Shown: one piece after another, positions 1-64,000 of the stretch
How the letters are laid out: each line of letters opens with the position of its first letter
Position numbering within the stretch: position 1 is the stretch's first letter
NCBI GenBank assembly: GCA_964625065.1
Contig: CAZUZL010000001.1
Span: 40,132 to 104,131, forward strand
Direction: 5' to 3'
DNA: 64,000 bases
DNA from: an uncultured Candidatus Saccharibacteria bacterium
Lineage (GTDB): Bacteria; Patescibacteriota; Minisyncoccia; Phycocordibacterales; UBA9973
The notes under the pieces: model-generated
Databases searched by the model: none
What the model saw: only the letters and a program-made list of their open reading frames with translations
Told to the model about the DNA's origin: nothing
Made by a program: the position numbers and the translations under genes

Positions 1-18
1 CTGGTCTTCGCATATAGA

Positions 19-441
19 TTATTTAGTAGTTACTTTAGGACGTTTTGCACCGTATCTTGAACGTGACTTACCACGCTTTTCAGGAGCAGTTGCATCGAGA
101 CGACCACGAACGATGGTGTAACGTACACCGATCAAGTCCTTCACACGACCGCCGCGTATAACGACAACCGAGTGTTCTTGTAATTTGTGTCCAATACCTG
201 GAATGTAGGCTGTAACTTCTTGGCCATTAGTTAGGCGGACACGAGCAATTTTACGAACTGCAGAGTTAGGCTTTTTAGGAGTTGTAGTAGTAACCTTTGT
301 ACATACGCCACGTTTAAATGGTGACGGGTAGAACACAGGGCGGTTTTTAAGCGCATTAAAACCACGTGCTAATGCAACGGTTTTCTTTCTTTTAACCACA
401 TTTTTGCGGTTCTTTTTGATTAATTGATTTATTGTTGGCAT
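19..441 (-). CDS. rpsL: 30S ribosomal protein S12
   Basis: 140 aa translation [10 protein letters not shown]...[11 protein letters not shown] is a near-canonical S12 sequence. Confidence 0.95.
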
Positions 442-683
442 ATTTATATAGTAATTTTATAGCATATAGTTTGTCCAGCTATGGACACCCTACCTTCTGT
501 GCTCCTCTGCAACTCTTACAAAAGAGTAAAACACCGACTTATCCTAATACAAATTTGGTTTTTATGCAAGCCCCTACACCTATGTTACCATTTTGTTTTA
601 GTGTAAAATAACGACTGTCACAAAAAGAAAATATCGCGATTCGGCTGAATTTTATTACACCACACTCAAAACACTATGTTCGA

Positions 684-2846
684 TTATGGCAATATAGGTG
701 TGGGGGCAAGGGGTGCGCCTGGAACTGGGGTTTCGTATGTTTGTTCTATTATAAACTTCTCGTCCATGTAGCCTTTTTTAACAACCACAGTATGGTTTAC
801 CATTACAGGGCTGTACGAACCGTCTAGGTTCTTCTTCTCAATATTTACTTCATAAACACCGTTTGGTATTAGGCAGTAGAACTGACCGTTTTTATTAGTT
901 ATCTTTTTTATAAAGTCTTTACCGTTACGTAAAATGTGCACAATAGCATATGGGTATGGGTTACCTTTTGGTCCAACAACATAACTACGTGGTTTTGGTC
1001 GTAATGCAGTGTATTTTAGAATCAGCATTAATGTATAAAGCGCAACAACTATCATGTTGTAGTTTGAAGCTTTTGCATACCACGACAGTATTGAAACTAT
1101 ATAACCGATGAAGAAAAATACATTTGCAAAACGAACCCAGAAAACTTCGTGTGTTTTATGGTATGTCATTAATGTTTGTTGGCGTTTAGCGTATTCGTTC
1201 CAGTCAAAATGTTCTGGGTCCATTGGTATATTTGATATTACAAGACTGTTGCCGTCAGCACCTACTGTAAAAGGCATGCCATAGTACAGGTCTTTGTATA
1301 TTTCGTCTTCGTATTTACCATCTAGTAGTTTTGATGGGAAAATATAATTCGTCTTATGTGCAACAACAGTATATGTACCAGGTGGTAATAAAAATCCGAA
1401 ACGTCCATCTAAATCTGTTATAGATGTTTCTATTTCTTTACCTGTTATATCAAAAACTGAAACATACACTGGGTCTAGTGGTTGTTTAGTAACACTGTCG
1501 TACACAGTACCCCATGGGCGGTTTTTCTTTTTCAAACCTATCAGTACCAAGAACAGACTCCATAATCTAAACGGTATCAACAATAATTCACCCAACGAAA
1601 GTGGGTTTACAAACAATAGACTCATTATAGAAACAGACGAACCAGCAACAACACCAACTACCCCAGCAGTTTTAACAGCAGGTGTTATACCTGGTCTTTC
1701 AAATATTACTTTTACGGCTTTTTTTGTTGTTTCTATAACTTTGTTTGAATTAGATATACTTTTTCCAACATTGTCTGTTACATAACACCATATTGAACTA
1801 CAAACAGGTTCTACAGGGTGTCCGCCACCTCCGCCTGAGCCACCACCACCTCCGGTGCCTCCACCTCCGCCTGTTCCGCCGCCTCCAGAACCGCCTGTTC
1901 CTCCTCCGCCAGTGCCACCGCCTCCGGTACCACCGCCACCGGTTCCTCCACCACCATTACCTCCGCCCCCGCCTGAGCCACCACCTCCGGTACCGCCGCC
2001 TCCAGAACCGCCTGTTCCTCCGCCACCAGTGCCACCTCCTCCGGTGCCACCGCCGCCATTACCTCCTCCGCCGCCGTTTCCGCCGCCACCTCCACCTGAA
2101 CCGCCGCCACCTCCATGTCCACCACTTCCACAAAAACCAACTTCTACACTACCACTACTGTTATAAGTGGCTGAATTAGCTGCATTACAATCTGTATGGC
2201 AGTCTCTGTCTGTACTGTCTGTAAAAGTATCAGAATCATTATCTAAACCATCAGCACAAATTGGTCTAGAAACTTTTGGCACCCAGTCTGTTTTTACACA
2301 GGCGTCTGCATCAGCACAGTCAAACTTTATATAACCGTAGTTTTCGCTCCATGCATAACCTATAAATTCACCCGCACTGTTTATACGCACAGAAAAATCT
2401 GCATCGGCACAGCTGCCTGTCGGGTATGCCGAAGTTACATTAGAACAATTAAAAGACACCCAACCGGTGTTTTCACCCCAAGCAAAACCTGACAGTACAC
2501 CGTAACTACGGTCAGAACTTACATCTAAATTTACGTAGTAGTTAGAATCAGCACAGCCACTAGCTAGTGCGCCCACTGCGGCACAGTTTAGGCGTATCCA
2601 ACCGGTAGATTCACCGAACATCATTCCAGACAAACCGTTGTCTGTAACATGCACATTGTATGTGTCTATTCCTGGTTCTGTATAGTAGCCTGCATTTATA
2701 CGTGTACTAGTCGAAGTTTCTTTCGCTTTCCAGTATGTGGCGTCTATGGTGCCACTGTCAAAAGACGCAAACGCAACACCCGTGTTGATGCAGAAAAATA
2801 TAGAAATAATTAAAAATAATTTCTTAGAAAAAATACGGACGTCCAT
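684..2846 (-). CDS. Large secreted/membrane surface protein: N-terminal GW..F.C repeats, ~100-aa poly-Gly(S/N/T) linker, TM segments, two carboxypeptidase-regulatory-like beta-sandwich motifs
   Basis: 720 aa ORF with signal-peptide-like N-terminus; repeated GWIRLNCA/GWVSFNCS/GYIKFDCADADA units; GGGGSGGGGGGNGGGGG tract encoded by a tandem ~120-bp GC-rich repeat (1860-2100); hydrophobic helices; DITGKEIETSITDLDGRFGFLLPPGTYTV motif. Confidence 0.65.
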   Translation of the reverse strand: MDVRIFSKKLFLIISIFFCINTGVAFASFDSGTIDATYWKAKETSTSTRINAGYYTEPGIDTYNVHVTDNGLSGMMFGESTGWIRLNCAAVGALASGCADSNYYVNLDVSSDRSYGVLSGFAWGENTGWVSFNCSNVTSAYPTGSCADADFSVRINSAGEFIGYAWSENYGYIKFDCADADACVKTDWVPKVSRPICADGLDNDSDTFTDSTDRDCHTDCNAANSATYNSSGSVEVGFCGSGGHGGGGGSGGGGGGNGGGGGNGGGGTGGGGTGGGGTGGSGGGGTGGGGSGGGGGNGGGGTGGGGTGGGGTGGGGTGGSGGGGTGGGGGTGGGGGSGGGGGHPVEPVCSSIWCYVTDNVGKSISNSNKVIETTKKAVKVIFERPGITPAVKTAGVVGVVAGSSVSIMSLLFVNPLSLGELLLIPFRLWSLFLVLIGLKKKNRPWGTVYDSVTKQPLDPVYVSVFDITGKEIETSITDLDGRFGFLLPPGTYTVVAHKTNYIFPSKLLDGKYEDEIYKDLYYGMPFTVGADGNSLVISNIPMDPEHFDWNEYAKRQQTLMTYHKTHEVFWVRFANVFFFIGYIVSILSWYAKASNYNMIVVALYTLMLILKYTALRPKPRSYVVGPKGNPYPYAIVHILRNGKDFIKKITNKNGQFYCLIPNGVYEVNIEKKNLDGSYSPVMVNHTVVVKKGYMDEKFIIEQTYETPVPGAPLAPTPILP

Positions 2847-2854
2847 GTTATGTA

Positions 2855-3487
2855 TTATATACCACTACCGACAATAATGTGAGTCAAGAAATGCAATATA
2901 GGTGGAAAAACTTTTGGTGCTAGAAATATTATAAACAAAACTAACAAAATAAAACCCCATTTATTTAGAAAACTTTCTATGTATGCGTATTTTGCTGGCA
3001 AAAAAGCAAACAAAACTTTTGAACCGTCTAGTGGTGGTAACGGAATAAGGTTAAACACAACCAACACAATGTTTAAAATAACTATTTTAGAAGTTACTGC
3101 TAATACACCTGCAGTTAGTGTGCCTGTTGTTGCAAGCAAGCGAATAAGTAAACCAAAAACAACAGCCAGCAGTAAGTTAGAAATAACACCCGCTAATGCC
3201 ACCCATATAGTGCCACGTTTAATATTATAAAAGTTGTTTGGGTTTACTGGTACTGGTTTTGCCCAGGCTATCATAAAACCGGTACCTGAAAGTAGTAAAA
3301 TTAATGGCAAAAGAAAAGACCCGAAAAGTTCCAAATGTGGTAATGGGTTAATGGTTAAACGGCCAGCGTAGCGTGCGGTAGGGTCGCCAAAATATTCGGC
3401 CACATAACCATGGGCAAGTTCATGAATTACCACTGAAGCCAGTAATATAATAACGTATGTAATAATACCAATTGTGTCGCCTTGCAT
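2855..3487 (-). CDS. Site-2 protease family (peptidase M50) zinc metalloprotease
   Basis: HELAHGYVAEYFGDP HExxH motif in a polytopic membrane protein of ~210 aa. Confidence 0.8.
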   Translation of the reverse strand: MQGDTIGIITYVIILLASVVIHELAHGYVAEYFGDPTARYAGRLTINPLPHLELFGSFLLPLILLLSGTGFMIAWAKPVPVNPNNFYNIKRGTIWVALAGVISNLLLAVVFGLLIRLLATTGTLTAGVLAVTSKIVILNIVLVVFNLIPLPPLDGSKVLFAFLPAKYAYIESFLNKWGFILLVLFIIFLAPKVFPPILHFLTHIIVGSGI

Positions 3488-3520
3488 AATTTATATACTT
3501 ATGATAGCATAATACCCGTT

Positions 3521-3766
3521 ATGGCAAAAGTATGTGAAATCACAGGAAAAGGCTCTATCGTCGGTGGCGGTTATTCTACGAAGGTTCGTGCAACCAAGTT
3601 TAACCCTGTTGGCAACAGCCGTAAATACCCCAACCTTCAAAAGAAGCGTATTTTTGTTGCGGAACTAAACAAAACTTTCGTGCTTACAATATCTACTAAC
3701 GCAATACGCACTATCGCTAAAAACGGCGCATTCGCAACACTTAAAAAAGCTGGAATCATAAAATAG
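3521..3766 (+). CDS. rpmB: 50S ribosomal protein L28
   Basis: MAKVCEITGKGSIVGGGYSTKVRATKFNPVGN... matches L28; the ORF-track start at 3482 is a TTG that overlaps the upstream gene, so the ATG at 3521 is preferred. Confidence 0.85.
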   Translation: MAKVCEITGKGSIVGGGYSTKVRATKFNPVGNSRKYPNLQKKRIFVAELNKTFVLTISTNAIRTIAKNGAFATLKKAGIIK

Positions 3767-3794
3767 GTTGTAGGTTACAGCTTATAGGTTACAG

Positions 3795-3830
3795 AAAAAA
3801 GCCGTTCGAAATTCGAACGGCTTTTTTATT
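3795..3830. terminator. Bidirectional intrinsic terminator
   Basis: aaaaaa-GCCGTTCGAA-att-TCGAACGGC-ttttttatt between convergent genes. Confidence 0.65.
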
Positions 3831-4692
3831 TACATATAACAGTATTACCGTCTGAAGTACAGTTTATCGTACCCATTTTACTGGTTTCTAGATATGGAAT
3901 ATGCAGATTATTTATACGGTCCAGCACTTCTTTATGTGGGTGGCCGTATTGGTTTTTCAGACCGGCAGAAATAATAGCCAGCTTTGGGTGCACTGCCATA
4001 AGATATTCAACAGACGACGATGTGCGCGACCCATGGTGGCCAAGCTTTAAAACATCTACCGGTAACATACTTGGGTTGTGTTGTACTAAATACAGTTCCT
4101 TACCTATAGGCGAGTCCCCTGTAAACATAAACGACGTGTTGCCGTAGTCTAGTCGGGCAACAATTGAAGCTTCGTTAGTTTCCCACCCCGACACATCTGT
4201 ATCTGGGTACAGTATAGTTAAGTAAATATTATTTTTCTGGTCCAACATTATTTTCTGCCCAGCACGTGCATATATGTGCGGTATGTTTTTCTGTAATATT
4301 ATTTGTTGTAAATTTTGGTATACATCTGTGTTTACAGTTACACCTGGTTCTAACACACTTCCGACTTTATATTTTTCTAATACACTAACCAAACCTGCTA
4401 CATGGTCTGCATCTGGGTGCGTAGCAATAACCACATCTATACTGCGCTGGAAAAAAGGTAACTCTGCACCTAGGCGCGACAAAACTGTATTGTCACGCCC
4501 ACCGTCTATTAACATAGTTGTACCACTTGGTGTTTGTATTAGCATACTGTCGCCCTGGCCTACATCTAAAAAAGAAACTTTTAATTTATTTTGTGCTGGT
4601 TGTAAAAGCAAAACAAAAACCAACACCCCACCCAATACCAACAAACCCCCAACATATGCCCATAGTTTTTTGTGGTTCGGTTTTTGTTCCAT
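3826..4692 (-). CDS. Membrane-anchored metallo-beta-lactamase-fold hydrolase of the ComEC C-terminal type
   Basis: N-terminal TM helix, FLDVGQGDSMLI, ATHPDADHVAGL, GHHGS motifs typical of the ComEC/Rec2 lactamase-like domain. Confidence 0.75.
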   Translation of the reverse strand: MEQKPNHKKLWAYVGGLLVLGGVLVFVLLLQPAQNKLKVSFLDVGQGDSMLIQTPSGTTMLIDGGRDNTVLSRLGAELPFFQRSIDVVIATHPDADHVAGLVSVLEKYKVGSVLEPGVTVNTDVYQNLQQIILQKNIPHIYARAGQKIMLDQKNNIYLTILYPDTDVSGWETNEASIVARLDYGNTSFMFTGDSPIGKELYLVQHNPSMLPVDVLKLGHHGSRTSSSVEYLMAVHPKLAIISAGLKNQYGHPHKEVLDRINNLHIPYLETSKMGTINCTSDGNTVICK

Positions 4693-5138
4693 ATATGTAA
4701 CTATACCAAAGAAAAATCACTCCATAAAATATATACTAAAAAGGGCACGCAGATTTTTCCGCTAAAAAATCTCCTCAGAACTGCGCGCCGGTCGCGCTGG
4801 TAAGCCCCTTTTTAGCATACATTTTCTTCAGTGATAGCCAAGTTTAAATGCAAAAAACAAAATAGTTCTGTAAAAATGCCTGACGCAAGCCGACCGGGCG
4901 AGTCAGTAAAAAGAAATTAGTTTTTCTTTTTACCCGATTCACGAAGTGAAATTGCCGATGTGAGTGATAACGAACAGGCAATAGGAATCAATTTTCAGCA
5001 AGAAAATGTCGCGCTTAATGGACAATTGCGCGACGTGTTTGCTGGGGCAATCAAGCTTTTTTACAGAAGCTATTTTGTGATTTGCATGTATTTTACCTTT
5101 TTATACATATCCTGGAGGCCTTATGTTATACTGTATTT

Positions 5139-5744
5139 ATGCAAAAATACACACCCCAAGAATTTAACCTAGGCGAACTAATTGGCATATCAGCTAAGAA
5201 TGTTGAAGAACATTTGAAGCTATACAAAGGCTATGTAACAAACGCCAACAATGTTGTCGAAAAAATAAGTACCCTTTCAGAAGGCATGTTTAAAGACAAA
5301 GAAGACAATGGCTATGTTATAGCCGAACTTTTCCGCCGTTTTGCCTTTGAATACAACGGTATGCGTAACCATGAAGTTTATTTTAGTAGTCTTTCTGGTG
5401 GTCCAAAACCATTAAACCCAGACAGTGCATTAGCTAAACTAATAAACGAAACATGCATGTCGCTAGACATATTGTTAATGGGTTTTAAAAACATGGCTAT
5501 GACACGAGGTGTTGGTTGGGCAGTACTGTGGTACGACAAACGCGACAACCGCCTTCTAGCAAACTGGGTAGACGAACAACACTTAGGCCAACTAAACGGC
5601 TGTACTATGATTCTGGCCCTAGATATGTGGGAACATGCATATGTCTACGACTACCCAACTTCTGCAAAGAAAGATTATATCGAAGCCTTCTTTGCAAACC
5701 TAAACTGGGGCGTAGTAGAAGAAAATTTCAATAACGCACAATAA
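5139..5744 (+). CDS. sodA: Fe/Mn superoxide dismutase family protein
   Basis: DMWEHAYVYDY motif plus conserved His/Asp ligand positions; ATG at 5139 gives ~201 aa; the N-terminal EEHL region is divergent from the canonical HH. Confidence 0.75.
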   Translation: MQKYTPQEFNLGELIGISAKNVEEHLKLYKGYVTNANNVVEKISTLSEGMFKDKEDNGYVIAELFRRFAFEYNGMRNHEVYFSSLSGGPKPLNPDSALAKLINETCMSLDILLMGFKNMAMTRGVGWAVLWYDKRDNRLLANWVDEQHLGQLNGCTMILALDMWEHAYVYDYPTSAKKDYIEAFFANLNWGVVEENFNNAQ

Positions 5745-5769
5745 ATACAAACTTAATCTATTTGACATA

Positions 5770-5805
5770 AAACGCATTATCTATATAATGCGTTTTATAA
5801 TTCAT
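5770..5805 (+). terminator. Intrinsic terminator after sod
   Basis: ataaaacgcattatctatataatgcgttttat stem-loop with T-run. Confidence 0.6.
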
Positions 5806-5834
5806 ATAGTTCTAAACCTTTAAAATTTAATATA

Positions 5835-6515
5835 ATGACAAAAAAAGTAACCAGATCAGTAACAAGCCCAGAGGATTTTATTAGCATCCCCTCTGAAGAA
5901 GGCGAACGACTTATTCGTCGTATGTGGCTAGCAAGTGTATCATCTGAAGAAAAACCTTATTTGTCGCCAGTTTCGACATTTATGGCAAGATTCCGCCAGC
6001 AGATATTTATACAAAAAGACAATGGCAGCCCTCTGAAAATATACTTTTTTCTTGAAAAAGAGTTACTCCACAATAAAAAACTATTTAAAGACATTCAGAC
6101 TCTTGGCATGCTACCTAGTAATGCCTACTGCCATGCCACGATTAACGCAGGGCATGTAACTCAAATTCGCGCAAAGGGAATTCTAAGTGAAATGGACAAA
6201 GAAGAAAAAGATTTCTTTACTAAAAAAATAAAGGAAAGAATGAATGGAGTCAAAAATGAAGACCAGCCGGTTCTATTATTCTCTTTTTATGGTCCACTAC
6301 TAAAATTTAATATCAATAATTGTATTGAGAACCCTAAAGCTAAGTTTTATTGTTTCGAACCAACCCAGTATGAATACTGTAAATACTGGCTATGTAGAGT
6401 GGGTCAGATTAAACGTGATAATCCAGGCAAATCAATACAAAGACTTATTGCTGAAGGACAATACAAATCAAAGAAAAATGGAAGGTTAGTTACGCAAGAA
6501 TTTCTAATTTTGTAA
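5835..6515 (+). CDS. Hypothetical protein
   Basis: 226 aa ORF with its own terminator downstream; no recognisable motif. Confidence 0.45.
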   Translation: MTKKVTRSVTSPEDFISIPSEEGERLIRRMWLASVSSEEKPYLSPVSTFMARFRQQIFIQKDNGSPLKIYFFLEKELLHNKKLFKDIQTLGMLPSNAYCHATINAGHVTQIRAKGILSEMDKEEKDFFTKKIKERMNGVKNEDQPVLLFSFYGPLLKFNINNCIENPKAKFYCFEPTQYEYCKYWLCRVGQIKRDNPGKSIQRLIAEGQYKSKKNGRLVTQEFLIL

Positions 6516-6529
6516 AAGTTAAATAATTT

Positions 6530-6560
6530 AAAAAGTCAGGTATAGCCTGACTTTTTTTTA
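6530..6560. terminator. Bidirectional intrinsic terminator
   Basis: aaaaa-GTCAGGTATAGCCTGAC-tttttttta between convergent genes. Confidence 0.65.
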
Positions 6561-8003
6561 TTTTATAATCCCTATAACCCCATTCCCAAACAACATCACC
6601 GCCATTACCCCATACATACCCAACATTGCCCACAGTGGCAATGGGTAGTTTAGTACACCAAAAGGAACAGAGGCGAATAACATAATAACCCACAACACAA
6701 ACGTTAATAATATAGAAAGTGGAAATGCAAATAAAATAGATAAACTCGGTATAAAAAAACACAACACCAATAAAAATGTTAACCCCATAACCAGTGGCAT
6801 AAGTGGCAGTATTAATACATTGGCCGGTATTGAAACCAAAGACATAGCCCCCATAGTAAATAGTATCAGTGGCAGTACAGCAATATTTGTACCCACTGTT
6901 GTGGCAACCACGTCGCGTATACCAAACTTATCTGTTACCCATAAAAACTTGTGTAGTATTTTGGGTGTTATATATATCAGCCCTATAGTAGCTAAAACTG
7001 AAAGTTGAAATGAAACGTCGTACAGTATTGTAAATGGGTTCATTATACCCATTGCAATAATTGTTAATACCAACACCCTGCCTATATATGTTTTTCTACC
7101 GACAAGTTTTGCCAATATAACAATACCACCCATTATGCCCGCACGTATGGCAGTGGTAGAAGCACCGGTTAATATTACAAATAAAACTATACCAAATATT
7201 GAAACTATCCATGCTACTGTAACAGAAAATATTGCACCCAATGTTGCCAACATGGCTTCGACAACAATGGTAATGTTGTAGCCCGACAGGGCAATAATGT
7301 GTATAGTTCCGGAACGTACAAACTGGTCGCGCAAACCTGTTGTTAACCAGTCGCGCGAACCAACTAATATGCCACGAGCTAAGCCAGACTGCGGTTCGTG
7401 CAAATTGTTGTTTATTTGGTTTTCTATTTTATTCTTTAGTACTGCTAAACGTGCAGTAACATTCCACCTACCTGCTGGTGTGGTAGACAACACTTTTGGT
7501 TTGTCTAATGTTACATATACAAAGTCTTTTTTAAGATACGAAACATAGTCAAATACAGTGTCGTTAGAACCAGTAAAGTTTTCTGGGTATTGAAGTACGC
7601 CAGAAATTTGTACATGTTCACCCACCAACAAATTCCCGCTGTTTATTTTTACTAATACTCGAAATCTTTCACCGACGGGTTGTACTAAAACAGTTTGTAT
7701 ATTATTTTTACCTTCAGCAGTTACTACCCTGCCTGATAATGTTACATTTTTATTTATTGCATCCGTGTACAGAACAGGTATTTTTGGCATGCGCATATAC
7801 GAAACACCATAGCCAAGTAAAATAGACACCACTAAAACGAACGTTAAACCAAAAACTTTTTTAGAAAACTTACCTAAAAACAAAATACAAACCAGACAAA
7901 TAAAAACACCGGCAACTAGGCCGTATGTGTTCTGTTGTGCTGTAAATAAAATAATACCAACTACTGCGCCGAAACTTGTTCCATAAAACAAATTGTCATC
8001 CAT
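6558..8003 (-). CDS. comEC: DNA internalization competence protein ComEC/Rec2 (DUF4131 + competence channel domain, no lactamase domain)
   Basis: Polytopic membrane protein with ComEC competence-domain motifs (…TAIRAGIMGGIVILAKL…). The ORF-track GTG start at 8027 (MALPISNGM) lies inside a repeat; the ATG at 8001-8003 (MDDNLFYG) is preferred. Confidence 0.8.
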   Translation of the reverse strand: MDDNLFYGTSFGAVVGIILFTAQQNTYGLVAGVFICLVCILFLGKFSKKVFGLTFVLVVSILLGYGVSYMRMPKIPVLYTDAINKNVTLSGRVVTAEGKNNIQTVLVQPVGERFRVLVKINSGNLLVGEHVQISGVLQYPENFTGSNDTVFDYVSYLKKDFVYVTLDKPKVLSTTPAGRWNVTARLAVLKNKIENQINNNLHEPQSGLARGILVGSRDWLTTGLRDQFVRSGTIHIIALSGYNITIVVEAMLATLGAIFSVTVAWIVSIFGIVLFVILTGASTTAIRAGIMGGIVILAKLVGRKTYIGRVLVLTIIAMGIMNPFTILYDVSFQLSVLATIGLIYITPKILHKFLWVTDKFGIRDVVATTVGTNIAVLPLILFTMGAMSLVSIPANVLILPLMPLVMGLTFLLVLCFFIPSLSILFAFPLSILLTFVLWVIMLFASVPFGVLNYPLPLWAMLGMYGVMAVMLFGNGVIGIIK

Positions 8004-8191
8004 CCCGTTAGAGATAGGAAGTGCCACATTACAATATATGGAACTTCCTATAATTAGATAATTTATAATATTTCGACCATACTACTAGACCCTACAGGCA
8101 CTTCCGTAATATATTTGATTATATTTACATATTAACATAATTTATTTCTTTATTATATTAAGACAAAATAACATCTGTTATCTCAACGGGA
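8001..8191. mobile_element. 191-bp TIR-bounded repeat element (copy A); its terminal CAT is the comEC start codon
   Basis: Left arm catcccgttagagataggaagtgccac (8001-8027), inner partner ggcacttccgta (8097-8108), shared acatattaacata core, right arm atctcaacggga (8180-8191). Confidence 0.6.
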
Positions 8192-8197
8192 GGCAAA

Positions 8198-8761
8198 CTA
8201 CATAGGGGGCAACCCCTTGAAGAATTCTTTATAATTTTCTTTAGTGCCACGAAACAGTGGTGTGTTGTCTTTGTCTGCAAAACTGGTTGCAATAACATCG
8301 GCACGTTCGTTTAGTAGTACACCTGAATGCCCTGCAACTTTTTTCGTGTGTAAATTTTTACCAAAACTACGCACCAATACCATTAGTGGTTGCCATAGTT
8401 CCTGGTTTAGAACTGGTTTTTTATTTGCAGTTTTCCAACCGTTTTTCTCCCACCCTGCAACCCAAGACCCGATACCGCCTAACACATATGCAGAATCAGT
8501 ATGTACAGTAACAACCACTGTTACACTACGCCCCGCCTTTTTAACTTCTTCCTGGACTGCGCGCAAACTAGCTATAACACCCATCAGTTCCATTCTATTA
8601 TTCGTTGTATGGGCGTCGTGGCCACCTATTTCATAGACATAGTCATGTTCTGCCAATATGCCTGCGTCAAAGCCTATAACAGCCCCGTAGCCCCCTGGAC
8701 CAGGGTTACCGCGCGAAGAACCGTCTGTATATATAGATATATGTTTTTCCTGACTATTCAT
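8198..8761 (-). CDS. rnhA: Ribonuclease HI
   Basis: IYTDGSSRGNPGPGGYG...NNRMELMGVI...HSGVLLNERAD are canonical RNase H1 motifs. Confidence 0.85.
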   Translation of the reverse strand: MNSQEKHISIYTDGSSRGNPGPGGYGAVIGFDAGILAEHDYVYEIGGHDAHTTNNRMELMGVIASLRAVQEEVKKAGRSVTVVVTVHTDSAYVLGGIGSWVAGWEKNGWKTANKKPVLNQELWQPLMVLVRSFGKNLHTKKVAGHSGVLLNERADVIATSFADKDNTPLFRGTKENYKEFFKGLPPM

Positions 8762-8880
8762 CCCGTTTAGAAGCAGGTCGCGGTCAATAGAGCGCTATTT
8801 GCTTGATTATATTTATAAATTAATAATATATTACTTTCATAATTTATGCCCGTTACTGCGACCGCGGCTTCTAACGGGAT
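8759..8880. mobile_element. 122-bp TIR-bounded repeat element (copy C, short variant); its terminal CAT is the rnhA start codon
   Basis: Left catcccgtttagaagc-aggtcgcggtc (8759-8785); right gaccgcggc-ttctaacgggat (8858-8880); AT-rich core ttgattatattta shared with copy A. Confidence 0.55.
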
Positions 8881-8918
8881 TCATGTAAAGATTATAGCAT
8901 GAACATATACATAAATTA

Positions 8919-8950
8919 AAAATCACGCAGGTTGCAACTGCGTGATTTTA
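8919..8950 (-). terminator. Intrinsic terminator
   Basis: aaaatcacgcag-gttgcaa-ctgcgtgatttt. Confidence 0.55.
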
Positions 8951-9726
8951 GATATAAAACTTTCTCTAGTTTGGAGGAAAAAGTTAATATATTCCTGGTT
9001 GTTAGACTCGAACAATTCTTCGTGCCTACCAAAAGAAAACTGCACCCTATAGTGGTCTTCGTCGTTCAAAAATTTTCCAATTATTGAATAACTAGTAGTA
9101 GGAAACTTACTATGGAAAACTAAAACGAATAAATTTCTACACATTACATACTGAGATTTTCTATTCTTCTTCTTAATATCGTCAACAGAAATTATTAAAG
9201 CAAAGTATTCTGTGGCTTTTTCTGCAATATGTTTAAGTAACATTTCTGCAAATGCAGCTGGTTCGATATTAAGACTAGAAAACAAAGATTCTTTTTTAAA
9301 TACTACTTTTTCAGCATTATTCCATTCGTCGACATAAGACATGGTAAATTCCAAAAGGTTTTTGTCTTCACCTAAATGTGCATTAATTTTTTTAAACAGT
9401 GCGCTTTTTTCATAAAAATCTTCACTGTAATTCTCTTCTGTTTCAAAAAATTCTACTAACATTTTTCGGTTAATATTTTTTCTAAAAACATTAAAAAGAA
9501 AGAAAACAATTGCGGCTCGCAATGTTTTAAATTCTGCGGACACACCCCTATTTCCTAAAAGGCATTCGTGTTTTATTTCTTTTGTAAAATGCCAGGTTAT
9601 GCTGGGGTTAGATCTGATCGATTTTAAAATCGTTTCTACAACTATTAGTAAACTAACCATGGATAGGTTTGTATTTTGTATTTCCTTATTCGTGTACATT
9701 TTGTTTATTTTTAATAAACAATACAT
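8923..9726 (-). CDS. Hypothetical protein
   Basis: 267 aa ORF with no recognisable motif; the real start may be the internal MYTNKEIQ. Confidence 0.4.
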   Translation of the reverse strand: MYCLLKINKMYTNKEIQNTNLSMVSLLIVVETILKSIRSNPSITWHFTKEIKHECLLGNRGVSAEFKTLRAAIVFFLFNVFRKNINRKMLVEFFETEENYSEDFYEKSALFKKINAHLGEDKNLLEFTMSYVDEWNNAEKVVFKKESLFSSLNIEPAAFAEMLLKHIAEKATEYFALIISVDDIKKKNRKSQYVMCRNLFVLVFHSKFPTTSYSIIGKFLNDEDHYRVQFSFGRHEELFESNNQEYINFFLQTRESFISKITQLQPA

Positions 9727-9729
9727 AAA

Positions 9730-11466
9730 TTATATAGTAATGTCAACTATACGTAAGCGCATTTCTACCTTGCCCATATAACGCGATTCTTCTATATATG
9801 CAGACATATCTATATACATACCTGGTACCAGTTTTTGTTCAAAATCATTCGTAGTTTTGAAAAATGCTATGGCCTTTATCTTTGTTGTTTTTCCGTCATT
9901 GTTATGTGAAACAACTATTTCTAAGTGGTTTTTGTCTTTACCAAATTCCTTTGCTGTTTCTATTAATACACGTTTAAATACGAATAAAGGTTTTTCATTT
10001 GCCACACCAAATGGTGCAAAGTTTTGTATTGCACGATAGACTTCGTTTGTAACTATAGGTAATGTAACTTCTAGTGTTTGTGCACTATCTTTGTCAACAT
10101 TAACTTCAATTACAGCACTACTGTGCACACTGTTTAACACATCTGCCAGTGTATGTATTGCGTCATTACTAACTGAAAAACCTCCAGCACCCTCATGCCC
10201 ACCAAAGGCAACAAATGTGCCTGCCGGTGCAGCCGACATTATAGAAACAAGGTGGCACGTACCGTTAGAACGACATGAACCTTTTATAATTCCAAATTCG
10301 TCGCGTCCCCAAACAAAAACAGTTTTGTCATGTTCGTCTACAATTTTCGATGCAACCAAACCCAGCACACCAATGTTCCAGTTTGGGTTACCTATTACAA
10401 TAACAGGCTGTTCTTCTTTTTGTTTTAAAACTTTTTTTACCTCCTTCATGATAGATGCAACTTTTGTTTTTCTTTCTGTGTTTAAACCTTCTAAGTGTGT
10501 TGAAAATTCTACCGCTTCCTTAGCGTTTTTTGTTTTAAGTAATTTAAATGCAGTCATGGGCGTGTCCATGCGTGACGCAGCATTTAGTCGTGGTGCCAAT
10601 GTAAAAGTTACATCATCTTCAACTATGTGTGCCATGTCTACACCGGCTTTTTGTAATAGTAGTTGCAAGCCAGGTCGGCGAGTTTTCTTTAAAACCTGCA
10701 AACCATAGTACGCCAGTGTTCTGTTTTCCTTCAGTAGTGGTACCATGTCTGACAATGTTGCAATGGCCACCATGTCTAGCAACCATTTTTCCCACCCCAC
10801 GGGTACATTATATTCTGCACGGTATTTATCTAGGAAACCACGAACAAAAGTAAATATTACACCAGAACCACACAACATGTCGTCTGGGTAATTGTTACCA
10901 GTTTGTTTTGGGTTTATAACAGCATATGCATCTGGAATAATTTGTGTGTCTTTATTCTTCTTATCTTTAAGTATTTTCTCTAATGGCAAATGGTGGTCGG
11001 TAATGATTAAATCAATACCCTTTTCTTTACAGTACTTAGCTTGGTCGACAGCGGTAATACCAACATCAATTGTTATAATCAATGTCACCCCCTGACTAAC
11101 CAAACTATCTACAGCAGGTATATGTAAACCGTAACCTTCTTTGTGTCTGTCAGGAATATAAACAACATAATTTGTAAAACCAATAATGTCGAACATATCA
11201 GACAGTACAACTGCACCCGGTATACCGTCGCAGTCGTAGTCTGCATATATGGCAATTTTCTCGCCTTTTGCTATAGCGTTATAAACCCGTTCTACAGATT
11301 TATCCATGTCCTTCATATCTGTTGGGTTGCCTATATTTGTATATTGTGGGTGCAAAAAATCGTCAGCATCAATAGCCGACAAACCCCGCATAGTTAACAA
11401 ATGTTCCACCACTTCGTTCATGCACATTAGTCTACCATGGGGCATAAGTAATACAAAAATAGACAA
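9730..11466 (-). CDS. recJ: Single-stranded-DNA-specific exonuclease RecJ
   Basis: DHH/DHHA1 phosphoesterase motifs (DYDCDGI, ITDHH) in a ~570 aa protein; start possibly at MNEVVEH (11421). Confidence 0.8.
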   Translation of the reverse strand: MSIFVLLMPHGRLMCMNEVVEHLLTMRGLSAIDADDFLHPQYTNIGNPTDMKDMDKSVERVYNAIAKGEKIAIYADYDCDGIPGAVVLSDMFDIIGFTNYVVYIPDRHKEGYGLHIPAVDSLVSQGVTLIITIDVGITAVDQAKYCKEKGIDLIITDHHLPLEKILKDKKNKDTQIIPDAYAVINPKQTGNNYPDDMLCGSGVIFTFVRGFLDKYRAEYNVPVGWEKWLLDMVAIATLSDMVPLLKENRTLAYYGLQVLKKTRRPGLQLLLQKAGVDMAHIVEDDVTFTLAPRLNAASRMDTPMTAFKLLKTKNAKEAVEFSTHLEGLNTERKTKVASIMKEVKKVLKQKEEQPVIVIGNPNWNIGVLGLVASKIVDEHDKTVFVWGRDEFGIIKGSCRSNGTCHLVSIMSAAPAGTFVAFGGHEGAGGFSVSNDAIHTLADVLNSVHSSAVIEVNVDKDSAQTLEVTLPIVTNEVYRAIQNFAPFGVANEKPLFVFKRVLIETAKEFGKDKNHLEIVVSHNNDGKTTKIKAIAFFKTTNDFEQKLVPGMYIDMSAYIEESRYMGKVEMRLRIVDITI

Positions 11467-11542
11467 ATCTGTTGTAAGTGTTATACTAATAAAAAAACAA
11501 ATACTAGTGAGTATTTGTCAAAACAACTAAAATTAAATAAAC

Positions 11543-12133
11543 ATGGATATTATAGATTTTTTCAAAAAGCCTACATTAAAAGAATACAAGGAGGCTTTAC
11601 AAAACATTGCAAAAGTTGATAGTACTTTCACAACATCAGTTGAAGGTTTTACCCACACATCTGCCATCTATGAAGTTATTTTTGAATATTCAAAAATTGT
11701 AAGAATATACACAAATAGCATGGACGACGAGGTTACAGACAGAGATTCGTTCTGTAATTCATTGAATACATTTTTGGAAAACAAAAATAAATTACAAATA
11801 ATTGTTGATAATAACCCGTTTCGTTATGCAAAAACATCTAGAACTATAGATTTAATGACCAGATTTTATTCTAAAAATGAAAATTTAGATATTAGAATTT
11901 CAGATTCTAAATTCAAAAAATCTATTGCGGGGGTTACAAAAAATAACGAAACCTACTATTTTGTTGTTGGTGATGATTCAAAAGTAGCAATAGAAAATAA
12001 TTATACCAAACATGTGGTGCCATTATTTAGCTTCAATAATAAAGAATATGCAAATGCATATAAAAATGTTTTTGATTCACATTTTCTAAAATTACAGAGG
12101 GTATTTATACCACGTAGTCAGAACAAGTATTAA
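11543..12133 (+). CDS. Hypothetical protein
   Basis: 196 aa ORF, very AT-rich, followed by a terminator. Confidence 0.4.
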   Translation: MDIIDFFKKPTLKEYKEALQNIAKVDSTFTTSVEGFTHTSAIYEVIFEYSKIVRIYTNSMDDEVTDRDSFCNSLNTFLENKNKLQIIVDNNPFRYAKTSRTIDLMTRFYSKNENLDIRISDSKFKKSIAGVTKNNETYYFVVGDDSKVAIENNYTKHVVPLFSFNNKEYANAYKNVFDSHFLKLQRVFIPRSQNKY

Positions 12134-12150
12134 AGTACTAAAATAATTAA

Positions 12151-12186
12151 CAAAACCGATTCATATATATATGAATCGGTTTTTAA
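12151..12186 (+). terminator. Intrinsic terminator
   Basis: aaaccgattcatatatatatgaatcggttttt. Confidence 0.6.
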
Positions 12187-12321
12187 ATACAATAAAAATC
12201 TTATAACCTGCCTAGGCATATTTCGAAAAATATGTAGGAAGGCCTTGTTACACAAAGAATAGCAAATAAATCTAAAATACACAAGAAAATAAAATTATAA
12301 GCATAAATTAGATGATAAAAC

Positions 12322-13032
12322 TTAAAATGTATTAGAACTTAGTACATTTATAATTTCAATGGCCAGAGGTTCTCTTTCGTATTTCAAACTTTTTTGAAGT
12401 TTATCCATTATATCCCTAGAAGGAATTGCTAATTTTGATATTTCAGAAATAAATACAAACTGCTCTTCGGTTATTTCCGGTGGCAGACGTTTTATTAATT
12501 TAAGAATCTTTACGTCTTCTAAGTTATTTGCAGATAATTTTAAAAAATCAAGCTGATCTTTAATTAAAACCAAATTATCTATTAGAGTATCGATGGTATC
12601 TGTAGTTTTCTGTTTTATAGGACCTGCTGGAAAATTACCTAATATCTTAAAATATTCAGGAACAACTTTTTTAAATGAAGTATATTTGTAGTTTTTATTT
12701 CCTTCAATTAGAATTTGTTTTTCAACATTTTCTATAACTTCTTTCATTATAATAATTATTGTATTATTATAATTTAAAAGACGAAATAAATACTTTTTTC
12801 TTAAGCTTTTAAAGTAACGAGGAATTTTCGGAAGAATATAAACCTGGACAACTAAATAGATTGATAAGATCAAAATTAAAGTTATTATTGATTTTTGGTA
12901 ATAATTCACCAAAAACACTATTAGGCCTACTATGAATACAATAAGTGGGTAAAGAATGAATAATGGATAAAACGTAGAATTAGTACCCTCATTAATGGCC
13001 TTTTGAGATAGGTAAGATTTAGATTGTGTCAT
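12322..13032 (-). CDS. Hypothetical membrane protein
   Basis: 236 aa with two N-terminal TM helices; extremely AT-rich coding sequence. Confidence 0.4.
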   Translation of the reverse strand: MTQSKSYLSQKAINEGTNSTFYPLFILYPLIVFIVGLIVFLVNYYQKSIITLILILSIYLVVQVYILPKIPRYFKSLRKKYLFRLLNYNNTIIIIMKEVIENVEKQILIEGNKNYKYTSFKKVVPEYFKILGNFPAGPIKQKTTDTIDTLIDNLVLIKDQLDFLKLSANNLEDVKILKLIKRLPPEITEEQFVFISEISKLAIPSRDIMDKLQKSLKYEREPLAIEIINVLSSNTF

Positions 13033-13255
13033 ATTATGGATTTTTAAAGAGTGAAAATTAGATTATTTGAATATATAATAACATTAAATATCAATTTAAG
13101 CAAGTTTTTACATTACTACAAAATCTTGCATGTTTTATATGAACATGCTAAATTGTTAGTAATAAATTATATTTGCTTATCTGTAAATATAAAACTGAAT
13201 TGGTTATTAATATAGTTTTTGTTCGTTGGAATAAAATAGTAAATGATTCCTATTT

Positions 13256-13447
13256 TAGAAATAATAGGATCAGGGTAAACTAGAGTTAATAACTCTGGGG
13301 TTGTAGGATGCTTTGATTTGTGTCAAGTATTCCTAAGTAGCACATTCAGGCCAAATTTGTGAATCGACGGGTGAAATCACCAAGTCCCGTAACCCTAAAC
13401 CTTTGAACTTAAACTTTAAAACTTCGCTACGATTTGGCGGAGTTTTT
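13256..13447 (+). ncRNA. Candidate small structured RNA of unknown family
   Basis: An island of higher GC inside very AT-rich DNA; several local hairpins (agagtta/taactct, ggtg/cacc, acggg/cccgt); ends in a cuucgc/gcggag stem plus UUUUUUUAUUU; no ORF. Confidence 0.3.
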
Positions 13448-13527
13448 TTATTTAATTTTTATTCTGATAAAAAATCTAATACTAGTCTCAGTTAACATTA
13501 TTTACTTTGTAAATTATCAATACTGAA

Positions 13528-14217
13528 TTACCTTTTATAATCCACAAATTTCCCAGACCAAGTATATGCTGAAAGTATTCCTATGAATGAACCAGCAATA
13601 AACCAAAATATAAGTTCTTCAACTGGTATACCCATAGTTAAAATTCCTGATAGATATCTAAAATCATAAGTGGCTGAAACCCAGCCAGGAGTAGTTATAA
13701 TAGTTGTCCAATACAATGGAAGAATACATATAGTGGTCAAAATACCTGACCATAGACTTGGAATAATGAGGTCTTTTCTTATAATCCACATAAAAACCGT
13801 TGCCAATGTTGTAACTAATGTAAATGATTGAAATGATGTAAATCCTATATATTTAATAAGTACATGAATAACTGTCAGAACTACTACCGAAAAAAGGATT
13901 CGAAAAAGTGAATATATACTTTTTTGACTACTAATAATCTTTTTCTTGAAAAAGACTTGATAAATAACCATCATAACTCCACCAGCACCAAAACCAGTAA
14001 AAAAGTCTTCTACTCCTATTCTTGTTCCTGTTATGGTTTCTGGGTGCCACCAGTCCACTGTCCACCAAATGTAACCAGTGACTAGTGATAAAATTCCATA
14101 TAATGTAGCTGTATAAATCATAAATTTTCGTAAATCTTTTCGTAGAATATAAAAGATTGTCCAGAAAATCATCCCAACGATTACTAATATAAGGTATCCA
14201 AAATGAATAGGTAACAT
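13528..14217 (-). CDS. Membrane protein with a lycopene-cyclase-like domain
   Basis: 229 aa polytopic protein with two PxEE-like repeats (IGVEDFFTGF; GIPVEELIFWFIAG). Confidence 0.45.
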   Translation of the reverse strand: MLPIHFGYLILVIVGMIFWTIFYILRKDLRKFMIYTATLYGILSLVTGYIWWTVDWWHPETITGTRIGVEDFFTGFGAGGVMMVIYQVFFKKKIISSQKSIYSLFRILFSVVVLTVIHVLIKYIGFTSFQSFTLVTTLATVFMWIIRKDLIIPSLWSGILTTICILPLYWTTIITTPGWVSATYDFRYLSGILTMGIPVEELIFWFIAGSFIGILSAYTWSGKFVDYKR

Positions 14218-14252
14218 AATATGATTATAACTTATAGATATATTTTTAGCAC

Positions 14253-14729
14253 TTAAATATGTGATCTTAACTGCCTTACATCTTCTAAATCAACTTCACG
14301 AGCAAGTTTTGTTTTATACGCAATCAAAGATTTGATGTTTTCTACAGGTATTTTTCTACCATATACTTCCTTTATCGTTATGTTATCTAAACTACTATCA
14401 AGATATTCCCATCCTTTTGTTTGTGTATTAAAAATTTTTGCACCCGTTCCTGCAATATCTATGTCCTGACCTTCATAATTTAATGTCATTAAAAGTAAGT
14501 CCCAGTTTTCATCTTTGTATTGATTAGGTCCATACACAATATATGGTCGTATTTCATCAGACTGTGCTATTTGACCAATATCAACATCAGACACTTCTAT
14601 GTCAATGTCCGCAAGTTCTCTATTAACACCATACACCCTAGTAGCAAAGCCACCTGAAACTTTATATTTAATATTATTTTGCTCAAGAATATCTATTATC
14701 CAATTGAAAGCCACTTTAGTATTTTTCAT
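14253..14729 (-). CDS. Lnu(A)/ANT(2'')-family nucleotidyltransferase-like protein
   Basis: SGGFATRVYGVNRELADIDIEV nucleotidyltransferase motif; length 158 aa and C-terminal region are collinear with lincosamide nucleotidyltransferases. Confidence 0.55.
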   Translation of the reverse strand: MKNTKVAFNWIIDILEQNNIKYKVSGGFATRVYGVNRELADIDIEVSDVDIGQIAQSDEIRPYIVYGPNQYKDENWDLLLMTLNYEGQDIDIAGTGAKIFNTQTKGWEYLDSSLDNITIKEVYGRKIPVENIKSLIAYKTKLAREVDLEDVRQLRSHI

Positions 14730-14762
14730 AATATTTTAATACTACCACATTAAAATAAATAA

Positions 14763-14797
14763 AAATATTCTGGTGTTTAAGCCAGAATATTGCTTTT
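14763..14797. terminator. Intrinsic terminator
   Basis: aatattctgg-tgtttaagc-cagaatatt-gctttttt. Confidence 0.5.
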
Positions 14798-14809
14798 TTA
14801 AAAAATTGC

Positions 14810-15016
14810 TTAAAATTTTCTTTTCAACATCTCAATAGTGTGTTTTTTCCTCTGAGAAATAACGGCTTTATGAATTCCAAGTTTTATTAGCTCATCTTTT
14901 ATACCTGGTAGTTGAGAAAACTTTTCATGAGTAACAATTGGACCTGCGACAAAAACAAGCACTCCATCTTTCCGAGTTGGTGTTAGTTTTACGGTTTTGA
15001 ATGTTCTAGGCTTCAT
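14810..15016 (-). CDS. Small hypothetical protein, possibly a gene fragment
   Basis: 68 aa ORF, no motif. Confidence 0.25.
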   Translation of the reverse strand: MKPRTFKTVKLTPTRKDGVLVFVAGPIVTHEKFSQLPGIKDELIKLGIHKAVISQRKKHTIEMLKRKF

Positions 15017-15186
15017 AATCTAAAATTTTAATTTTTAAAATATATAAATTTATCTACTAATATAATACCATTTTATTTAATTTTAAACAAGATGTGCGTA
15101 TAGGTTCAATAGCTTGGCACCATTTGATAAAATGTTATCAAATAAATGTGATGCACAGCAACAAAAAAATTAAGTTGCAATTTATC

Positions 15187-15744
15187 TTAATTTAACTCTA
15201 TTTCCCCAAAATCCTTTATATATTCCGAATGGTTAGTTAGTTCTACATTACGTAGTATTGCCAAAGCAGATTCACGCATAGCAATACCCTCACTAGATTC
15301 GACACATTCTTCTAAAACATATGTAAAAAAACCGGCGTCAAAACTGTCAAAAGCAGTGGCCATAACACAGTCGTTTGCATCTACACCAACAATATGGACT
15401 TCTTGTATATTATTTTCTTTAAATAAAGTAATTAAATCTTTGTCGCCCTGAAATGCAGACTTAGTTGTTTTTGTAACTAGAATTGTATTTTTATTTTCTA
15501 ACTCTGACTTAATTTCAGGTATTGTTGGTTCGATTTTAAAAGTCCAGTTAGTTTGGATGTCCCACAACGAACCAGTATCTGCGTGGAATACAGCTTCTAC
15601 ATATAAATTATAGTTTCCTTTTTGTATCACCGATTGAACATTTTTTATAATGTAACGAGTTCTTTCGGGTAAAAACCCTGTTTGCATATCAACAATTATT
15701 AATGCTCGAATTTTGTTTGGGTTAGGAATTAGTATGGAATTCAT
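15187..15744 (-). CDS. Isochorismatase-family cysteine hydrolase (nicotinamidase-like)
   Basis: ALIIVDMQ and VHIVGVDANDCVMATAFDSFDAGF motifs. Confidence 0.75.
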   Translation of the reverse strand: MNSILIPNPNKIRALIIVDMQTGFLPERTRYIIKNVQSVIQKGNYNLYVEAVFHADTGSLWDIQTNWTFKIEPTIPEIKSELENKNTILVTKTTKSAFQGDKDLITLFKENNIQEVHIVGVDANDCVMATAFDSFDAGFFTYVLEECVESSEGIAMRESALAILRNVELTNHSEYIKDFGEIELN

Positions 15745-15756
15745 ATTTATATTATA

Positions 15757-16521
15757 TCATTTGCTGTGTGTTTTTATATCTATTGCTAAATGGTCAGACA
15801 CCCTATTGGGCAAAACTGTGCATAAAATATCGTTTGTTTTTAATGTACTAATATCAAAATACACATGGTCGGTACGGAACTTAAAACTAATACCAAAACG
15901 TGCAAAAAAACTATTTACCCTGTTAAGTAAAAAAGAAGATTTTTCTGTATATCGACTATCCAAAGTTGGGCCAATATTTTTACTAACACGAATAAAATCT
16001 GGTAAAAGTATTTTTTCTATTTCAGAAACTTCACCCGGAAAACCAGTATTAAAATCCCCCGCAAATACAATGGGTATATTGTTTTTATAATTAGAAAGAC
16101 TTTCTTTAATTATTTCTATTTCCTTTTTTCGTATACTTGTTTTTATGCCGGAATGTAGATGTACAGAACCTACCAATACACCCTGCCCCTGCACGGCAAA
16201 AATACCGCCAACAAAACCCCAACCACGCATTGGCATATTCGGGTCGAAATTTGCAAATGATATAAACAACGTATCTTTTAAAACAAATGCTTTTTTATAT
16301 AAAATACATACACCTGTATTAGTGCTGAGATTTACATCAAATGGACGCACCACAATATACGAATGTTCAAATTGTGTAATAATAGAAACAACTTTTGCAT
16401 CAACTTCCTGTAGTAGAACAAAATCGTATTTATCGCTTACCAACACATCATGTATAAAATCTCCGAAACTTGACTGATACGCCTTTTGTGTATTTAGTGT
16501 TAATATATTTAAGTTTTTCAT
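15757..16521 (-). CDS. Endonuclease/exonuclease/phosphatase (EEP) family protein
   Basis: LQEV, GDFN and SDHLA motifs in a 254 aa protein. Confidence 0.65.
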   Translation of the reverse strand: MKNLNILTLNTQKAYQSSFGDFIHDVLVSDKYDFVLLQEVDAKVVSIITQFEHSYIVVRPFDVNLSTNTGVCILYKKAFVLKDTLFISFANFDPNMPMRGWGFVGGIFAVQGQGVLVGSVHLHSGIKTSIRKKEIEIIKESLSNYKNNIPIVFAGDFNTGFPGEVSEIEKILLPDFIRVSKNIGPTLDSRYTEKSSFLLNRVNSFFARFGISFKFRTDHVYFDISTLKTNDILCTVLPNRVSDHLAIDIKTHSK

Positions 16522-16592
16522 AATTATTTTCTAAAACTATTTCAACAATCTTTTACTGAAGATCAAGTTTTTTAAGTTATGTTTCGTGTGTT

Positions 16593-17603
16593 TTATAATA
16601 CTATATTAGGATCAAGAATATTAATTAGTTTTTCTCTATTTTCTGTTAGATAATAAATTTCCTCTAAATTTGTTTTATATGTAATATCATTCCTAAAGTC
16701 TTCTTTTACATAATGCAGATATTCACGCCATATAGAATAGAAAGATTTTGTGTAGTACAACTCTATTGCACTTCTAAATTCAGTAGATGTAAATGAATAA
16801 ATATCAAAATATGACTTTATAAAAATCTTTGCTTTTTCTATATTTTCTAAATTATATCCATGCCAAAAACATGTAAGCGAACAGGAACGAACTAATTCAT
16901 ACATTCTAGGTGTTGGGCCTGCCATGTCTAAGTCAAAAATATTAAGAATTTTTCCGTCTTCGGTAAAAAATACATTGTCAGGATAATAGTCACCAAAACA
17001 AAGGTGTCTGTCATTCATGTTTAAAGATTCAAAAGTAGTTGTACATTCTGATACAAGTTTTTTCTTTAAATTCAATCCGTCTATACTCAAAACATCAAAG
17101 TCATTTTCTGGTTTAATAATTTTTAGTAATTCTTCAATTTCAAAAATTATGTGTTCTTTTTCCTGTAATTTAAAATGCGTATCTTCATCATATTTACCGA
17201 TAATTCCATTTTTTGTTAACAAATGAGCCTTAGCTAATTCACGCCCCATAACTTTAATAATATCTATAGGTATATTTCCAGTTTCATACTGTTTTCCACT
17301 AATAAATGGGTAAAGCACGTAACATGAGTGGTTTATTACTTCATGCAAATTACCATTCTTACTTCTTATTGGGCCGATAACAGGAATTTTATTTTGAATA
17401 AAAAAATCTTCAACTTTTTCTATAGTTTCAATTCTATCTGCACCGCTTATTCTGTGTTTTTTCAAAAAGAAAACACCATTACCAGTTTCTACCTTGTAAT
17501 TATAACTAGAAAAACCCTTTTCAACCTTAGTAAAAACAACGGGTTCAACGAGCCAAAACATTTCTATAATTTTTTCTGATATATTTTGATTCATATTATG
17601 CAA
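16593..17603 (-). CDS. Aminoglycoside/macrolide phosphotransferase (APH/choline-kinase) family protein
   Basis: Brenner-like HLCFGDYYPDNVFF and IFDLDMAG motifs; 336 aa. Confidence 0.65.
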   Translation of the reverse strand: MHNMNQNISEKIIEMFWLVEPVVFTKVEKGFSSYNYKVETGNGVFFLKKHRISGADRIETIEKVEDFFIQNKIPVIGPIRSKNGNLHEVINHSCYVLYPFISGKQYETGNIPIDIIKVMGRELAKAHLLTKNGIIGKYDEDTHFKLQEKEHIIFEIEELLKIIKPENDFDVLSIDGLNLKKKLVSECTTTFESLNMNDRHLCFGDYYPDNVFFTEDGKILNIFDLDMAGPTPRMYELVRSCSLTCFWHGYNLENIEKAKIFIKSYFDIYSFTSTEFRSAIELYYTKSFYSIWREYLHYVKEDFRNDITYKTNLEEIYYLTENREKLINILDPNIVL

Positions 17604-18822
17604 CTATAGCATTTTTCAGATACTTTTTCTCCACGAATAATATACTAAACATTGCCAACGTTATTACTGTTAGAACACTGAACGTTGTTGACGTACCACT
17701 GATATCCAGCATGACACCAATTATAATCGGGGCAACTATTTCACCCAAACACCAACTTACTGAAAGCAGCCCAGACACGCGACCCAAATGTTCTTTGGTA
17801 ACTATTGTCGTCGTAATACCATCGAAAGCAAAGCTGACTAAATTAAGAGCAAGAGACAAACCGAATGCCAATACTACACTTGCAATCACACCTTTAATAA
17901 AGATTAAGCACACCAGACAGAAAACAAGTGCCGACATACCGCACATAACGGCTTTACTACGGTTCCGATCAGCAAGAGCACCAACATAGGCACTACACAC
18001 TGACGGCAAAGCGGTTGCAGCACCTATAAGGATAACCCACGTTATACTTGCCCCGTTCGTATATGCATCAAGCGGTATAACAAAACCGGCAACAACACTA
18101 ACAAAGCCCATAAAAAATGTGGCCAGACTGATCAATCTTACACCCGGGCTCCAACTTTTTATTTCATTCCATAAACTATAAAAAACGCCATCATTAAAAA
18201 CATTTTTTATACCTGCTTTCGCACCAACATAACCAGGATCGCGATTTAGTGTTAGGAACATGAAAAGACAAATAATAGACGTTGGCAATATCACAAGAAA
18301 GAGCGAATGAATGGCAAAATAATTTACCAAGAAAATACTCGCTACGACACACACTATCCAAAAAATACTGGTAACAGCGTCGAAATAGCCAAATATGCGC
18401 CCAATAGATTCAGATGCTGAATGTCGGCGTATATAGGTACTGCGACCAACACTATCGAATGCATAACCCACCCCGTTTAGTAGTCGGGCAATAACGACAA
18501 ATATAACTGCCCCCGTAGCACCTGCCCAGAAATATGCAAAACCGATAAATGGATAAAAGAGAACACCTATAATCAATACCGTTCGGGCAGAAATTTTATC
18601 TATCAACAGCCCCACAAACGGCACTGCTAGAATAAAGGCGATGTCATACACCGAACGCAATAACCCAGTTTCTGCATATGAGTTAGCAAAAGAAAGAAGA
18701 AATATCGGTATCAATGCCTCGACTACGCCCCAGCCCATCCAACGAATAGTGGTGCCCCAGATAACAGTATTTACATCACTGGGAATTGATCGTTTTTGTA
18801 AAAATGGTTTAAAAAAAGACAT
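17596..18822 (-). CDS. MFS transporter
   Basis: About 12 TM helices and MFS signature loops; overlaps the downstream kinase by 8 nt, which suggests an operon. Confidence 0.8.
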   Translation of the reverse strand: MSFFKPFLQKRSIPSDVNTVIWGTTIRWMGWGVVEALIPIFLLSFANSYAETGLLRSVYDIAFILAVPFVGLLIDKISARTVLIIGVLFYPFIGFAYFWAGATGAVIFVVIARLLNGVGYAFDSVGRSTYIRRHSASESIGRIFGYFDAVTSIFWIVCVVASIFLVNYFAIHSLFLVILPTSIICLFMFLTLNRDPGYVGAKAGIKNVFNDGVFYSLWNEIKSWSPGVRLISLATFFMGFVSVVAGFVIPLDAYTNGASITWVILIGAATALPSVCSAYVGALADRNRSKAVMCGMSALVFCLVCLIFIKGVIASVVLAFGLSLALNLVSFAFDGITTTIVTKEHLGRVSGLLSVSWCLGEIVAPIIIGVMLDISGTSTTFSVLTVITLAMFSILFVEKKYLKNAIVA

Positions 18823-18863
18823 AGTATCGTACTTGTGAAATATTTAATAATAACATTTTTTAC

Positions 18864-19766
18864 TTATTCATTCACTCCTATTAATAAAAGTCCTGAAATA
18901 ATAATACAAAAGATTAATACTTTCTTTATAACTACCTTACGGTTTATGTCCTCTCTGAACGCTTCGGGGTTGTATTTTTTAACAGCTACAGTATACAACA
19001 AAACAAAGATTGGTATAACCATACCAATACCCTTTACCAAACTTACAGGGGCCAATTCTATAGCGTACATTTCTGCACCAACTGCTAAAAATGTAAAAAA
19101 TTCTTCTAAAAAGAAAAGTTTAAAATACTTACGGTAACTATCTTTTTCTTCTTTTAGTTGTGTTCGCAAACTAGGCATAGCAAGTATGAAAGCACAGCCG
19201 ATAATACCTGATGTAATCAATTGCCCACCTATAGCAGTACTCCACCCTATACCGTGTTCAAACATGTATTTATACAAGATACCGTCAATGGCAAGTATGG
19301 TAGATGCCAGCACTATAAGGTAAAAAGCTTTACTTAACTTTAAAGTTTTAATTTTACCTCTAAAAGCCAACAAGACATTCCCTAAAATAATAATACCTAT
19401 ACCAATATATTCGCGTAATTGTAGAACTTCACCAATAAAAACAAAGGCGAATATTGGAATTATTATTTTACCGAAAGAAAAAAATGCAGATACAACAGAA
19501 GTGTCTTCTATTTTTAAAGATTTGTAATATGGGTACAAATACAAAAGGTTCGTTAAGCCAACACCTATAAGTGGCCAAATTAAGTCAAAAGTTGGTAATA
19601 CTGGTTTTTGAATAATAAACAGTATTGGCACAAATACAAAGTTACACAAAGATGCAAAAAATATCAATGGTGCAATATTCTTAAAACCTTTATTACTAAA
19701 AAATTCATCAAAAATTTCAGCTACTGCATACAAAGCTGGGGCCAGAAAAGCAAAAAATATCCACAT
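18864..19766 (-). CDS. EamA/DMT-family permease
   Basis: 300 aa with about ten TM helices in two EamA-like halves. Confidence 0.65.
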   Translation of the reverse strand: MWIFFAFLAPALYAVAEIFDEFFSNKGFKNIAPLIFFASLCNFVFVPILFIIQKPVLPTFDLIWPLIGVGLTNLLYLYPYYKSLKIEDTSVVSAFFSFGKIIIPIFAFVFIGEVLQLREYIGIGIIILGNVLLAFRGKIKTLKLSKAFYLIVLASTILAIDGILYKYMFEHGIGWSTAIGGQLITSGIIGCAFILAMPSLRTQLKEEKDSYRKYFKLFFLEEFFTFLAVGAEMYAIELAPVSLVKGIGMVIPIFVLLYTVAVKKYNPEAFREDINRKVVIKKVLIFCIIISGLLLIGVNE

Positions 19767-19773
19767 TTGTAGA

Positions 19774-20244
19774 TTATATCACTTTTTTAATGTTTACATA
19801 ATGACCTAAAAACCACTTTAATTTATCTTGTAAATACTTGGTATTTTTAATGGTTAATTGTTGGCCCTCATATTTTATTATAACAACTGTACCTTCTAAC
19901 CTTTTATTAAAATCAAGCGAATCGGAAATGCTATCTTTTTCTATTTTAAGTATTATTAATTCTTTGTATTTATCTGATATAAAATTACCATCAGAATCTA
20001 CCCAACTAGATCTAGATTTCAATAGTGATTTTTTTCTAATTGGTGATGTAATAAAAGCACCTAAGACACCTAACAAACGAGTAAGTATATGCACATATAC
20101 AGGCATACTAATTCCAATAATATAAAGACAATCTTTAGTAACTATAATGTCTGCCATTGAAAAATTATTGTTTTTTATTGAATCTGAAAAATTAACAACA
20201 AATGTCCAATTTGGAATATATAAAAATGGTCTATATTTTTCCAT
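19774..20244 (-). CDS. Hypothetical protein
   Basis: 156 aa ORF, no motif. Confidence 0.4.
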   Translation of the reverse strand: MEKYRPFLYIPNWTFVVNFSDSIKNNNFSMADIIVTKDCLYIIGISMPVYVHILTRLLGVLGAFITSPIRKKSLLKSRSSWVDSDGNFISDKYKELIILKIEKDSISDSLDFNKRLEGTVVIIKYEGQQLTIKNTKYLQDKLKWFLGHYVNIKKVI

Positions 20245-20247
20245 AAT

Positions 20248-20445
20248 TTAATATGAATATATTTTAATTACTTGAAGTATAAAGAAAACAATAAGACCTA
20301 TGGTAAAAATTGTATTTATTTTTCTATATTTATTAGATTTTTTTATTATCTGCTCGTTTCGCAACAAGGCTTGTTTTTGATTTTCAACAGTTTCTTTTTG
20401 TAAATCACGAATTTCTTCTAATATTTTTATAGTTTTATCTTCCAT
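20248..20445 (-). CDS. Small membrane protein
   Basis: 65 aa with a coiled N-terminus and one C-terminal TM helix. Confidence 0.3.
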   Translation of the reverse strand: MEDKTIKILEEIRDLQKETVENQKQALLRNEQIIKKSNKYRKINTIFTIGLIVFFILQVIKIYSY

Positions 20446-20465
20446 ATAATTTAGTTTAGTTAATT

Positions 20466-21617
20466 TTATTTCAACGCCTTTATACCAACTAGTGTACCTT
20501 TTGCCAGGAATTCTAATGTTGCGCCACCGCCAGTAGAAACAAAAGTAAATTTATTTGCCATGCTTGATTGGTTTATAACATCCACTGTATCGCCACCACC
20601 TACGATACTAACAGTCTTTTGTTTGCCTTTGGTTTGACTTGCTAATGCATTTAACAAATCTATAGTGCTTTTTGTGTGGCCTTTTTCGTACCAGCCTAAT
20701 GGGCCGTTCCATACAACAAGTTTTGTTTTTGCCATTAATGTAGTTAGTAGTTTAACTGTTAGTGGGCCTACGTCTACTATAGTGTCGCCCTTTTGAACTT
20801 CAGCTACATTTACAGCCCAAGAATTTTTACCCCTACTATCTGTGCGGTTAACTATAACGTCGATTGGTGTTAGAACTTTTTTATTTTTAAGTACACCAGT
20901 CAGTGGTGGAGTATTTTTATCTATAACAGATTTACCAACTTCGTAACCTTTGGCTTTTAAAAAGTTGTTTGCTAATGCACCGCCGACAAACACCATATCT
21001 GCAGTAGAAACATATTTTTTAAGTAATGGCATTTTAGTTTCAAACTTTGCACCGCCTAGTATAAATAGGAATGGTTTTTTAGGTTTCAATGCACTAGACA
21101 AATTTAAAATTTCTTTTTCCATCTGTAGTCCTGCATATGAAGGCAGTAGTTTAGGTAAACCAACTATAGACATATGTGCCCGGTGCGACACTGAAAATGC
21201 GTCGTTTACATATATGTCCCCTAACGATGCAAAGTCACTAGCTAGTTGTTTGTCATTTTCTTTCTCACCCTTCCATCGGCGGATGTTTTCTATTACCATT
21301 ATGTCGCCTTCGTTCATTAGTACTATATTTTGTACAATGTCATCGAAATTTGTACTTTTTTCTAATGTTACAACTGTGTTTGGTATTAATGTTTTAAGGT
21401 AGTTAACCATAGGTAATAAGGTTTGTTTACCATCGTCCCCAGCATGTGCCAACACAACAACCTTGGCCCCCTTCTCGGTTAAGGTTTTAATAGTTTGCAG
21501 TGACGCAACAATACGAAAACCGTCGCCAACTACACCATTTACAATTGGCACATTCCAGTCTAGTCGTACTAGTGCTACTTTATTTTTTAATTGTTTTAGT
21601 TTTTTGAGTGTTTGCAT
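20466..21617 (-). CDS. pgk: Phosphoglycerate kinase
   Basis: RLDWNVP, VGGGDTV and GGGATLEFLAKG motifs. Confidence 0.92.
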   Translation of the reverse strand: MQTLKKLKQLKNKVALVRLDWNVPIVNGVVGDGFRIVASLQTIKTLTEKGAKVVVLAHAGDDGKQTLLPMVNYLKTLIPNTVVTLEKSTNFDDIVQNIVLMNEGDIMVIENIRRWKGEKENDKQLASDFASLGDIYVNDAFSVSHRAHMSIVGLPKLLPSYAGLQMEKEILNLSSALKPKKPFLFILGGAKFETKMPLLKKYVSTADMVFVGGALANNFLKAKGYEVGKSVIDKNTPPLTGVLKNKKVLTPIDVIVNRTDSRGKNSWAVNVAEVQKGDTIVDVGPLTVKLLTTLMAKTKLVVWNGPLGWYEKGHTKSTIDLLNALASQTKGKQKTVSIVGGGDTVDVINQSSMANKFTFVSTGGGATLEFLAKGTLVGIKALK

Positions 21618-22377
21618 AGTTTTCAGTATTAATTAATATTGTATCAAAATGTTTTGGCAATAGTGATTCGTGTCCTACCAGATACCCGTCGACACCACCA
21701 TGTTCTATAAACCCTAACGCGTCCTTCGGTGTTACAGACCCACCATACAGCACCTGCACATTGTGCGCATCTGCTGGGCTGAATATGTCGCTTATAACTT
21801 TACGTATAAAAAGAACAACTTCAAAACATTCAGCTGGTGTTGCAGGGCGCGGGGCGTCTTTGCCTATAGCCCATACAGGTTCATAAGCAATTACAATTTG
21901 TTCTAAAGACTTACGTGGTAAGTTACCTATAGCAGTTGTTACTTGTTCCTTTATAGTGTGCCAGAAAAAACCCTGAGTGTCGCGCAACATTTCACCAACA
22001 CATATTACAGGCACCAGACCGTTTGTAACTGCTGTTGTAACCTTAGCACGTACTGTTGTGTCTGTTTCACCCCTGGCACGAACTTCACTGTGGCCAACTA
22101 TAGTATAAGTAACACCAAACTTTTTAACCATCGACGCAGAAACTAAGCCAGTATGTGCGCCTTCTGTTGGCACCGCAATGTCCTGTACACCTAATATACA
22201 TTTTTTAGAGGCTAGTTTTTTCAGGTCAGATAAATACACATAAGGCACACAAATAACTGTTGAAACGTTTTTCAATTTAGAAGATACTTTTTTAATACCA
22301 GTAAAAATCTTCTTCGCCTCTACTGTAGTTTGGGGGTTTAGTTTCCAGTTAGCTATAATCAGGTAATTGTTTTTCAT
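21580..22377 (-). CDS. tpiA: Triosephosphate isomerase
   Basis: ANWKLN, VGHSEVR, IAYEPVWAIG and YGGSV motifs; the C-terminus is extended and overlaps the pgk start by ~38 nt. Confidence 0.9.
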   Translation of the reverse strand: MKNNYLIIANWKLNPQTTVEAKKIFTGIKKVSSKLKNVSTVICVPYVYLSDLKKLASKKCILGVQDIAVPTEGAHTGLVSASMVKKFGVTYTIVGHSEVRARGETDTTVRAKVTTAVTNGLVPVICVGEMLRDTQGFFWHTIKEQVTTAIGNLPRKSLEQIVIAYEPVWAIGKDAPRPATPAECFEVVLFIRKVISDIFSPADAHNVQVLYGGSVTPKDALGFIEHGGVDGYLVGHESLLPKHFDTILINTENYANTQKTKTIKK

Positions 22378-22421
22378 TATGTTATTGTAACATTTAGAAT
22401 GTGTGGCTTCAATGCATGCAA

Positions 22422-22460
22422 AAATAAACCGCAGTTACATAATAACTGCGGTTTATTATC
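22422..22460 (-). terminator. Intrinsic terminator
   Basis: aaaccgcagttacataataactgcggtttatt. Confidence 0.6.
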
Positions 22461-23934
22461 TTTCTTCCCATAGTATGGTTTGGTATTGGTCAGAAGTAAG
22501 TGGAAAAGAAGGTGGTGCCCCGTATAAAAGATTTGCATCGTATGTAATAGTACGTGTGTCGTATCCTGTGCCATCTGTATATGCAAAACCATAACGTTGG
22601 TTTGAACCTATCATTCCATACAAACGTAGAGAATTACGCAAATATCCCGTACCACAACTGCTAGCGTAGTACGAACGCCCAACACGACCGTTTTGAGCAA
22701 TCAATGCAGCATCTATACGTAAGTCGTTTGCACTACTTAAACCTAAGTTTATATTATTTTGTGCAACTAAACCAATTACATCTTGCCCATCGACATTCGT
22801 GTAACGTAGATCGTTATTAATAATAATACTTTTACGTTTTGTTGGGTCATCAGGAAAACGCCCCGCGGCAATAGTAATACGTGCGGAATTAATAGTTCCG
22901 TCTACCCATACGTTATCTTCAACAAAGATAACCCCATTTACAGGAAATACCACGTTGCCAGCAGTAAGTGTTTCTGTTTTTATAGTCCAAGTACTCCAAT
23001 CTAATTCATTATTTAAATTAGTACACCCGTTTGGTACAGCAGTTAGTGCAGTTACTGTATATATGTCATATGTATCGTTTGTTTTTAAAACAATATGGTA
23101 ACCCTGTTTACCTGAAGCTGCGTAATATTTACCATCGGTTGCAGAACCTAATGTTTTTAATTTAGACAAATCAGTTGTTATACCAGCAAAATCAACAACC
23201 GGCACTGGAAACTTTCTTCCCGCCATAAACACATCGGACCGGTCGGCAACTGCGTTGGGCGAAGCTTCGGCACTGCGGTATGTGTCGTTTACTGTTGTAC
23301 CAACACCTGTGTCTGTGTCGTGCGTGTGCACTGCAAATTCTGAACCTCCGGTGTGGTCAGGGTCGTCGTACGTAGTCAACGCACTAGTAACCAGATTATG
23401 GGCTATACCGTCTAGTCGTATGCCAAAATTTGAATGTAATGGTCCAAATATTTCTGTACCTTCACCAAAACGCATATTGTCATTAGCTACCACAGAAAAC
23501 TTAGCAAAAGAAGGTATAGCAAGGTCAGATTCGATAGTGCGCTTAACATTTGCCACACCAGTTAATGTTCCTGTGGAAAATATTTTTACCAACGTAGACC
23601 CAGCTGGTGGCGGGGTTATTGTTAACGAATATTGTCCTATCTGGTTTCCGTCGCTATCATAAAAAGCATGCACATATGGACCATTTGTATTTGTTCCATC
23701 TTTGTAGTCAGTGTTATTTTTAGCCAAATGCCATCTGTAGTAATCAATACCGGCTTCGGCAATTTGTAATGCTTGTTCGCGTTGCAATGTACGTCTGACG
23801 GCTGCAACACTAGTTGTAGTCCACATTACAAAAGCCAATACCACTATAACGGTTATAGCTGTAAATATAAGTACACCTAGCAACATAAATGCTTGGGGTG
23901 TTTGAATATTTTTTTTCAAATTTATATTTACCAT
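22456..23934 (-). CDS. Pilus-associated protein with N-terminal membrane anchor (putative minor pilin/tip protein)
   Basis: 492 aa with an N-terminal hydrophobic helix, Thr/Asn-rich beta-type sequence, last gene of the pilB-pilC-pilin operon. Confidence 0.45.
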   Translation of the reverse strand: MVNINLKKNIQTPQAFMLLGVLIFTAITVIVVLAFVMWTTTSVAAVRRTLQREQALQIAEAGIDYYRWHLAKNNTDYKDGTNTNGPYVHAFYDSDGNQIGQYSLTITPPPAGSTLVKIFSTGTLTGVANVKRTIESDLAIPSFAKFSVVANDNMRFGEGTEIFGPLHSNFGIRLDGIAHNLVTSALTTYDDPDHTGGSEFAVHTHDTDTGVGTTVNDTYRSAEASPNAVADRSDVFMAGRKFPVPVVDFAGITTDLSKLKTLGSATDGKYYAASGKQGYHIVLKTNDTYDIYTVTALTAVPNGCTNLNNELDWSTWTIKTETLTAGNVVFPVNGVIFVEDNVWVDGTINSARITIAAGRFPDDPTKRKSIIINNDLRYTNVDGQDVIGLVAQNNINLGLSSANDLRIDAALIAQNGRVGRSYYASSCGTGYLRNSLRLYGMIGSNQRYGFAYTDGTGYDTRTITYDANLLYGAPPSFPLTSDQYQTILWEER

Positions 23935-23943
23935 GTATATATA

Positions 23944-24588
23944 TTATAAGTTATTTTTCAAATTTCGTAACGACACTTGTGTAGTTAACGTAAATGCTGG
24001 TGGCGCCTGGTTTACATCGTCGTCAACAGATATATAAATTTTTACTAAACGTACATCTGTATACCTACTTGATGCTAAACTTGCATAGCCAGTCGCACCA
24101 GTGTAACCAGTGTCATAGTATGTAAACATTGGAGTTGTTCCGTTAACCACATTATACACAATTGTATTTGCAACTTCATTTGCTGTGTTGTATGTTAATG
24201 GGTCGCCGGTTGGTTGAGTTACACCTTTTACCAATGTACTTCCGGACTGTGTATATCGAATTCTTTCTTTTGTACCATTATTGTCTGCGTCACTATAGAA
24301 TATAAATTCTGAACCTGTCATTTTTTCTATACCAAACGCACCAGTAGACGCTGGTGACAATGAACGTATTTCTTCAACCATAGGACGCAGTATACGTTTA
24401 GTTTCGTCCTGTGCACTAAGTTTTGTTTGCGCATATTCTCTGTATAGTAACGTGTTAACTTTAAAATTCGCAATCAATTTAACAGAAAAACCCATGATGG
24501 CAATAACAATAAGAAGTTCTAACAAACTAAATGCTTTGTATGTTTTTTTATTAGAATTTAAAATTTGTTTTTTCATATTATTGAACAT
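23944..24588 (-). CDS. Type IV pilin-like (prepilin N-terminal domain) protein
   Basis: KAFSLLELLIVIAIMG class-III signal/N-methylation motif. Confidence 0.7.
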   Translation of the reverse strand: MFNNMKKQILNSNKKTYKAFSLLELLIVIAIMGFSVKLIANFKVNTLLYREYAQTKLSAQDETKRILRPMVEEIRSLSPASTGAFGIEKMTGSEFIFYSDADNNGTKERIRYTQSGSTLVKGVTQPTGDPLTYNTANEVANTIVYNVVNGTTPMFTYYDTGYTGATGYASLASSRYTDVRLVKIYISVDDDVNQAPPAFTLTTQVSLRNLKNNL

Positions 24589-26365
24589 GCATACTTATTG
24601 TTATCAAGGCCCAAACTAAACTTCCACTAGCCAAAGTAAATGTTGATGTCTGTGTATTATATCCTGGATTCGATATAGTTGCAGTATATGTACCATTTGA
24701 AAGTGCAGAAAAGTTTACATAGCCAGCTGGTGTACAACTACTAGAATACCCCACGGTTATGTCACTAACTATCGGTCTAGCAGTCGCAGGGGTGTTTGCG
24801 TGTAGGAACAGTTTATAACGAACATACTTATGTCCCTGGAACTGTGTCATGGCAGACAAACTACTATTACTAGTTGTAAAATATGTAGCACTTGTACCAT
24901 CTGGTCCGATAAAAGTATAGTCAGAAAGTAATGTCGTGTCTGCAACAGCAAGTTGGAACTTAACAGATGTGCCAGCACTTTGACTTGTTGGTTCCCAACC
25001 TACAGTAAACAAGTTTCCACTTGCTATATCAATTGCACTGGAAGTTAGTACACCATCTGTACCACCAGTTGTTGTTAATGTTATTTGCCCTGGTGTTGAT
25101 GTTGTGTTTACGTTTGAATCTGAAGACTGGAATTTTGTTGTATCTGTATACAGAGTTTGACTACCACCACCAGACCAATCTGTCTGTGTTATGTAACCGA
25201 CACCAGTTGATTTGGTTGAACTATACCCTGTTTTAGTTAGTACTACAGTTGCATTAGCCAAAGGCAAACCACTAGCAAAGTCCTTTACTGCAAACACACG
25301 ACGCACACCGTCTTTGGGGGCAACTATCGCATCGATTATTTTTGTTTCGCCTGGGTTTAACGATATAGGGTCCATAGTGTTCGAACCAATAAAATCATAA
25401 ACAGTGTCTAGGAAACTTATGTGATAAGAATCCCATTCCATATTATTTAAAGTTTTATTACCAGAACTGTCAGTTGCAGAAGTAACATTGTATTTAAACA
25501 AATCAGGTGTAGTAAATGACTTTTTAGAACCAACTAAATTATAATCCATAGATGAAACTGCCCCACAACTTGTTGTTTTACTTGTTATCTGCACAGTACC
25601 TACAACATCTATAGAAAAAGAAACTTGTGTTATACCTTCAGCTATAACAGATGCATGGGCTTTTGTAGCCGTACTTGTACCCGATTTTTTAGCAGTAGTT
25701 GCGTCAGTCGAGTAGCCAGACTTGGTAACAGTAATTTGATATGTATTAGTTGCAGGTGGAGCGTCTATTAACAACAATTGCCCGTTATTATCTGTCGTTT
25801 GTGTTGTATTAACAGCTGGAATTAAACTACTGTTAGTAATTGTCACACTAGCATCTGGCAAAGCAACTCCATTTGCATCAAAAACACGTATTAGTAAAAC
25901 TCCGTTTGAAGATTCTGATTCAAAGTTTTTAGGTGCAACATGGCTAGTATAAGTTGCTGTTACTGGTTTTCGGCAGTTTGTACATGTAACTGATATTTCC
26001 ACTAGTTTATTGTCTCCTGGGTTTGTATCTACGGGGTAAACACCGTCAAAAGGCTCGTCTATTGCACGGACTACAGTGTTTATATTATATGTATTATAGT
26101 CACGCACTAACACTTTATTTGAAACAATAACACCGGCCGGTATACCACCCACAGTACCAACACTGCTATAAGGAATGTTACGTATTATTTCTAATTGTTC
26201 TGTAGCTATACCTGTAATGATCAGTTTGTCTTGTATAACCGATGAAACTTCTATTATTTTTGTAAATATCTGATACAAAGCCAATGAAACAAGAGCTAAA
26301 ATAGTAACAGTAACTAATGTTTCTACCAACGTTACGCCTTTTTTATTTCCAAAGTACTGATGCAT
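24578..26365 (-). CDS. Large pseudopilin with carboxypeptidase-regulatory-like domains
   Basis: KGVTLVETLVTVTILALVSLALY prepilin-type N-terminus; GVLLIRVFDANGVALPDASVTITNS beta-sandwich motif; 595 aa. Confidence 0.65.
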   Translation of the reverse strand: MHQYFGNKKGVTLVETLVTVTILALVSLALYQIFTKIIEVSSVIQDKLIITGIATEQLEIIRNIPYSSVGTVGGIPAGVIVSNKVLVRDYNTYNINTVVRAIDEPFDGVYPVDTNPGDNKLVEISVTCTNCRKPVTATYTSHVAPKNFESESSNGVLLIRVFDANGVALPDASVTITNSSLIPAVNTTQTTDNNGQLLLIDAPPATNTYQITVTKSGYSTDATTAKKSGTSTATKAHASVIAEGITQVSFSIDVVGTVQITSKTTSCGAVSSMDYNLVGSKKSFTTPDLFKYNVTSATDSSGNKTLNNMEWDSYHISFLDTVYDFIGSNTMDPISLNPGETKIIDAIVAPKDGVRRVFAVKDFASGLPLANATVVLTKTGYSSTKSTGVGYITQTDWSGGGSQTLYTDTTKFQSSDSNVNTTSTPGQITLTTTGGTDGVLTSSAIDIASGNLFTVGWEPTSQSAGTSVKFQLAVADTTLLSDYTFIGPDGTSATYFTTSNSSLSAMTQFQGHKYVRYKLFLHANTPATARPIVSDITVGYSSSCTPAGYVNFSALSNGTYTATISNPGYNTQTSTFTLASGSLVWALITISMHVQ

Positions 26366-26377
26366 ATAGATTATATT

Positions 26378-27601
26378 TTATTTAACATTATCCATTAGAG
26401 AATACATCGGACTTAGCATAGATATAGCAAAGAAACCAACTGCAATACCAATAAACACCATAAGCATTGGTTCTACTATTGCAGAGAGGTCTTTTGTTTT
26501 TGTATCAACTTCGTTTTCATAAAAAATTGCAATGTCCTGTAACATAGCTGAAGTTTTACCAGTTTCTTCGCCGACTTCTATCATTTCGCCTACCATAAGC
26601 GGATACAGTTGCAGATTGCTTTTAAACGCCCCGGAAAGTGGTTCGCCCTTTTGCACATGTTCTATAGCTGTTGTTATAACTTCTTTATAATATGAATTTT
26701 GTAAAACTTCTTTTGTAATTTCCAAAGCTCGCATAATATCTACCCCAGAAGATAGCAAAGATGACAACGTTCGCGCTGTTCGGGCAGAATTAGATTCTTG
26801 GACTATAGTACCGATAACAGGTATACGCACAACAACCCATTCCATGGCGCGTTTAACTTTTTTAATTTTAGTTATATATATAACACCAACAACAAGTAAA
26901 ACTATAATTATTAATACCATCAACGGGTTTGCAGACAGTGCATCTGAAACAAAAATTACAAACTTTGTACTTGCTGGCAATTCACCGCCCATGTCTTTAA
27001 ATGTTTTTGTTAGTGTTGGTATAACATATATCATCATTAGTATACCTATAATACCAATAGCTGAAATAATAACTGCAGGGTACATCATGGCACTTTTAAT
27101 CTTCTTATTTAAGGCATAGCTTTTTTCTAAACTGGTACCTATTTCGTGCAGTGTACTTACCATGCCACCAGATTCCTCCCCGGCACGGACCATAGATACA
27201 AACAAGGCTGAAAAAACCTTTGGAAACTTAACCATCGAACCAGAAAGTGTACCACCTTGTGAAATATCGTTTTGTAGCGACTGTATTATTTCTTTGAAAG
27301 TTTTGTTTTTAGTTTGTTTTTCTAAAACTGCAAGTGCACGTGATATAGCCAAACCCGCTTCTAGCATACCAGCAAGGTTTTTAGTAAATAAAATCTTTTC
27401 CTGTAAACCAACACCTTTTTTAAGAAAAGGTATATTTAAATTTATACCTTTTGGTTTTATTTCTTCTATAGACAACACAGTACCCTGTGCATGCAGAACT
27501 TCTAAAGCACTTGCACGACTGGCAGAGTCAAGTATACTTTCTACCATCTGACCATTTTGAGATTTCATTCTATAGGAAAATTGCATACATATATTATACA
27601 T
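26378..27601 (-). CDS. pilC: Type IV pilus assembly platform protein PilC (GspF family)
   Basis: Two T2SF repeats with TM segments. Confidence 0.85.
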   Translation of the reverse strand: MYNICMQFSYRMKSQNGQMVESILDSASRASALEVLHAQGTVLSIEEIKPKGINLNIPFLKKGVGLQEKILFTKNLAGMLEAGLAISRALAVLEKQTKNKTFKEIIQSLQNDISQGGTLSGSMVKFPKVFSALFVSMVRAGEESGGMVSTLHEIGTSLEKSYALNKKIKSAMMYPAVIISAIGIIGILMMIYVIPTLTKTFKDMGGELPASTKFVIFVSDALSANPLMVLIIIVLLVVGVIYITKIKKVKRAMEWVVVRIPVIGTIVQESNSARTARTLSSLLSSGVDIMRALEITKEVLQNSYYKEVITTAIEHVQKGEPLSGAFKSNLQLYPLMVGEMIEVGEETGKTSAMLQDIAIFYENEVDTKTKDLSAIVEPMLMVFIGIAVGFFAISMLSPMYSLMDNVK

Positions 27602-27652
27602 CTTAGTTATATTTTAAACAAAGATTATAAGTTCTAAAAAATTTATATAAAA

Positions 27653-29404
27653 TTATTCAGACACAACACGGAACACTTCTTCTATAGAAGTTAAACCTTG
27701 AACTGCGCAGTATATACCGTCTTCTATCATTGTCATCATACCTTCTGATTTTGCTTGTTTTTCTATAACGTCTGCAGACGAACCTTTTAATATCATTTCT
27801 TTAATAGCTGGGCCAACAACCAAAACTTCATGTATACCCAAACGGCCTTTGTAACCGTCTTCTGATTCTTCGTTTTTGACAGGTCTATAAAAAGGTATGT
27901 TTTGCCATGTTGCATCTGGAGCTACCATTTTTTCATCTAGTAGGAACTTCATCATACGGTCTAGGTCTATGTATTTTTGAATATTTTTTATTTCTGCTTC
28001 AGACAATGTGTACTGTTCTTTGGCACTAGTAAGTTTACGCACCAAACGCTGTGAAATAACTATTTTTAAGGTCGAAACCAACAAGAAAGGTTCGGCACCC
28101 ATATCTATAAAACGAGGTATGGCACCAGCTGCACTGTTGGTGTGTATAGTAGACAACACAACGTGTCCGGTAAGCGATGCGTTAATAGCCAAACTAGCTG
28201 TTTCACCGTCACGGATTTCCCCCACCATAACTATGTCTGGGTCCTGACGCAATAGTGAACGTAGACCGTTAGCAAAAGTCATGCCAATTTCAGACTTCAC
28301 TTGGGTTTGGTTTATACGTGCCATTTGGTATTCTATTGGGTCTTCGATTGTAGATATGTTTACTTCAGGAGTATTCAAAAGGTCTAACACTGTGTAAAGT
28401 GTCGTAGTTTTACCTGAACCAGTCGGACCTGCGGCCAGTATCATACCTGTATGCATACGCATACCTTCGTGTAGACGCTCCAGACCCTCGCCATGAAAAC
28501 CAAGTTTTTCTAATGAAAAACCTTTGGAATTTTCTCGCAATATACGTATAACCACTTTTTCTCCGAAATATGTCGGTAATGTAGAAACACGAAAAGACAC
28601 CTTCATTTCGTCTTCTGTTATTTTAAAACGTCCGTCTTGGGGTAAACGTTTTTCGTCAAGCTTTAAGTTAGATAACACTTTGATACGTGCTGTTATGCCC
28701 GCCGCTGTTTCCTTGGGTAGTATCATGGCGTCTTTTAGTATACCGTCTATACGGTAACGTACTATTAACGATTCTTCTGCGGGTTCTATATGTATGTCAG
28801 AAGTGCCCTGCATTATAGCGTGCGATATTAGTGTATCGACGATTTTAACTATAGGCATGTCGTCGGCAAGTTTTTTCAAATCAGCTTCAGACTGGGCTTG
28901 GCCTGATTCTTCGGCTATCATTTTTAACGATGCACTTTCTTTAGAAATAATGTCATCGAATTCTGCCTTCAAACTTTTCTTATATAACTGTAGTGCATGC
29001 CTGATAGATGCTACGTCGGTTAGACGTGGTAATATTTTAACTTCAAACTTTTTCTTTAAGAAGTCCAGTGTAGCCAGGTCTTCTACGTCTAGCATGGCAA
29101 CTTCTATACTGTCTTTGTTTTGTTTAAAAGCCACAATGTTGTGGTTACGTGCAATAGGTTCGGGTATTAACGAAAGTATTTCGAATTCTATTTTTTCGTT
29201 AGTTAGGTTTACATATGGCAAACCTAGTACAAAAGCTTCAGCCCGCTTCATGTCTGCATCGGTAACTTTACCTTCAGAAAGCAAAGTTTGTGCCAAAGTT
29301 TGTTTTAGTTCTTTTGCTTTTTCTTCTAGTGCAATAAATTCGTCTTCTTTTATAATGCCACTGGTTAGGAAAAACTTTTTTAATTGTGTTTCATCAACTG
29401 TCAT
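27653..29404 (-). CDS. pilB: Type IV pilus assembly ATPase PilB (GspE family)
   Basis: Walker A LAAGPTGSGKTTTLY; T2SE N-terminal domain; start taken at MTVDETQ. Confidence 0.9.
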   Translation of the reverse strand: MTVDETQLKKFFLTSGIIKEDEFIALEEKAKELKQTLAQTLLSEGKVTDADMKRAEAFVLGLPYVNLTNEKIEFEILSLIPEPIARNHNIVAFKQNKDSIEVAMLDVEDLATLDFLKKKFEVKILPRLTDVASIRHALQLYKKSLKAEFDDIISKESASLKMIAEESGQAQSEADLKKLADDMPIVKIVDTLISHAIMQGTSDIHIEPAEESLIVRYRIDGILKDAMILPKETAAGITARIKVLSNLKLDEKRLPQDGRFKITEDEMKVSFRVSTLPTYFGEKVVIRILRENSKGFSLEKLGFHGEGLERLHEGMRMHTGMILAAGPTGSGKTTTLYTVLDLLNTPEVNISTIEDPIEYQMARINQTQVKSEIGMTFANGLRSLLRQDPDIVMVGEIRDGETASLAINASLTGHVVLSTIHTNSAAGAIPRFIDMGAEPFLLVSTLKIVISQRLVRKLTSAKEQYTLSEAEIKNIQKYIDLDRMMKFLLDEKMVAPDATWQNIPFYRPVKNEESEDGYKGRLGIHEVLVVGPAIKEMILKGSSADVIEKQAKSEGMMTMIEDGIYCAVQGLTSIEEVFRVVSE

Positions 29405-29487
29405 ACGTATAGTATATATGATTTTCACAAAAATCACATCACACCACATACACTTAGCGTGATTAAATAGTGCAGTGTAAAGAAAAA

Positions 29488-29515
29488 CACCAGAATATTT
29501 CTGGTGTTTTTTTAC
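29488..29515 (-). terminator. Intrinsic terminator
   Basis: aaaaacaccagaa-tatt-tctggtgtttttt. Confidence 0.6.
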
Positions 29516-29541
29516 TAAGCTTTTTTATACCAAATGAACTA

Positions 29542-29988
29542 TTATTCAACCTTTATTGTTCTAAAGCTAGAACAGCATTCTGAATCGTCCGAACAACATT
29601 CGACAGAAATTTGTTCATCGGAAGGTTCGGGATAATCCTCCTTAAAATACTCTTTAGCAATATCGGGTAATTTTAAAGCGTCACTTTCTTTTTTAGATTC
29701 TTCGGAATCAAATGGTTGGTGATGAAGCATTTTACCATATATCATATCGCAGTGTCTGCTATATAGTTTAGTATTTAAAATGTGTTGATGCCATACATCA
29801 TCTACATCTTTGGTTGGGATTATAGGTTTCTCTTGAACTGCTGTAATGTACAAATATTGTCTGTACCTTATGAGTGCATTTTTAATCCTTTGGTCTGACC
29901 AATCAAGTTTCTTTTGAATCTGTTTGGTTAAAAAATCCATATCAATTGACTGGATTGTTGTAAGTAAGTGGTCGTCGATTTTATGCAT
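29542..29988 (-). CDS. Hypothetical protein with a His-rich core and Cys-rich C-terminal tail
   Basis: 148 aa; DVWHQHIL...HCDMIYGKMLHH; C-terminal ECCSDDSECCSS. Confidence 0.4.
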   Translation of the reverse strand: MHKIDDHLLTTIQSIDMDFLTKQIQKKLDWSDQRIKNALIRYRQYLYITAVQEKPIIPTKDVDDVWHQHILNTKLYSRHCDMIYGKMLHHQPFDSEESKKESDALKLPDIAKEYFKEDYPEPSDEQISVECCSDDSECCSSFRTIKVE

Positions 29989-30100
29989 AAAAAATGTATT
30001 AAAATTTGAATATTCTATGAGTTGGATACAGAATATAACATTATATAAATTTTGTCAAGTATAATTTTAATTCAAGATGTTGTTATGGAAACAAATAAAA

Positions 30101-30132
30101 AACCACTGGGTATCTCCTAGTGGTTTTTTATT
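30101..30132 (-). terminator. Intrinsic terminator
   Basis: aaaaaccactgggtatctcctagtggtttttt. Confidence 0.6.
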
Positions 30133-31368
30133 TTAAAGTTTTTTATACCAAGCAAAGCTTTTGCCCTTTTTGATTATATACAAACCATTGTTGTTAGATA
30201 AACCGTCTAGTGTTGCGCCGTCGGTGATTTTTGTACCGCCGACTGAAACAGAACCTTGTTCTATTAGTGTACGGGCTTCACGTTTAGATGTAGCTAGGTT
30301 TAGTTCTACCAACACATCTACAACATCGTTACTACTACCAACTGCGCCTGGTACTTCTGACTGTATCATTTCTATTGCATTAGAACTTACTGTATTACTT
30401 AATGCGTCACCGAACAATACACCTGACACTTCTGCAGCTGCATTTGCTTTATCTGCACCATGGACCATTGTTGTAACTGCCATTGCAAGTTTTTTCTGCC
30501 CTGAACGTGCACTTGGGTTTGCATTATGTTCTGCAACTATGTTTTGTATTTCGTCTAAACTGTAGTCAGTGTAAACTTTTAAAAAGTTTTCTACACCTTC
30601 GTCTGTTGCATTAAACCAAAACTGGTAGAACATGTACGGGCTGGTTTTAGTAGCGTCTAACCATACTGCACCACCTTCAGACTTACCAAACTTTTTACCA
30701 GTTTTAGGGTCTACAACTAACGGTGCGGTTATGACATACACATCGGCGCCTTCTTTTTTATGAACAAGTTCTATACCAGCTACCATGTTACCCCATTGGT
30801 CAGATGCACCTATTTGTACTGTACAGTTTTTATTTTTAAACAAATACCAGAAATCGTACGCCTGTAACAAACTATATGAAAATTCTGTATAAGAGAAAAA
30901 GTTTTCAGATTCCAATCTAGTTTTAATAGATTCACGGCCCAGCAATGTATGCACTGAAAAATATTTACCAACATCACGAAGGAACTCTACCGTAGACATT
31001 GGTTGTGTCCAGTCGTAGTTGTTTACCATGTCAAAATGCCCGTCGCCAAACAGTGTGGTAATTTGTTTTTTCAAAGCCATTGCATTTTGTGCAACTTGTT
31101 CTGTTGTTAGTAGGTTGCGTTCGTCGCTTTTGCCAGACGGGTCGCCTATCATACCTGTAGCGCCACCTAGTAGTACAACTACATTATGGCCTGCCTGTTT
31201 AAGGCGTTTAAGTAACATAAATACAGCCAAATGCCCCACGTGCAACGAATCTGCTGTTGGGTCTGTGCCTAGGTATATGGTGCGTGGTTCGTTTATATAA
31301 CTTGCAACACTTTCGTTAGAAACTTGTTGCACATGCCCGCGAGCCACTAATTGTTCATATAATGTCAT
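30133..31368 (-). CDS. tyrS: Tyrosine--tRNA ligase
   Basis: HVGHL (HIGH) and KFGKS (KMSKS) motifs; C-terminal S4 domain; start taken at MTLYEQL. Confidence 0.9.
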   Translation of the reverse strand: MTLYEQLVARGHVQQVSNESVASYINEPRTIYLGTDPTADSLHVGHLAVFMLLKRLKQAGHNVVVLLGGATGMIGDPSGKSDERNLLTTEQVAQNAMALKKQITTLFGDGHFDMVNNYDWTQPMSTVEFLRDVGKYFSVHTLLGRESIKTRLESENFFSYTEFSYSLLQAYDFWYLFKNKNCTVQIGASDQWGNMVAGIELVHKKEGADVYVITAPLVVDPKTGKKFGKSEGGAVWLDATKTSPYMFYQFWFNATDEGVENFLKVYTDYSLDEIQNIVAEHNANPSARSGQKKLAMAVTTMVHGADKANAAAEVSGVLFGDALSNTVSSNAIEMIQSEVPGAVGSSNDVVDVLVELNLATSKREARTLIEQGSVSVGGTKITDGATLDGLSNNNGLYIIKKGKSFAWYKKL

Positions 31369-31448
31369 ACATATATAGTACACGAAAATTTCACGGTGTA
31401 AACAAAAAAGCCTGTAAACAATGTCTACAGGCTTCTAATATTAGAACT

Positions 31449-32387
31449 TTATTTTTTACCAAAGAATGAAATAATTCTTTGGTCTAATATTGCAATTTCA
31501 TCAATTAAGTCAATCTTTTGATACTTTAATCGTTCTATGATGGAGGTCTTTACACCTACTGCCGTTTCCAAGTCATAAGTTTGTACTTTTTTCTGCATAA
31601 AGGCAATTGACTTTTGTTTCAAATCAACATGCAGATCAACAAAAAACTTTCTATTCATTGAATCATTATCAGGGAAATACCCGAAATCAGATATTCTATA
31701 ACGGGCAAATGCTATAAATTTATGAAAATCACCGTCTGCTCTTTCCATCTGTTCTTCGGCAACAGTAATGGTCTTTTTTGTAGACTCAGAATGAGCTTCA
31801 AGGAATTTTTGAAAAAAATCTTCCCACTTACTAGATCGTGGCGAAAGCAATAATTCGTATGCTTTATCCCAGATTTCAAGATCGTATAAATTTATAGATT
31901 TGGTCAACATATCAATCTGACGAAGCAGTGCATCAAAAAATATTTCGTTTATTTCAGTCGGACTGGTCATTTGAAAAAAGTTTTTTTCTTCCTCGGAATT
32001 CAATAACTTTCGATACATGTCGTAATCTAATATAAAATAATTACGATTTTCATCCTTACCTGTAATCCACTTGTTCATAAACTTTTCAAACAATTGTATT
32101 TTTTCTTCTCTAGTAATACATTGTTCGTCGGATTTTACGTCATAATATGATTTTGGAAGGTAAAGAGCTCTAACAAAACTCTCCGTAAAAGACATTGTTT
32201 CAATTAAGTTGTTAAACATATCCATTACCTGTTTCTTGTTTAATAAATTTTCTTTTCTACTCAATGCATTTGAAAGAATAAAAAATTTTGCATTACATGT
32301 TTTATCCGATGACTGATTGTGGTCAAGGTAACTTCCTAATCCATCGAGGTTGTAGCCATTAAAGGGGTCAATTTTTTGTGCTTTCAT
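31449..32387 (-). CDS. Hypothetical protein
   Basis: 312 aa ORF, no motif. Confidence 0.45.
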   Translation of the reverse strand: MKAQKIDPFNGYNLDGLGSYLDHNQSSDKTCNAKFFILSNALSRKENLLNKKQVMDMFNNLIETMSFTESFVRALYLPKSYYDVKSDEQCITREEKIQLFEKFMNKWITGKDENRNYFILDYDMYRKLLNSEEEKNFFQMTSPTEINEIFFDALLRQIDMLTKSINLYDLEIWDKAYELLLSPRSSKWEDFFQKFLEAHSESTKKTITVAEEQMERADGDFHKFIAFARYRISDFGYFPDNDSMNRKFFVDLHVDLKQKSIAFMQKKVQTYDLETAVGVKTSIIERLKYQKIDLIDEIAILDQRIISFFGKK

Positions 32388-32499
32388 GATATATATTTAA
32401 TTTTAAAATTTACTCTATTAAACCACATTTTAAAAAACATTGCAAACAAAAAACTTGGAAGCCAGGCTTCCAAGTTTTTTATATCTGTTTCGTGTAACG

Positions 32500-34263
32500 C
32501 TAGCCCAGTGTTGCCTTTAGGCGGCGCACTCCTTGTGAAACCGATTCTTCTTTACCTATTGTTACGTGGCCTATGTCAGCTGTATTTGTAACGTGTGGCC
32601 CACCACAGAATTCTTTCGACACATACGCATCAGCAGGGTCCTGTATTGTATAGACACTAACTACGTCTGGGTACTTGGCACCGAACTCCATTTCTGCACC
32701 CAGTGCCTCTGCCTCGGCCTTTGGCATTTCGCGACGAATAACGGGTAAACCTGCACTGACCCAACCGTTTACCAAGTCTTCTACCCTTTTCTTTTCTTCG
32801 TCTGTTACCTTTCTGTCGAATGCAAAATCTATGCGTAAACGTTCTTCTGTAATGTTACTACCTTTTTGTTTAACAGATTTACCTAACACTTCTTGCAACG
32901 CAGCTAAAACCAAATGGTGTGCAGTGTGTAGTTTTATAGTTTGTTCATTTGTATTTGCAAGGCCGCCGCGGAACATACCTGCAGATGCAGACTGAGAAAG
33001 TTTTTGGTGTTCCTTCATTTGTGCATCAAACTTTGCACGGTCTATTGTTATGCCTTTTTCTTTTGCTAATTCTTCGGTAAGTTCAATCGGAAAACCATAT
33101 GTGGTTGCAAGCACGAATGGGTCTACACCACGTTCGAATTCCTTCAAGCCTAATTCTAGTGTTTTTCTAAACTTTAATTCTTCTACTCTAATCACTTCAT
33201 GAATATGTTGTTCATTTTCATGGGTAAAATTCTTAAAATATATTTCTTTGTATTTATAGAAAAATGAAGCCACCATCTTTACAAGTGTAAAGTTACTCCA
33301 AAATCCAAGTTGGTCTGATCGTAAAACTGCTCGTCTTATAAGACGACGTAACACATACCCCTGATCTTTATTACTCGGTATTACACCGTCAGCTATTAAA
33401 AAAGTAGCTGTTCGCATATGATCCATCACTATTCTCATTAATTTCTCAGAGTACTTATCTCCTGAAATACTCTTGAGATTAATTTTTATATCTTCAAATA
33501 TATCCGTATCATATGCAGTCTTCTTGCCTTGCATTACAGCAGTTATACGTTCTAAGCCTGCACCAGTGTCTACGTTTTTCTGGGCTAGTTTACCTATTAC
33601 CTTTCCGTCTTTCTTTTCAAATTCCATGAAAACGTCGTTCCAGATTTCGATAAAGTTTTCAGATTTAACTTGTTCAACAAATTCTTCTTTACTTAAAACT
33701 TTTCCAACAAACATTTCTTCCATGTCGTAGAACATTTCAGAACATGGGCCACATGGGCCGTTGTCGCCTGGGCTCCAGAAGTTGTCTTCTGCAGGTAGTG
33801 CATATATGCGGTGTTCGGGTATACCTAACGACATCCATATATTTTTTGATTCTTCATCTAGTGGTGCACTTTCGTCACCTTCGAAAATTGTAACTGCAAG
33901 TCTGTTTGCATCTAAGCCTAAACCTTCTTCTTTGCTAGTTAAAAATTCGTAACTCCATTTTATGGCGTCTTCCTTAAAGTAGTCGCCCAAAGACCAGTTA
34001 CCCATCATTTCAAAAAAAGAAAAATGTCTGTTGTCGCCAATGTCGTCTAGGTCGCCTGTACGTACACATTTTTGTACATCAGCAATACGTGTACCCATTG
34101 GGTGTTTTGTACCCATCAAATATGGTACCAACGGTTGCATGCCGGCAGTATTAAAAAGCACCGAAGGGTCGTTTTCAGGCACAAGTGAAGCCGACGGTAT
34201 AATAGCGTGGCCCCGTTTAGCAAAAAAGTCTAAAAACTTTTTACGAATTTCTGTTGAAGTCAT
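32500..34263 (-). CDS. alaS: Alanine--tRNA ligase (short form, ~588 aa)
   Basis: N-terminal MTSTEIRKKFLDFF; class-II catalytic core; editing-domain HTAHHLV and CGGPHV motifs. The ORF-track N-terminal extension is rejected because it runs into the promoter region. Confidence 0.88.
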   Translation of the reverse strand: MTSTEIRKKFLDFFAKRGHAIIPSASLVPENDPSVLFNTAGMQPLVPYLMGTKHPMGTRIADVQKCVRTGDLDDIGDNRHFSFFEMMGNWSLGDYFKEDAIKWSYEFLTSKEEGLGLDANRLAVTIFEGDESAPLDEESKNIWMSLGIPEHRIYALPAEDNFWSPGDNGPCGPCSEMFYDMEEMFVGKVLSKEEFVEQVKSENFIEIWNDVFMEFEKKDGKVIGKLAQKNVDTGAGLERITAVMQGKKTAYDTDIFEDIKINLKSISGDKYSEKLMRIVMDHMRTATFLIADGVIPSNKDQGYVLRRLIRRAVLRSDQLGFWSNFTLVKMVASFFYKYKEIYFKNFTHENEQHIHEVIRVEELKFRKTLELGLKEFERGVDPFVLATTYGFPIELTEELAKEKGITIDRAKFDAQMKEHQKLSQSASAGMFRGGLANTNEQTIKLHTAHHLVLAALQEVLGKSVKQKGSNITEERLRIDFAFDRKVTDEEKKRVEDLVNGWVSAGLPVIRREMPKAEAEALGAEMEFGAKYPDVVSVYTIQDPADAYVSKEFCGGPHVTNTADIGHVTIGKEESVSQGVRRLKATLG

Positions 34264-34303
34264 ATGGGTATAATCTAGCATAAAAAATGGGTATAATAAA
34301 GAA

Positions 34304-34733
34304 ATGAGAAACCCCCACTCGGCCTCCCCCTTATCAAGGGGAGGAGAAAAACATCCATTTATACCATATAAAAAAGAACTCCCTGAAAAAGCACGAGAGT
34401 TAAGAAATAATGTAACAAAGGCAGAAGAAAAATTATGGCATGAAGTTTTAAGAAACAAGCAATTTTTAGGATTTAGATTTGTGCGACAAAAGCCATTGAA
34501 ATATTTTATTGCAGATTTTTATTGTGCCAAACTTATGCTTGTTATAGAAGTGGATGGTAGTGTACACAACAAAATAAAAGAACGAGATGCTGAGAGAACA
34601 GAAATATTAAAAGGAATACATAATATAAAAGTGGTTCGATATACAAATGAAAATATTCTAAAAAGAATTGGCTGGGTTAAAGAAAGTTTAGAAAAAGAAA
34701 TTATTCAAAGAGAAACTGAACTTTCACAATAAG
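34304..34733 (+). CDS. DUF559 (Vsr-like endonuclease fold) protein
   Basis: EKLWHEVLRNKQFLGFRFVRQKP...ADFYCAKLMLVIEVDG...ERDAERTEILKGIHNIKVVRY is a typical DUF559 signature. Confidence 0.7.
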
Positions 34734-34780
34734 CAGTTAAATTCCCTCCCTTGATAAGGGGAGGGTTAGGGTGGGGTTTC
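34304..34780. mobile_element. About 480-bp cassette: DUF559 ORF bracketed by ~37-bp imperfect terminal inverted repeats
   Basis: IR-L gaaacccccactcggcctcccccttatcaaggggagg (34308-34344) against the reverse complement of IR-R ccctcccttgataaggggagggttagggtggggtttc (34744-34780); each arm also holds a CCCCTT..AAGGGG palindrome. Confidence 0.55.
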
Positions 34781-34901
34781 TTGTTATTTTGCATACATAT
34801 ATAATGTATGCTATAGTCCATGTATTACCTGTCACTTCTGTGCCAGGCATTTTTATTAAAAATTAAATAATGGGGAGTTTCCCTAAAAACTAAATAAATA
34901 T

Positions 34902-36176
34902 ATGTTTGATTTAAAGACAATGAAATTGGCGATGGACCAATTGGAACAAGAAAAGAAAATACCAAAAGACAAAATACTAGAAGCTATCGAACATTCGTTA
35001 GCTGCAGCTTATAAAAAAGAATACGGAAAGAAAGGCCAGATAGTACGTTGTAAGTTTAACTTAGACGACGGTACTACTAGTTTCTACCAAGTTAAAATAA
35101 CTGTAGACGAATCTGTTGTTCGTATTGTTGCCGAAGGTGAAGAAGAAACTGAGATAGTAGCCGAAGGCGACGAACGTTCACGGTACAACGAAGAACACCA
35201 CATAATGATAGACGATGCACGTCGTATAAAGGAAAACGCTCAACTAGAAGACGAAGTTATATTTCCATTAGAAGACAAAGCCGACTTTGGCCGTATTGCT
35301 GCACAAACTGCAAAGCAAGTTATAATTCAGAAAATCCGTGATGCAGAACGCAGTACTATAATCGACGAATACGGTAGTAAAGAAGGCGAAATAGTTCATG
35401 GACATGTAGAAAAATTTGAAAACGGAATTGTATATGTAGACTTCAACCGTGCCAAAGGTATAATACCTCGCGAAGAACAAATTCCTGGTGAACGTTTCGA
35501 ACGTGGCGACAGAATCAGTGCGTACCTATTTTCTGTAGAGGAAGGCATGCGTGGAGTTAACCTACGACTGTCACGTTCACACCCACAGTTTGTTAAAGCT
35601 TTGTTTGAAATCGAAGCCCCTGAAATAGCAACTGGTGTTGTAGAAATAAAATCTATTGCCCGCGAAGCCGGTAGTAGAACTAAAATAGCAGTTTCATCGA
35701 ACGACCCACACGTAGACCCGACAGGTGCATGTGTTGGCGGACGTGGTGTACGCGTTACAACAGTAACCAACGAAATCAACGGTGAAAAAATCGACGTTAT
35801 CGAATGGTCAGAAGACCCAGCCATATATGTAGCCAAGGCTTTAGCCCCTGCAAAAGTATTAGACATACAAATAGACGAAGCTGAACACCAAGCAAAAGTT
35901 GAAGTTGCCGAAGACCAACTTTCATTAGCTATCGGTAAGGGCGGACAAAACGTACGCCTAGCAGCAAAACTTACTGGATGGCGTATTGATATCAAGGGTC
36001 AAAAAGGTGAAGTTATACAAGGAGGCGACGATATTTTCGGTGACGTAGAGGCAGAAGAAAGCGACGCTGAAATAGAAGAAACAGTTGCGGAAGACAAAAC
36101 TATACCTGAAGAAAACACAGTGACTGAAGTTCTAGAAGAAGTTGAAAAAGTTATCGAAGAAGAAACAAAAGAGTAA
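34902..36176 (+). CDS. nusA: Transcription termination/antitermination factor NusA
   Basis: S1 domain and two KH domains (GACVGGRGVRV), plus an acidic C-terminal tail. Confidence 0.9.
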   Translation: MFDLKTMKLAMDQLEQEKKIPKDKILEAIEHSLAAAYKKEYGKKGQIVRCKFNLDDGTTSFYQVKITVDESVVRIVAEGEEETEIVAEGDERSRYNEEHHIMIDDARRIKENAQLEDEVIFPLEDKADFGRIAAQTAKQVIIQKIRDAERSTIIDEYGSKEGEIVHGHVEKFENGIVYVDFNRAKGIIPREEQIPGERFERGDRISAYLFSVEEGMRGVNLRLSRSHPQFVKALFEIEAPEIATGVVEIKSIAREAGSRTKIAVSSNDPHVDPTGACVGGRGVRVTTVTNEINGEKIDVIEWSEDPAIYVAKALAPAKVLDIQIDEAEHQAKVEVAEDQLSLAIGKGGQNVRLAAKLTGWRIDIKGQKGEVIQGGDDIFGDVEAEESDAEIEETVAEDKTIPEENTVTEVLEEVEKVIEEETKE

Positions 36177-36278
36177 TTTTATTAATCTAATTTAAGAGGT
36201 TACTGAACTCACTGTAAACTGTTCACTGACCACTGTTAACTATTTATGGCCAACATAGACCACAAACCAAGTAAGTTC

Positions 36279-36839
36279 ATGATGAACTTACTACACATAT
36301 TGCCACCATATACTAATGGCGACAAAACAACTGTAAACGCACTTATAGAAATAAACCCTTCAACTATAAATAAGTACGAATTTATAACTGAAACCGGACA
36401 TTTGAAACTAGACCGCGTTGGATATTCGTCTCTTGCATACCCTATTACCTACGGTGCTATACCCCAAACATGGGACCACGACGGCGACATGTTAGACATA
36501 GTTATAGCAAACGTAACTGAACCACTTATACCAGGTTCATTAGCAGAAGCCCGCATAATAGGTGTAATGGAATTCGAAGACAGTGGCGAACGCGACGACA
36601 AGATAATTGCCGTTCTAGCCGACGACAAACGTATGGACCACATAACCCACTACGAACAACTAGGCGAACACTGGCAGGACGAAACCATGCACTATTTCGA
36701 ACACTACAAAGACCTTAAAAAACCTGGTTTATGTAAAGTGTTAGGTTTCTATGGTGTAACCGAAGCCGTAGCTATAGTCGACGACTGTGCTAACCGTTAC
36801 AACACAGATTACTTACCTAAGTTTGAAAAAGAGGCTTAA
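36279..36839 (+). CDS. ppa: Inorganic pyrophosphatase (family I)
   Basis: YPITYGAIPQTWDHDGDMLDIVI...DDKIIAV motifs; start taken at MMNLL. Confidence 0.85.
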   Translation: MMNLLHILPPYTNGDKTTVNALIEINPSTINKYEFITETGHLKLDRVGYSSLAYPITYGAIPQTWDHDGDMLDIVIANVTEPLIPGSLAEARIIGVMEFEDSGERDDKIIAVLADDKRMDHITHYEQLGEHWQDETMHYFEHYKDLKKPGLCKVLGFYGVTEAVAIVDDCANRYNTDYLPKFEKEA

Positions 36840-36850
36840 AAACCTCAGAT

Positions 36851-36883
36851 AAAAAGCACCCCCTTGGCGGGGTGCTTTTTTGT
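36851..36883 (+). terminator. Intrinsic terminator
   Basis: aagcacccccttggcggggtgcttttttg. Confidence 0.65.
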
Positions 36884-36918
36884 AATATTATGCTAGTATG
36901 AACGTCATCATGTACGTA

Positions 36919-37449
36919 ATGAAGGAATTAGTTAAAAAATGCTTAATAGGTATCGCCTTCCTCACCCTTTTTGCTGGGGGTCTTGCACATGCCGAGACTA
37001 CAGACAATAAGGCCGGAACTGACACCAAAGAAGTAATAAAAGCTGACAAACCAGCCTCTCTTACTGCCAAGGAACAACGCGACCAATACGAAGCTATATA
37101 CAAACAATTGACCAAAGTGTATACAAAAATAGCCGATGGCGTAGACAAACTACAAGCAGCAGACGAAGACACAATTGCAATAGAAAAGAAACTCCTAGAT
37201 GCTAAAAAGTCTCTATTAGATGCAGATAAAATACTACATCCTAAACTAGAAACAAAGGCTGACATTAAAAGCGACTCTAAGGTAGACAGTACAAAAACAG
37301 ATGTTGTTACTACAACTACATTAACACTGGTAGACACAAACAAGAAACCAGTAGTTAAGAAAGACATCAAAAACGTACTCGAAACTGCCCAAAAGCAACT
37401 TAAAGAATCTCTAAATCTATTAAAAGAATTCATTATCGATTCGAACTAA
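36919..37449 (+). CDS. Secreted Lys/Asp-rich hypothetical protein
   Basis: Signal peptide MKELVKKCLIGIAFLTLFAGGLAHA; low-complexity charged sequence. Confidence 0.5.
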   Translation: MKELVKKCLIGIAFLTLFAGGLAHAETTDNKAGTDTKEVIKADKPASLTAKEQRDQYEAIYKQLTKVYTKIADGVDKLQAADEDTIAIEKKLLDAKKSLLDADKILHPKLETKADIKSDSKVDSTKTDVVTTTTLTLVDTNKKPVVKKDIKNVLETAQKQLKESLNLLKEFIIDSN

Positions 37450-37462
37450 CGAATAAACACAT

Positions 37463-37498
37463 AAAAAAACCCGGAACAATGTTCCGGTTTTGTGTTTT
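37463..37498 (+). terminator. Intrinsic terminator
   Basis: aaacccggaacaatgttccggttttgtgtttt. Confidence 0.65.
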
Positions 37499-37502
37499 AA
37501 AA

Positions 37503-37535
37503 ATATTGACATAAGTATATACATTGTATATACTT
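37503..37535 (+). promoter_or_regulatory. Sigma70-like promoter with palindromic operator upstream of mazEF
   Basis: TTGACA -17 bp- TATACT; the duplicated gtatatac palindrome overlaps the -10. Confidence 0.5.
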
Positions 37536-37540
37536 AATGC

Positions 37541-37780
37541 ATGACTACAACAATACAAAAATGGGGTAATAGTTTAGGGGTACGAATTCCTAAAAACATA
37601 GCTACTAATATGGGTCTAAAGGCTGGTAGTGGTGTTTTTGTTTCTGAAAAAGACGGAATTATGATTTTAGAGAAAAAATCAAAATTACTGAATCTTAAAA
37701 AAGCTATGAAAGACTACACACCTGAAAATTACCACCAAGAAGTCGACTGGGGTACCCCTGTCGGTAAAGAAATATGGTAA
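37541..37780 (+). CDS. mazE: MazE/PemI-family antitoxin (AbrB/SpoVT-type DNA-binding domain)
   Basis: MTTTIQKWGNSLGVRIPK swapped-hairpin motif. Confidence 0.8.
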   Translation: MTTTIQKWGNSLGVRIPKNIATNMGLKAGSGVFVSEKDGIMILEKKSKLLNLKKAMKDYTPENYHQEVDWGTPVGKEIW

Positions 37781-38109
37781 AAAAATATATTCCAAAACAG
37801 GGTGACATTATTCTGATATCTTTTGACCCAACAGTCGGACATGAACAACGCGGTAGTCGCCCAGCTATTGTTGTGTCTGCCACAGAGTACAACACTCGTA
37901 CTGGTATGATGCTTGTGTGTCCAGTAACATCTAAGGGTAAAGGTTATATTTTTGAAGTAAAAATTAAAGGAAATAAAATAAACGGGTTTATATTAGTAGA
38001 CCAAATTCGTTCAATGGACTGGTTCGCACGAAAACCAAAATTTGTAGAGAAATGCAAGACAGAAGAACTTTCACAAATCAAACTACTAATAGCAAGTTTA
38101 GTACAATAA
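37774..38109 (+). CDS. mazF: MazF/PemK-family endoribonuclease toxin
   Basis: YIPKQGDIILISFDPTVGHEQRGSRPAIVVS motif; 7-nt overlap with mazE. Confidence 0.85.
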   Translation: MVKKYIPKQGDIILISFDPTVGHEQRGSRPAIVVSATEYNTRTGMMLVCPVTSKGKGYIFEVKIKGNKINGFILVDQIRSMDWFARKPKFVEKCKTEELSQIKLLIASLVQ

Positions 38110-38183
38110 CGTAATGAAGAAACACCTTCCAGCAATGGAGGGTGTTTTTTGACAAAAGGCCTATTTTCTACTACACTATTGCC

Positions 38184-39269
38184 ATGTCAAAAGAAATAAA
38201 ACCCATAAAAACAGCAGTGGAAAAACAACCAGGCAGTAACGTAGAAGTCAAAGTAACACTTGCTTGGGCTGACGTTGCTAGTTATAAAGACGCAGTTATG
38301 TTGTCTATTCAGAAAGACTACGAAGCCGACGGTTTCCGTAAAGGCAATGTGCCTATTGCAACTATAGAGAAAAACGTTTCTGCTTCTCTTGTAAACGAAA
38401 TGATGGCCGAAGAAGCCCTAAACGATATATACCCTACTATACTAAAAGACAACAACATTGACGCTCTTGGACGACCTGAAGTTATATTTACAAAACTAGC
38501 CGATGGTAACGATGTAGAATGCACCATTAAAACTGCGGTATACCCAGAATTTACACTACCTGATTACAAAAAAATTGCTAAGACTGTTGTAAAAGAAGTT
38601 GTAGAACCAAAAGAAGGCTTTGCAGCTACAGACGAAGAAGTAACACAAGCATTCAAAGAACTGCAACATATGCGCGCCCACCAAGAAATGCACAAGGAAG
38701 GTGGCCACGATGAACACGACCACAACCATGCACCGATAGATGAAAAAGACTACCCTGAAGTAAACGAAGCATTTGCAGGAAGTTTCGGTTTCGAAGACTT
38801 AGAAAAAATGCGTGAAAAAGTTCGCGAAAATCTTAAGAAAGAAAAAGAACAAAAACACTCAGAGAAAAAGCGTTTAGCTATAGTTGAAAAAGTTATCGAA
38901 GAAACAACCATCGACATACCACAATCAATAATAGACACTGAACTAGACCAAATGGTAGCCCGCATGCGCCACGATATACAAATGATGGGTATGGTATTCG
39001 ACGACTACCTAGTGCACCTGAAGAAAACAGAAGCCGAACTACGCACAGACTACACACCAGACGCAATAAAACGTGCAAAACTGAACTTTATCGTAGAAAA
39101 ACTAGCATTGTCTGAAAACCTTAAACCAACAGACGAAGAAACAGAAAAAGAAATCCAAAAAATAATGGAAGCCTACCCCGACGCAGACCGTACCAGTGCA
39201 ACCATGTACATAACAACAACACTGACAAACCAAAAAGTTTTTGACTTCCTAGAAAAATCAGCGCAGTAG
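38184..39269 (+). CDS. tig: Trigger factor
   Basis: N-terminal ribosome-binding domain GFRKGNVP; ~360 aa with an acidic/His-rich insert; start at MSKEIKPI. Confidence 0.8.
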   Translation: MSKEIKPIKTAVEKQPGSNVEVKVTLAWADVASYKDAVMLSIQKDYEADGFRKGNVPIATIEKNVSASLVNEMMAEEALNDIYPTILKDNNIDALGRPEVIFTKLADGNDVECTIKTAVYPEFTLPDYKKIAKTVVKEVVEPKEGFAATDEEVTQAFKELQHMRAHQEMHKEGGHDEHDHNHAPIDEKDYPEVNEAFAGSFGFEDLEKMREKVRENLKKEKEQKHSEKKRLAIVEKVIEETTIDIPQSIIDTELDQMVARMRHDIQMMGMVFDDYLVHLKKTEAELRTDYTPDAIKRAKLNFIVEKLALSENLKPTDEETEKEIQKIMEAYPDADRTSATMYITTTLTNQKVFDFLEKSAQ

Positions 39270-39280
39270 ATTATAGAAAT

Positions 39281-39308
39281 AAAAACTCCCTTAGGGGGTG
39301 TTTTTATT
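39281..39308 (+). terminator. Intrinsic terminator
   Basis: aaaaactcccttagggggtgttttt. Confidence 0.55.
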
Positions 39309-39311
39309 TCC

Positions 39312-39490
39312 CCTACTTGTGGAGGAGGTGAGCTTGTGGGTAGGGACCCGTAAGTGCAAGACCTTGAGTATCTGTAGCTAAGATGCGAAAGGTGTACAGC
39401 TTCAGTAAGAAGTGGCACTCCTGTGACGGGGTGGTGATTTACATGATTAGTCACCACCTCCCCCTACGGGTACTCCTCCTCAACAAGGAG
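39312..39490 (+). ncRNA. GC-rich structured element of unknown family, closed by a ~13-bp helix
   Basis: 5' cttgtggaggagg pairs with 3' cctcctcaacaag; internal ggtggtga/tcaccacc hairpin; direct repeat of cccctac; alternative pairing of cctcctc with a downstream ggaggag; sits between tig and clpP. Confidence 0.3.
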
Positions 39491-39537
39491 GAGATTAACA
39501 ACATTGAAAATTTCTTAAATAATGCTACTATATAGCC

Positions 39538-40122
39538 ATGTTAATACCAACCGTAATTGAAAAAACCCCTAATGGCGAACGTGCATACGACATATATTCA
39601 CGCCTTTTAAATGAACGTATAATATTCCTAACTGGTGAAATAAACGACGCAGTAGCAAACACTGTTATTGCCCAGTTGCTGTTTCTAGAACATTCAGATG
39701 CCAAGAAAGACATTTCTTTCTACATCAACAGCCCAGGGGGTTCGGTGCATTCAGGTCTAGCTATACTAGACACAATGAACCACATCAAATGTGACGTATC
39801 TACTGTATGTGTTGGTATAGCTGCATCTATGGGCGCTATGATACTGTCTGCTGGTACAAAAGGCAAGAGATTTGCATTACCTAATTCTGAAATCATGATA
39901 CACCAACCAATAGCAGGTGTAGAAGGCCAGGCTTCAGACATAGCAATAACCGCTAAAAACATATTACGTGCCCGTGAAAACCTATACCAGATACTTTCTA
40001 AAAACACCGGCAAACCAGTTTCGCAAATAGAAAAAGACGGTGACCGCGACTACTGGATGACATCCAAAGAAGCAAAAGCTTACGGTATAATAGACGAAGT
40101 AATGACAAAAAAGTCTAAATAG
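39538..40122 (+). CDS. clpP: ATP-dependent Clp protease proteolytic subunit
   Basis: INSPGGSV...VGIAASMGA...MIHQP, the Ser-His-Asp triad context. Confidence 0.93.
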
Positions 40123-40166
40123 CCACCGCCTGAACGACCAGAAAAGCTTATATTATATAAACTTTA

Positions 40167-40200
40167 TAGAAAACACACCCACTTTTGGGGTGTTTTTTCG
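40167..40200 (+). terminator. Intrinsic terminator
   Basis: aacacacccacttttggggtgttttttcg. Confidence 0.65.
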
Positions 40201-40210
40201 TATCAAAAAA

Positions 40211-40245
40211 GCTTGACAATTTCTGTGTATGTGCTATACTACCAA
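40211..40245 (+). promoter_or_regulatory. Strong sigma70-like promoter
   Basis: TTGACA-atttctgtgtatgtgc-TATACT. Confidence 0.5.
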
Positions 40246-40616
40246 TATAAGTTATTTATACCTCAAATGGGGTGACGTAGAGTATGCAGCTGGAATCTGT
40301 CTGGTTATATATTGCGTACAGCGTTAACAATATTGTGCATTGCACAATATTGCCATAAATAATAAAAGAAAACCGCTCAAAGGCTTAGCTTTTGCCAAAA
40401 TTTAGACAATTTTAGAGCAATCAAAAACATCAGTGTATATATTATCTTTATTGATTTGTGTAATGAGATGTTAAAAATTTGATTAAAAGTTTTCTTAAAC
40501 AAATAGATAAAATTAGTAATTTAGACATTATTTTTTTATCTTTCCAAATGGGGTCTTCACTACGTAGTGGGGGCCCTTTTTCATTTTTTATTTTATAACT
40601 TTATACTTTATAACTT

Positions 40617-42149
40617 ATGTTGTATACTGTTTCCATGCACATAACCCCCTACTTGCTGGCTGGCGCAGGCCTAATAGCCGGTTTTATACTACGCACTCTA
40701 TATATGCAGGGCAAACGCGGTAGTCTAGAACTTGAACTTAAAAAAATGGAACTCGCCGCTAAGGACGAGGCTTTGAAGATTATCGAAGACGCCCGCCACA
40801 ATGCAGAATCTCGTGAACGCGAAATAAAAATGATGGCACGCGAAAAAGAACATGAAGCTAAAACATTAGAAATGCGTGTGCAAAAACGCGAAGACATGTT
40901 AGACATCCGCCAAGAAGAACTAAACCGCGAAGCTGACACTTTAAAAAAACAAGCCGACGATATACGCACAATAAAGGAAAATATTAAAAACATCGAGGCA
41001 CGTGTAATGTTAGAACTAGAACATGTGTCACGCATGTCTATAGACGAAGCCCGCGACCAACTAATGTCTATAACTGCAAAACGTTACGAAGACGACATTG
41101 CCCTACGTTTACAAAAACTTGAACAGTCACACCAAGACCGTTTCGAACTTCGTGCCCGTGAAATACTAACCAGTACAATGCAACGGCTTTCTACATCTAC
41201 TGTGCAGGAACATGTTACGTCTTCTATAACGCTGGAAAACAGCGACATTAAAGGTAAAGTTATAGGCAAAGAAGGCCGTAACATAAAAACATTTGAACGC
41301 ATGGCTGGTGTAGAACTGTTGGTAGACGAGTCCCCTGAAACCATTGTTATTTCAGCCTTTGATCCAGTTCGTAGACAAGTTGCAAAAACAGCACTAGAGG
41401 CACTGATATCTGACGGACGCATACAACCCGCACGTATAGAAGAAGAAATAGCAAAAGCCCAAGAAAACATAAACCAAACAATGACAGAACGTGGCGAAGC
41501 CGCTGTATACGAAACAGGTGTACTACAACTACCACCCGGCGTAGTACAAATACTTGGCCGACTTGCCTACCGCACCAGTTACGGGCAAAACGTATTGCAA
41601 CATTCTGTAGAAACAGCATATATAGCAGCAATGTTAGCAGAGGAACTTGGTGCCGATGTAGCCATAGCCAAGGCCGGTGCATTAGTACACGACATAGGTA
41701 AGGCACTAGATCATGAAGTTGAAGGCACGCATGTAAACATAGGTATGCGCATATTAGAAAAGTTTGGTGTAGACACACGCATTATAGATGCAATGAAAAG
41801 CCACCACAACGAATACCCGCACGAGTCACTCGAATCTGTTATTGTTCAAGTTGCCGACCATATTTCTGGTGGACGCCCTGGTGCCCGCAGGGATAGTGTA
41901 GAACAATACGTTAAACGCCTTGCAGACCTTGAAGCCATAACAACAAAGTTCCCTGGTGTTGAACGCAGTTATGCATTACAAGCAGGCCGTGAAATACGCG
42001 TGTTTGTAACACCAGAAAAAGTTTCTGATGCGGAAGCTAAAAAACTTGCGCGCGACATTGCAGTATCTATCGAACGTGAATTAAAGTACCCAGGAGAGAT
42101 TAAAGTGACTCTTATAAGAGAAAACCGCGTTACCGAATTCGCAAGATAA
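40617..42149 (+). CDS. rny: Ribonuclease Y
   Basis: N-terminal TM helix, coiled coil, KH domain, HD domain (LVHDIGKA). Confidence 0.9.
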   Translation: MLYTVSMHITPYLLAGAGLIAGFILRTLYMQGKRGSLELELKKMELAAKDEALKIIEDARHNAESREREIKMMAREKEHEAKTLEMRVQKREDMLDIRQEELNREADTLKKQADDIRTIKENIKNIEARVMLELEHVSRMSIDEARDQLMSITAKRYEDDIALRLQKLEQSHQDRFELRAREILTSTMQRLSTSTVQEHVTSSITLENSDIKGKVIGKEGRNIKTFERMAGVELLVDESPETIVISAFDPVRRQVAKTALEALISDGRIQPARIEEEIAKAQENINQTMTERGEAAVYETGVLQLPPGVVQILGRLAYRTSYGQNVLQHSVETAYIAAMLAEELGADVAIAKAGALVHDIGKALDHEVEGTHVNIGMRILEKFGVDTRIIDAMKSHHNEYPHESLESVIVQVADHISGGRPGARRDSVEQYVKRLADLEAITTKFPGVERSYALQAGREIRVFVTPEKVSDAEAKKLARDIAVSIERELKYPGEIKVTLIRENRVTEFAR

Positions 42150-42151
42150 AA

Positions 42152-42185
42152 ATAAAACACCTCGCACGAGGTGTTTTATTTTTAT
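42152..42185 (+). terminator. Intrinsic terminator
   Basis: aaaacacctcgcacgaggtgttttattttt. Confidence 0.65.
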
Positions 42186-42374
42186 CGCGCAAACTCAAAA
42201 AAACCTTACTAAATCTACATTTTATTGAAAATAATAAACAACAAATATAAATGTGGGTCAATAGCCTACCTATTGCGTTAAAAAACCCTTATTTTGTATA
42301 ATAGATACAGCTTATACTGTCGTGTGTATAAGTTAACATTACATGGTCGCGCATTACATATAATCAAAAATACT

Positions 42375-42647
42375 ATGAATAAAGCAAATCTAGCAGAACT
42401 GGTTCATACAATGATTGGCGGTACTAAAGTACAATCAGAAGAAGTAATCGAGGCTATACTAGGTGCTATCGTTAAAACCCTAAAAAGTGGAAACGAAGTA
42501 TCTATTGCAGGTCTAGGTATCTTCTCAGTTAAGGCACGTCCAGCTCGTATGGCACGTAACCCTAAAACAGGTGAAGCAGTTAAAGTTGCAGCTACGAACG
42601 TTCCTAAGTTCCGCCCTGCAAAGGCATTGAAAGACGCTGTAAAATAG
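42375..42647 (+). CDS. hup: DNA-binding protein HU
   Basis: MNKANLAELV...GLGIFSVKARPARMARNPKTGE; TTGCGT -18 bp- TATAAT promoter upstream. Confidence 0.9.
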   Translation: MNKANLAELVHTMIGGTKVQSEEVIEAILGAIVKTLKSGNEVSIAGLGIFSVKARPARMARNPKTGEAVKVAATNVPKFRPAKALKDAVK

Positions 42648-42683
42648 CACTTTCATAAATCGACCTGATAGTACGGCATATAT

Positions 42684-42770
42684 AAACCCCTCCTTACGGA
42701 GGGTTTTATATATGGGCAGAAAATAATTTAAAATGACAAAATCTCCTTCGTAGGAGATTTTGTTTTTGAA
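42684..42770. terminator. Two tandem stem-loops (aaacccctccttacggagggttt; aaatctccttcgtaggagatttt), bidirectional
   Basis: GC stems with flanking A/T runs between convergent genes. Confidence 0.6.
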
Positions 42771-42808
42771 TTTAACTGTCTATGTTTAATAAATAAAAAT
42801 CAAACTTT

Positions 42809-43933
42809 CTAGTTCTCGATTAAACCATTTGGTATCATTTGTTTAACCTTGTTCTTATTAAGAAACCTTTGATAGGAATTGTAATTTAGAAGATTCTCGT
42901 ACTGAAGGTGCCCAATAAGTAAGCTTGGGTGCATACCTAATTCTTGACTCTTTTTATTTATAATTTGGGGTGTTATTTCTATAAACTTAAGGCTTTCTAT
43001 TACACCATCTAATCCCAAACTGCTGACAGCGAATTCATTAGCTTCTTCTTCTTTATCATCCTTAGAGGGACTGTGAATATCGTCTATAAAACATGATCCG
43101 GCTGGTAAAAAATCATGTAGAATTAAATGACCGATTTCATGTAGTAAGGTAAAATAGAAATTATCAATTCTTTCATATCTTAAAGACATAATAATAACAG
43201 GACTGGTAGAATCTAACCAACATGCAGCGCCGTCTACACGAGTCTTTGAAAAGTGTGGCAGGAAAACAATTCTAACTCCAATATTTTTTAGTTCTTCAAC
43301 TATATTTTTAATACCACCTGATTCAGAAGAAAAGTTTTTTATTTTTTTTGAAAAATCTATGAGCTTATTTTTATCGTATACACCTACTTTTTGCCTTTTA
43401 GCAATTTTTTTTGCAAGCAAAACCCAAGACCTTAAATAACTAAAAACGATTTCTCCTTCTGAGGCCCTTAAACGTGCGGACACCAGCGTTTTTAAATCTC
43501 CTTCAGATGAGATACCCAGTAATTCAAATATATCTTTTTTCAAATCCTCAACACCTTTTTTCCTTTTTATGTATTGACGCCTAACTAGATCAGCAATTGG
43601 AAAGAAAGAGTACAAATCAGATCTTTCTTTTATCTCTAAGGGCTTATCTTTTGTTTTTTTATTTAGAATAAAAAGATCGTATTCAACTTGTAAAGAAAGC
43701 CACATGCTTGGGGTTGTTCCTAGCGCAGCAGAAATTATACCTGCTGTTTCTGGAGTAATTCCGCGCTTACCTTTTATTATCTCATTAACAGTTCTTGCTG
43801 GTCTACCTATAATATCCGAAAACTCTGCCTGTGTAAGCTGTCTCTCTGTTATTTCATCAAGTAAAATCTCCCCAGGGTGAAATACTCGGGCAGCCTGATC
43901 TTTATTTTTTTTAAAATTTGTATCTATTTTCAT
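42809..43933 (-). CDS. HigA-type HTH antitoxin fused to ImmA/IrrE-family zinc metallopeptidase domain
   Basis: N-terminal HPGEILLDEI...GKRGITPETA...PSMWLSLQVEYDL is a HigA-family XRE HTH; C-terminal FTLLHEIGHLILHD is the ImmA/IrrE HExxH motif. Confidence 0.7.
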   Translation of the reverse strand: MKIDTNFKKNKDQAARVFHPGEILLDEITERQLTQAEFSDIIGRPARTVNEIIKGKRGITPETAGIISAALGTTPSMWLSLQVEYDLFILNKKTKDKPLEIKERSDLYSFFPIADLVRRQYIKRKKGVEDLKKDIFELLGISSEGDLKTLVSARLRASEGEIVFSYLRSWVLLAKKIAKRQKVGVYDKNKLIDFSKKIKNFSSESGGIKNIVEELKNIGVRIVFLPHFSKTRVDGAACWLDSTSPVIIMSLRYERIDNFYFTLLHEIGHLILHDFLPAGSCFIDDIHSPSKDDKEEEANEFAVSSLGLDGVIESLKFIEITPQIINKKSQELGMHPSLLIGHLQYENLLNYNSYQRFLNKNKVKQMIPNGLIEN

Positions 43934-43942
43934 AATTATGTT

Positions 43943-44239
43943 CTATGAGTAGTGATTAGAAATTTCTTTAATCAATATAATCTTGCAGGTTCCGTCGTTC
44001 TCTAAACTAAAGATTAACCGGTACTGCTGATTTAATCTTATTGAATAATTATCTTCTTTACCTGCAAGCTTCTCGAAATGGTTTCCTTTTATGGCCCTTA
44101 AATCATTTTCATTAGATGCCGACTTAATAATTTGCATTTTTTTAAAAAATGAACTAACAACATAATCAGGATAGTTTTCTTTCCCTATTTCTTCATAATA
44201 TAAGTCGGATAATTCCGAATTTGCGAATTGAAATATCAT
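43943..44239 (-). CDS. higB: HigB/RelE-ParE-family toxin (plasmid maintenance system killer type)
   Basis: NYSIRLNQQYRLIFSLENDGTCKIILIKEISNHY signature; start taken at MIFQF (98 aa) because a TTGACC -17 bp- TATTAT promoter lies inside the longer ORF-track N-terminus. Confidence 0.75.
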   Translation of the reverse strand: MIFQFANSELSDLYYEEIGKENYPDYVVSSFFKKMQIIKSASNENDLRAIKGNHFEKLAGKEDNYSIRLNQQYRLIFSLENDGTCKIILIKEISNHYS

Positions 44240-44626
44240 TGTTTCTTTTAAAATCGACCTTTTATGTATCGAATATGCTGTATGGTTATAATAACAGCTT
44301 GGGTAGCATAGGTCAACTAAAGTTTTACACACATTGTAAATATAGGGTTAACTATTGATTTACAATATATGTTAATTTACTATTGACTCTGATTACCTTG
44401 GCATGCTACATTATAGCAAGAGCTTGCTTTTAAGTAAAATCAATTGAAAATCAAGAAAAGCCACCAATTTCTTAGTAGCTTTTCTGGGCGTTTAAATTAA
44501 ATAAGGGGTACATTCCTAAAATACTCCGTGTCGATTATTTTATATTAGTTAAAATATCAGTAAAGTCTTACATCTATACTGTACCATAACTTACGCCCAA
44601 ATATCAATCTAACTCAAAAAATAAAA

Positions 44627-44785
44627 TGAGTGCAGGAGCAAAGACATTTACACTTGGCAGAGATTCTAGAACTGGCGAATTTATCACCGTTAAGGAAGCT
44701 GAGCGACGTCCAAACACCACTACAGTTGAACGAATCCCAAAACCTGGGAACGGCGACACTAGTAATAGTGGTAAAAGAAGGTAAC
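44627..44785 (+). CDS. Unannotated small ORF (52 aa) with its own terminator
   Basis: MSAGAKTFTLGRDSRTGEFITVKEAERRPNTTTVERIPKPGNGDTSNSGKRR followed by the hairpin atcacacac-tgaaagg-atgtgtgat and a T-run; below the length cutoff of the ORF track. Confidence 0.35.
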
Positions 44786-44859
44786 AGAGCTTGGTAATAA
44801 TATAAAAATCACACACTGAAAGGATGTGTGATTTTTATATTTCAATCTTTATTAGTGTC

Positions 44860-45066
44860 TTAAAAGGTCAATAATTTTTTTAGTCCAATTTTGAAAGAAT
44901 TTACAAGTATTAAATACTTTTTACCATCTGAAGTTTCAATAGTTATTCCTGCTTCAATAATAACCACAATGAACGCGACATATATAAAATTAATTGGCTT
45001 TTTAAAAAGATTTACTGGAAAAGTAGTAGATTGCTCTACAGGTTGCATATTTTTATTATAACACAA
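44860..45066 (-). CDS. Small single-TM protein
   Basis: 68 aa, INFIYVAFIVVIIEAGITI helix. Confidence 0.3.
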   Translation of the reverse strand: MCYNKNMQPVEQSTTFPVNLFKKPINFIYVAFIVVIIEAGITIETSDGKKYLILVNSFKIGLKKLLTF

Positions 45067-45127
45067 TATTTAAACTGAAGTATTACCATAAGTAGTAAAA
45101 AGGCTCTTTGGAAGCCTTTTTACTATG

Positions 45128-45198
45128 TGCGGGATAAGAGAATCGAACTCTTGCCAACAGTTTGGAAAACTGTGGTTCTACCACTAAACCAATCCCGC
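45128..45198 (-). tRNA. tRNA-Gly (anticodon UCC), no encoded CCA
   Basis: Hand-folded cloverleaf: acceptor GCGGGAU/AUCCCGC, D-loop AGUGGUA, anticodon loop UUUCCAA, T-loop UUCGAUU. Confidence 0.85.
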
Positions 45199-45315
45199 AA
45201 TATTTTGATTGGTTCGCTTCAAAGCTTAGTTTAAGGCTAATCGAATCGCCCTTATCACTTCGTGCCGCAGATGTCCCCGGGACATCTGGGTTGTGTTTTC
45301 TGCTTCAAAACTTAG

Positions 45316-45386
45316 TCGGGGTGCCGGGAATCGAACCCGGCCCTTATGTTCCCAAAACATAGATACTACCGATATACTACACCCCG
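45316..45386 (-). tRNA. tRNA-Pro (anticodon UGG), no encoded CCA
   Basis: Acceptor CGGGGUG/CACCCCG with the C1:G72 pair typical of bacterial tRNA-Pro; anticodon loop UUUGGGA with G37; T-loop UUCGAUU. Confidence 0.85.
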
Positions 45387-45608
45387 ACTAAGCTTTTAAA
45401 CATCGCACAACCCCCACACATAGATACTACACTTATAGACTACGCTGGGGCACAGCTTTTATGCTACCAATTATTTTCAATAACAGTGCTTATTATTGCA
45501 CAAATAAAGCTTAATTTCAAGTGGTTATGCGCCTTCTAGTATTTTACGTTTTATTGTGCTAGTTTAAGGAAAAGAAACACATATCCACAATTTAATAAAC
45601 ATATCTAT

Positions 45609-46274
45609 ATGACACAGCAATTTACTGAAACACTCCCCCGTTCTGCATGGGAAAATGTAGTAATAAATGAAAACAACGAACCATTGGTTCTGCTTTTAGA
45701 AACCGACAGTCTTAAAACAGGTATTGTTGGCAAAAAATACAAACCACGTTTTTACGTTCGTAAAACTATCGCGGACAAGCTTTATGGTATTGCAAATTCT
45801 TTACCCAAAGGTATATGTTTAGTAGTAATTGAAGGTTACCGCTCAACCCAAGACCAACAAAACACTTGGGACAATGTATTTGCATTATTAAAAAAAGAAA
45901 ACCCAACATGGTCCGAAGAAGCAGTGACCCAAAAAGTTGGCCTTGTCGTTGCTAAACCACTACCCCTAGCTAACCACCACTGTGGCGGTGCTGTAGACGT
46001 AACGCTTATGCGTTCAGACGGAACATTGTTAGACATGGGCACACCCTACCCTAGCGAACCGTTAGGCACAGAGTGGTACGAAAAATTCCCCATGCTTTCT
46101 AAGAAAGTTGATAGTTGGCACAAACGAAACCGTCAATTGCTACGCAACGCAATGCAAGTAAAAGGTTTTGTTTGGTACCCAGGTGAATGGTGGCATTACT
46201 GTTGGGGCGACAGAATGTGGGCCGTATATTCTGGCAGAACAAAATGTATTTATGGTTCTGTAGAACTGCCCTAA
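45609..46274 (+). CDS. ddpX: D-alanyl-D-alanine dipeptidase (VanX/DdpX, peptidase M15D)
   Basis: ANHHCGGAVDV and EWWHY zinc-site motifs. Confidence 0.8.
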   Translation: MTQQFTETLPRSAWENVVINENNEPLVLLLETDSLKTGIVGKKYKPRFYVRKTIADKLYGIANSLPKGICLVVIEGYRSTQDQQNTWDNVFALLKKENPTWSEEAVTQKVGLVVAKPLPLANHHCGGAVDVTLMRSDGTLLDMGTPYPSEPLGTEWYEKFPMLSKKVDSWHKRNRQLLRNAMQVKGFVWYPGEWWHYCWGDRMWAVYSGRTKCIYGSVELP

Positions 46275-46284
46275 GTAATTGCAT

Positions 46285-46325
46285 GAATTAAGGAATCCCC
46301 GGAAATTATTTTCCGGGGCTTTTCT
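46285..46325 (+). terminator. Intrinsic terminator
   Basis: ccccggaaattattttccggggcttttcttttttt. Confidence 0.65.
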
Positions 46326-46373
46326 TTTTTTAAAATATGTGTTATAAAGATGTAAACTAAACCAAAATACGAT

Positions 46374-46958
46374 ATGGAGCAAGAAAAACTTCTCGAACGA
46401 GTGTTCGATAAAAACCCGATTATATTAATGAACGGCTGGTCACTCTTAGAAATAGAAGTCCAGACAGTACTTTTAAAAAAGTCTTACAAGAAGCTGCATA
46501 GAACCAAAGATCTAGCGGTTATAGACATGGAGACAGAGATAATTTCTGAATACCATAAAATGAAGCCCGCTGCGTCAAAGAAATTACTAGCAATGCAAAA
46601 AGCTGGCAAAAAACACTCTTTTGCTATCGAAGTTATGTTGTGGACACAAAAGATTCTTTTCGTATACGACACCGACTGCCCTGTTGTAATAACAGGGTCA
46701 CCTCGGAGTGAGGATGAAGCAAGGGCACTTTTAAGTTTTTCTGAAACATTACATAAACAATTGTACGTTTTCAACATCAAAACTGAAAAGAGCACTGACA
46801 ACCGCGCGGAAATAGAAAAATATGACAATATGGTAAACCCCGCTTTAAGAGTACTTTCAGGAAAGCAAGTTCACATATTAAATGTAGAGATTAATTCAAA
46901 GACAACGCACCAAAGCGTGCATGACAAATTACTTAAACATATAGGCAATGTTAGGTAA
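46374..46958 (+). CDS. Hypothetical protein
   Basis: 194 aa ORF with terminator hairpin aaacccttggaaatttattttcaagggtttttt at 46958-47000. Confidence 0.5.
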   Translation: MEQEKLLERVFDKNPIILMNGWSLLEIEVQTVLLKKSYKKLHRTKDLAVIDMETEIISEYHKMKPAASKKLLAMQKAGKKHSFAIEVMLWTQKILFVYDTDCPVVITGSPRSEDEARALLSFSETLHKQLYVFNIKTEKSTDNRAEIEKYDNMVNPALRVLSGKQVHILNVEINSKTTHQSVHDKLLKHIGNVR

Positions 46959-47001
46959 AAACCAAACCCTTGGAAATTTATTTTCAAGGGTTTTTTGATT
47001 C

Positions 47002-47409
47002 CTATAATATCAAATCTTCGTACATTACTACCCTACCGGTTTTGTTTTCCATATCTAGGTACGCACATGCCAAGTCTATATATACCTTTGTTTTATAAGA
47101 CACTTTTCGTTCTAGCAGGTATGTTTCTATGGTGCGTAGCATTTTCCGTGCCTTCATAGGGTGCATGTTTTGGGCTGGGTCGTAACGCATGTATTTAACT
47201 TGAGCCAAATCCCCCACTTTTATGGACTTAACTTCTATAAAATGTATATTGTCGGGTCCATTTGTTACACGAGTAACAATGTCTATCTCGCCCCACTTTT
47301 TAGTGTAGTTGCGTTCTAGTATTTCATGGCCGTGTTTCATGAGGAACGTACAAACTACGTCCTCTCCTATTTCTCCAGTCTTTTGTTTATCTGAAGTAAA
47401 AACCTTCAT
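47002..47409 (-). CDS. YraN-family (UPF0102) predicted endonuclease
   Basis: GEDVVCTFLMKHGHEILERNYTKKWGEIDIVTR...IHFIEVKS; start at MKVFTSD; the ORF-track extension MALPISNGM is repeat-derived. Confidence 0.7.
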   Translation of the reverse strand: MKVFTSDKQKTGEIGEDVVCTFLMKHGHEILERNYTKKWGEIDIVTRVTNGPDNIHFIEVKSIKVGDLAQVKYMRYDPAQNMHPMKARKMLRTIETYLLERKVSYKTKVYIDLACAYLDMENKTGRVVMYEDLIL

Positions 47410-47597
47410 CCCGTTAGAGATAGGAAGTGCCACTACATAACATAGAAAACATTTACTATTCTCGATTTTAATTATAATCTATTCGACTAATTACATATCT
47501 AGCACTTCCGTAGATTAATTCAGTATATATACATATTAACATATTACGAGTGCATGAAACATATAAGCAATTAAGCATCTATAATCTCTAACGGGAT
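47407..47597. mobile_element. 191-bp TIR-bounded repeat element (copy B); its terminal CAT is the yraN-like start codon
   Basis: The 27 nt catcccgttagagataggaagtgccac are identical to copy A; inner partner agcacttccgta (47501-47513); tacatattaacata core; right arm atctctaacgggat (47584-47597). Confidence 0.6.
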
Positions 47598-47989
47598 TCA
47601 CTACTTAACTTCAAAATGTTTCATGAATAACACAAATGTCCGTTTCAGTACCAAAATGATCGAATTCCACTAAAGTGTGCCACGTGAAACATCTTTATGG
47701 CTATATCTAACTAATATAATATGTATTCTAATGTGTATTTTATAAATACCCTTATTTTTATAGGTATTTTAGATTTTTGGGGTATAGTATGACATTTTTT
47801 TGACATGTCTGTATACTGTCTTTTATAAACAATATACACAGACTTATCCACACTTATACACAGTTTTCTATATAAAATATAGGTTTTAATGAATATAAAA
47901 GACGATTCTTACAAGAATTGTGTCGCGCAATGTCCTTTGAAGCGCGACCCGTCAAAAAAGTCTTTAATAAAAAGGGCAGAAAAAAGAGA

Positions 47990-48420
47990 GGGGGGCAAAA
48001 GGGGAATCGGTTGCGATTTTATAACAACAGGGAATCGCCACCTACCGTGGCGAGTGCTTTGAACAAAAAGGGGAATCGGCCACGGTTTGCTGGTATTAGA
48101 AATGCGGAATGGGGATCGGCTTCGCCTCTCACCTCGTCAGTCACTCGGTTCGGGCTAGCCACCGCCTCGCACCCACACTGCTGTGTGGGACCCGCTCCGG
48201 CGTCCGATTCAGAATAACAGGGAATCGCCACCTACCGTGGCGGGTGCTTTTAGTAACAATAGGGAATCGGCCACGATTTGCTGACATTTTTCATCACAAG
48301 TTCGAAAAATACCTAGCAATCCCGGCCCGGACTCGGCGACAAGCATTCCTTGTTACACAGGAATCTTGTATACCGCCTCCGTCTTCCGATTCCCCTATTA
48401 CGCATAAAATAAAATCGCCC
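47990..48420. repeat. GC-rich non-coding block of direct repeats derived from the 3' end of tRNA-Gly(GCC)
   Basis: A composite ~70-bp unit occurs twice (48027-48094 and 48217-48288); core gggaatcgg occurs at least 7 times in gene orientation and once inverted (48395-48413); hairpins cgccac-ctacc-gtggcg and cccacac-tgctg-tgtggg. Confidence 0.55.
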
Positions 48421-48450
48421 GAAGGTATACTTCGGGGTCATTTATTTTTG

Positions 48451-48521
48451 TGCGGAATAGGGGAATCGGACCCCTGTCTCATCCTTGGCAAGGACGTGTT
48501 CTACCACTGAACCAATTCCGC
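48451..48521 (-). tRNA. tRNA-Gly (anticodon GCC), no encoded CCA
   Basis: Acceptor GCGGAAU/AUUCCGC, D-loop AGUGGUA, anticodon loop UUGCCAA; the T-loop UCCGAUU carries an unusual C55; a hairpin cccgaag-uauac-cuucggg plus U-run follows the 3' end. Confidence 0.75.
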
Positions 48522-48684
48522 ATTTATTTATGTTTTGTTATTATAGTGTTTTTTGTAAAAAAAAGCAAACACAACATAGATGGTGTGGTGTTGGTAAAAT
48601 AGGCTTATTTTATATAGGTTTTATACATACATTTGTTAAAAGTCAAAATATAATGTATAATCAACATATTAATAATAATTAATA

Positions 48685-48756
48685 GCGCTTGTAGCTCAAT
48701 GGATAGAGTGACCGTCTTCGGAACGGTTGATGTGGGTTCGATTCCTGCCAGGCGCA
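48685..48756 (+). tRNA. tRNA-Arg (anticodon UCG), no encoded CCA
   Basis: Acceptor GCGCUUG/CAGGCGC, anticodon stem ACCGU/ACGGU, loop CUUCGGA, T-loop UUCGAUU; the T-stem has two G-U pairs. Confidence 0.78.
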
Positions 48757-48759
48757 CAA

Positions 48760-48912
48760 GACGATGAAAAGTAGACTGCTCTACTTTTCGAGTACTTGTG
48801 CGAGACGGAGCGATGTTTTGCAAGCATGCAAAACCGCGAGTCGGACCGTCTACAGGTGTCCATCTTATGCCGTGATGGACTTCGAGAAATTTTATGAGTG
48901 ACGACGAATAAA
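48760..48912 (+). other. Three consecutive stem-loops between tRNA-Arg and cca (possible leader or processing structure)
   Basis: aaaagtaga-ctgc-tctactttt; gagacgg...gttttgcaagcatgcaaaac...ccgtctac; gtccatc-ttatgccgt-gatggac; acgaata-aaa-tattcgt. Confidence 0.3.
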
Positions 48913-48943
48913 ATATTCGTGGCCAAAAGACAAAAACATTAGT

Positions 48944-50485
48944 ATGAACCAAATCACCATAGACCATAATATAATACCAACTTATGTTACACATGTAACA
49001 CAAACCCTTGAAAATGCCGGTTTCGAGGCTTTTCTGGTGGGTGGGTGTGTTCGCGACATGGTCATGGGTAAGGTACCAAAAGACTGGGATATTACTACCA
49101 ATGCATTGCCAGAACAAATCATTCCACTATTTGAAAAAACAGTATATGAGAATACATTTGGAACTGTAGGAGTTTGTGTTCCTCGTGAAACTGAATCTGT
49201 CCACTCTACACTGCCCACTGTTCACTATGACATTCTCGAAGTCACACCGTACCGTAAAGAGGGTAAATATGAGGACTTTAGGCACCCAAATGACGTACGT
49301 TTCACGAATAACATAGAAGAAGACCTAATAAGACGTGACTTTACCATGAACGCCCTGGCATATAGCCTTAGTTCTGCGTATAAAGGACATTCTAACGGAC
49401 AAATAGTGGACATATACGGTGGCATGCAGGATATAAAGGACAAAACTATTCGTGCAGTTGGAAACGCAAATGACAGGTTTAATGAAGACGCTTTACGAAT
49501 GTTGCGCGCTGTGAGGTTTTCCACAGTTTTGGGTTTCACCATATCTGCGGAAACATTTCAAGCTATTGTTGACAATGCACACCTTTTGAAACATATTTCG
49601 CAGGAACGTATTCGTGACGAATTTATTAAAATAATAGAAAGCCCAACACCAGCGCTAGGTGTAGGCTTACTGCAAAAGGCCGGACTATTGCAATATATAG
49701 TGCCTGAACTTATAGAAGGTATCGGCTGTGTACAGGGCGGGGTACATATGTATGACGTTTTTGAACACCTTTTAGCTGCACTGGACCATGCTGCGCAAAA
49801 GGGCTATTCGACAGATATACGCCTTGCTGCGCTTTTCCACGACATAGGCAAGCCACGCACCAGACGCAAAGGTGAAAAGAAAGAATACACATTCTATGGC
49901 CACGAAGTAGTAGGTGCGCGTATGGCAAAGGTAATACTGGAACGCCTACATATGCCAACCAAGTCTGTAGAATACATTACCAACATGGTACGTAGACACA
50001 TGTTTTTCTCTGATACTGAACAAATAACATTATCTGCTGTACGCCGTATAGTAGCCAGTGTCGGTGCCGATCATATATGGGAACTAATGCAAATACGCGA
50101 AGCAGACCGTGCTGGTATGAAGAAAACTGAAGCATCATACCGCCTACGTAAATACCATGCCATGATAGAGGAATGTTTGCGCGACCCTATATCAGTTAGC
50201 CAGCTTAAAATAGATGGTAACTACCTAATGCACGACCTAAACATAAAACCAGGGCCACGCATGGGCTGGATGTTACTAGCACTACTAGAAGAAGTGCTAG
50301 ACGACCCTACTAAAAATACAGTTGAATATCTAAGTAAACGTGTAGGTGAATACGAACAAATGCCCGATGCAGAACTAAAGGCACTAGGCGATAAAGCTAA
50401 GGAAACTAAAGACGAACTGGAAGGGGAAGAAGTAGCAAAGTTGCATGCCAAACATGGTGTGGGAAAGAAAAAACACCTTTCATAA
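48944..50485 (+). CDS. cca: CCA-adding tRNA nucleotidyltransferase with C-terminal HD domain
   Basis: GGCVRDMVMGKVPKDWDITT poly(A)-polymerase head; LAALFHDIGKP HD motif. Confidence 0.85.
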   Translation: MNQITIDHNIIPTYVTHVTQTLENAGFEAFLVGGCVRDMVMGKVPKDWDITTNALPEQIIPLFEKTVYENTFGTVGVCVPRETESVHSTLPTVHYDILEVTPYRKEGKYEDFRHPNDVRFTNNIEEDLIRRDFTMNALAYSLSSAYKGHSNGQIVDIYGGMQDIKDKTIRAVGNANDRFNEDALRMLRAVRFSTVLGFTISAETFQAIVDNAHLLKHISQERIRDEFIKIIESPTPALGVGLLQKAGLLQYIVPELIEGIGCVQGGVHMYDVFEHLLAALDHAAQKGYSTDIRLAALFHDIGKPRTRRKGEKKEYTFYGHEVVGARMAKVILERLHMPTKSVEYITNMVRRHMFFSDTEQITLSAVRRIVASVGADHIWELMQIREADRAGMKKTEASYRLRKYHAMIEECLRDPISVSQLKIDGNYLMHDLNIKPGPRMGWMLLALLEEVLDDPTKNTVEYLSKRVGEYEQMPDAELKALGDKAKETKDELEGEEVAKLHAKHGVGKKKHLS

Positions 50486-50486
50486 A

Positions 50487-50521
50487 TAAAAAAACAGCCG
50501 TACAATACGGCTGTTTTGGTT
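50487..50521. terminator. Bidirectional intrinsic terminator
   Basis: aaaaaaacagccgtacaatacggctgttttggttt. Confidence 0.65.
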
Positions 50522-50535
50522 TGGAAATTGGTGTG

Positions 50536-51027
50536 TTATTCATTTATGTCGCCATACTCCAATAAAGATTCGTCGGATCTTTCAAATGGTAGTTCACCTA
50601 GGTGAGGTCGATTTTTGAAAAAATTCAAAGATGTTCCTTTTTCCAGAATTTGATCTGAATAGACCATAACCAAATTTGAAACAAAAGCTTCTTGCTTAAT
50701 TACTATATCATACCCTTTTCTGAAATAGTTTATTTCATTCCTGTCTCGTAATAAAATTATACATTTTTTTATGTGTAATTCACCTACAAGACATATTCTG
50801 GTAGTAGATTCTAATGCCACCAAAAGACCTATTTTCAACTCTCTTTGTCCATAAACCTTTAGTCTACATGTATCAACTGTTAAAAACATAAGCTCATGCA
50901 CCTGCCTTTGTTTAAAAAAATGCAGAAAAGTACTGTAACTATTACTGGCAATCCTGCCGGTAATATTTTGCTCGCCGATCAGATCCACTAACCTAACAAG
51001 CTCTTTTTCGATATTCGTATTTTCCAT
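50536..51027 (-). CDS. Hypothetical protein
   Basis: 163 aa ORF, no motif. Confidence 0.4.
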   Translation of the reverse strand: MENTNIEKELVRLVDLIGEQNITGRIASNSYSTFLHFFKQRQVHELMFLTVDTCRLKVYGQRELKIGLLVALESTTRICLVGELHIKKCIILLRDRNEINYFRKGYDIVIKQEAFVSNLVMVYSDQILEKGTSLNFFKNRPHLGELPFERSDESLLEYGDINE

Positions 51028-51130
51028 TTGATTAATTTACTTTTTTTATTTACATTACCACCTGTATATACATATGTCAAACAAAAAAACCCAGGTCGTA
51101 CAGACCTGGGTTTCGCAATTTTAGTGCATT

Positions 51131-51589
51131 TTATTTTGCAGGACGGGATGACGCCAAAAACATTTCTTTGGCCGGACCGTCTTCAAGAACATGTTCATGT
51201 GAAAGGGAAAGTAAAATACTATCATTTAATAGTATTCTTTTTTCCGTAGTAATTTCTTTCGAAAAAAGGTAGCGGAAAGTTTCGTGTTCCTTTACATAAA
51301 CTATGGCTCGAATAAGTCTTTTACCAGCTATAACAGGGTGGTGGCCCGAATTATCTATTAATCCGGCGATTACTCCAATTGGAGTAATGTTCACATGGGT
51401 AAGGGAAAGAGACCCTTTATACTTTTGATGCAAATCTTTGGGTTCTTCACCAGTCACAACAAACGATTGACCCCTTACATGTTTTAGTGTTTCAAAAATT
51501 TTGCTGATTTTCTGCATTGCTTCTCTTTGATGCAATGGCAAACCTGATTGCAATACGCGACGAAGGTCGCCAATGTTTTCTTGTTGCAT
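51131..51589 (-). CDS. Hypothetical protein (weak resemblance to PPC/DUF296-type domain)
   Basis: 152 aa; THVNITPIGVIAGLIDNSGHHPVIAGK; terminator aaacccaggtcgtacagacctgggttt downstream at 51087-51113. Confidence 0.4.
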   Translation of the reverse strand: MQQENIGDLRRVLQSGLPLHQREAMQKISKIFETLKHVRGQSFVVTGEEPKDLHQKYKGSLSLTHVNITPIGVIAGLIDNSGHHPVIAGKRLIRAIVYVKEHETFRYLFSKEITTEKRILLNDSILLSLSHEHVLEDGPAKEMFLASSRPAK

Positions 51590-51686
51590 GGTACTATAGT
51601 TATTAATTTATAAAACATAGTACAGCACTAACTAGGTTTTGTCAACAAAATCACACCAAATAAAATACAAAAAGGAAAGTAAAAAA

Positions 51687-52478
51687 TTAAATATCTAAAT
51701 CAATATAAATAGGGCAGTGGTCGGAACCCATGTAGTCGATCAGTGTTTCAAACTTTTTTATTTTTGGTACCAGTCCAGCTGAAGCAAAAAAATAATCTAT
51801 GCGCCAGCCAACGTTACGGTCGCGGGCTGCGGTTTTCTGGTCCCAGTATGTATATATGTCTGTAACGTTTCCGTGTATGTGTCGAAACATATCTGTATAG
51901 CCATGGCCTACAACCTGGTCTAACCATTCGCGTTCTATGGGCAGGAAACCTGTGTTGTCTGCATTTTCCTTGGGCCGGGCAAGGTCTATTTCAGTGTGCG
52001 CAGTGTTTACGTCGCCACAGAACAGTACCATGCTACCTTTTTTCTGTAGTCCATCTACATATTTTAAATATGTATCATAAAATTTTAGCTTATAGTCTAA
52101 ACGTTCAGGACCACCACCACCGTTAGGGAAGTATGTGTTAATCAGTACAATAGAGTTTGTTTTGGTTTGTATTGTAGTTACGATGTTACGACCCTCTACA
52201 TCAAAAACTTCGTTACCTATACCGTTTACTGGTACTGTAACATCGAAACCGTCTTTGATATAAAAACCAACACCGCTGTAGCCCTTACGTGCACGTGAAG
52301 CAGATACATATAATGTATAGCCGTGTACGTGTTGGTATTCGGCAGGTATTTGTTCAAGTTCAGCCTTTATCTCTTGTAAACAAAGTATGTCGGGCTTGTA
52401 TTTAGTCAGTAATGGATCTAAATTACCTTGTTTTATAGTTGCCCGCAGGCCGTTAGTGTTCCATGAAATTATGCGCAT
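51687..52478 (-). CDS. xth: Exodeoxyribonuclease III (AP endonuclease)
   Basis: MRIISWNTNGLRA...LCLQE...SDHCP motifs. Confidence 0.9.
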   Translation of the reverse strand: MRIISWNTNGLRATIKQGNLDPLLTKYKPDILCLQEIKAELEQIPAEYQHVHGYTLYVSASRARKGYSGVGFYIKDGFDVTVPVNGIGNEVFDVEGRNIVTTIQTKTNSIVLINTYFPNGGGGPERLDYKLKFYDTYLKYVDGLQKKGSMVLFCGDVNTAHTEIDLARPKENADNTGFLPIEREWLDQVVGHGYTDMFRHIHGNVTDIYTYWDQKTAARDRNVGWRIDYFFASAGLVPKIKKFETLIDYMGSDHCPIYIDLDI

Positions 52479-52553
52479 AAAGGTAGTATAAACTACTTTC
52501 CTTTTCCGTGAAACCCAGTAGTAATGACTACATACTACCGGGCATGCTTTTTA

Positions 52554-53483
52554 TTATTTTGATTTTCCGTGGAATTTCTTATGTATATCACGTAGTTGTG
52601 AATCGGTAACGTGTGTATATATCTGTGTTGTGGCTATATTTGCGTGGCCTAGCATCATCTGCACACTGCGTATGTCTGCACCGTTAGACAACAGATCTGT
52701 AGCAAAACTGTGGCGTATAACGTGTGGGGTAACTTTTTTTGATATGCCCGCCATTATGGCATAGTGTTTAATAATACGTTCTATAGAACGTGAAGTTAGT
52801 CGTGTGTTGTTTTTAGCAAGTGAAATAAACATTGGTTCTGACATGTCTCTTCTGTTTTTTATATATGTCTGCACTGCGTCCTTAGCAGTTTCTGATAGGA
52901 AAACCACGCGAACTTTTTCGCCTTTACCACGGATAGAAAATTCGTCTTTAGACAGATCAAGGTCGCGGTTTAGCGAAGCTATTTCTGAAACACGCAGGCC
53001 AGTAGAAAACAGTAGTTCTAACATAGCTCTGTCGCGAAGTAGTTTTGTTTTATCTATACCTTCGGCAGTAGGTAGGTTTATTTCCGGTGCATGTAGTAGT
53101 CTGTTTAGTTCGTCTACTGTTATCAGGTCTAGGTGGCGTTCTTTAAGTTTAGCCAGTTCTATACGGTCTGGTGGTAGGGAAGTTACACCACGCTTCATTA
53201 AATATTTTAAGAAAACACGTATGGCTATCATGTGGTAGTTTTGTGTGTTTTTTTTCAGGGTTGCCGCCACTTGACCCTTAACTTTCATACCAGACTGGCG
53301 GTTTAGATAAAGGCGGAATTCACGCACAACGTCGTCTGTAATGTCAGTAGGGGTTTTAATGTTCGACACTGCAAAAAAGCGTATTAAGTACCTGTCATAG
53401 TTAGCCACAGTTTTTAAACTTTGGCCTTTTTCGATTTCAACATATTCAAGGAACTGCCTTTTACATGTATTAATGTCATCCAT
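52554..53483 (-). CDS. Tyrosine site-specific recombinase XerC/XerD
   Basis: R...HxxR...Y catalytic residues (GLRVSE, VIRHSFAT, LGHANIATTQIYTHV). Confidence 0.85.
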   Translation of the reverse strand: MDDINTCKRQFLEYVEIEKGQSLKTVANYDRYLIRFFAVSNIKTPTDITDDVVREFRLYLNRQSGMKVKGQVAATLKKNTQNYHMIAIRVFLKYLMKRGVTSLPPDRIELAKLKERHLDLITVDELNRLLHAPEINLPTAEGIDKTKLLRDRAMLELLFSTGLRVSEIASLNRDLDLSKDEFSIRGKGEKVRVVFLSETAKDAVQTYIKNRRDMSEPMFISLAKNNTRLTSRSIERIIKHYAIMAGISKKVTPHVIRHSFATDLLSNGADIRSVQMMLGHANIATTQIYTHVTDSQLRDIHKKFHGKSK

Positions 53484-53596
53484 TGCTAAATTATATCACA
53501 ATGTCGCACAATATTACCTTGTGTTTATACAGTTGACAAGTTATACCATATCTGCTATAGTATATTCAGCTAAGTTCTAACTAAAAAAGCTACCAA

Positions 53597-53923
53597 ATGG
53601 TGAAGAATAAAAATAAACAAATAATAAAAAAACTTGTTGCAGTGAAGAATAAACCTAAAAACCCTGAATTTTTTGTTGAAGAAAAGATTGAGGGCATCAG
53701 AGAGGAAATGGGCATGCTACAAGTGTTAATATACGAATTTTCAGAACCAAACGCTGTGAAAACAGAAGAAGTTCATGAAACTGTTAAGTTTTCTGAGGTA
53801 AAAAAGAGTGTAAAATTCACTCGTGAAAGAGAAGTAAATTACGTACATTCAGAAAATGCTTACGTAGCAACAAGTGTTGCTGTACATGATCTAGTAAAAC
53901 AATATAAACCTTGTTTTGACTAA
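53597..53923 (+). CDS. Hypothetical protein
   Basis: 108 aa Lys/Glu-rich ORF with terminator aaagtcgaggaattcctcgacttttttt at 53950-53978. Confidence 0.4.
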   Translation: MVKNKNKQIIKKLVAVKNKPKNPEFFVEEKIEGIREEMGMLQVLIYEFSEPNAVKTEEVHETVKFSEVKKSVKFTREREVNYVHSENAYVATSVAVHDLVKQYKPCFD

Positions 53924-54038
53924 AAATATGGGTGCGGTTTTTTGTGAAAAGTCGAGGAATTCCTCGACTTTTTTTATTGCCTGGGTATTTAGACTGGCCC
54001 TTGCATAATTTGTCAATATATGCTACATTATAAACACT

Positions 54039-54299
54039 ATGTTAACAACAAAGAAAAAGCAGAACGTAATAAAAAAGGTGCAATTGCACGACACAGACAC
54101 AGGGTCTTCTCCTGCACAAATTGCTATTTTATCTGCTAGAATAGACGAACTTTCTGGCCACTTGAAAAAACACAAAAAAGACAACCATTCACGCCGTGGT
54201 TTGATCAAAATGGTAGCTGACAGACGTAGTCACCTTAAATACTTGGAAAAAAACGACAAAGCTCGTTACGACCAAATGATAAAACTTATCAAGGCATAA
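54039..54299 (+). CDS. rpsO: 30S ribosomal protein S15
   Basis: GSSPAQIAILSARIDELSGHLKKHKKDNHSRRGL motif; terminator aaaagaacctcgttaaaacgaggttctttt follows. Confidence 0.92.
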   Translation: MLTTKKKQNVIKKVQLHDTDTGSSPAQIAILSARIDELSGHLKKHKKDNHSRRGLIKMVADRRSHLKYLEKNDKARYDQMIKLIKA

Positions 54300-54355
54300 A
54301 ATAAAAGAACCTCGTTAAAACGAGGTTCTTTTATTTTCTATGGTATAATACACAT

Positions 54356-54862
54356 ATGACAGTAATAAAACAAAAAGAACAACGTGTGGGTATATTTATA
54401 GATGCACAGAACATGTACCACAGCGCTAAAAACCTTTACCACCGCAAAGTAAACTTTGCCGCCATTATGCGTGAAGCGTTGGCTGGCCGTAAACTGGTAC
54501 GCGCCATTGCATATGTTATAACTTCAGATTCAGGTGAAGAAAAAAACTTTTTTGATGCACTTATAAAGTCTGGTATAGAAACTAAAACCAAAGACTTACA
54601 AACTTTCTACGGCGGTGCTAAAAAAGCCGACTGGGACGTGGGTCTAGCAGTAGACGCTATTAAAATGGCACCACGTCTAGATGCAATAGTTATAATTTCA
54701 GGCGACGGAGACTTTGTACCCCTAGTAGAATACTTAAAAACTATGACACAGGTAGAGGCTATGTCTTTTGGTAAATCTACATCTAGTAAACTTATAGAAT
54801 CTGTAGACGACTTTATAGATATGTCTCTAACACCTAAAAAATATTTGATAGGCATGAAGTAG
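54356..54862 (+). CDS. NYN-domain (LabA-like) protein, predicted RNase
   Basis: VGIFIDAQNMY...DVGLAVDAI...IISGDGDFVPLV motifs. Confidence 0.75.
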   Translation: MTVIKQKEQRVGIFIDAQNMYHSAKNLYHRKVNFAAIMREALAGRKLVRAIAYVITSDSGEEKNFFDALIKSGIETKTKDLQTFYGGAKKADWDVGLAVDAIKMAPRLDAIVIISGDGDFVPLVEYLKTMTQVEAMSFGKSTSSKLIESVDDFIDMSLTPKKYLIGMK

Positions 54863-54877
54863 TTTATAAAATATAGT

Positions 54878-55780
54878 TTGTACCTTATGGAAAATGTTCC
54901 ACAAAAACCACAAATACAAAACGAAAACATTCTTGTAGAACAAGGGGCTGTTCATACTTATGAAAAAGATATGGAACAAGCCCTACGTGGGGAACAAAGT
55001 GGTTTAGTTAAAGAAACCATCGAACGTGCCCGCGAAGACCAAAATGCTCGGGGCAGTATAGCCAGAGAAAAAACTAAAAACCAAATTTTAGTTTGGTTAA
55101 GTGTGTTGTTTATATTGGTTAGTCTTGGCAGTATTTACTATTCTTGGACAACACAACAGCAACTATCTATACCGGCCACACCTACTATAGTACCTGTGGT
55201 ATTTTTCAATACAACGACACAGCCAACAGTACTACCCAGTACAACACAAGTTGTTTCAGACATTATAATGCAAGCAAAAAACGAAACCCTTAGTCCAGGC
55301 ACACTACACAGAGTTTTGTTTACTGACACAACTAACACACCTGCATCGAGTATTTTACTATTCCAAAGTTTAGGCTGGCATATAGACGAATTTCTAACAC
55401 ATAGTCTGTCAAGCAGAAGCGAAGTTGGTATTTATACAAACCCTGATGGAACAAAGTCACCATTTGTACTAGGCACAACAGATGGAACTGACGCAGCATA
55501 CCGTGGTCTAGCCACGTGGGAAACTAAGGCCCTAGAAGACACAGCAACATTGTTTGACATACAAACTAAAACCATAAACGACGCATTGTACCAAAAAAGT
55601 TTTGAACAAATAACAATAAAAAACAAAGACGGACGTGCACTATACGACGACCAAAACAAACCCCTAATAATAATCGAGTTCCTTGACAACAACCATTTTA
55701 TTGTGACTAATTCTAAAGACGCCGTCAAAGAAGTCTTAGTCCGCTTGGCCAAAGAACAAAGTAGAAATGTTGCCCAATAA
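54878..55780 (+). CDS. Membrane-anchored hypothetical protein
   Basis: 300 aa with a single TM helix ILVWLSVLFILVSLGSIYY and a Thr-rich extracellular region. Confidence 0.5.
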   Translation: MYLMENVPQKPQIQNENILVEQGAVHTYEKDMEQALRGEQSGLVKETIERAREDQNARGSIAREKTKNQILVWLSVLFILVSLGSIYYSWTTQQQLSIPATPTIVPVVFFNTTTQPTVLPSTTQVVSDIIMQAKNETLSPGTLHRVLFTDTTNTPASSILLFQSLGWHIDEFLTHSLSSRSEVGIYTNPDGTKSPFVLGTTDGTDAAYRGLATWETKALEDTATLFDIQTKTINDALYQKSFEQITIKNKDGRALYDDQNKPLIIIEFLDNNHFIVTNSKDAVKEVLVRLAKEQSRNVAQ

Positions 55781-55843
55781 TGCTATTTTTTGGGTAAAAA
55801 CTATTTGCTATTTTTGTGGTTATGCTACAATATACGGAACATG

Positions 55844-56215
55844 AAATTAGACACAAACTACAAACAAATACGTGAAGGCCTATCTATCGAAAAAGAAAAG
55901 ATAGAGTCTGAACTAAAAGACATTGCCAGCTACAGTACTGAAACCCGTTCTTGGGAAGCAATGCCTACATCACAAGACGACGGACCAGAATCTGATGCGG
56001 TAGATTTAGCAGACCGCCTAGAAGAATACGAAACACGAAGTGAAATGGTTCGTACACTTGAAAAAAGACTAAACTCTATAAACAGTGCAATAGAAAAAAT
56101 AGACGCAGGTAAAGGTTTCGGTATATGTGAAGTTTGCAGTAAACAAATAGAAGGCGACAGACTTATGGCAAACCCTTCAGCAAAAACATGTAAAGAACAC
56201 ATGAACAACAGATAG
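55844..56215 (+). CDS. DksA/TraR-family zinc-finger protein
   Basis: Coiled coil followed by CEVC-x17-CKEH; start taken at MKLDTNYK. Confidence 0.65.
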   Translation, partial: KLDTNYKQIREGLSIEKEKIESELKDIASYSTETRSWEAMPTSQDDGPESDAVDLADRLEEYETRSEMVRTLEKRLNSINSAIEKIDAGKGFGICEVCSKQIEGDRLMANPSAKTCKEHMNNR

Positions 56216-56258
56216 TCGAATATCAATGGACATCATCCGACATGATTTTTGAGAAAAT

Positions 56259-56290
56259 CAAAAGCGACACATTGGTGTCGCTTTTTATTT
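56259..56290 (+). terminator. Intrinsic terminator
   Basis: aaaagcgacacattggtgtcgctttttattt. Confidence 0.6.
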
Positions 56291-56335
56291 ATTAAATTTA
56301 TTTGTTATATTTTTTCTACAGGTTATAATATTTAT

Positions 56336-57886
56336 ATGTCATTCGCACGGTTATATAGTGCTCAGATGCAATTACTAAAAGGCCAGCTTGTTACTGTCGA
56401 GGTAGACATATCTCGAGGGTTAAATGCTTTTTCTATTGTTGGTTTACCCGACAAAGCAGTAGAAGAAGCCCGAGATCGCGTTGGCGGTGCATTGAAAAAT
56501 TCTGGATTTCCTTCACCTAAACATACAAATGTAAAAACAATAGTTTCATTAGCGCCAGCAGAACTTAAAAAAGAAGGTGCTTATTTTGATGTAGCCATAG
56601 CACTTGGTTTTCTACTTGCGTCAGACGAAATACGTTTCGACCCCGAGGGCAAAATATTTATCGGTGAACTGTCTTTAAATGGCGACATACAAAATGTGCG
56701 GGGTATTATACCTATAGTCCAAGCCATGCAGAAAAAAGGTATACGTGAAATGTACGTACCGTGGGGCAACAGACGCGAAGCCGCATTAGTACCAGGCATA
56801 ACAATATACGGGGTAAAAACATTCCGTAACTTAGTCGACCACCTAGACGAAAAAATTCGTGTAGAAAAACCCACACAACTTTTTGAACAACCGCAAACAG
56901 AAGTAAGTTACGCAAACACATTTAGTAGTGGTATAGATTTTTCAGATGTCCGCGGGCAGGAAACAGCAAAGCGTGGGCTAGAAATAGCCGCAGCAGGTGG
57001 GCACAACATAGCTATGTATGGCCCACCTGGCACAGGTAAAACAATGTTAGCCCGTGTGTTTGCAACACTACTACCACAAATGGACCTGCCAGACGTATTA
57101 GAAGTTACAGGTATACATTCTGCTGTAGGTGTAAACGAAAACGACATTATTACGGAAGTACCGTTCCGTAGCCCACACCACACAGCCAGTTATGTTTCTA
57201 TGGTCGGCGGTGGGGCAAACCTACGTCCTGGCGAGGTTACGCTGGCACATAAAGGTGTTTTGTTTTTAGACGAATTTCCAGAGTTTGATAAAAAGGTAAT
57301 AGAAGCATTACGCCAACCACTAGAAGACAACGTAGTGTCAGTTTCGCGTGCACGTGGTACTGCCAACTTTCCTTCAAACTTTATTTTAGTAGCAGCCATG
57401 AACCCATGCCCATGTGGCAACCTGGGTAACAAACAAAAACGCTGTATATGTAAACCCAACGACATTGCACGTTACCAACGCAAAATTTCCGGGCCCATTA
57501 TAGACCGCATAGACATATGGGTACAAGTTGCCGATATAGATTATAAAAAACTAGCAGGTGTAGGTACCGGAGAAAAAACAGAGGTTATAAAAACACGTGT
57601 GCAGTCTGCCCGTAACAAACAAAAACAACGTTTTACTAACCACAAGAAAAACATAACAACTAACGCTGAAATGAATGTTAAAGACCTGGCCGTACATGCA
57701 CAACTTGCACCCAAAGTCCGCGACTTGCTAGACCAGTCTGCCGAGAAACTGCAACTCTCCCCCCGGGCATACCACCGTGTTATAAAACTTGCCCGCACCA
57801 TAGCCGACCTAGCCAACGCAAACGAAATAGAAACAACACACATTTTGGAAGCTTTACAATACAGACCGAAACTAGAACAATATTAA
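56336..57886 (+). CDS. comM: YifB/ComM-family Mg-chelatase-like AAA+ ATPase
   Basis: N-terminal Lon-like domain, Walker A GPPGTGKT, C-terminal ChlI domain; start taken at MSFARLY. Confidence 0.85.
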   Translation: MSFARLYSAQMQLLKGQLVTVEVDISRGLNAFSIVGLPDKAVEEARDRVGGALKNSGFPSPKHTNVKTIVSLAPAELKKEGAYFDVAIALGFLLASDEIRFDPEGKIFIGELSLNGDIQNVRGIIPIVQAMQKKGIREMYVPWGNRREAALVPGITIYGVKTFRNLVDHLDEKIRVEKPTQLFEQPQTEVSYANTFSSGIDFSDVRGQETAKRGLEIAAAGGHNIAMYGPPGTGKTMLARVFATLLPQMDLPDVLEVTGIHSAVGVNENDIITEVPFRSPHHTASYVSMVGGGANLRPGEVTLAHKGVLFLDEFPEFDKKVIEALRQPLEDNVVSVSRARGTANFPSNFILVAAMNPCPCGNLGNKQKRCICKPNDIARYQRKISGPIIDRIDIWVQVADIDYKKLAGVGTGEKTEVIKTRVQSARNKQKQRFTNHKKNITTNAEMNVKDLAVHAQLAPKVRDLLDQSAEKLQLSPRAYHRVIKLARTIADLANANEIETTHILEALQYRPKLEQY

Positions 57887-57915
57887 AACCGATTCGGATG
57901 AATCGGTTTTAATAT
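57887..57915. terminator. Bidirectional intrinsic terminator
   Basis: aaaaccgattcggatgaatcggttttaat. Confidence 0.65.
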
Positions 57916-57917
57916 TT

Positions 57918-59168
57918 TTAGTCTTTACTGTTTACGTCACCAGTAGAACCTTTTATTGCAAATGAGTTCTTTGCACCGCGGATTTCAAAGTGTAAATGTG
58001 GTCCTGTCGAGTGTCCTGTAGAACCAACATACGCTATTGTTTGGCCCTTGGTTACAGACTGACCAACTGTAACTATGTTAGATGTGTTGTGTGCGTAAAG
58101 TGTTTGTGTGCCGTTAGGGTGTTTAATAGCTAGATATGTACCATAACCACCACCGTATGTACCACGAGAGTCGGCAATAACTACACCGTCTGCTGCTGCC
58201 ATAACAGGTGTACCTTTAGGTGCAGAAATGTCGATACCATTAAATGCGTGTAGACCCTGAGTAACAATACCACCACGAACAGGGAACATGTAGTAACCAC
58301 TGTATTCTGCTGCATTAAAGCCCCAAGTCTTTTCACCCCGTGCACTGCGCATAACAGCGTCGCCAGATTTTGGACCTGATAGATCAAGTTCGCCGGTAGA
58401 TTTAAGTTTATAGACACCAGTACCTGTGTATTTACCCGTTTGAGATTTAGTAGTAGTACCTTTTGCTGTTTTATTTGCAGGCTGGGCGACTGTTTGTTGT
58501 TCACCGTTAGGTATTATTATAACTGTGCCAGGTTCTACAACAGTGTCTACTGTTATACCGTTAAATAGTTCTATGTCAGAGGTGTCTGCACTATATTTTT
58601 TAGCTATAGACTTTATGGTGTCGCCCTTTTTAAATGTATATCGTAGACCAGTAACAGGTAGTATTGTTAGCATTTGGCCTTCCTTAAGGGTGGGGTTTTG
58701 ACTTAGGTTGTTAGCCCAGATAATGGTGTTTGGTGTAACGTCGTATAGGTTTGCCACTGTTTTAATAGTGTCGCCTTTTTTAACGGTATATAAACTAATC
58801 TGGTCTGTATCTGGAACGTACTGTTCTACATCTAAGGCAGTGCCCATAGGGCCCACATCTGTAGACAAAACACCGTCGTCTGACAACATAGTAGTGTCAA
58901 CATCGTCGCCGCCCAAAACAGTAGAAACAACAGTTGATGGGTCGGGTAAAACTAGGGTTTGAGAGTTTTTGGTTATTTCAACCTTGCCTTGGGCGTCTGC
59001 TATTTTGCCTAGAAAGCTAAAAATACCCGCGTGTACGTAGGTCGGAACAAATATGGTTAGAGTAGCTAAAGCAATAAAAGCTTTAGAAATAAGGATTTTT
59101 TGAACAAAGCGGACCAAAAGGGTGGGGGGTACGGTTTCGCCGGTTGTTTGTTTATTATTAGGTAACAT
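57918..59168 (-). CDS. LysM-domain M23-family peptidoglycan endopeptidase
   Basis: Two LysM repeats (YTVKKGDTIKTVA; YTFKKGDTIKSIA) and C-terminal GIDISAPKGTPV...HLHFEI. Confidence 0.8.
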   Translation of the reverse strand: MLPNNKQTTGETVPPTLLVRFVQKILISKAFIALATLTIFVPTYVHAGIFSFLGKIADAQGKVEITKNSQTLVLPDPSTVVSTVLGGDDVDTTMLSDDGVLSTDVGPMGTALDVEQYVPDTDQISLYTVKKGDTIKTVANLYDVTPNTIIWANNLSQNPTLKEGQMLTILPVTGLRYTFKKGDTIKSIAKKYSADTSDIELFNGITVDTVVEPGTVIIIPNGEQQTVAQPANKTAKGTTTKSQTGKYTGTGVYKLKSTGELDLSGPKSGDAVMRSARGEKTWGFNAAEYSGYYMFPVRGGIVTQGLHAFNGIDISAPKGTPVMAAADGVVIADSRGTYGGGYGTYLAIKHPNGTQTLYAHNTSNIVTVGQSVTKGQTIAYVGSTGHSTGPHLHFEIRGAKNSFAIKGSTGDVNSKD

Positions 59169-59323
59169 AACGTAGGCCTAGGCCTTACCTATATAATGGT
59201 AGCACGCTAAAAAACAGAGTCAACAGACAAAAAGTGCAAAAAATGTTGTAATAAACACCTATTTACAAGGGTTTTAAGCCGAAAAACTCTGAGAATCAAG
59301 CTTTTTATGGTATTATTGGACAT

Positions 59324-61252
59324 ATGCATTATCTAGAAGGACTAAATGAAGCCCAAAACCAAGCCGTAACCCATATAAATGGACCACTTTTGATAGTTGC
59401 CGGGGCTGGTGCAGGCAAAACTAAGACCATAACCCACCGTATTGTACATCTTATATATAGTGGCGTCAGACCAGACCAGATACTGGCCATAACATTTACC
59501 AACAAAGCAGCCAAAGAAATGCGTGAACGCGCCGAGAAGATAATACACCAGAACATAGAAAACGTAGTTGGCATGCCCACACTACTAACATTCCATTCGT
59601 TCTGTGTACGCATATTAAAGGAACAACATGCATTATTAGGACTGAAAAAGCACTTTGTTATTTTGGACGAGGGCGACGCTGTGTCTATGATCAAAGATGC
59701 AATAAAGTCTATAGGCCTGGACCCGAAGCAATACGAACCTAAAAAGATAAAGGGTATTATTTCACGTGCTAAATCAAACATGACAACACGTGAACTGTTT
59801 ACTGAACGCGCGACATCTACCATTGAATCTATAGTTGCGCGTGTTTGGGCATTGTATGAAAAAGCATGCAAAGACGAAGGTGCGGTAGACTTCGACGACC
59901 TACTATTAGAAACAGTTTTGCTATTTGAAAGACACCCGAGTGTTTTAGAAATGTACCAAGACCGTTACCCATACATACACATAGACGAATACCAGGACAC
60001 AAACGAAGTTCAATACAGACTGGCAACATTGTTAGCTAAAAAATATAAAAACATTTGTGTAGTGGGTGATAGCGACCAGACTATATATACATGGCGTGGG
60101 GCAAATATAAAAAACATTTTACAGTTTGAAGAAGACTACCCAGATGCATTAGTAGTTCTACTGGAAGAAAATTACCGTTCAACTAAAAACATTATTACCG
60201 CAGCAAACAGTGTAATAATAAAAAACAAAGAACGTAAAGACAAAACTCTGTTTACCAGTAAATCAGACGGCGACGCAATAGGGGTGTACCAAGTGTTCGA
60301 CGAAAAAGTTGAATCTAATTTTGTAGCAACACAATGTTTACAGTTAATAGACGAAGGTGTTAGCCCAGACGACATTGCTGTACTGTACCGTGCAAACTTT
60401 CAGTCTCGTGCTATAGAAGAAGCCATGTTAGACAACCACGTACCATATACTGTTTTAGGTACAAAGTTCTTTGACCGCAAAGAGGTTAAAGACGTGTTGT
60501 CTTATTTACGTGCAGCCCAGAACCCAGATTCATTGTCTGACATTAAACGTATTATAAACTTCCCGGCGCGCGGTATAGGCAAAACAACACTGGCTAAACT
60601 TTTCTCTGGTATGCGTGACCAATTGCCCCCAGCAATGCAGAAAAAAATTGAAATGTTTTACCATCTACTGGCAACCATCGATGCATATGCAACAGTAAAC
60701 ACACCCAGTGAAGTTCTACGCTACATAGTTCAAACAACAGGTATTGAATCTGAACTAAAGGCCGGTAGTGCCGAAGACATAGAAAGACTAGAAAACATCA
60801 AGGAACTAGTTACACTTGCGCAGAAATACGACGAATACCCATTGGAGGAAGGTATAGACCACCTACTATCAGACGCGTCACTAATGAGCGACCAAGACAC
60901 CCTAACACACACAGAAGAAAAGAAAGGTGTACGCATGATGACAGTCCATGCATCAAAAGGTTTGGAATTTCCATATGTATTTATTGTTGGGCTAGAACAT
61001 GGATTGTTTCCCCATCAGCGCGACGGGCGCAGTTCTGAGGCTGATAAAGAAGAAGAACGCCGTCTGTTCTACGTAGCCTTAACACGCGCTGAAAAAAAGC
61101 TATACTTAGTACATGCAGAACTACGAACCATATTCGGCATGCGACAAATAAATTCACCATCAGAATTCCTTTTCGACATACCAAACGAAATAATAGAAGT
61201 AGAACACATACATGGACCACGTGAAAAAACAGTTTACTTTGAGGCATTCTAA
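59324..61252 (+). CDS. UvrD/PcrA/Rep-family DNA helicase
   Basis: AGAGAGKTKTIT Walker A, DEYQDTN, and subsequent helicase motifs. Confidence 0.9.
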   Translation: MHYLEGLNEAQNQAVTHINGPLLIVAGAGAGKTKTITHRIVHLIYSGVRPDQILAITFTNKAAKEMRERAEKIIHQNIENVVGMPTLLTFHSFCVRILKEQHALLGLKKHFVILDEGDAVSMIKDAIKSIGLDPKQYEPKKIKGIISRAKSNMTTRELFTERATSTIESIVARVWALYEKACKDEGAVDFDDLLLETVLLFERHPSVLEMYQDRYPYIHIDEYQDTNEVQYRLATLLAKKYKNICVVGDSDQTIYTWRGANIKNILQFEEDYPDALVVLLEENYRSTKNIITAANSVIIKNKERKDKTLFTSKSDGDAIGVYQVFDEKVESNFVATQCLQLIDEGVSPDDIAVLYRANFQSRAIEEAMLDNHVPYTVLGTKFFDRKEVKDVLSYLRAAQNPDSLSDIKRIINFPARGIGKTTLAKLFSGMRDQLPPAMQKKIEMFYHLLATIDAYATVNTPSEVLRYIVQTTGIESELKAGSAEDIERLENIKELVTLAQKYDEYPLEEGIDHLLSDASLMSDQDTLTHTEEKKGVRMMTVHASKGLEFPYVFIVGLEHGLFPHQRDGRSSEADKEEERRLFYVALTRAEKKLYLVHAELRTIFGMRQINSPSEFLFDIPNEIIEVEHIHGPREKTVYFEAF

Positions 61253-61255
61253 AAT

Positions 61256-62077
61256 ATGAAAACTCACTCACCTAAAAAATCTCTCGGACAGAACTTTCTG
61301 AAGTCACAAAAAGCTTTGGCGGAAATTTTACATGCCGGTTCAGTTTCTATAGGTGACACTATTTTAGAAATAGGCCCAGGTAAAGGTGCACTTACTGAAA
61401 AACTTCTTTCCACTGGTGCACATGTGGTGGCCATAGAAAAAGACCAGGAACTAGTTCCATACCTACAGGAAAAATTTGCTATTGATATAGAAAAAGGCTT
61501 GTTTACATTAATAGAGGGCGACATTTTGGAATTTGATATAGAATCCATAACAAAACTAACCCCCCCTTCGCAGGGCGGGAAGCAGCTACCGAACTATAAA
61601 CTAATAGCCAACATTCCATACAACATAACCGGTGCCATAATACGCATGTTTTTAGAAAGCAAAAACCAGCCTACAACAATGGTGCTGCTTGTTCAAAAAG
61701 AAGTGGCCGTACGCATAGCCCGCGACAAAAAGGAAAGTATTCTGTCTCTTTCAGTTAAGGCATACGGTACACCTACGTACGTTTCCACTGTTTCGAAAAG
61801 GTATTTTAACCCAGCCCCTAAGGTAGATTCGGCCATAATAGCAGTACAGGGCATAAACCGAAATAGATTTGTTTCACAGACACACGAAGCTGAGTTTTTC
61901 AAATTAGTAAAAACAGCATTTGCCCATAAACGTAAGCAACTGGCAGGCAACCTAAAAGAAGGTGGTTATAGCACAGAATGGATAAATACAACTTTTTCTA
62001 ATAACAAAATACCCGAATATGTCCGTGCCGAAGACATACACATACAAACATGGCTACACATGTCTAATAACATATAA
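61256..62077 (+). CDS. rsmA: 16S rRNA (adenine1518/1519-N6)-dimethyltransferase
   Basis: LGQNFL, ILEIGPGKGALT and NIPYNIT motifs. Confidence 0.9.
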   Translation: MKTHSPKKSLGQNFLKSQKALAEILHAGSVSIGDTILEIGPGKGALTEKLLSTGAHVVAIEKDQELVPYLQEKFAIDIEKGLFTLIEGDILEFDIESITKLTPPSQGGKQLPNYKLIANIPYNITGAIIRMFLESKNQPTTMVLLVQKEVAVRIARDKKESILSLSVKAYGTPTYVSTVSKRYFNPAPKVDSAIIAVQGINRNRFVSQTHEAEFFKLVKTAFAHKRKQLAGNLKEGGYSTEWINTTFSNNKIPEYVRAEDIHIQTWLHMSNNI

Positions 62078-62117
62078 ATGTTATTGCTAAAACAGCACTA
62101 TACTGTACAATATATGT

Positions 62118-62504
62118 ATGTATCGTGCATATATATACCCTATAGTTACTTTAATAATACTTGGTAGTTTTTTTACACTACCTGCAAACGCCCTTACCCT
62201 AAAAAAACCATTGGCTTCTTTTGGTGGTAGGGTTATTCTGACACAAGTACCAGGCGTTACATGTACAGGCCAATACTGGCTAACAACAAAACCTAGTGGA
62301 GGGTTTCCTATAAACACACCACTAGTTATAGAGGCGACCAATAAAACTATTTCGCCTGGGGCAAATATTTTAGGCTTAGTAAACCCTGTATCTGACATGA
62401 ACACCTGTTTTATACCAACACCGACAGGGCCAATATATATACCTTCATGGCGCATAGACACTACACACATGGGCGTTTCTACTATTAGACCTAAACTAAG
62501 ATAA
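62118..62504 (+). CDS. Small secreted hypothetical protein
   Basis: Signal peptide; same strand and flow as neighbours; preferred over the antisense ORF 62087-62515. Confidence 0.4.
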   Translation: MYRAYIYPIVTLIILGSFFTLPANALTLKKPLASFGGRVILTQVPGVTCTGQYWLTTKPSGGFPINTPLVIEATNKTISPGANILGLVNPVSDMNTCFIPTPTGPIYIPSWRIDTTHMGVSTIRPKLR

Positions 62505-62507
62505 ACT

Positions 62508-63392
62508 ATGAACATTCAACCATATTTACCAAGTGCGTTATTTAAAAAAAGACTAATTGTTATTAGCGCATTAGTGATTATTTTAATATTAGTACCTAAA
62601 ATATGGGTATTTGTTACTTCAAAGATTAAAACACACCGTATAACAGATTCTGAAGCTGCAGTTATAGCAGCCACAGACACAGACGGTGACAGTGTTTACG
62701 ACTGGCAGGAAAAACTTTGGGGCACAGACATAAACAACATAGCAACGTTTGGTGTACCCGACGCAACATACATAAAAAACAAACAAACAGAACTAACAAC
62801 TAACGATACGGCAACAGACAACAAAACAGACATATTAAGTAAACAGCTTTTTGCTACAGTTAACGCAATAAAGGCCAGTACAACATTAAACCCGTCTGAC
62901 AGTTACAAAGAAATAGCCGAAAACGTTGCCCAGTTTGTAACAGACAACCCAAACCCAGACGTAGTTGTTATAACAAGCAAAGACATAAAAACAATACCAA
63001 ACAACCCTACAAACAAAAAACTTTATGCAAAGTCTATAGGGAACCTTTCTGGTACATATTTTGGTAACAATACTAAAATAGGCACTGAAACAAGTATTTT
63101 ATACTATGCATTAATAAACGAAGACCCAGCACACATACCAGACCTGGACCCTATTATTTCAGACTACGAAACCCTAGCTAAAAAACTAACAGCAATAAAA
63201 GTACCTGAACTAGCAGTTGCCGACCACGTACAACTTGTAAACGCATTATATGCAATAAGTTCTGCTTTAACAGAAACAAAGTCTTTATTTTCTGACAGCG
63301 TTATTGGAATCCGCGGTGTAGTGGGGTATAATAAAACTGCTACTGAATTAGACACTATTATAGATAGACTACAAACATATGCTTCGAACTAA
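62508..63392 (+). CDS. Membrane-anchored hypothetical protein
   Basis: 294 aa, N-terminal TM helix, Thr/Asn/Asp-rich. Confidence 0.5.
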   Translation: MNIQPYLPSALFKKRLIVISALVIILILVPKIWVFVTSKIKTHRITDSEAAVIAATDTDGDSVYDWQEKLWGTDINNIATFGVPDATYIKNKQTELTTNDTATDNKTDILSKQLFATVNAIKASTTLNPSDSYKEIAENVAQFVTDNPNPDVVVITSKDIKTIPNNPTNKKLYAKSIGNLSGTYFGNNTKIGTETSILYYALINEDPAHIPDLDPIISDYETLAKKLTAIKVPELAVADHVQLVNALYAISSALTETKSLFSDSVIGIRGVVGYNKTATELDTIIDRLQTYASN

Positions 63393-64000
63393 AAAACAAA
63401 CATTTAATTTTTTATTAAGCTCGGTGTTACTTACCAGCTTTTTAGTTCCTGCAATAACTAGTGCACAAAGCATATCAAAACCAGCTATTAACCCATCACA
63501 GGTAGGGTCTGCGCTAGTTGGCTGTTTATCTATAAACACAAAACTGGCAAAATTTGTTACTGGGTTTACAAGTAAAGTAAATGCTACTCAAGTTGCTGTT
63601 AATAACCCCACTGACAATAACCGTAAAGATTGTTTAGACAAAGTTGGCTACCTTGCTGCACGACTAGCAATACAACAAATAACAAACCGCACCATAGCCT
63701 GGATAAACACTGGTTTCGACGGCAACCCTTTCTGGACAACAGAAGACCAAACCCTATACGACAAAATAAGTAATACTCAAATCAAAGACCTTGTTGCCCC
63801 ATACGCACTGACAAAAACACAAGGCCAGGAATTTGCTAAAGACATTGCCCGCCAGTTAATAATAGAATCAAAAACAACAGTAGACCGAAAAACTGGGTTT
63901 ACAGGTCCAGGCAGAACATTTACAAACAACTTTCAGGCAGGTGGAGGTTGGAAAAGTTGGTACAACTTAACTTCAAACCCAGCAAACGACCCAATTGGTT
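63379..64000 (+). CDS. Secreted hypothetical protein (partial, runs off the window end)
   Basis: ATG at 63379 then a signal-peptide-like MLRTKKQTFNFLLSSVLLTSFLVPAITSAQS; open frame to position 64000; not in the ORF track because no stop is reached. Confidence 0.45.
   Translation, partial: MLRTKKQTFNFLLSSVLLTSFLVPAITSAQSISKPAINPSQVGSALVGCLSINTKLAKFVTGFTSKVNATQVAVNNPTDNNRKDCLDKVGYLAARLAIQQITNRTIAWINTGFDGNPFWTTEDQTLYDKISNTQIKDLVAPYALTKTQGQEFAKDIARQLIIESKTTVDRKTGFTGPGRTFTNNFQAGGGWKSWYNLTSNPANDPIG

Follow-up and report, generated by a model that had tools for sequence, protein, structure and literature searches.

Organization of the locus and architecture of the encoded protein

The window, by which we mean the whole 64,000-nucleotide stretch of DNA that was analysed, encodes on its minus strand a 720-aa protein, and the reading frame given by the first-pass annotation (684-2846) was borne out by the list of open reading frames. 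From N to C terminus the protein consists of a signal peptide, a barrel with three GW-hairpin repeats, a low-complexity spacer and a module of four transmembrane (TM) helices and two beta-sandwiches. The gene, the parts of its product and the two neighbouring genes are arranged as follows:

2855-3487, minus strand: neighbouring Peptidase_M50 gene, site-2-protease family (Pfam PF02163, 49.8 bits)
684-2846, minus strand: whole gene, 720-aa precursor of a predicted membrane-anchored surface protein (open reading frame list and homologues)
2763-2846, minus strand: signal peptide, aa 1-28, MDVRIFSKKLFLIISIFFCINTGVAFA followed by S (hydrophobic peak at aa 14-22; AF2 helix at aa 3-20)
2277-2762, minus strand: ectodomain, aa 29-190, a small beta-barrel with three G(Y/F)AW(S/G)EN.GW(I/V).F(N/D)C hairpin repeats and paired cysteines
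2190-2261, minus strand: acidic double-disulfide (Ca-binding-like) repeat, aa 196-219, CADGLDNDSDTFTDSTDRDC (NCBIfam NF033662, sub-threshold)
1821-2123, minus strand: poly-Gly spacer, aa 242-342, essentially (G4-5(T/S/N))n, predicted disordered (composition, pLDDT and GC)
1698-1793, minus strand: long polar/amphipathic helix, aa 352-383, after the CSSIWC cysteine pair (AF2 helix; Cys 349 and 354)
1527-1682, minus strand: TM hairpin 1, aa 389-413 and 418-440, then KKKNRPWG (hydropathy, AF2, conservation and charge counts)
1224-1514, minus strand: beta-sandwich 1, CarboxypepD_reg/transthyretin-like, aa 445-541 (Pfam, AF2, Foldseek and invariant columns)
1008-1154, minus strand: TM hairpin 2, aa 565-591 and 595-613, with invariant N597 and Y604, then RPKPR (hydropathy, conservation, AF2 and charge counts)
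747-989, minus strand: beta-sandwich 2, aa 620-700 (AF2 strands at 621-699, pLDDT 85-96; Foldseek)
19-441, minus strand: neighbouring rpsL gene, ribosomal protein S12, downstream (Pfam PF00164)

The signal peptide is of the Sec type and ends in AFA ahead of the S, a motif taken directly from the sequence. Together with the four predicted TM helices and the asymmetric distribution of cysteines (12 before the membrane segments, that is before aa 355, and one in the C-terminal 366 aa), it upholds, as a prediction, the earlier suggestion of a cell-surface anchor. A regular-expression search of the protein for LPxTG or a lipobox Cys was negative, pointing to neither sortase nor lipoprotein anchoring. 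The full-length AF2 model reached a pTM of just 0.47. The sequence thus predicts a protein displayed at the surface and anchored in the membrane, and from this we infer which of its parts would lie outside the cell.

The M50 gene ends 8 nt ahead of the start codon on the same strand, and the two genes are probably co-transcribed; a promoter and terminator scan gave counts close to those of shuffled sequence and revealed no clear terminator in the interval separating the gene from rpsL. The gene order L28, M50, gene, S12, S7 is kept in at least 12 loci (window, L001-L005, L009, L014/15, L017 and L020-L022, with L018 shifted). Since this adjacency holds among proteins of 43-52% identity, and TM1 is rich in the helix-destabilising residues G, S, N and P, we considered that the protein might be a substrate of the adjacent M50 intramembrane protease, its NP-turn hairpin being cut by regulated intramembrane proteolysis to free the ectodomain with its spacer or a cytoplasmic fragment. 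This appears very unlikely: the adjacency may merely mirror the conserved gene order around the str operon (L28, M50, S12, S7), L014 and L018 carry other genes between M50 and the family gene, and many paralogues carrying this module are encoded at other sites with no M50 gene beside them.

The ectodomain and the protein family

The GW...F.C repeats noted at first reading are indeed three in number (aa 74-88, 120-134 and 163-177), and together they build a small beta-barrel. Among its closest known counterparts are the eight-stranded soluble beta-barrels of hemophilin and of Slam-dependent surface lipoproteins (7re4 and the C-domains of HpuA, NHBA and fHbp), while a sequence search against solved structures gave nothing useful for the N-terminal or the C-terminal half. 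The repeats and the closing C..CVxTDW motif of the domain fall within aa 74-188. The single acidic repeat at aa 196-219 matched NF033662 with 27.5 bits (E 1.9e-6), below the cutoff of 41, a resemblance that we regard on sequence grounds as sub-threshold but real; CxDGxDNDxDG-like motifs also occur in relatives L001-L003, L007, P0005 and P0085. Compared with the rest of the family, the clade of the window protein has an additional acidic double-disulfide loop, placed after the barrel and ahead of the spacer.

Searching with the C-terminal half returned 437 homologues at E<=1e-3, the best having E values from 1e-99 to 1e-84, 40-50% identity and 80-95% coverage, and their alignment contains dozens of invariant columns. 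A profile built from N-terminal homologues matched about 100 of the 120 top C-terminal homologues (E 1e-40 to 1e-76), which indicates that the full architecture is common; no paralogue of either half was found in the window. Members are annotated as 'carboxypeptidase regulatory-like domain-containing protein', for example Candidatus Nomurabacteria A2995_00135 (P0030) and Paceibacterota P0025. With this family the window protein shares the whole architecture, the CVxTDW end of the barrel, 40-50% identity in the C-terminal part and the M50/rpsL neighbourhood, but it departs from other members in its spacer, which is almost pure Gly and the longest of 102. A literature search found nothing on the family or on its C-terminal module in Patescibacteria, and the broader literature on envelopes and low-complexity linkers was uninformative. 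By its alignments this is a large, conserved and uncharacterised family of Patescibacteria.

The C-terminal membrane module

Two carboxypeptidase-regulatory-like modules had been reported as signs of an adhesin or anchor; both are present, but they form part of the membrane-anchor module and not the distal part of the protein. Beta-sandwich 1 is the best-conserved part (WGxVYDSVTKQPLDP, TDLDGRFGF, NIPMDP and FDWNE). On the window protein PF13715 scored 25.2 bits, under its cutoff of 32.2, and PF13620 was not reported by the Pfam scan, so that the CarboxypepD_reg assignment lies below the gathering threshold, whereas homologues do pass PF13620 (P0198, for example, with 56.7 bits). Beta-sandwich 2 gave a weak phmmer match to the transthyretin-like domain of carboxypeptidase M (E 0.12). 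In the AF2 model the strands at aa 461-539 and 621-699 form the seven-stranded sandwich of the transthyretin-like fold, and Foldseek matched transthyretin and the C-terminal domains of carboxypeptidases D, M and N with probability 1.0. In TM hairpin 1 the NP turn is conserved, as are E420, P425, R427 and W429. That conserved charged and polar residues (E420, R427, N597 and Y604) lie within the TM helices suggests, from sequence conservation, that the membrane module does more than anchor.

The module was always found at the C terminus, in proteins of 271-3040 aa, and its matches among 50%-cluster representatives numbered 3975 at E<=1e-3, 2817 at 1e-10 and 830 at 1e-30. The ectodomains joined to it include RCC1, FG-GAP, fn3, Ig and CHB_HEX_C domains. 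Because it ends thousands of proteins with unrelated ectodomains, the module is most likely a general surface-protein anchor, one that would serve hundreds to thousands of different proteins.

Lys and Arg residues are concentrated in three segments, those following TM2 (mean 2.85), preceding TM3 (5.2) and following TM4 (2.5), and the two hairpin loops have almost none. By the positive-inside rule, this distribution would place both beta-sandwiches in the cytoplasm. An N-out ectodomain with an even count of TM helices behind it is at odds with such a placement; the topology read from charge bias is thus contradictory.

The same charges favour cytoplasmic segments after each hairpin, and they enter into a further explanation, in which the protein is a receptor or transducer: the barrel would bind a ligand outside, the four-TM bundle with its conserved E, R and N together with cytoplasmic sandwiches would transmit or transport, and the Gly tract would be a sensor leash. 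The strong conservation of the module, with many invariant residues including charged ones in the TM helices, and the single Cys in the C-terminal 366 aa would agree with this. An exported N terminus followed by two helical hairpins, however, leaves the sandwiches outside, and domains of the CarboxypepD_reg, Cna-B and SdrD-B type are extracytoplasmic in the overwhelming majority. The module is moreover fused to very diverse ectodomains, as an anchor would be, and no signalling or transport domain was detected in the Pfam and NCBIfam scans. We therefore regard a receptor or transducer as unlikely.

The poly-Gly tract and its DNA

The poly-Gly tract of about 100 residues that first drew attention to the gene was recovered as 101 residues (82 G, 10 T, 5 S, 3 N and 1 H), and its GC content does stand above background (0.71 versus 0.37 for the window). 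AF2 assigned a pLDDT below 50 to aa 221-338 and no secondary structure to aa 221-345. The Gly codons of the tract (GGC 29, GGT 26, GGA 26 and GGG 1) differ from the background (chi-square p 1e-7), with GGG avoided (1 of 82 versus 10% in the background); the nearly equal mixture of GGC, GGT and GGA and the avoidance of GGG lower the repetitiveness of the DNA. Within the tract and its immediate flanks lie the following:

1842-2075, minus strand: diverged in-frame tandem duplication, 2 x 117 nt (39 aa), units 1842-1958 and 1959-2075
1793-2179, plus strand: shadow open reading frame (open reading frame list)
1811-2140, minus strand: shadow open reading frame (open reading frame list)
1855-2166, plus strand: shadow open reading frame with the poly-Pro reading (open reading frame list)

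Tandem Repeats Finder reported a period of 117 with 2.0 copies and 80% matches over 1861-2091, and the two units were 78% identical in a repeat search. Because of the GGN periodicity, other in-frame offsets in the tract also reach 61-72% identity; the identity of the duplication (78.6%) nevertheless exceeds the mean of codon shuffles (68.8%, maximum 75.2%), with none of 300 shuffles as high, and its longest exact repeat of 29 nt (offset 117) compares with 16.9 in the shuffles (maximum 26), again matched by none of 300. The two near-identical units of about 120 bp described earlier are thus a true duplication of 117 bp, but a diverged one, at only 78-80% identity. The repeat periods found in the tract (15, 24, 39 and 117 nt) are all divisible by three, and the longest homopolymer is 5 nt.

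The three nested shadow frames, the poly-Pro reading on the plus strand among them, were likewise found where the annotation had placed them. They are by-products of the stop-free GGN/CCN periodicity and not genes, and like the high GC content they follow automatically from the GGN codons; among relatives, it is the sense frame that continues into conserved flanks.

GC-rich, low-complexity DNA is hard to assemble in an AT-rich genome, and the tract is absent from the closest relative, so that two further possibilities had to be weighed: that the tract arose by misassembly or as a chimera, or that it was inserted recently, is non-functional and disrupts the protein. The frame stays open through all 303 nt and runs on without a shift into conserved sequence at both ends. 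In addition, the independent Logan assembly of run SRR13208906 (contig L013) carries an identical sequence over window positions 1-3218 and encodes the identical protein, which makes an assembly artefact unlikely, and low-complexity spacers occupy this place in all family members, several of them being Gly-rich (P0070, P0084, P0042 and P0044). An artefact or a disruptive insertion is accordingly hardly credible.

Variation of the spacer among relatives

The close relatives L001-L003 came solely from the scan of genome contigs. The scan of metagenome contigs for further close strains gave only relatives at <=45% identity, the exact sequence was not found in a cluster look-up, and the protein homologue search returned neither the protein itself nor close relatives. 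In the three closest genomes the spacer measures 73, 80 and 138 aa, compared with 109 aa here, and the flanking protein parts are 95%, 77-88% and 71-75% identical, respectively. The comparison of lengths across strains that had been proposed thus shows that lengths do differ, but through different sequences and not through copy number. In L001, the closest relative, the flanking DNA is 92.9% and 95.1% identical and the N- and C-terminal protein parts are 95% identical each, and nothing aligns over 1810-2129; its 73-aa spacer is SSS-P39-Gly/Ser, 39 prolines with a short Gly/Ser stretch in place of poly-Gly. Spacers in further relatives are Pro/Thr-rich or made of Cys repeats. Across 102 family members the spacer has a median length of 101 aa (range 50-163), and 26 are Pro-rich, 15 Gly-rich and 22 Thr/Ser-rich. 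Measured between W188 and aa 351, the window spacer is the longest (163 aa), and its Gly fraction of 0.53 is second only to that of P0070 (0.58).

As GGN and CCN are reverse complements, flips between Gly and Pro could include a local inversion of coding DNA, in which case the P39 stretch of L001 would be an inverted Gly tract or the reverse. The plus strand of the window tract reads PPPPVPPPPEPP..., and hand-computed codon-usage likelihoods (about -114 versus -116.5 log units) did not discriminate. The Pro codons of L001 (CCA 21, CCT 18) fit ordinary Pro usage, and alignment is powerless here owing to low complexity. Inversion may still account for the Gly/Pro difference, but these data lend it no support.

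The first-pass annotation had also proposed that the repeat is prone to slippage and may be phase-variable. With just two copies of 78-80% identity, an array of slippage-prone near-identical units finds no support. On/off variation fares no better: a homopolymer or non-triplet simple repeat able to shift the frame or the promoter spacing was sought in the tract and not found, and since all periods are multiples of three and homopolymers do not exceed 5 nt, a change in the repeat cannot shift the frame and phase variation by frameshift is unsupported. The gene moreover sits within a conserved housekeeping neighbourhood (M50, gene, rpsL and rpsG) among relatives of 43-52% protein identity, which speaks against the status of a contingency gene. 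What stands of the proposal is variability in length: among close relatives the spacer differs wholly in length and composition, with no substrate for a frameshift switch.

A locus in which the copy number of the Gly-coding repeat changes often within a population, so as to adjust how far the distal domain reaches or how exposed it is or to switch the gene on and off, in the manner of contingency or 'Periscope-like' loci, would account for the real duplication with its 15-nt sub-period and for spacers that are completely different between genomes with 93-95% identical flanks, and surface proteins whose stalks vary form a recognised class (PMC8201768). In contrast, the few diverged copies, the mixed Gly codons that make the DNA less repetitive and the same tract length in two independent assemblies argue against frequent change in copy number; relatives differ by replacement, and the gene context is that of housekeeping genes. 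Taken together, such a locus is quite improbable.

Interpretation

We favour, with a probability of roughly 60%, the reading that the gene encodes a housekeeping-type cell-envelope protein of a Nomurabacteria/Paceibacteria bacterium (Patescibacteria), with an exported barrel, a disordered Gly tether and a C-terminal membrane anchor, the spacer of which turns over fast. After Sec export and cleavage of the signal peptide, the disulfide-stabilised barrel of three GW hairpins would be displayed outside the cell, followed by the acidic, Ca-binding-like Cys loop. The protein would be kept in the membrane by the conserved C-terminal module, which spans some 370 aa, combines an amphipathic helix with two TM helical hairpins and two transthyretin-like beta-sandwiches, and may act as a generic anchor or in sorting. 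Between barrel and anchor, the intrinsically disordered tether of 101 residues, (Gly4-5-Thr/Ser/Asn)n, could be long enough for the distal domain to pass through the cell wall and S-layer or to extend over them. Selection would seem to require of the spacer only that it be stop-free, flexible and soluble, so that its sequence could turn over very fast, presumably by in-frame duplication, slippage and replacement. Such turnover would explain the diverged 117-nt duplication, the 15-nt sub-period and the differences among close relatives (Gly, Pro, Pro/Thr and Cys-repeat).

A bolder version is more tentative: the C-terminal unit may be an undescribed, Patescibacteria-wide and self-contained anchoring or sorting module, perhaps serviced by the co-located M50 protease, and preceded by a spacer so weakly constrained that Gly, Pro and Thr/Ser interchange between near-identical strains. 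Were the module such a dedicated device, it would help in predicting which proteins Patescibacteria display at the surface, which is of interest as their lifestyle depends on cell-cell contact. The spacers, too, would then provide a natural experiment on the evolution of disordered tethers.

The gene is a striking yet ordinary spacer variant within an uncharacterised family. Its poly-Gly tract is in itself a curiosity, a natural (G4T/S)n linker of about 100 residues for which a switch mechanism is not evidenced, but it marks a large uncharacterised family of envelope proteins in the ultra-small, mostly uncultured Patescibacteria. Between strains whose flanking DNA is 93-95% identical, the spacer is replaced completely.

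Comparison with known systems

Engineered (Gly4Ser)n sequences are flexible laboratory linkers, and the tract, with (G4-5 T/S/N) repeated about 18-20 times, follows the same design principle; it differs in being natural, about 5-7 times longer than is typical and richer in Thr than in Ser. In function, the putative C-terminal anchoring or sorting module would have its counterparts in LPXTG/sortase or PEP-CTERM/exosortase signals, with the difference of being self-contained.

Wall-spanning spacers rich in Pro or Gly are known from Gram-positive surface proteins, and TonB has a Pro-rich spacer. The spacer described here resembles both in being of low complexity and extended or flexible, and in lying between an attached end and a distal functional domain, and many family members have Pro-rich spacers as those systems do. 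Unlike them, the family uses a C-terminal integral four-TM module rather than LPXTG/sortase or an N-terminal TM helix, and the window spacer is Gly where that of TonB is Pro.

Phase-variable contingency loci rely on simple-sequence repeats in surface genes of Neisseria, Haemophilus or Mycoplasma. Here, too, a repeat lies inside a surface-protein gene, but it holds no homopolymer or non-triplet repeat, and the chromosomal context is conserved and of the housekeeping kind.

Periscope proteins (SasG, Rib and Sgo_0707) are surface-attached, with a repetitive stalk of variable length that sets the projection of the N-terminal domain (Whelan et al. 2021, PMC8201768); in these proteins the stalk is a row of folded domains, and the underlying DNA repeats are highly identical and vary in copy number. 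The present protein is likewise predicted to be surface-attached, with a spacer before the anchor; the spacer lengths of 109, 73, 80 and 138 aa in four related genomes go back to different sequences. Its stalk, however, is predicted to be disordered (pLDDT <50) without folded rod domains, its DNA has 2.0 copies at 78-80% identity in place of a long, highly identical array, and its strain differences consist in the replacement of composition and not in copy number.

Genomic context of the gene

The minus-strand ORF at 684-2846 translates to 720 aa, and the best-supported reading of its product is a membrane-anchored, surface-displayed envelope protein. Its start codon follows the stop codon of a site-2-protease-family gene by 8 nt, and its other neighbour is rpsL.

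19-441, minus: rpsL
684-2846, minus: studied gene
2855-3487, minus: Peptidase_M50 (site-2-protease family) gene, 210 aa

Farther upstream in the window lie L28, a metallo-beta-lactamase-fold gene, SOD and ComEC. The closest genomic loci belong to Candidatus Nomurabacteria, Minisyncoccia and Paceibacterota metagenome-assembled genomes; at least 12 loci share the arrangement L28 / M50, gene, S12, S7, and in them the C-terminal module of the protein (~370 aa) shows only 43-52% identity. Judged from sequence, the position of the gene is vertically inherited and of the housekeeping type, and this shared gene order speaks against an island or contingency locus. Adjacency to M50 could reflect intramembrane processing of the product, or could be merely gene order.

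In two relatives' loci, L014 (2413-4974) and L016 (389-4465), a large, phage tail-fibre-like protein with a Peptidase_S74 intramolecular-chaperone domain is encoded directly upstream of the family gene; the L014 copy sits between M50 and that gene, and the L016 protein carries DUF5907 and a faint BppL_N match. The window also holds, at 3826-4692 and 6558-8027 (both minus strand), a ComEC-like competence channel (DUF4131 and Competence) and the metallo-beta-lactamase-fold gene, which are separate and ~2 kb apart, with SOD and an unannotated 226-aa ORF (5835-6515, no Pfam match) between them. The same split arrangement is found in a further relative's locus (L017).

Protein architecture

aa 1-28: signal peptide, ending AFA before S
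aa 29-190 (window 2277-2762, minus): GW-hairpin barrel, three repeats
aa 196-219: acidic loop, resembling the acidic double-disulfide repeat NF033662 (27.5 bits, under the cutoff of 41)
aa 221-345: spacer, predicted disordered (pLDDT below 50)
aa 352-383: polar helix (predicted structure)
aa 389-413 and 418-440 (window 1527-1682, minus): TM hairpin 1
aa 461-539: beta-sandwich 1 (predicted structure)
aa 549-559: helix between sandwich 1 and TM hairpin 2
aa 565-591 and 595-613 (window 1008-1154, minus): TM hairpin 2
aa 621-699: beta-sandwich 2 (predicted structure)

A motif search of the protein found neither a lipobox nor LPxTG. The N-terminal repeats follow G(Y/F)AW(S/G)EN.GW(I/V).F(N/D)C, with G and W positions nearly invariant among homologues, and structure prediction, as suggested for them by the first-pass annotation, yielded a small all-beta barrel (AlphaFold2, 58 sequences, pLDDT 77.5). 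Searches of Pfam, NCBIfam and PDB sequences returned no match, which makes the predicted barrel an uncurated domain. It also occurs stand-alone in small secreted proteins, and some copies are fused to dockerin, PG_binding_1, ChW or Calx-beta (among homologues P0121-P0177), in Patescibacteria and at least one Acidobacteria genome (P0150). Twelve Cys lie ahead of residue 355 and one behind.

Foldseek matched the C-terminal module only to transthyretin-like and carboxypeptidase-D-type sandwiches; Pfam CarbopepD_reg_2 is sub-threshold in the window protein (25.2 bits against 32.2), and homologues reach the PF13620 threshold. The signal peptide and this conserved module with its predicted TM hairpins support the cell-surface anchor proposed earlier.

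Lys/Arg residues average 2.85 after TM2, 5.2 before TM3 and 2.5 after TM4, and the hairpin loops are uncharged. Under the positive-inside rule these clusters would place both sandwiches in the cytoplasm, contradicting the simplest all-outside topology, in which the N-terminus is exported and each of the two hairpins brings the chain back to the outer side, leaving the sandwiches there. Such domains are normally found outside, and from the sequence we consider that location somewhat the likelier. Charged and polar residues are conserved within the predicted TM helices (E420, P425, R427, W429, N597 and Y604 are conserved there), and E420, R427, N597 and Y604 hint that the membrane module may be more than a passive anchor.

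The C-terminal module across Patescibacteria

A word-indexed search with the C-terminal part recovered 437 homologues, and an exhaustive search gave 3975, 2817 and 830 module representatives (50%-identity clusters) at E<=1e-3, 1e-10 and 1e-30, respectively. The module (window 687-1817, minus) stands at the extreme C-terminus in 150/150 matches listed, in proteins of 271-3040 aa, usually preceded by a low-complexity stretch. The N-terminal parts of scanned module proteins (among P0178-P0308) comprise RCC1 propellers, FG-GAP, fn3, Ig and CHB_HEX_C, and a relative's locus, L007, has a large, repeat-rich region there. As a unit the module is without a curated Pfam or NCBIfam model. Given its constant position, the unrelated ectodomains and the preceding low-complexity stretch, it has the marks of a generic module for anchoring or sorting surface proteins in Patescibacteria. 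The exact architecture, GW barrel included, recurs in ~100 of the best 120 of the 437 homologues; the window gene belongs to an uncharacterised but already existing Patescibacteria family, within which its Gly spacer is extreme.

The Gly tract and its duplication

aa 242-342 (window 1821-2123, minus): Gly tract, 82 Gly, 10 Thr, 5 Ser, 3 Asn and 1 His
1793-2179, plus: shadow ORF
1811-2140, minus: shadow ORF
1855-2166, plus: shadow ORF, poly-Pro reading

The 720-aa ORF, its poly-Gly tract (82 Gly among 101 residues, roughly (G4-5[T/S/N])n), the raised GC content (0.71 against 0.37 window-wide) and the three nested shadow ORFs, one of them poly-Pro on the plus strand, were all found as the first-pass annotation described them. 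The shadow ORFs are restricted to the tract and its immediate flanks, an automatic result of stop-free GGN/CCN periodicity. Tract Gly codons (GGC 29, GGT 26, GGA 26, GGG 1) depart from the window background (GGT 53%, GGC 24%, GGA 13%, GGG 10%; chi-square p about 1e-7), and the single GGG in 82 with near-equal use of the others indicates that codons are mixed and G-runs avoided. A Logan assembly from run SRR13208906 matches window 1-3218 at 100% identity, making an assembly accident an unlikely source of the tract.

Tandem Repeats Finder reported a period of 117 nt, with 2.0 copies matching at 80%; our repeat search gave 78% for 1842-1958 against 1959-2075 and 61-72% at other in-frame offsets. 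The observed identity (78.6%) was reached by 0/300 codon shuffles (mean 68.8%, max 75.2%), and the longest exact repeat, 29 nt, also exceeds all shuffles (mean 16.9, max 26), showing that the 117-nt duplication is genuine though diverged. The two ~120-bp units first described as near-identical hence stand as a duplication, not as near-identical copies (78-80%). The suggested phase-variable switch is not supported, since frameshift-type variation lacks a substrate in a tract whose longest homopolymer is 5 nt.

Spacer replacement and turnover

Among 102 aligned members, spacers (26 Pro-rich, 15 Gly-rich, 22 Thr/Ser-rich) run from 50 to 163 aa, with a median of 101; the window spacer, counted here from W188 to aa 351, is the longest, and its Gly fraction (0.53) is second to P0070 (0.58). 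Gly/Thr spacers likewise occur in P0070, P0084, P0042 and P0044. The variability suggested for the repeat region was borne out by the closest relative (L001) and the next closest genomes (L002, L003), whose spacers are unrelated to the window's and to one another.

Spacers in close genomes, with protein identity of the two flanks to the window protein
Window: 109 aa, poly-Gly
L001: 73 aa, SSS-P39-GGGGSTGGSGGTGGSGSGGGAGG; 95%/95%
L002: 80 aa, Pro/Thr/Val-rich, then Gly/Ser; 77%/88%
L003: 138 aa, ~8 copies of FCELNPxDPxCKVKT; 71%/75%

Window and L001 DNA agree at 92.9% (1-1809) and 95.1% (2130-3765), with 1810-2129 unaligned, indicating that the spacer was swapped while neighbouring codons barely changed. 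The L001 linker (~6718-6929) contains an unbroken run of precisely 39 Pro codons, all CCA or CCT, whose 117 nt equal the window repeat period; the run adjoins a Gly/Ser tract, so that CCN and GGN runs form an imperfect inverted repeat. Because a GGN run reads as CCN on the opposite strand, local inversion could conceivably convert one spacer type into the other. The L003 linker (~6290-6700) consists of ~8 tandem copies of a 15-16-aa Cys-containing repeat, which would give a disulfide-stapled, not disordered, stalk.

Going by cryo-EM work on ultra-small groundwater bacteria, these organisms have a Gram-positive-like wall with an S-layer. In the envelope protein proposed here, a disulfide-rich barrel would be the distal element on the cell surface, the conserved C-terminal anchor the proximal one, and the disordered tether may give the barrel enough reach to pass through or over wall and S-layer. 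The tether seems to be constrained in little beyond its length, flexibility, solubility and freedom from stops, so that in-frame duplication, slippage and replacement would drive its rapid turnover. The tract points to the anchor module and spacer turnover as wider subjects.

Copy-number variation of a Gly-coding repeat, as in Periscope-type proteins (PMC8201768), is not supported as an explanation: the tract repeats are few and diverged. Unlike in the Periscope proteins, the strain differences of the window gene are replacements of the spacer, not changes in copy number, and its repeats encode predicted disorder.

Follow-up and report, generated by a model that had tools for sequence, protein, structure and literature searches.

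The window, by which we mean the whole 64-kb stretch of DNA analysed, holds one match to the ComEC channel and one to a ComEC-type metallo-beta-lactamase (MBL) domain, and no more, and the two lie in different genes (Table 1). Both open reading frames are confirmed, and their layout agrees with the sequence-only reading, which had placed the two genes on the minus strand with sod and a hypothetical gene between them. The channel protein is 481 aa long when read from its ATG, the length at which a 100% identical public copy (P0121) is called, and with the alternative start, a GTG at 8027 upstream, it would have 489 aa. The channel gene lies 1,865 bp from the MBL gene, and the space is occupied by two plus-strand genes, for an Fe/Mn superoxide dismutase (SOD) and a 226-aa orphan. 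The observation of a channel gene together with a separate ComEC-type MBL gene is thus confirmed, and it lies far beyond chance.

Table 1. Features of the two-gene comEC locus and its surroundings, in window coordinates.
Feature	Positions	Strand	Basis or remarks
ComEC nuclease subunit (predicted), 288 aa	3826-4692	-	K-rich N-terminus, 1 TM helix, ComEC-type MBL domain
Metal-binding motif H92-P-D94-A-D96-H97	4402-4419	-	invariant in alignment A1
TM anchor helix, residues 12-30	4603-4659	-	hydropathy 2.59 over 19 residues
Fe/Mn superoxide dismutase	5139-5744 (probable start 5139)	+	Pfam Sod_Fe_C, Sod_Fe_N
Orphan gene, 226 aa	5835-6515	+	own consensus promoter 5762-5789, 12/12 promoter match
Bidirectional intrinsic-terminator-like hairpin	6530-6556	both	11-12 bp stem then T-run (terminator scan)
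ComEC channel subunit	6558-8003	-	N-terminal TM helices, OB fold (DUF4131), Competence channel domain
Competence (PF03772) transmembrane channel domain	6588-7367	-	Pfam, residues 221-480 of 489-aa ORF, 9.5e-41
OB-fold region, residues ~86-175	7479-7748	-	AF2 secondary structure, phmmer alignment to 30bt
RNase H	8198-8761	-	Pfam; conserved upstream neighbour
DnaA_C-like gene, 267 aa	8923-9726	-	between RNase H and RecJ
RecJ	9730-11466	-	Pfam; conserved upstream neighbour
Type IV pilus genes (PilB, PilC, pilin-like proteins)	22456-29449	-	Pfam T2SSE, T2SSF, N_methyl

The SOD gene, which is antisense to both ComEC genes, is the conserved intervening gene of a crown clade that includes this genome. 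The orphan has zero matches in Pfam, NCBIfam and PHROG, and L001, a relative with a 92% identical MBL protein, lacks it; the gene was inserted recently into the space separating the channel and SOD genes and lies outside the ComEC system. A terminator-like hairpin lies directly past the stop of the channel gene, and the channel and MBL genes are therefore separate transcription units in this genome. On the upstream side the order RecJ, RNase H, ComEC is found also in L004, L006, L007 and L009, and in the relatives examined we saw no DnaA_C-like gene between RecJ and RNase H. Further upstream, in the same conserved neighbourhood, the window contains type IV pilus genes, an arrangement repeated in L009 upstream of TIM-PGK-RecJ, and these genes are likely the DNA-capture apparatus. 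Canonical ComEC/Rec2 is likewise encoded near type IV pilus genes.

Pfam finds DUF4131 (PF13567, 7.7e-10) and Competence in the channel protein and nothing else, and Pfam and NCBIfam profile searches place no MBL domain in it, so the earlier claim that this product stops after the competence domain holds. The protein matches positions 78-383 of the ComEC_Rec2 model TIGR00361, its residues 128-463 align by phmmer to residues 146-478 of the solved Neomoorella carbonis ComEC (PDB 30bt), and its end falls at about the position of TM10 and the cytoplasmic loop in fused ComEC. In the FDYVSYL helix of the OB fold, Y153 and Y156 are conserved and align to Y169 and Y172 of 30bt, which sit at the channel entrance (PMC13539106).

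The MBL protein supplies what the channel protein lacks. Besides Pfam Lactamase_B (6.2e-14), its top NCBIfam match is to positions 418-663 of the 663 in TIGR00361 (135 bits, E 1.9e-39), a model whose cut-off neither product attains alone, and its residues 15-282 align to 30bt 512-788 (E 3.8e-36). As had been proposed, it is TM-anchored and carries ComEC-type motifs: DVGQGD, T-H-P-D-A-D-H, which contains the H-x-D-x-D-H variant typical of ComEC, and HHGS are all present and align to the solved ComEC. Its active-site residues H92, D94, D96, H97, D193, H219 and S222 correspond to ComEC H598, D600, D602, H603, D700, H725 and S728, each validated by mutation (PMC12455585). The TM helix aligns with the helix that precedes the MBL domain in 30bt and is the equivalent of TM11, with the N-terminus in the cytoplasm and the MBL domain extracytoplasmic. 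Could the protein instead be a non-nuclease MBL-fold hydrolase, such as a beta-lactamase, the MBL effector of a defence system or a phosphorylcholine esterase of the Pce type that works on polymers of the cell surface? Weak partial NCBIfam matches to Avs1a, 6A-MBL and an AHM B3-like lactamase point in that direction, but they score far under their cut-offs (73 vs 420, 37 vs 220, 70 vs 590) and below the ComEC match, the ComEC nuclease domain is the clear top match in both sequence and structure, the metal-binding variant and the substrate-contacting H219 and S222 are ComEC-like, and no defence genes occur among the neighbours in this window or in the relatives' loci examined. We consider this reading very improbable.

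Laid end to end, the channel and MBL proteins tile full-length 30bt with zero overlap and almost zero gap. Judging from this alignment, the break falls in the cytoplasmic TM10-TM11 loop, ahead of the last TM helix, so that both halves should retain their original membrane topology. Of the 11 TM helices of ComEC, TM10 and TM11 are connected through a cytoplasmic helix; one protomer of a solved ComEC is missing TM11, and the attachment of the MBL domain consists of a small OB-loop interface and a linker that is flexible (PMC13539106). Even in fused ComEC the channel core is only loosely joined to TM11 and the MBL domain. An AF2 model of the re-fused chain reached a pTM of only 0.59, with low confidence at residues 450-514, which comprise the junction and TM11.

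How general is the two-gene arrangement? The sequence-only reading had proposed to look for fused and split forms in relatives, and the outcome is that the split is real but not special to this genome. We compared 48 non-redundant Patescibacteria loci, 41 of them informative for channel position, and none of the 48 encodes a fused ComEC. Among the best 150 cluster representatives (50%-identity clusters), 142 are standalone MBL forms of 268-325 aa and no fused form is found. Of the 41 informative loci, 35 have the channel gene immediately ahead of the MBL gene, on the same strand; the other six lack it within the 5-10 kb upstream. Ten loci have the two genes adjacent or overlapping, with junctions of -26 to +36 nt that include an ATGA overlap and 4-nt junctions, whereas 16 relatives have an antisense SOD gene in between, as in this window. 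The wider neighbourhood RecJ, RNase H, ComEC, (SOD), MBL, L28, M50, rpsL is conserved as well. The two-gene ComEC is thus the standard architecture across Patescibacteria, a very large lineage. CPR ComEC without an MBL fusion has already been reported (Meheust et al. 2019); in the literature we found no paper describing its separately encoded MBL partner. The same comparison refutes the idea that the split is an artefact, that is, a frameshift, an assembly error or a pseudogenised fused comEC. Frameshifts can occur in metagenome-assembled genomes, and at one locus outside the CPR (L072, Gemmatimonadales) the reading frames overlap widely and do resemble a frameshifted fused gene. However, here the halves are separated by a terminator and by two antisense genes that are both complete, the two proteins are conserved at full length with start codons and active sites intact, and 48 independent Patescibacteria loci and at least 142 clusters share the architecture, leaving an artefact with next to no probability.

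Outside the CPR, the closest matches recovered are Chloroflexota ComECs, all of them (18/18) fused and ~800 aa long. A neighbour-joining (NJ) tree separates CPR plus Chloroflexota from the rest with 73% bootstrap and places the Firmicutes standalone MBLs in a clade of their own (78%); the grouping with non-ComEC MBL hydrolases that would have spoken against the sequence-only reading is not seen, the top matches in sequence and structure being ComEC nuclease domains. However, CPR monophyly and placement relative to the fused Chloroflexota sequences are not recovered in this tree, and the mean identity of the query is 38.3% to the MBL domains of fused Chloroflexota ComECs and likewise 38.3% to the standalone MBLs of Firmicutes, so the phylogeny alone gives moderate support only. 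All groups keep the loop-2 motif N-x-[YF]-G-H-P, and it tells none of them apart. The spacing from TM helix to active site does discriminate, the median of 14 residues in CPR agreeing with the 12 of fused ComECs and not with the 27 of unlinked Firmicutes standalone MBLs. Between the natural split and the paralogue that had been offered as alternatives, the tiling, the TM11 spacing, the conserved gene order and the ComEC matches favour the split.

The word split presumes a fused ancestor, and a fission is indeed the direction in which evolution presumably ran. It would be a misnomer, with function unchanged, if the two-gene state were ancestral, the genes having been fused in other phyla and never in CPR. 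The undecided position of CPR in the NJ tree leaves room for this reading, adjacent non-fused pairs occur also in Armatimonadota (L073), and in comparative-genomics surveys gene fusion is more frequent than fission. In addition, the ancestor reconstructed by Pimentel and Zhang (2018) had the Competence domain only, with Lactamase_B gained later on multiple occasions. Against it, fused forms are found in both Chloroflexota and Gemmatimonadota, and the small protein already has TM11 with fused-type spacing. Some published phylogenies propose that CPR branches within Terrabacteria near Chloroflexota, and if so parsimony favours a fused ancestor. Moreover, orthologues from Neomoorella, Bacillus and Shewanella are among the full-length ComECs whose structures have been solved (30bt; PMC13539106). 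On balance we regard a never-fused state as improbable.

We propose that the two genes probably encode a single ComEC DNA-uptake machine in two halves. The module order is identical to that of canonical ComEC/Rec2 (N. carbonis and B. subtilis ComEC, TIGR00361), namely TM helices and OB fold, Competence, then TM11 and MBL, and the catalytic residues and channel-entrance aromatics are common to both; unlike there, the chain is broken at the TM10-TM11 loop, the nuclease is a separate gene product, and the genes lie 1.9 kb apart with two antisense genes and a terminator between them. [quoted passage not shown] The nuclease subunit would consist of the last TM helix of ComEC and a Mn/Zn-dependent MBL nuclease domain; anchored in the membrane by this helix, with a short positively charged N-terminus on the cytoplasmic side and the catalytic domain outside, it would dock at the channel entrance, on its OB-fold side, and degrade the non-transported strand. 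In some lineages the genes form a tight operon, probably translationally coupled. The clade to which this genome belongs has an antisense sod gene between the halves, and here an orphan gene and a terminator have been inserted as well, so that each half is transcribed on its own.

Alternatively, the MBL protein could be a ComEC-derived but independent surface nuclease that breaks down DNA from the environment or from a host into oligonucleotides or nucleotides to be salvaged, with no docking on the channel, which would act alone or with another nuclease. The separate transcription units in this genome and the six unlinked CPR loci fit such a role, but a channel gene followed by the MBL gene on one strand in most loci, with ten tight junctions, is typical of complex subunits. 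CPR bacteria, which lack nucleotide synthesis, are thought to scavenge DNA (Meheust et al. 2019), and a lone ComEC MBL domain is active as an endo- and 5'-3' exonuclease; however, the DNA affinity of the isolated domain is undetectable, and tethering to the OB fold makes it far more active (PMC12455585), so a free enzyme would scavenge poorly. Firmicutes do have free-standing ComEC-type MBLs (COG2333-type; L055, L064, L065, L078, L079 and others), which share subfamily, active-site motifs, similar size and predicted extracytoplasmic location with the query, at ~38% identity. Yet these have no channel gene within ~10 kb upstream, their linker is longer, and several carry lipoprotein-like signal peptides rather than the TM11-like anchor and spacing seen here.

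The independent-nuclease reading also draws on Southlakia epibionticum (Saccharibacteria), whose MBL-less ComEC is required for natural transformation. That protein (SEML1_0777) belongs to the 'DC' profile ComECs, with the CPR family of Meheust et al. (2019); these are DUF4131 plus Competence proteins of ~480 aa from CPR, as is our channel subunit. The sole PF00753 protein in the published annotation tables of S. epibionticum is RNase J, so that it is transformable while apparently lacking a ComEC-type MBL, and a channel can therefore function without an MBL partner. In contrast, the genome studied here and Parcubacteria-type lineages retain a ComEC-type TM-anchored MBL gene beside the channel. 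Taking these points together, we judge an independent surface nuclease to be unlikely, though the most serious competitor of the two-subunit machine. A two-protein solution of the kind we favour has a precedent in S. pneumoniae, where the strand-degrading nuclease EndA is likewise separate from ComEC and membrane-anchored, the MBL domain of pneumococcal ComEC being likely inactive and EndA having taken over its role (cited paper). EndA is an unrelated nuclease, whereas here the nuclease acting in trans would be the ComEC MBL domain itself.

Natural transformation relies universally on ComEC to import DNA across the inner membrane. Our analysis indicates that in the window the parts of this protein are divided between two genes, one for the channel and one for a metallo-beta-lactamase (MBL) domain protein, and HMMs built from relatives find a single channel and a single ComEC-type MBL gene in the 64 kb. 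The channel product (6558-8027) carries the Competence domain (PF03772, E 9.5e-41) and DUF4131, the OB fold (PF13567, E 7.7e-10), and no other Pfam domain; the reading frame stops at 6558, with no MBL domain on the polypeptide. Residues 86-175 are beta-rich in an AF2 model, and the FDYxxYL helix is kept, its Y153 and Y156 aligning with two residues of the channel entrance, Y169 and Y172, in 30bt, the solved full-length ComEC of Neomoorella carbonis. The MBL protein has a single strongly hydrophobic helix (residues 12-30) behind a Lys-rich N-terminus, and its best NCBIfam match is to positions 418-663 of ComEC_Rec2 (135.3 bits, E 1.9e-39). The channel covers positions 78-383 of the same 663-position model, TIGR00361, with 75.4 bits, and neither product reaches the whole-protein cut-off of 190 bits. 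A sequence-only reading had proposed this arrangement, a channel gene separated by sod and a hypothetical gene from a membrane-anchored lactamase-domain gene; coordinates, Pfam and NCBIfam agree with it in every particular as to reading frames, strands and intervening genes, and Pfam places Lactamase_B on the MBL gene and not on the channel.

Features of the window around the two comEC genes (L001 is the sampled locus of a relative)
Feature	Position	Strand	Remarks
Predicted membrane/surface protein, 720 aa	684-2846	-	about 130-residue (GGGG[T/S/N])n tract and CarboxypepD_reg-like domains
ComEC-type MBL	3826-4692	-	288 aa, Lactamase_B
MBL-SOD intergenic region	4693-5138		446 nt; 153 nt in L001, the two not alignable
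Fe/Mn superoxide dismutase (SOD)	~5139-5744	+	antisense to channel and MBL genes
Perfect TTGACA-16-TATAAT (sigma-70-type) promoter	5762-5789		upstream of the 226-aa orphan
Orphan, 226 aa	5835-6515	+	antisense to channel and MBL genes
Strong bidirectional terminator	6530-6556		just after the channel gene; also downstream of the 226-aa orphan
ComEC channel	6558-8003	-	alternative GTG start at 8027
267-aa protein	8923-9726	-	weak, sub-threshold DnaA C-terminal helix-turn-helix match; between RecJ and RNase H
Type IV pilus cluster	22456-29449	-	PilB with MshEN domain, PilC, pilin-like proteins (one with CarboxypepD_reg domains)

Where is ComEC broken? In the PDB the MBL protein matches residues 512-788 of the 801 of 30bt (E 3.8e-36), 9ic4, which is the ComEC nuclease domain by itself (E 2.1e-35), and four further full-length ComECs, while the channel protein matches residues 146-478 of 30bt (E 3.7e-21), its residue 463 of 481 lying opposite residue 478. 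Both alignments together imply that channel residue 481 and MBL residue 1 meet at about 496-498 of 30bt. ComEC has 11 transmembrane (TM) helices with a short cytoplasmic helix between TM10 and TM11; TM11 connects to the MBL domain in the periplasm and was not resolved in one of the protomers, and what tethers the domain is a flexible linker together with a weak contact of small area to a loop of the OB fold (PMC13539106). The small protein is TM11, the last helix of the fused protein, plus the nuclease domain, and the short linker after the helix puts this domain on the outer side of the membrane. The break lies in a cytoplasmic loop, and therefore the topology of both halves should stay unchanged. 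When the chain was re-joined, channel then MBL protein, and modelled from an alignment of channel and MBL homologues from Patescibacteria (CPR), the model had a mean pLDDT of 83 and a pTM of 0.59; only the region about the junction and TM11 was of low confidence.

The nearest fold to the MBL protein among solved MBL structures is the ComEC domain. Mutagenesis of the ComEC nuclease domain (PMC12455585) has shown that H598, D600, D602, H603, D700, H725 and S728 bind the metal or the substrate; the active-site equivalents here are H92, D94, D96, H97, D193, H219 and S222, none of which varies among 14 aligned relatives. Across a wider set of 49 CPR sequences D96, H97, D193 and H219 are invariant, S222 is kept in 48 and H92 in 45, and position 94 has D in 38 sequences and H in 9. 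From these conserved residues only, the protein is predicted to be a metal-dependent DNase. The NCBIfam match to RNase Z is also weaker than that to ComEC_Rec2 and far under its cut-off. The anti-phage effectors Avs1a and 6A-MBL and the AHM B3-like lactamase were considered and rejected, at 73, 36.8 and 69.6 bits against cut-offs of 420, 220 and 590, and no defence genes lie near the MBL gene in the window or in the relatives' neighbourhoods.

The two-gene form is not particular to this window but common in nature. Nearly all of the top 120 homologues of the MBL protein have 252-311 aa and the MBL domain only, and the 120 best of the channel protein are of 400-524 aa with only DUF4131 and Competence; the named sources of both sets are Minisyncoccia, Nomurabacteria, Paceibacterota, Wolfebacteria and Parcubacteria. 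A profile search, run exhaustively, returned 23,481 representatives at E <= 1e-30; the best 150 include no fused ComEC, and 142 of them have 268-325 aa. A scan of species-representative genomes gave 80 loci, classed with HMMs, which include 48 non-redundant loci from Patescibacteria. None of the 48 is fused; the two genes are adjacent or overlapping in 10, have an antisense SOD between them in 16 and another small insert in 9, while 6 show no channel within 5-10 kb upstream and 7 are too short for classing. Where the channel gene is present, it is always upstream of the MBL gene and on the same strand. The junctions of the adjacent pairs include an ATGA overlap (L057), a 4-nt spacer (L047) and overlaps of 8 nt (L027) and 26 nt (L010), and these pairs are real two-gene operons, with translational coupling probable. 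Could the split be a frameshift or an assembly artefact of a fused comEC? Such operon-type junctions, together with the lack of any fused locus among the 48, rule this out.

Is the MBL protein ComEC's own domain or a paralogue? Its closest matches outside CPR are of two kinds, fused ComECs of about 800 aa (18 from Chloroflexota and one from Gemmatimonadota) and standalone MBLs of about 300-350 aa from Firmicutes, which are unlinked to a channel. A neighbour-joining tree was built for the catalytic domain from 87 sequences and 248 columns, with 100 bootstraps. In it CPR and Chloroflexota split from the rest with 73% bootstrap, and CPR monophyly is not resolved; the standalone Firmicutes proteins are grouped in a clade by themselves (78%), and the SOD-type crown clade that includes the window has 77%. 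Percent identity does not discriminate, since the query averages 38.3% to the fused Chloroflexota proteins and 38.3% to the Firmicutes ones, and because of this equality we take the tree as moderate evidence only. The loop-2 'pin' motif was likewise rejected as a discriminator, being conserved in all groups, the unlinked Firmicutes proteins included. Another, independent feature is the spacing from the TM helix to the DxGQGD motif, with a median of 14 residues for the CPR proteins, 12 for fused ComECs and 27 for the Firmicutes proteins, among which several carry lipoprotein-like signal peptides. The Firmicutes type of MBL is marked by the lack of a linked Competence gene and by a signal-peptide or lipoprotein N-terminus with a long linker; the protein in the window departs from it, its gene standing 1.9 kb from a channel gene, on the downstream side and in a conserved arrangement, and its spacing resembling that of fused ComECs. 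Tree, spacing and linkage together place it with the C-terminal module of ComEC. The sequence-only reading had left a natural split and a paralogue as alternatives; the uniformly non-fused relatives and this placement favour the former, and the separation from the Firmicutes clade speaks against the latter. Non-fused arrangements also occur sporadically outside CPR: an Armatimonadota locus (L073) has a channel and an MBL gene overlapping by 26 nt, and an Anaerolineales locus (L051) has a 785-aa channel ORF with a separate MBL 6 kb away. A Gemmatimonadales locus (L072) looks like a frameshifted fused gene.

How would such a two-part importer work? The OB fold of the channel subunit would bind DNA and one strand would be conducted through the channel, while the MBL subunit, with a TM11-like helix as its membrane anchor, would sit at the outer entrance of the channel and degrade the other strand as in fused ComEC. 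On this reading the two subunits would associate physically. The channel protein may be required for DNA import in transformation, for which the evidence is indirect: pilus genes, RecJ and RNase H are its neighbours, and an MBL-less ComEC of the same DC type, SEML1_0777 (1449 bp, PF03772 and PF13567), is required for natural transformation in the cultured saccharibacterium S. epibionticum. In its annotation tables the sole PF00753 protein is RNase J, and hence a ComEC-type MBL is apparently absent. Since S. epibionticum transforms all the same, the channel can work without this partner in at least one CPR lineage. This ability, together with the six CPR loci that have an MBL gene without a linked channel, speaks for a serious rival explanation, namely that the MBL protein is an independent surface DNase for nucleotide scavenging; the evidence for ComEC's own nuclease is the same-strand linkage, spacing and tree placement already described. 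A tentative and rather doubtful proposal would combine the two, with split ComEC providing one nuclease with two modes in these ultra-small, nucleotide-auxotrophic bacteria: docked, it would serve strand-selective import, and undocked in the membrane it would be a cell-surface DNase that supplies nucleotide salvage, the variable genes and separate promoters between the halves allowing independent regulation. If true, nature would have provided a ComEC nuclease that acts in trans under regulation, and with it a system ready for studying nuclease-channel coupling.

The probable history runs from a fused ancestor to an adjacent pair, then to antisense insertion of sod in the crown clade and to further insertions including the 226-aa orphan. 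That the two halves were never fused, rather than being the product of fission, seems to us the less likely course. The orphan is absent from L001, whose MBL protein is 92% identical to that of the window, and its insertion is therefore recent; it has no Pfam, NCBIfam or PHROG match, and PHROG matched none of the orphan genes tested. Given the terminator after the channel gene and the two intervening antisense genes, the two subunits should be on separate transcripts.

Absence of the MBL fusion in CPR ComEC has already been published (Meheust et al. 2019); in the supplements of that paper fam000058 and fam000603 are not listed. The DUF4131+Competence profile appears in the catalogue of Pimentel and Zhang (2018), whose analysis covered only proteins with the Competence domain, and the recent ComEC structure papers discuss MBL-less orthologues and pneumococcal EndA as a trans-acting nuclease without mentioning a separately encoded ComEC MBL. 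A split ComEC is not described explicitly by Pimentel and Zhang, by two NAR structural papers, by Baker (2016) or by Nelson and Stegen (2015), and in PMC and bioRxiv, a coverage outside which most subscription journals fall, we found no paper on a ComEC of two genes, on where it is broken or on the conservation of its linkage. To say that CPR ComEC "lacks the MBL fusion" needs refining: Parcubacteria-type lineages have not lost the nuclease, which has a gene of its own, while in the one Saccharibacteria genome checked (S. epibionticum) it has apparently been lost. This is relevant to inferring DNA-uptake or DNA-scavenging capacity from gene content, and to annotation, where the partner is named generically by NCBI and as ComEC by JGI: 286-aa proteins are labelled 'MBL fold metallo-hydrolase' by the one and 'competence protein ComEC' by the other. 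Recent structural work indicates that the ComEC nuclease works well only when tethered beside the OB fold and the channel entrance. A large lineage that encodes the nuclease together with TM11 on a protein of its own is a natural experiment on nuclease-channel coupling. The predictions are that the TM10-TM11 loop tolerates a split and that assembly in trans suffices, and two small, separately expressible subunits would be useful for biochemistry.

In six relatives, with MBL identities from 92% to 50%, the neighbourhood comprises RecJ, RNase H, the ComEC channel, SOD (antisense), MBL, L28 (antisense), M50 protease, rpsL and rpsG, some holding extra genes such as guaA; in the window, too, pilus genes, RecJ and RNase H are neighbours of the channel gene. 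The loci with SOD between the pair are L001, L004, L006, L007, L009, L011, L014, L015, L018-L021, L023, L030, L038 and L049, and in L007 the SOD 3' end overlaps the channel 3' end and the SOD start is 19 bp from the MBL start. The position of SOD may be inherited synteny only, or it may be regulatory, through antisense transcription or a shared Mn dependence. The MBL-SOD intergenic region has GC-rich palindromic stretches within an AT-rich genome, no Rfam family and no repeat elsewhere in the window. Across Patescibacteria the channel-MBL gap is an insertion hot spot (L013/L016 from Yonathbacteria, L033, L039, L048, L004/L006), with inserts that differ by lineage: an antisense membrane protein of about 200 aa, an RNase III-like gene, other single ORFs and guaA.

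Ten loci (L010, L011, L018, L019, L024, L029, L031, L033, L039, L054) are titled 'uncultured Candidatus Saccharibacteria bacterium' and have Parcubacteria-like synteny and a ComEC-type MBL, unlike S. epibionticum; the taxon labels on these MAGs are probably unreliable, and we do not rely on them. S. epibionticum ML1 encodes, within SEML1_0131-0134, a 211-aa cytoplasmic-type MBL of another family (PF13483) that adjoins L28 and a site-2 protease (PMC10633639). Its presence where Parcubacteria hold the ComEC-type MBL may be coincidence or replacement.

The 720-aa protein is conserved beside the M50 protease in relatives (L001, L009), and L004, L006 and L009 have RNase H directly after RecJ, without the 267-aa gene. 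The pilus cluster lies upstream of TIM-PGK, in the same conserved neighbourhood as ComEC in L009. RecJ and PGK are neighbours in relatives; in the window the two are separated by a block (about 11500-20250) that comprises a low-GC stretch, with GC down to 0.26 at 11.5-14 kb, and then accessory genes to about 20.2 kb (DUF7931-like, a lycopene-cyclase-domain membrane protein, isochorismatase, an EEP-family nuclease/phosphatase, an APH-type kinase, and MFS and EamA transporters). The block is probably an acquired island.

Follow-up and report, generated by a model that had tools for sequence, protein, structure and literature searches.

The 189-bp segment at positions 8003-8191 of the window (the whole 64-kb stretch analyzed here) is very probably a non-autonomous, internally deleted (MITE-like) copy of a tiny mobile cassette of Patescibacteria/CPR bacteria. 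Its membership of a family, its insertion (as documented by empty sites), the rebuilding of the comEC ATG, its derivation from a coding form, and the covariation of its helices were all established. The family combines terminal inverted repeats (TIRs), dispersed copies with presence/absence polymorphism, target-site duplication, and a parent with the same ends, which are the features by which MITEs are recognized.

Two copies in the window and their empty sites

The first copy (copy 1; 8003..8191, minus strand, 189 bp) is a non-coding deletion derivative of a GIY-YIG cassette and has the same orientation as comEC (6558..8003, minus strand, 481 aa, PF13567 and PF03772). An earlier note had placed a TIR-bounded structured element here; the element is real, with 13-nt inverted repeats, and its extent was refined to 8003-8191. 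The gene-proximal TIR (8003..8015) reads TCCCGTTAGAGAT on the plus strand and AUCUCUAACGGGA on the mRNA and, in the full-length ORF, spans the codons for LSLTG. The gene-distal TIR (8180..8191, ATCTC-AACGGGA, 12 nt) is one base short of the family consensus. Apart from this absent base, the two TIRs of copy 1 are complementary, and the orthologous copy L002 keeps a perfect 13-mer. The exact 13-mer occurred three times in the 64-kb window; with up to two mismatches, four matches were obtained versus 0.65 expected, and none of 100 shuffles gave as many.

The second inverted pair seen earlier is also present and forms the inner helix P2. Its arm beside the proximal TIR (8017..8025, GGAAGTGCC) and its distant arm (8097..8105, GGCACTTCC) are complementary at 9/9 positions, and the distant arm lies 73 nt away from the distal TIR, as across all family members. 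The AT-rich core was likewise found again, at 8126..8139 (TACATATTAACATA), and the same block recurs exactly in the second copy. Additionally, copy 1 has a specific extra arm (8036..8051), which pairs locally with 8014-8029 (16 nt, 88%). No ORF or protein similarity was found inside the window elements.

On the gene strand, the proximal flanking tetranucleotide TGGA (7999..8002) joins base 8003, a T on the plus strand and the A of the comEC ATG, to give ATGGA, the comEC start; the start codon was rebuilt by the element. The terminal CAT (8001-8003) had been read as the comEC start within the element, and the ATG was correct, but CA (8001-8002) belongs to the host flanking repeat and the T alone is element. 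The earlier view of the GTG-initiated MALPISNGM extension as element sequence, not protein, was sound, since an identical protein in public annotation (P0121, 481 aa) starts at the same comEC ATG. The distal flanking tetranucleotide (8192..8195, TGCC on the gene strand) matches the proximal TGGA at 2/4 positions, and the distal ATG is gone (TTTGCC). The flanking repeat at comEC is degraded.

The second copy (copy 2; 47409..47596, minus strand, 188 bp) adjoins the yraN ATG as copy 1 adjoins the comEC ATG. It has perfect 13-nt TIRs (47409-47421 and 47584-47596), P2 arms at 47423-47430 and 47502-47509, and TTCA (TGAA on the gene strand) on both sides. The proximal TTCA (47405..47408) together with base 47409 yields ATGAA, the yraN start, and the distal TTCA (47597..47600) is the duplicated target. 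The yraN/UPF0102 ORF (47002..47409, minus strand, 135 aa, PF02021) has a start codon rebuilt by copy 2, and the distal ATG at yraN in the window is GTG.

The comparison with orthologous loci, also proposed in the note, revealed empty sites for both genes. ComEC orthologs with 77-79% identity (loci L051 and L053) keep the PGK-RecJ-RNaseH-ComEC-SOD order without the element, the RNase H stop of these element-free relatives lies 2-3 nt from the comEC ATG, and their empty sites read TAGTT|ATGTC and TAATAT|ATGTC. The RNase H ORF of the window (8198..8761, minus strand) is upstream of comEC, and the insertion split this tight junction, now leaving 194 nt between its two sides. A YraN ortholog (L062, 95% identity) has an empty site with a single ATGAAG; the TGAA is present once in the empty site and twice in the occupied site. 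As the element is absent at both loci in close relatives with the same gene order, it is an insertion.

The coding form and the dispersed family

The full-length element comprises 280 bp, from TCCCGTTAGAGAT to ATCTCTAACGGGA, and contains one ORF for a 95-aa single-domain GIY-YIG nuclease. Every long member found was 277-280 bp and encoded the GIY-YIG protein alone. The full-length element itself provides neither a start nor a stop codon and lacks a ribosome-binding site. The start is borrowed from the host (ATGAA|TCCCG...), and the nuclease TGA overlaps the rebuilt host ATG (...CGGGA|TGAA); the stop overlapped the ATG of the following gene in 7/7 contexts examined. The inverted repeats lie inside the ORF and encode the conserved termini MNPVRD and SLTG, and residue 2 of the nuclease (N, S, T, or R) follows the flanking repeat.

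Positions 721-1000 of L034 form a single ORF with a PF01541 GIY-YIG match (E = 4.5e-15), which covers residues 10-76. The homolog search returned 2338 proteins; among the best 120 cluster representatives of these 2338, 95 are 94-95 aa long, 113 end with S[LQ]TG, and 85 begin MNPVRD-like. In a 27-sequence alignment, the candidate catalytic residues Y12, Y14, Y25, R35, H39, and E59 were invariant, and N85 was nearly so. The nearest solved structure to the 95-aa protein is the UPF0213 protein 1ZG2 (E = 5.5e-10), and its TIGR01453 score was 21.8 bits versus a cut-off of 56. The protein consists of the catalytic domain without any further domain.

No intact full-length GIY-YIG gene was found by tblastn in the 64-kb window. 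Judged by their sequence, the window copies are ~190-bp internal-deletion derivatives of the 280-bp coding cassette, MITE-like and without coding capacity. Copy 2 matched positions 208-280 of the full-length model (nhmmer, E = 1.3e-4). The match of copy 1 to the coding model was limited to the last 23 nt (E = 0.05); copy 1 does align both with the remaining ~190-nt copies and with the 280-nt cassette, and its derivation from the coding form rests on the alignment to copy 2 and those remaining copies.

The search for further copies confirmed a miniature, repeated, TIR-bounded, non-coding family, as the note had supposed, with more members in the same species-level lineage and in metagenomes besides the second copy in the window. 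Six genome loci and 28 metagenome loci have an exact 19-21-mer in common. Groundwater metagenomes contributed thirty-odd further copies, always with a host ATG at one end, and a Kiruna Nomurabacteria bin contained at least four copies, with tsf and dprA host loci that are not in the window. The genes behind the element include comEC, yraN, tsf, dprA, a glycosyltransferase, greA, and others. All size classes have one architecture (TIR, 73-79-nt spacer, P2, one T, TIR), the spacers diverge freely, and nested or tandem insertions occur. The 190-nt type has the sense of the gene in all copies at nine independent loci, and one 120-nt type is inverted in 7/7 copies.

The junction geometry was checked in 24 miniature copies and seven full-length copies, the latter by called genes. 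In the elements with T...A ends examined, one junction was always ...CGGGA|TG, opening the host ORF. In 21 of ~31 elements, as tallied from the flank listings, the same 4 bp stood at either end, and these flanks differed between loci (TGAA, TGGA, TGTA, TGAC, and TGAG). The coincidence with the ATG is the universal insertion geometry of the element family.

Folding, expression, and alternative explanations

The termini of the element pair as an outer helix, P1, with P2 (9-15 bp) adjoining the 3' terminus. Covariation among copies, which the note had named as a check, was found in both helices. In total, 96.7% of the cells were paired, a fraction that is inflated because the helix arms were partly located by complementarity (their positions in full-length genes were fixed by codon alignment), and double changes were present in 13/22 pairs; none of 500 shuffles equaled this result, and slid controls gave 35-48%. 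L054 has three compensated changes in the TIR, and in L035 and L039 P2 is a perfect 15-bp helix built from different sequences. As single-stranded DNA, the minimum-free-energy and centroid folds contain P1 and P2 (z = -3.75 and -3.84), and both helices are present in the single-stranded DNA fold of copy 2. Since P1 and P2 are kept through compensatory changes, a folded single strand is indicated as the target of the nuclease.

At the RNA level, the fold of the whole comEC leader is unusually stable (z = -4.3). Of the two nested helices proposed before the AUG, the outer helix P1 forms, but the minimum-free-energy fold of copy 1 gives the ATG-side arm the local partner 8036-8051 in place of the distant arm. 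Rfam gave no gathering-threshold match near the element, and the lone match with E < 1 was a spurious 13-bit sRNA; a riboswitch or known RNA was rejected, as nothing from Rfam passed either the gathering threshold or the E-value threshold. The element also shows no conserved unpaired core resembling a ligand pocket.

The proposed life cycle would begin when the autonomous form enters a host start codon at A|TGNN and 4 bp become duplicated on its flanks, so that the original host ATG, with its promoter or upstream coupling, would open the nuclease ORF (ATG AAT CCC GTT ...). The final A of the element and the duplicated TGA(N) would then make ATGA, the nuclease stop over the rebuilt host ATG, and by virtue of this overlap, the host gene would be translated by termination-reinitiation. 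Loss of most of the P2 loop would produce the ~190-bp form, in which P1, P2, and the 73-79-nt spacer are retained and which presumably moves in trans. The GIY-YIG protein is the putative mobilizing enzyme and would act on single-stranded DNA; GIY-YIG nucleases are hydrolases, and we know of no strand-transfer activity among them. As for comEC, it is probably translated now from a read-through mRNA, in which either P1 joins the RNase H stop and the comEC AUG or upstream ribosomes open P1.

In the window host, Shine-Dalgarno motifs were found before 1 of 55 long ORFs, and in 12 of 68 ORFs a TATAAT-like box precedes the ATG by exactly 6 nt, a leaderless-promoter geometry. Such a host, without Shine-Dalgarno sites and with leaderless-promoter geometry, would explain the targeting of start codons. 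The ORF from the distal ATG is open to the proximal-repeat TAA in L009, L020, and L021 and to the ATGA overlap in L017 and the coding copy L034. The frames of L019a, L019b, and L030 also reach the proximal-repeat TAA but do not begin at a host ATG; they start at the rebuilt ATG of a neighboring element, at ACT, and at TGG, respectively. Stop-restart through an upstream ORF to the TAA in the proximal repeat was rejected as the mechanism for the two window copies because the frame closes after 12-21 codons in both.

For an internal sigma-70 promoter, copy 1 scored four sites versus 2.3±1.6 in shuffles, copy 2 had none inside, and the TATAAT-like boxes in several 190-nt copies were not conserved in position. 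The resemblance of TCTCTAACGGGA to the T3 promoter TCACTAAAGGGA suggested a T3/T7-like phage promoter, which was dropped because the motif is a TIR, symmetric and located within an ORF, and is present at both ends. A sigma-54 promoter was discarded as well, as TGGCAC-N5 beside the ATG is confined to the two window copies and comes without a TTGC element. GTTAGAG and CTCTAAC resemble the core sites of an integron attC, which was rejected for the wrong orientation to the genes, the dispersal of the copies among housekeeping genes, and the length misfit, and a resemblance to the Haemophilus uptake sequence (AAGTGCGGT) was present in one copy only. A scan of viral contigs resulted in no matches. 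The earlier suggestion that the element supplies or controls initiation holds insofar as its terminal base is the first base of the comEC start codon; evolved translational control is unsupported because the same element stands before unrelated genes and the promoter-like signals do not exceed shuffled controls.

An exapted cis-regulatory leader of comEC, in which P1 and P2 control access to the start codon (in the manner of a riboswitch, a thermosensor, or a coupling device) and are maintained for that role, is an unlikely explanation. The stable leader fold in which P1 sequesters the 13 nt before the AUG, the retention of the comEC element in three related genomes (the window, L002, and L004), the strictly conserved orientation of the subfamily, and the additional local hairpin arm gained by copy 1 would all fit it. 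However, unrelated genes (yraN, tsf, dprA, glycosyltransferase, greA, and others) have this module in front of them too, close orthologs lack the element and have comEC simply coupled to RNase H, and the helices are accounted for by the ends of the parent element; neither an Rfam match nor a pocket-like core goes with the freely divergent spacers. A conventional Correia/ERIC-style MITE from an insertion sequence with a DDE transposase and mobilized by that enzyme, with the GIY-YIG ORF as cargo or a coincidental occupant of some copies, would also display the standard hallmarks of TIRs, short flanking direct repeats, several size classes, and nested or tandem insertions. We consider it very improbable, given that the 277-280-bp members encode the GIY-YIG protein alone, that the repeats inside the ORF fix the N- and C-termini across thousands of homologs, that no transposase-length element with such ends was found among 63 loci, and that the target is TGNN at start codons versus the TA of Correia elements.

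We give scarcely any credence to bypass or excision at the RNA level, by which the element would be tolerated through being skipped or removed during expression. P1 would juxtapose the duplicated AUGAA sites so that an initiating or terminating ribosome shunts or hops across the foot of the helix, or so that the RNA is cleaved there and its ends are joined again. The same 4-5 nt stand on either side at the foot of the helix (AUGAA ... A|UGAA), the whole element is enclosed by P1, and a 190-nt structured leader without a Shine-Dalgarno site would otherwise be hard to translate in an apparently leaderless or coupled host; the T4 gene 60 bypass cassette and the mitochondrial byps are analogues. 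Nevertheless, the distal ATG is lost at comEC and changed to GTG at yraN in the window, and the simple stop-start overlap of the full-length form already accounts for host expression.

Beyond the preferred reading of copy 1 as a deletion derivative of a mobile GIY-YIG cassette, it is quite possible, if just short of probable, that the family represents an undescribed class of prokaryotic transposable elements with a 95-aa GIY-YIG (Ssn-like) sole protein. Its 280 bp would make it the smallest known autonomous DNA transposon. Having no start, stop, or ribosome-binding site, it would persist via insertion into A|TGA(N) of host start codons; leaderless or coupled host initiation would express the nuclease, the ATGA overlap would re-express the host gene, and the enzyme would recognize the co-varying two-helix fold of the single-stranded element. 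If the GIY-YIG protein truly mobilizes the cassette, a further nuclease superfamily would join the few enzymes that drive DNA transposition, and the cassette would define an extreme minimal transposon. The parasitism would be harmless and tuned to Shine-Dalgarno-free hosts, as a host start codon is borrowed, a rebuilt one is returned, and the translations are coupled. For the host, a competence gene once tightly coupled to RNase H is now behind a structured 190-nt leader. For annotation, such copies yield false N-terminal extensions (MALPISNGM) and mask the selfish nature of hundreds of "hypothetical 95-aa GIY-YIG proteins" in CPR genomes.

Comparison with known systems

The Correia elements (CREE) of Neisseria and the ERIC/IRU elements of enterobacteria resemble the miniature copies: they are short (~100-190 bp), TIR-bounded, non-coding repeats within or beside transcription units, and their long mRNA hairpins can change how strongly a neighboring gene is expressed. 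In Correia elements, the TIRs are 26 bp long and unrelated in sequence, the duplication is TA, and an IHF site and outward promoters are present; they have no known coding parent. The present family differs in its 13-nt TIR (TCCCGTTAGAGAT), TGNN duplication, obligate ATG position, and origin from a GIY-YIG ORF, and no Neisseria-type Correia features were seen in it. ERIC/IRU elements have a ~127-bp enterobacterial consensus with a conserved central inverted repeat, whereas the present host is a patescibacterium. The Correia/ERIC-style membership suggested in the earlier note was abandoned: the repeats differ, the duplication is a 4-bp TGNN and not TA, and neither an IHF site nor a DDE parent was seen.

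The IS200/IS605 elements, with REP/RAYT and PATE, are similar as very small mobile units with an enzyme that recognizes folded single-stranded DNA hairpins at their ends, abundant non-autonomous hairpin repeats, and short specific target motifs. They use an HUH/Y1 transposase and have no TIRs or target duplication, whereas the present family has a GIY-YIG hydrolase as its putative enzyme, true inverted repeats, and a 4-bp duplication. The free-standing Seg-family GIY-YIG homing endonuclease genes and the T4 mobA/gene 60 cassette are likewise selfish and sit between or within host genes while disturbing them little, frequently through an overlap of stop and start codons. A homing endonuclease carries an additional DNA-binding domain, recognizes a single long site, and relies on recombination between homologous flanks for its spread. 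In contrast, the present family stands at numerous unrelated genes with nothing but ATGNN in common, and TIRs, duplicated flanks, and miniature derivatives belong to it.

Among published systems, the Ssn/NTS nuclease family comes closest, and the Ssn nuclease paper (PMC11893778) was the only one found in a literature search for a prior description of the element family. Ssn nucleases are 94-aa GIY-YIG proteins that cut ssDNA specifically, beside hairpin repeats on both sides of the genes encoding them (Chenal et al. 2025, PMC11893778). The authors remarked that the repeat-gene-repeat arrangement is IS-like, and their paper makes no mention of Patescibacteria (PMC11893778). Both systems have a single-domain GIY-YIG protein of ~94-95 aa, a gene bracketed by inverted hairpin-forming repeats (NTS/SRM in the case of Ssn), and many orphan repeat copies scattered near genes, and the ssDNA-specific cutting of Ssn fits the conserved, co-varying P1/P2 folds described here. 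The repeats of the present family lie inside the ORF and pair across the whole gene, whereas those of Ssn are two local ~30-nt hairpins; compared by eye, a match between the published SRM consensus (HGTCWY...) and the present element ends was not evident. Unlike the Ssn reports, the present family shows flanking duplications, empty sites, start-codon targeting, and a borrowed start and stop. With these copies, the question raised in the Ssn paper, whether repeat-ssn-repeat units are mobile, becomes testable, and the target duplications, empty sites, and co-varying recognition structures can be used for substrate design. If the family is indeed a new transposon class, this type of transposon would have domesticated or decayed relatives in the Ssn/NTS systems of Neisseria, Wolbachia, and Rickettsia.

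Copies at comEC and yraN, and their empty alleles

We recovered both inverted pairs claimed in the earlier note at comEC. The terminal inverted repeat (TIR) TCCCGTTAGAGAT at 8003-8015 (+) lies opposite ATCTC-AACGGGA at 8180-8191, with one base missing, and GGAAGTGCC at 8017-8025 lies opposite GGCACTTCC at 8097-8105. The CAT at 8001-8003 is indeed the ATG of the minus-strand ComEC ORF and, because an identical public protein is annotated from this same ATG, the GTG-initiated MALPISNGM extension is not protein, as had been proposed. This copy (copy 1, 8003-8191) fills the entire gap from the RNase H gene (stop at 8198) to comEC, and the site reads TAGTT-TGCC-[189 bp]-TGGA-TGAC.

A search for further TIR copies found the exact 13-mer three times in the window, and four matches at up to two mismatches against 0.65 expected. 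The other two exact 13-mers bound copy 2 (47409-47596, 188 bp), which ends on the ATG of the minus-strand yraN/UPF0102, a gene unrelated to comEC, and gives the same spurious MALPISNGM extension. The two copies have five blocks in common, with divergent spacers. A 13-mer at 58434-58446 (ACCCGTTTGAGAT, two mismatches to the TIR), within a coding region and without a partner repeat, is probably a chance match. In the GTDB genomes searched, an exact 21-mer occurred at six loci: four in one Candidatus Nomurabacteria bin, one in an Omnitrophota MAG and one, at the ortholog of the comEC locus, in a Saccharibacteria-labelled MAG. A 19-mer occurred at 28 metagenome loci and was absent from the viral contigs searched.

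Comparison with orthologous loci showed that the element is an insertion. It is absent at comEC in two relatives (ComEC 77% and 79% identity), both of which retain the order PGK-RecJ-RNaseH-ComEC-SOD and have the RNase H stop, 2-3 nt, then ATGTC. At a YraN ortholog (95% identity), in a sample that also yielded one of the element-free comEC loci, the sequence reads TATAATGTGGGG/ATGAAG with one TGAA only; the window and a third relative carry TGAA/element/TGAA. Upstream of yraN, alleles with and without the element both conserve the block GAAACGGACATTTGTGTTATTCATGAAACATT and, farther upstream, ATGTTTCACGTG (window 47600-47720; relative loci L061 1200-1300 and L062 1380-1500). A TATAAT lies 6 nt before the yraN ATG in the empty allele and is lost in the occupied ones. 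Between copy 2 and tRNA-Gly, at 47990-48400, is a GC-rich non-coding stretch with two 52-nt repeats (48018-48069 and 48208-48259) bearing the hairpin CGCCAC-CTACC-GTGGCG, and with four AAAAGGGGAATCGG-like motifs; it had no match in Rfam and may represent a structured RNA that has escaped annotation, or else a further repeat family.

Family plan and target sites

Four size classes of family copies were seen (about 64, 107-126, 187-197 and 277-280 bp). Once uniformly oriented, they follow one plan across the classes: 4-bp flank, 13-nt TIR, spacer, 5' arm of P2 (the inner helix beside the 3' TIR), loop, 3' arm of P2, T, 13-nt TIR, and 4-bp flank. The spacer is 73-79 nt (13 nt in the 64-nt class; about 3 nt in the long-TIR variants L001_1657, L019_1048, and L020_9898), and the P2 loop is 3-6, 65-77 or 156 nt. 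The flanks are direct repeats: the two match in 21 of about 31 elements tallied from flank listings, and they vary by locus (TGAA, TGGA, TGTA, TGAC, TGAG). Varying in this way between loci, they carry the signature of target duplication, not of a conserved motif. Among T...A-ended elements, one junction (...CGGGA/TGNN) opens a long host ORF in 24 of 24. The host genes are unrelated, comEC, yraN, tsf, dprA, glycosyltransferases, greA, and trmH among them. All seven coding copies are flanked by TGA-N, and non-coding copies tolerate TGGA and TGTA too.

Tandem or nested insertions (GGGA-TTCA-TCCC) occur in L007/L034 and in L019. In L007 8021-8340 / L034 721-1189, a 197-nt miniature copy has inserted at the start codon that a full-length GIY-YIG cassette borrows, and this cassette in turn occupies a host start codon; L019 924-1167 has two distinct subfamily members joined by one TTCA. 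A subfamily of about 123 nt is inverted relative to the host gene in 7/7 copies (L009, L017, L018, L020 at 3786-3908, L021, L026, L029). Read from the distal start codon, which is ATG in L009 and L020 and CTG in L021, these three copies stay open across the whole element as far as a TAA in the proximal repeat, 4 nt short of the rebuilt ATG; the corresponding frame of L017 extends to an ATGA overlap. A C...G-ended subfamily (CCCCGTTAGAGAT...ATCTCTAACGGGG), without matching flanking repeats, was seen in L006 6618-6733 (the Omnitrophota MAG), L012, L016, L033, and L028. It includes 64-nt minimal forms, on GC-richer and possibly non-CPR contigs, and the copy checked, in L006, lies 9 nt upstream of an ATG, not abutting it. 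L051 804-852, inside the recJ coding region of a genome with empty comEC and yraN sites, is an inverted repeat of 13 bp without mismatches that shares the family's outer bases (TCCCGTTGGAATT, AATTCCAACGGGA) and measures 49 nt end to end.

The competence genes comEC (window 8003-8191) and dprA (L003 3085-3152) both host the ~190-nt element in this lineage, and in Neisseria natural transformation is modulated by the characterised Ssn nuclease. The link may be fortuitous, the other hosts being unrelated.

The GIY-YIG coding parent and the fold

The 280-bp element at L034 721-1000 holds a single ORF (MNPVRD...KRFLSLTG) that matches Pfam GIY-YIG over residues 10-76 (E = 4.5e-15). Its protein has 2338 homologs, mostly in Patescibacteria; of the 120 top-ranking cluster representatives, 95 have a length of 94-95 aa, 113 carry a C-terminal S[LQ]TG and 85 an MNPVRD-like N terminus. 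Residue 2 of the homologs (N, S, T or R) is the one expected if its codon were made up of the flanking repeat's final two bases and the T of the TIR. The candidate catalytic Y, Y, R, H, and E were invariant, and Asn nearly so, in a 27-sequence alignment. In seven genomic contexts the gene spans 285-288 nt including the stop, with its TGA overlapping the start codon ATG of the gene downstream, those named being a 67-aa protein, ruvX, transaldolase, a glycosyltransferase, and an AbiEii-family gene. From this overlap and the junctions, for example TATTATGAA/TCCCGTTAGAGAT ... ATCTCTAACGGGA/TGAATAC, it follows that the element proper has neither start nor stop codon: the host ATG is used, and the terminal A with the duplicated TGA gives ATGA.

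Aligned to the coding form, the ~190-nt class has lost about 90-100 nt from the P2 loop. A profile of seven full-length elements matched copy 2 at model positions 208-280 (E = 1.3e-4) and copy 1 over the last 23 nt only (E = 0.05). Protein similarity was undetectable in either copy, and no intact GIY-YIG gene was found within the 64-kb window. Separate decay of coding copies was weighed against spread as miniature elements; the latter is probable, given that all independent ~190-nt copies share one common deletion and one orientation relative to the host gene.

The folding is borne out by covariation among copies. In a register-fixed alignment of 26 distinct elements, with miniature arms partly located by complementarity, P2 and P1 (the helix of paired TIRs) were 96.7% paired, against 35-48% in slid controls, and double-sided changes in 13 of the 22 helix pairs were reached by 0/500 shuffles. 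Compensated pairing is seen in L054 (TCCCGTACGAAAT with ATTTCGTACGGGA) and L058 (...GAGAA with TTCTC...); P2 pairs GGAAACGCCTTAAAC with GTTTAAGGCGTTTCC in L035 and GGAAACGTTTTAATC with GATTAAAACGTTTCC in L039. The arms of these helices fall in codons for LRKRF/LKQ and RLKRFL, so that synonymous and conservative changes are what is compensated. P1 and P2 were also present when one coding copy and copy 2 were folded as single-stranded DNA, in both the minimum-free-energy and the centroid predictions (z = -3.75 and -3.84).

Expression, proposed mechanism, and known systems

A Shine-Dalgarno motif precedes 1 of 55 long ORFs in the window, and TATAAT-like boxes peak sharply at one position, 12/68 ORFs having a box whose end lies exactly 6 nt ahead of the ATG (54355, 56335, and 59323 on the + strand, with many more on the -). 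Gene expression in this genome therefore seems to depend on leaderless mRNAs or on stop-start coupling. A cassette entering a host of this type would be translatable only when placed on an existing start codon, which we infer to be why start codons are targeted. In the comEC leader, promoter-like signals were not above chance, and comEC is most likely still transcribed together with RNase H. Folded as RNA, this leader forms P1 (z = -4.3), which would bring the RNase H UAG, located 6 nt ahead of the helix, beside the comEC AUG directly after it; alternatively, terminating ribosomes would melt P1. Either way, some RNase H-comEC coupling could be preserved.

The insertion geometry, the borrowed start with overlapping stop, and the conserved fold are established. 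The 94-aa Ssn nucleases of the Ssn/NTS system cut single-stranded DNA beside hairpin repeats flanking their genes (PMC11893778); by analogy, the folded single strand would be what the GIY-YIG protein of this family recognises, with cleavage at the base of P1. The literature searched, most subscription journals lying outside the search, held no account of GIY-YIG cassettes that insert at start codons. From the earlier note's classification as a Correia/ERIC-style miniature element, the MITE-like character stands and the Correia assignment fell. In kind it is a TIR element with miniature derivatives; on a stronger reading, it may represent a class of transposon for which a GIY-YIG nuclease is the sole driving enzyme. 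Among published systems the most similar in kind is Ssn/NTS, described without coverage of Patescibacteria by authors who only hypothesised an IS-like nature (PMC11893778).
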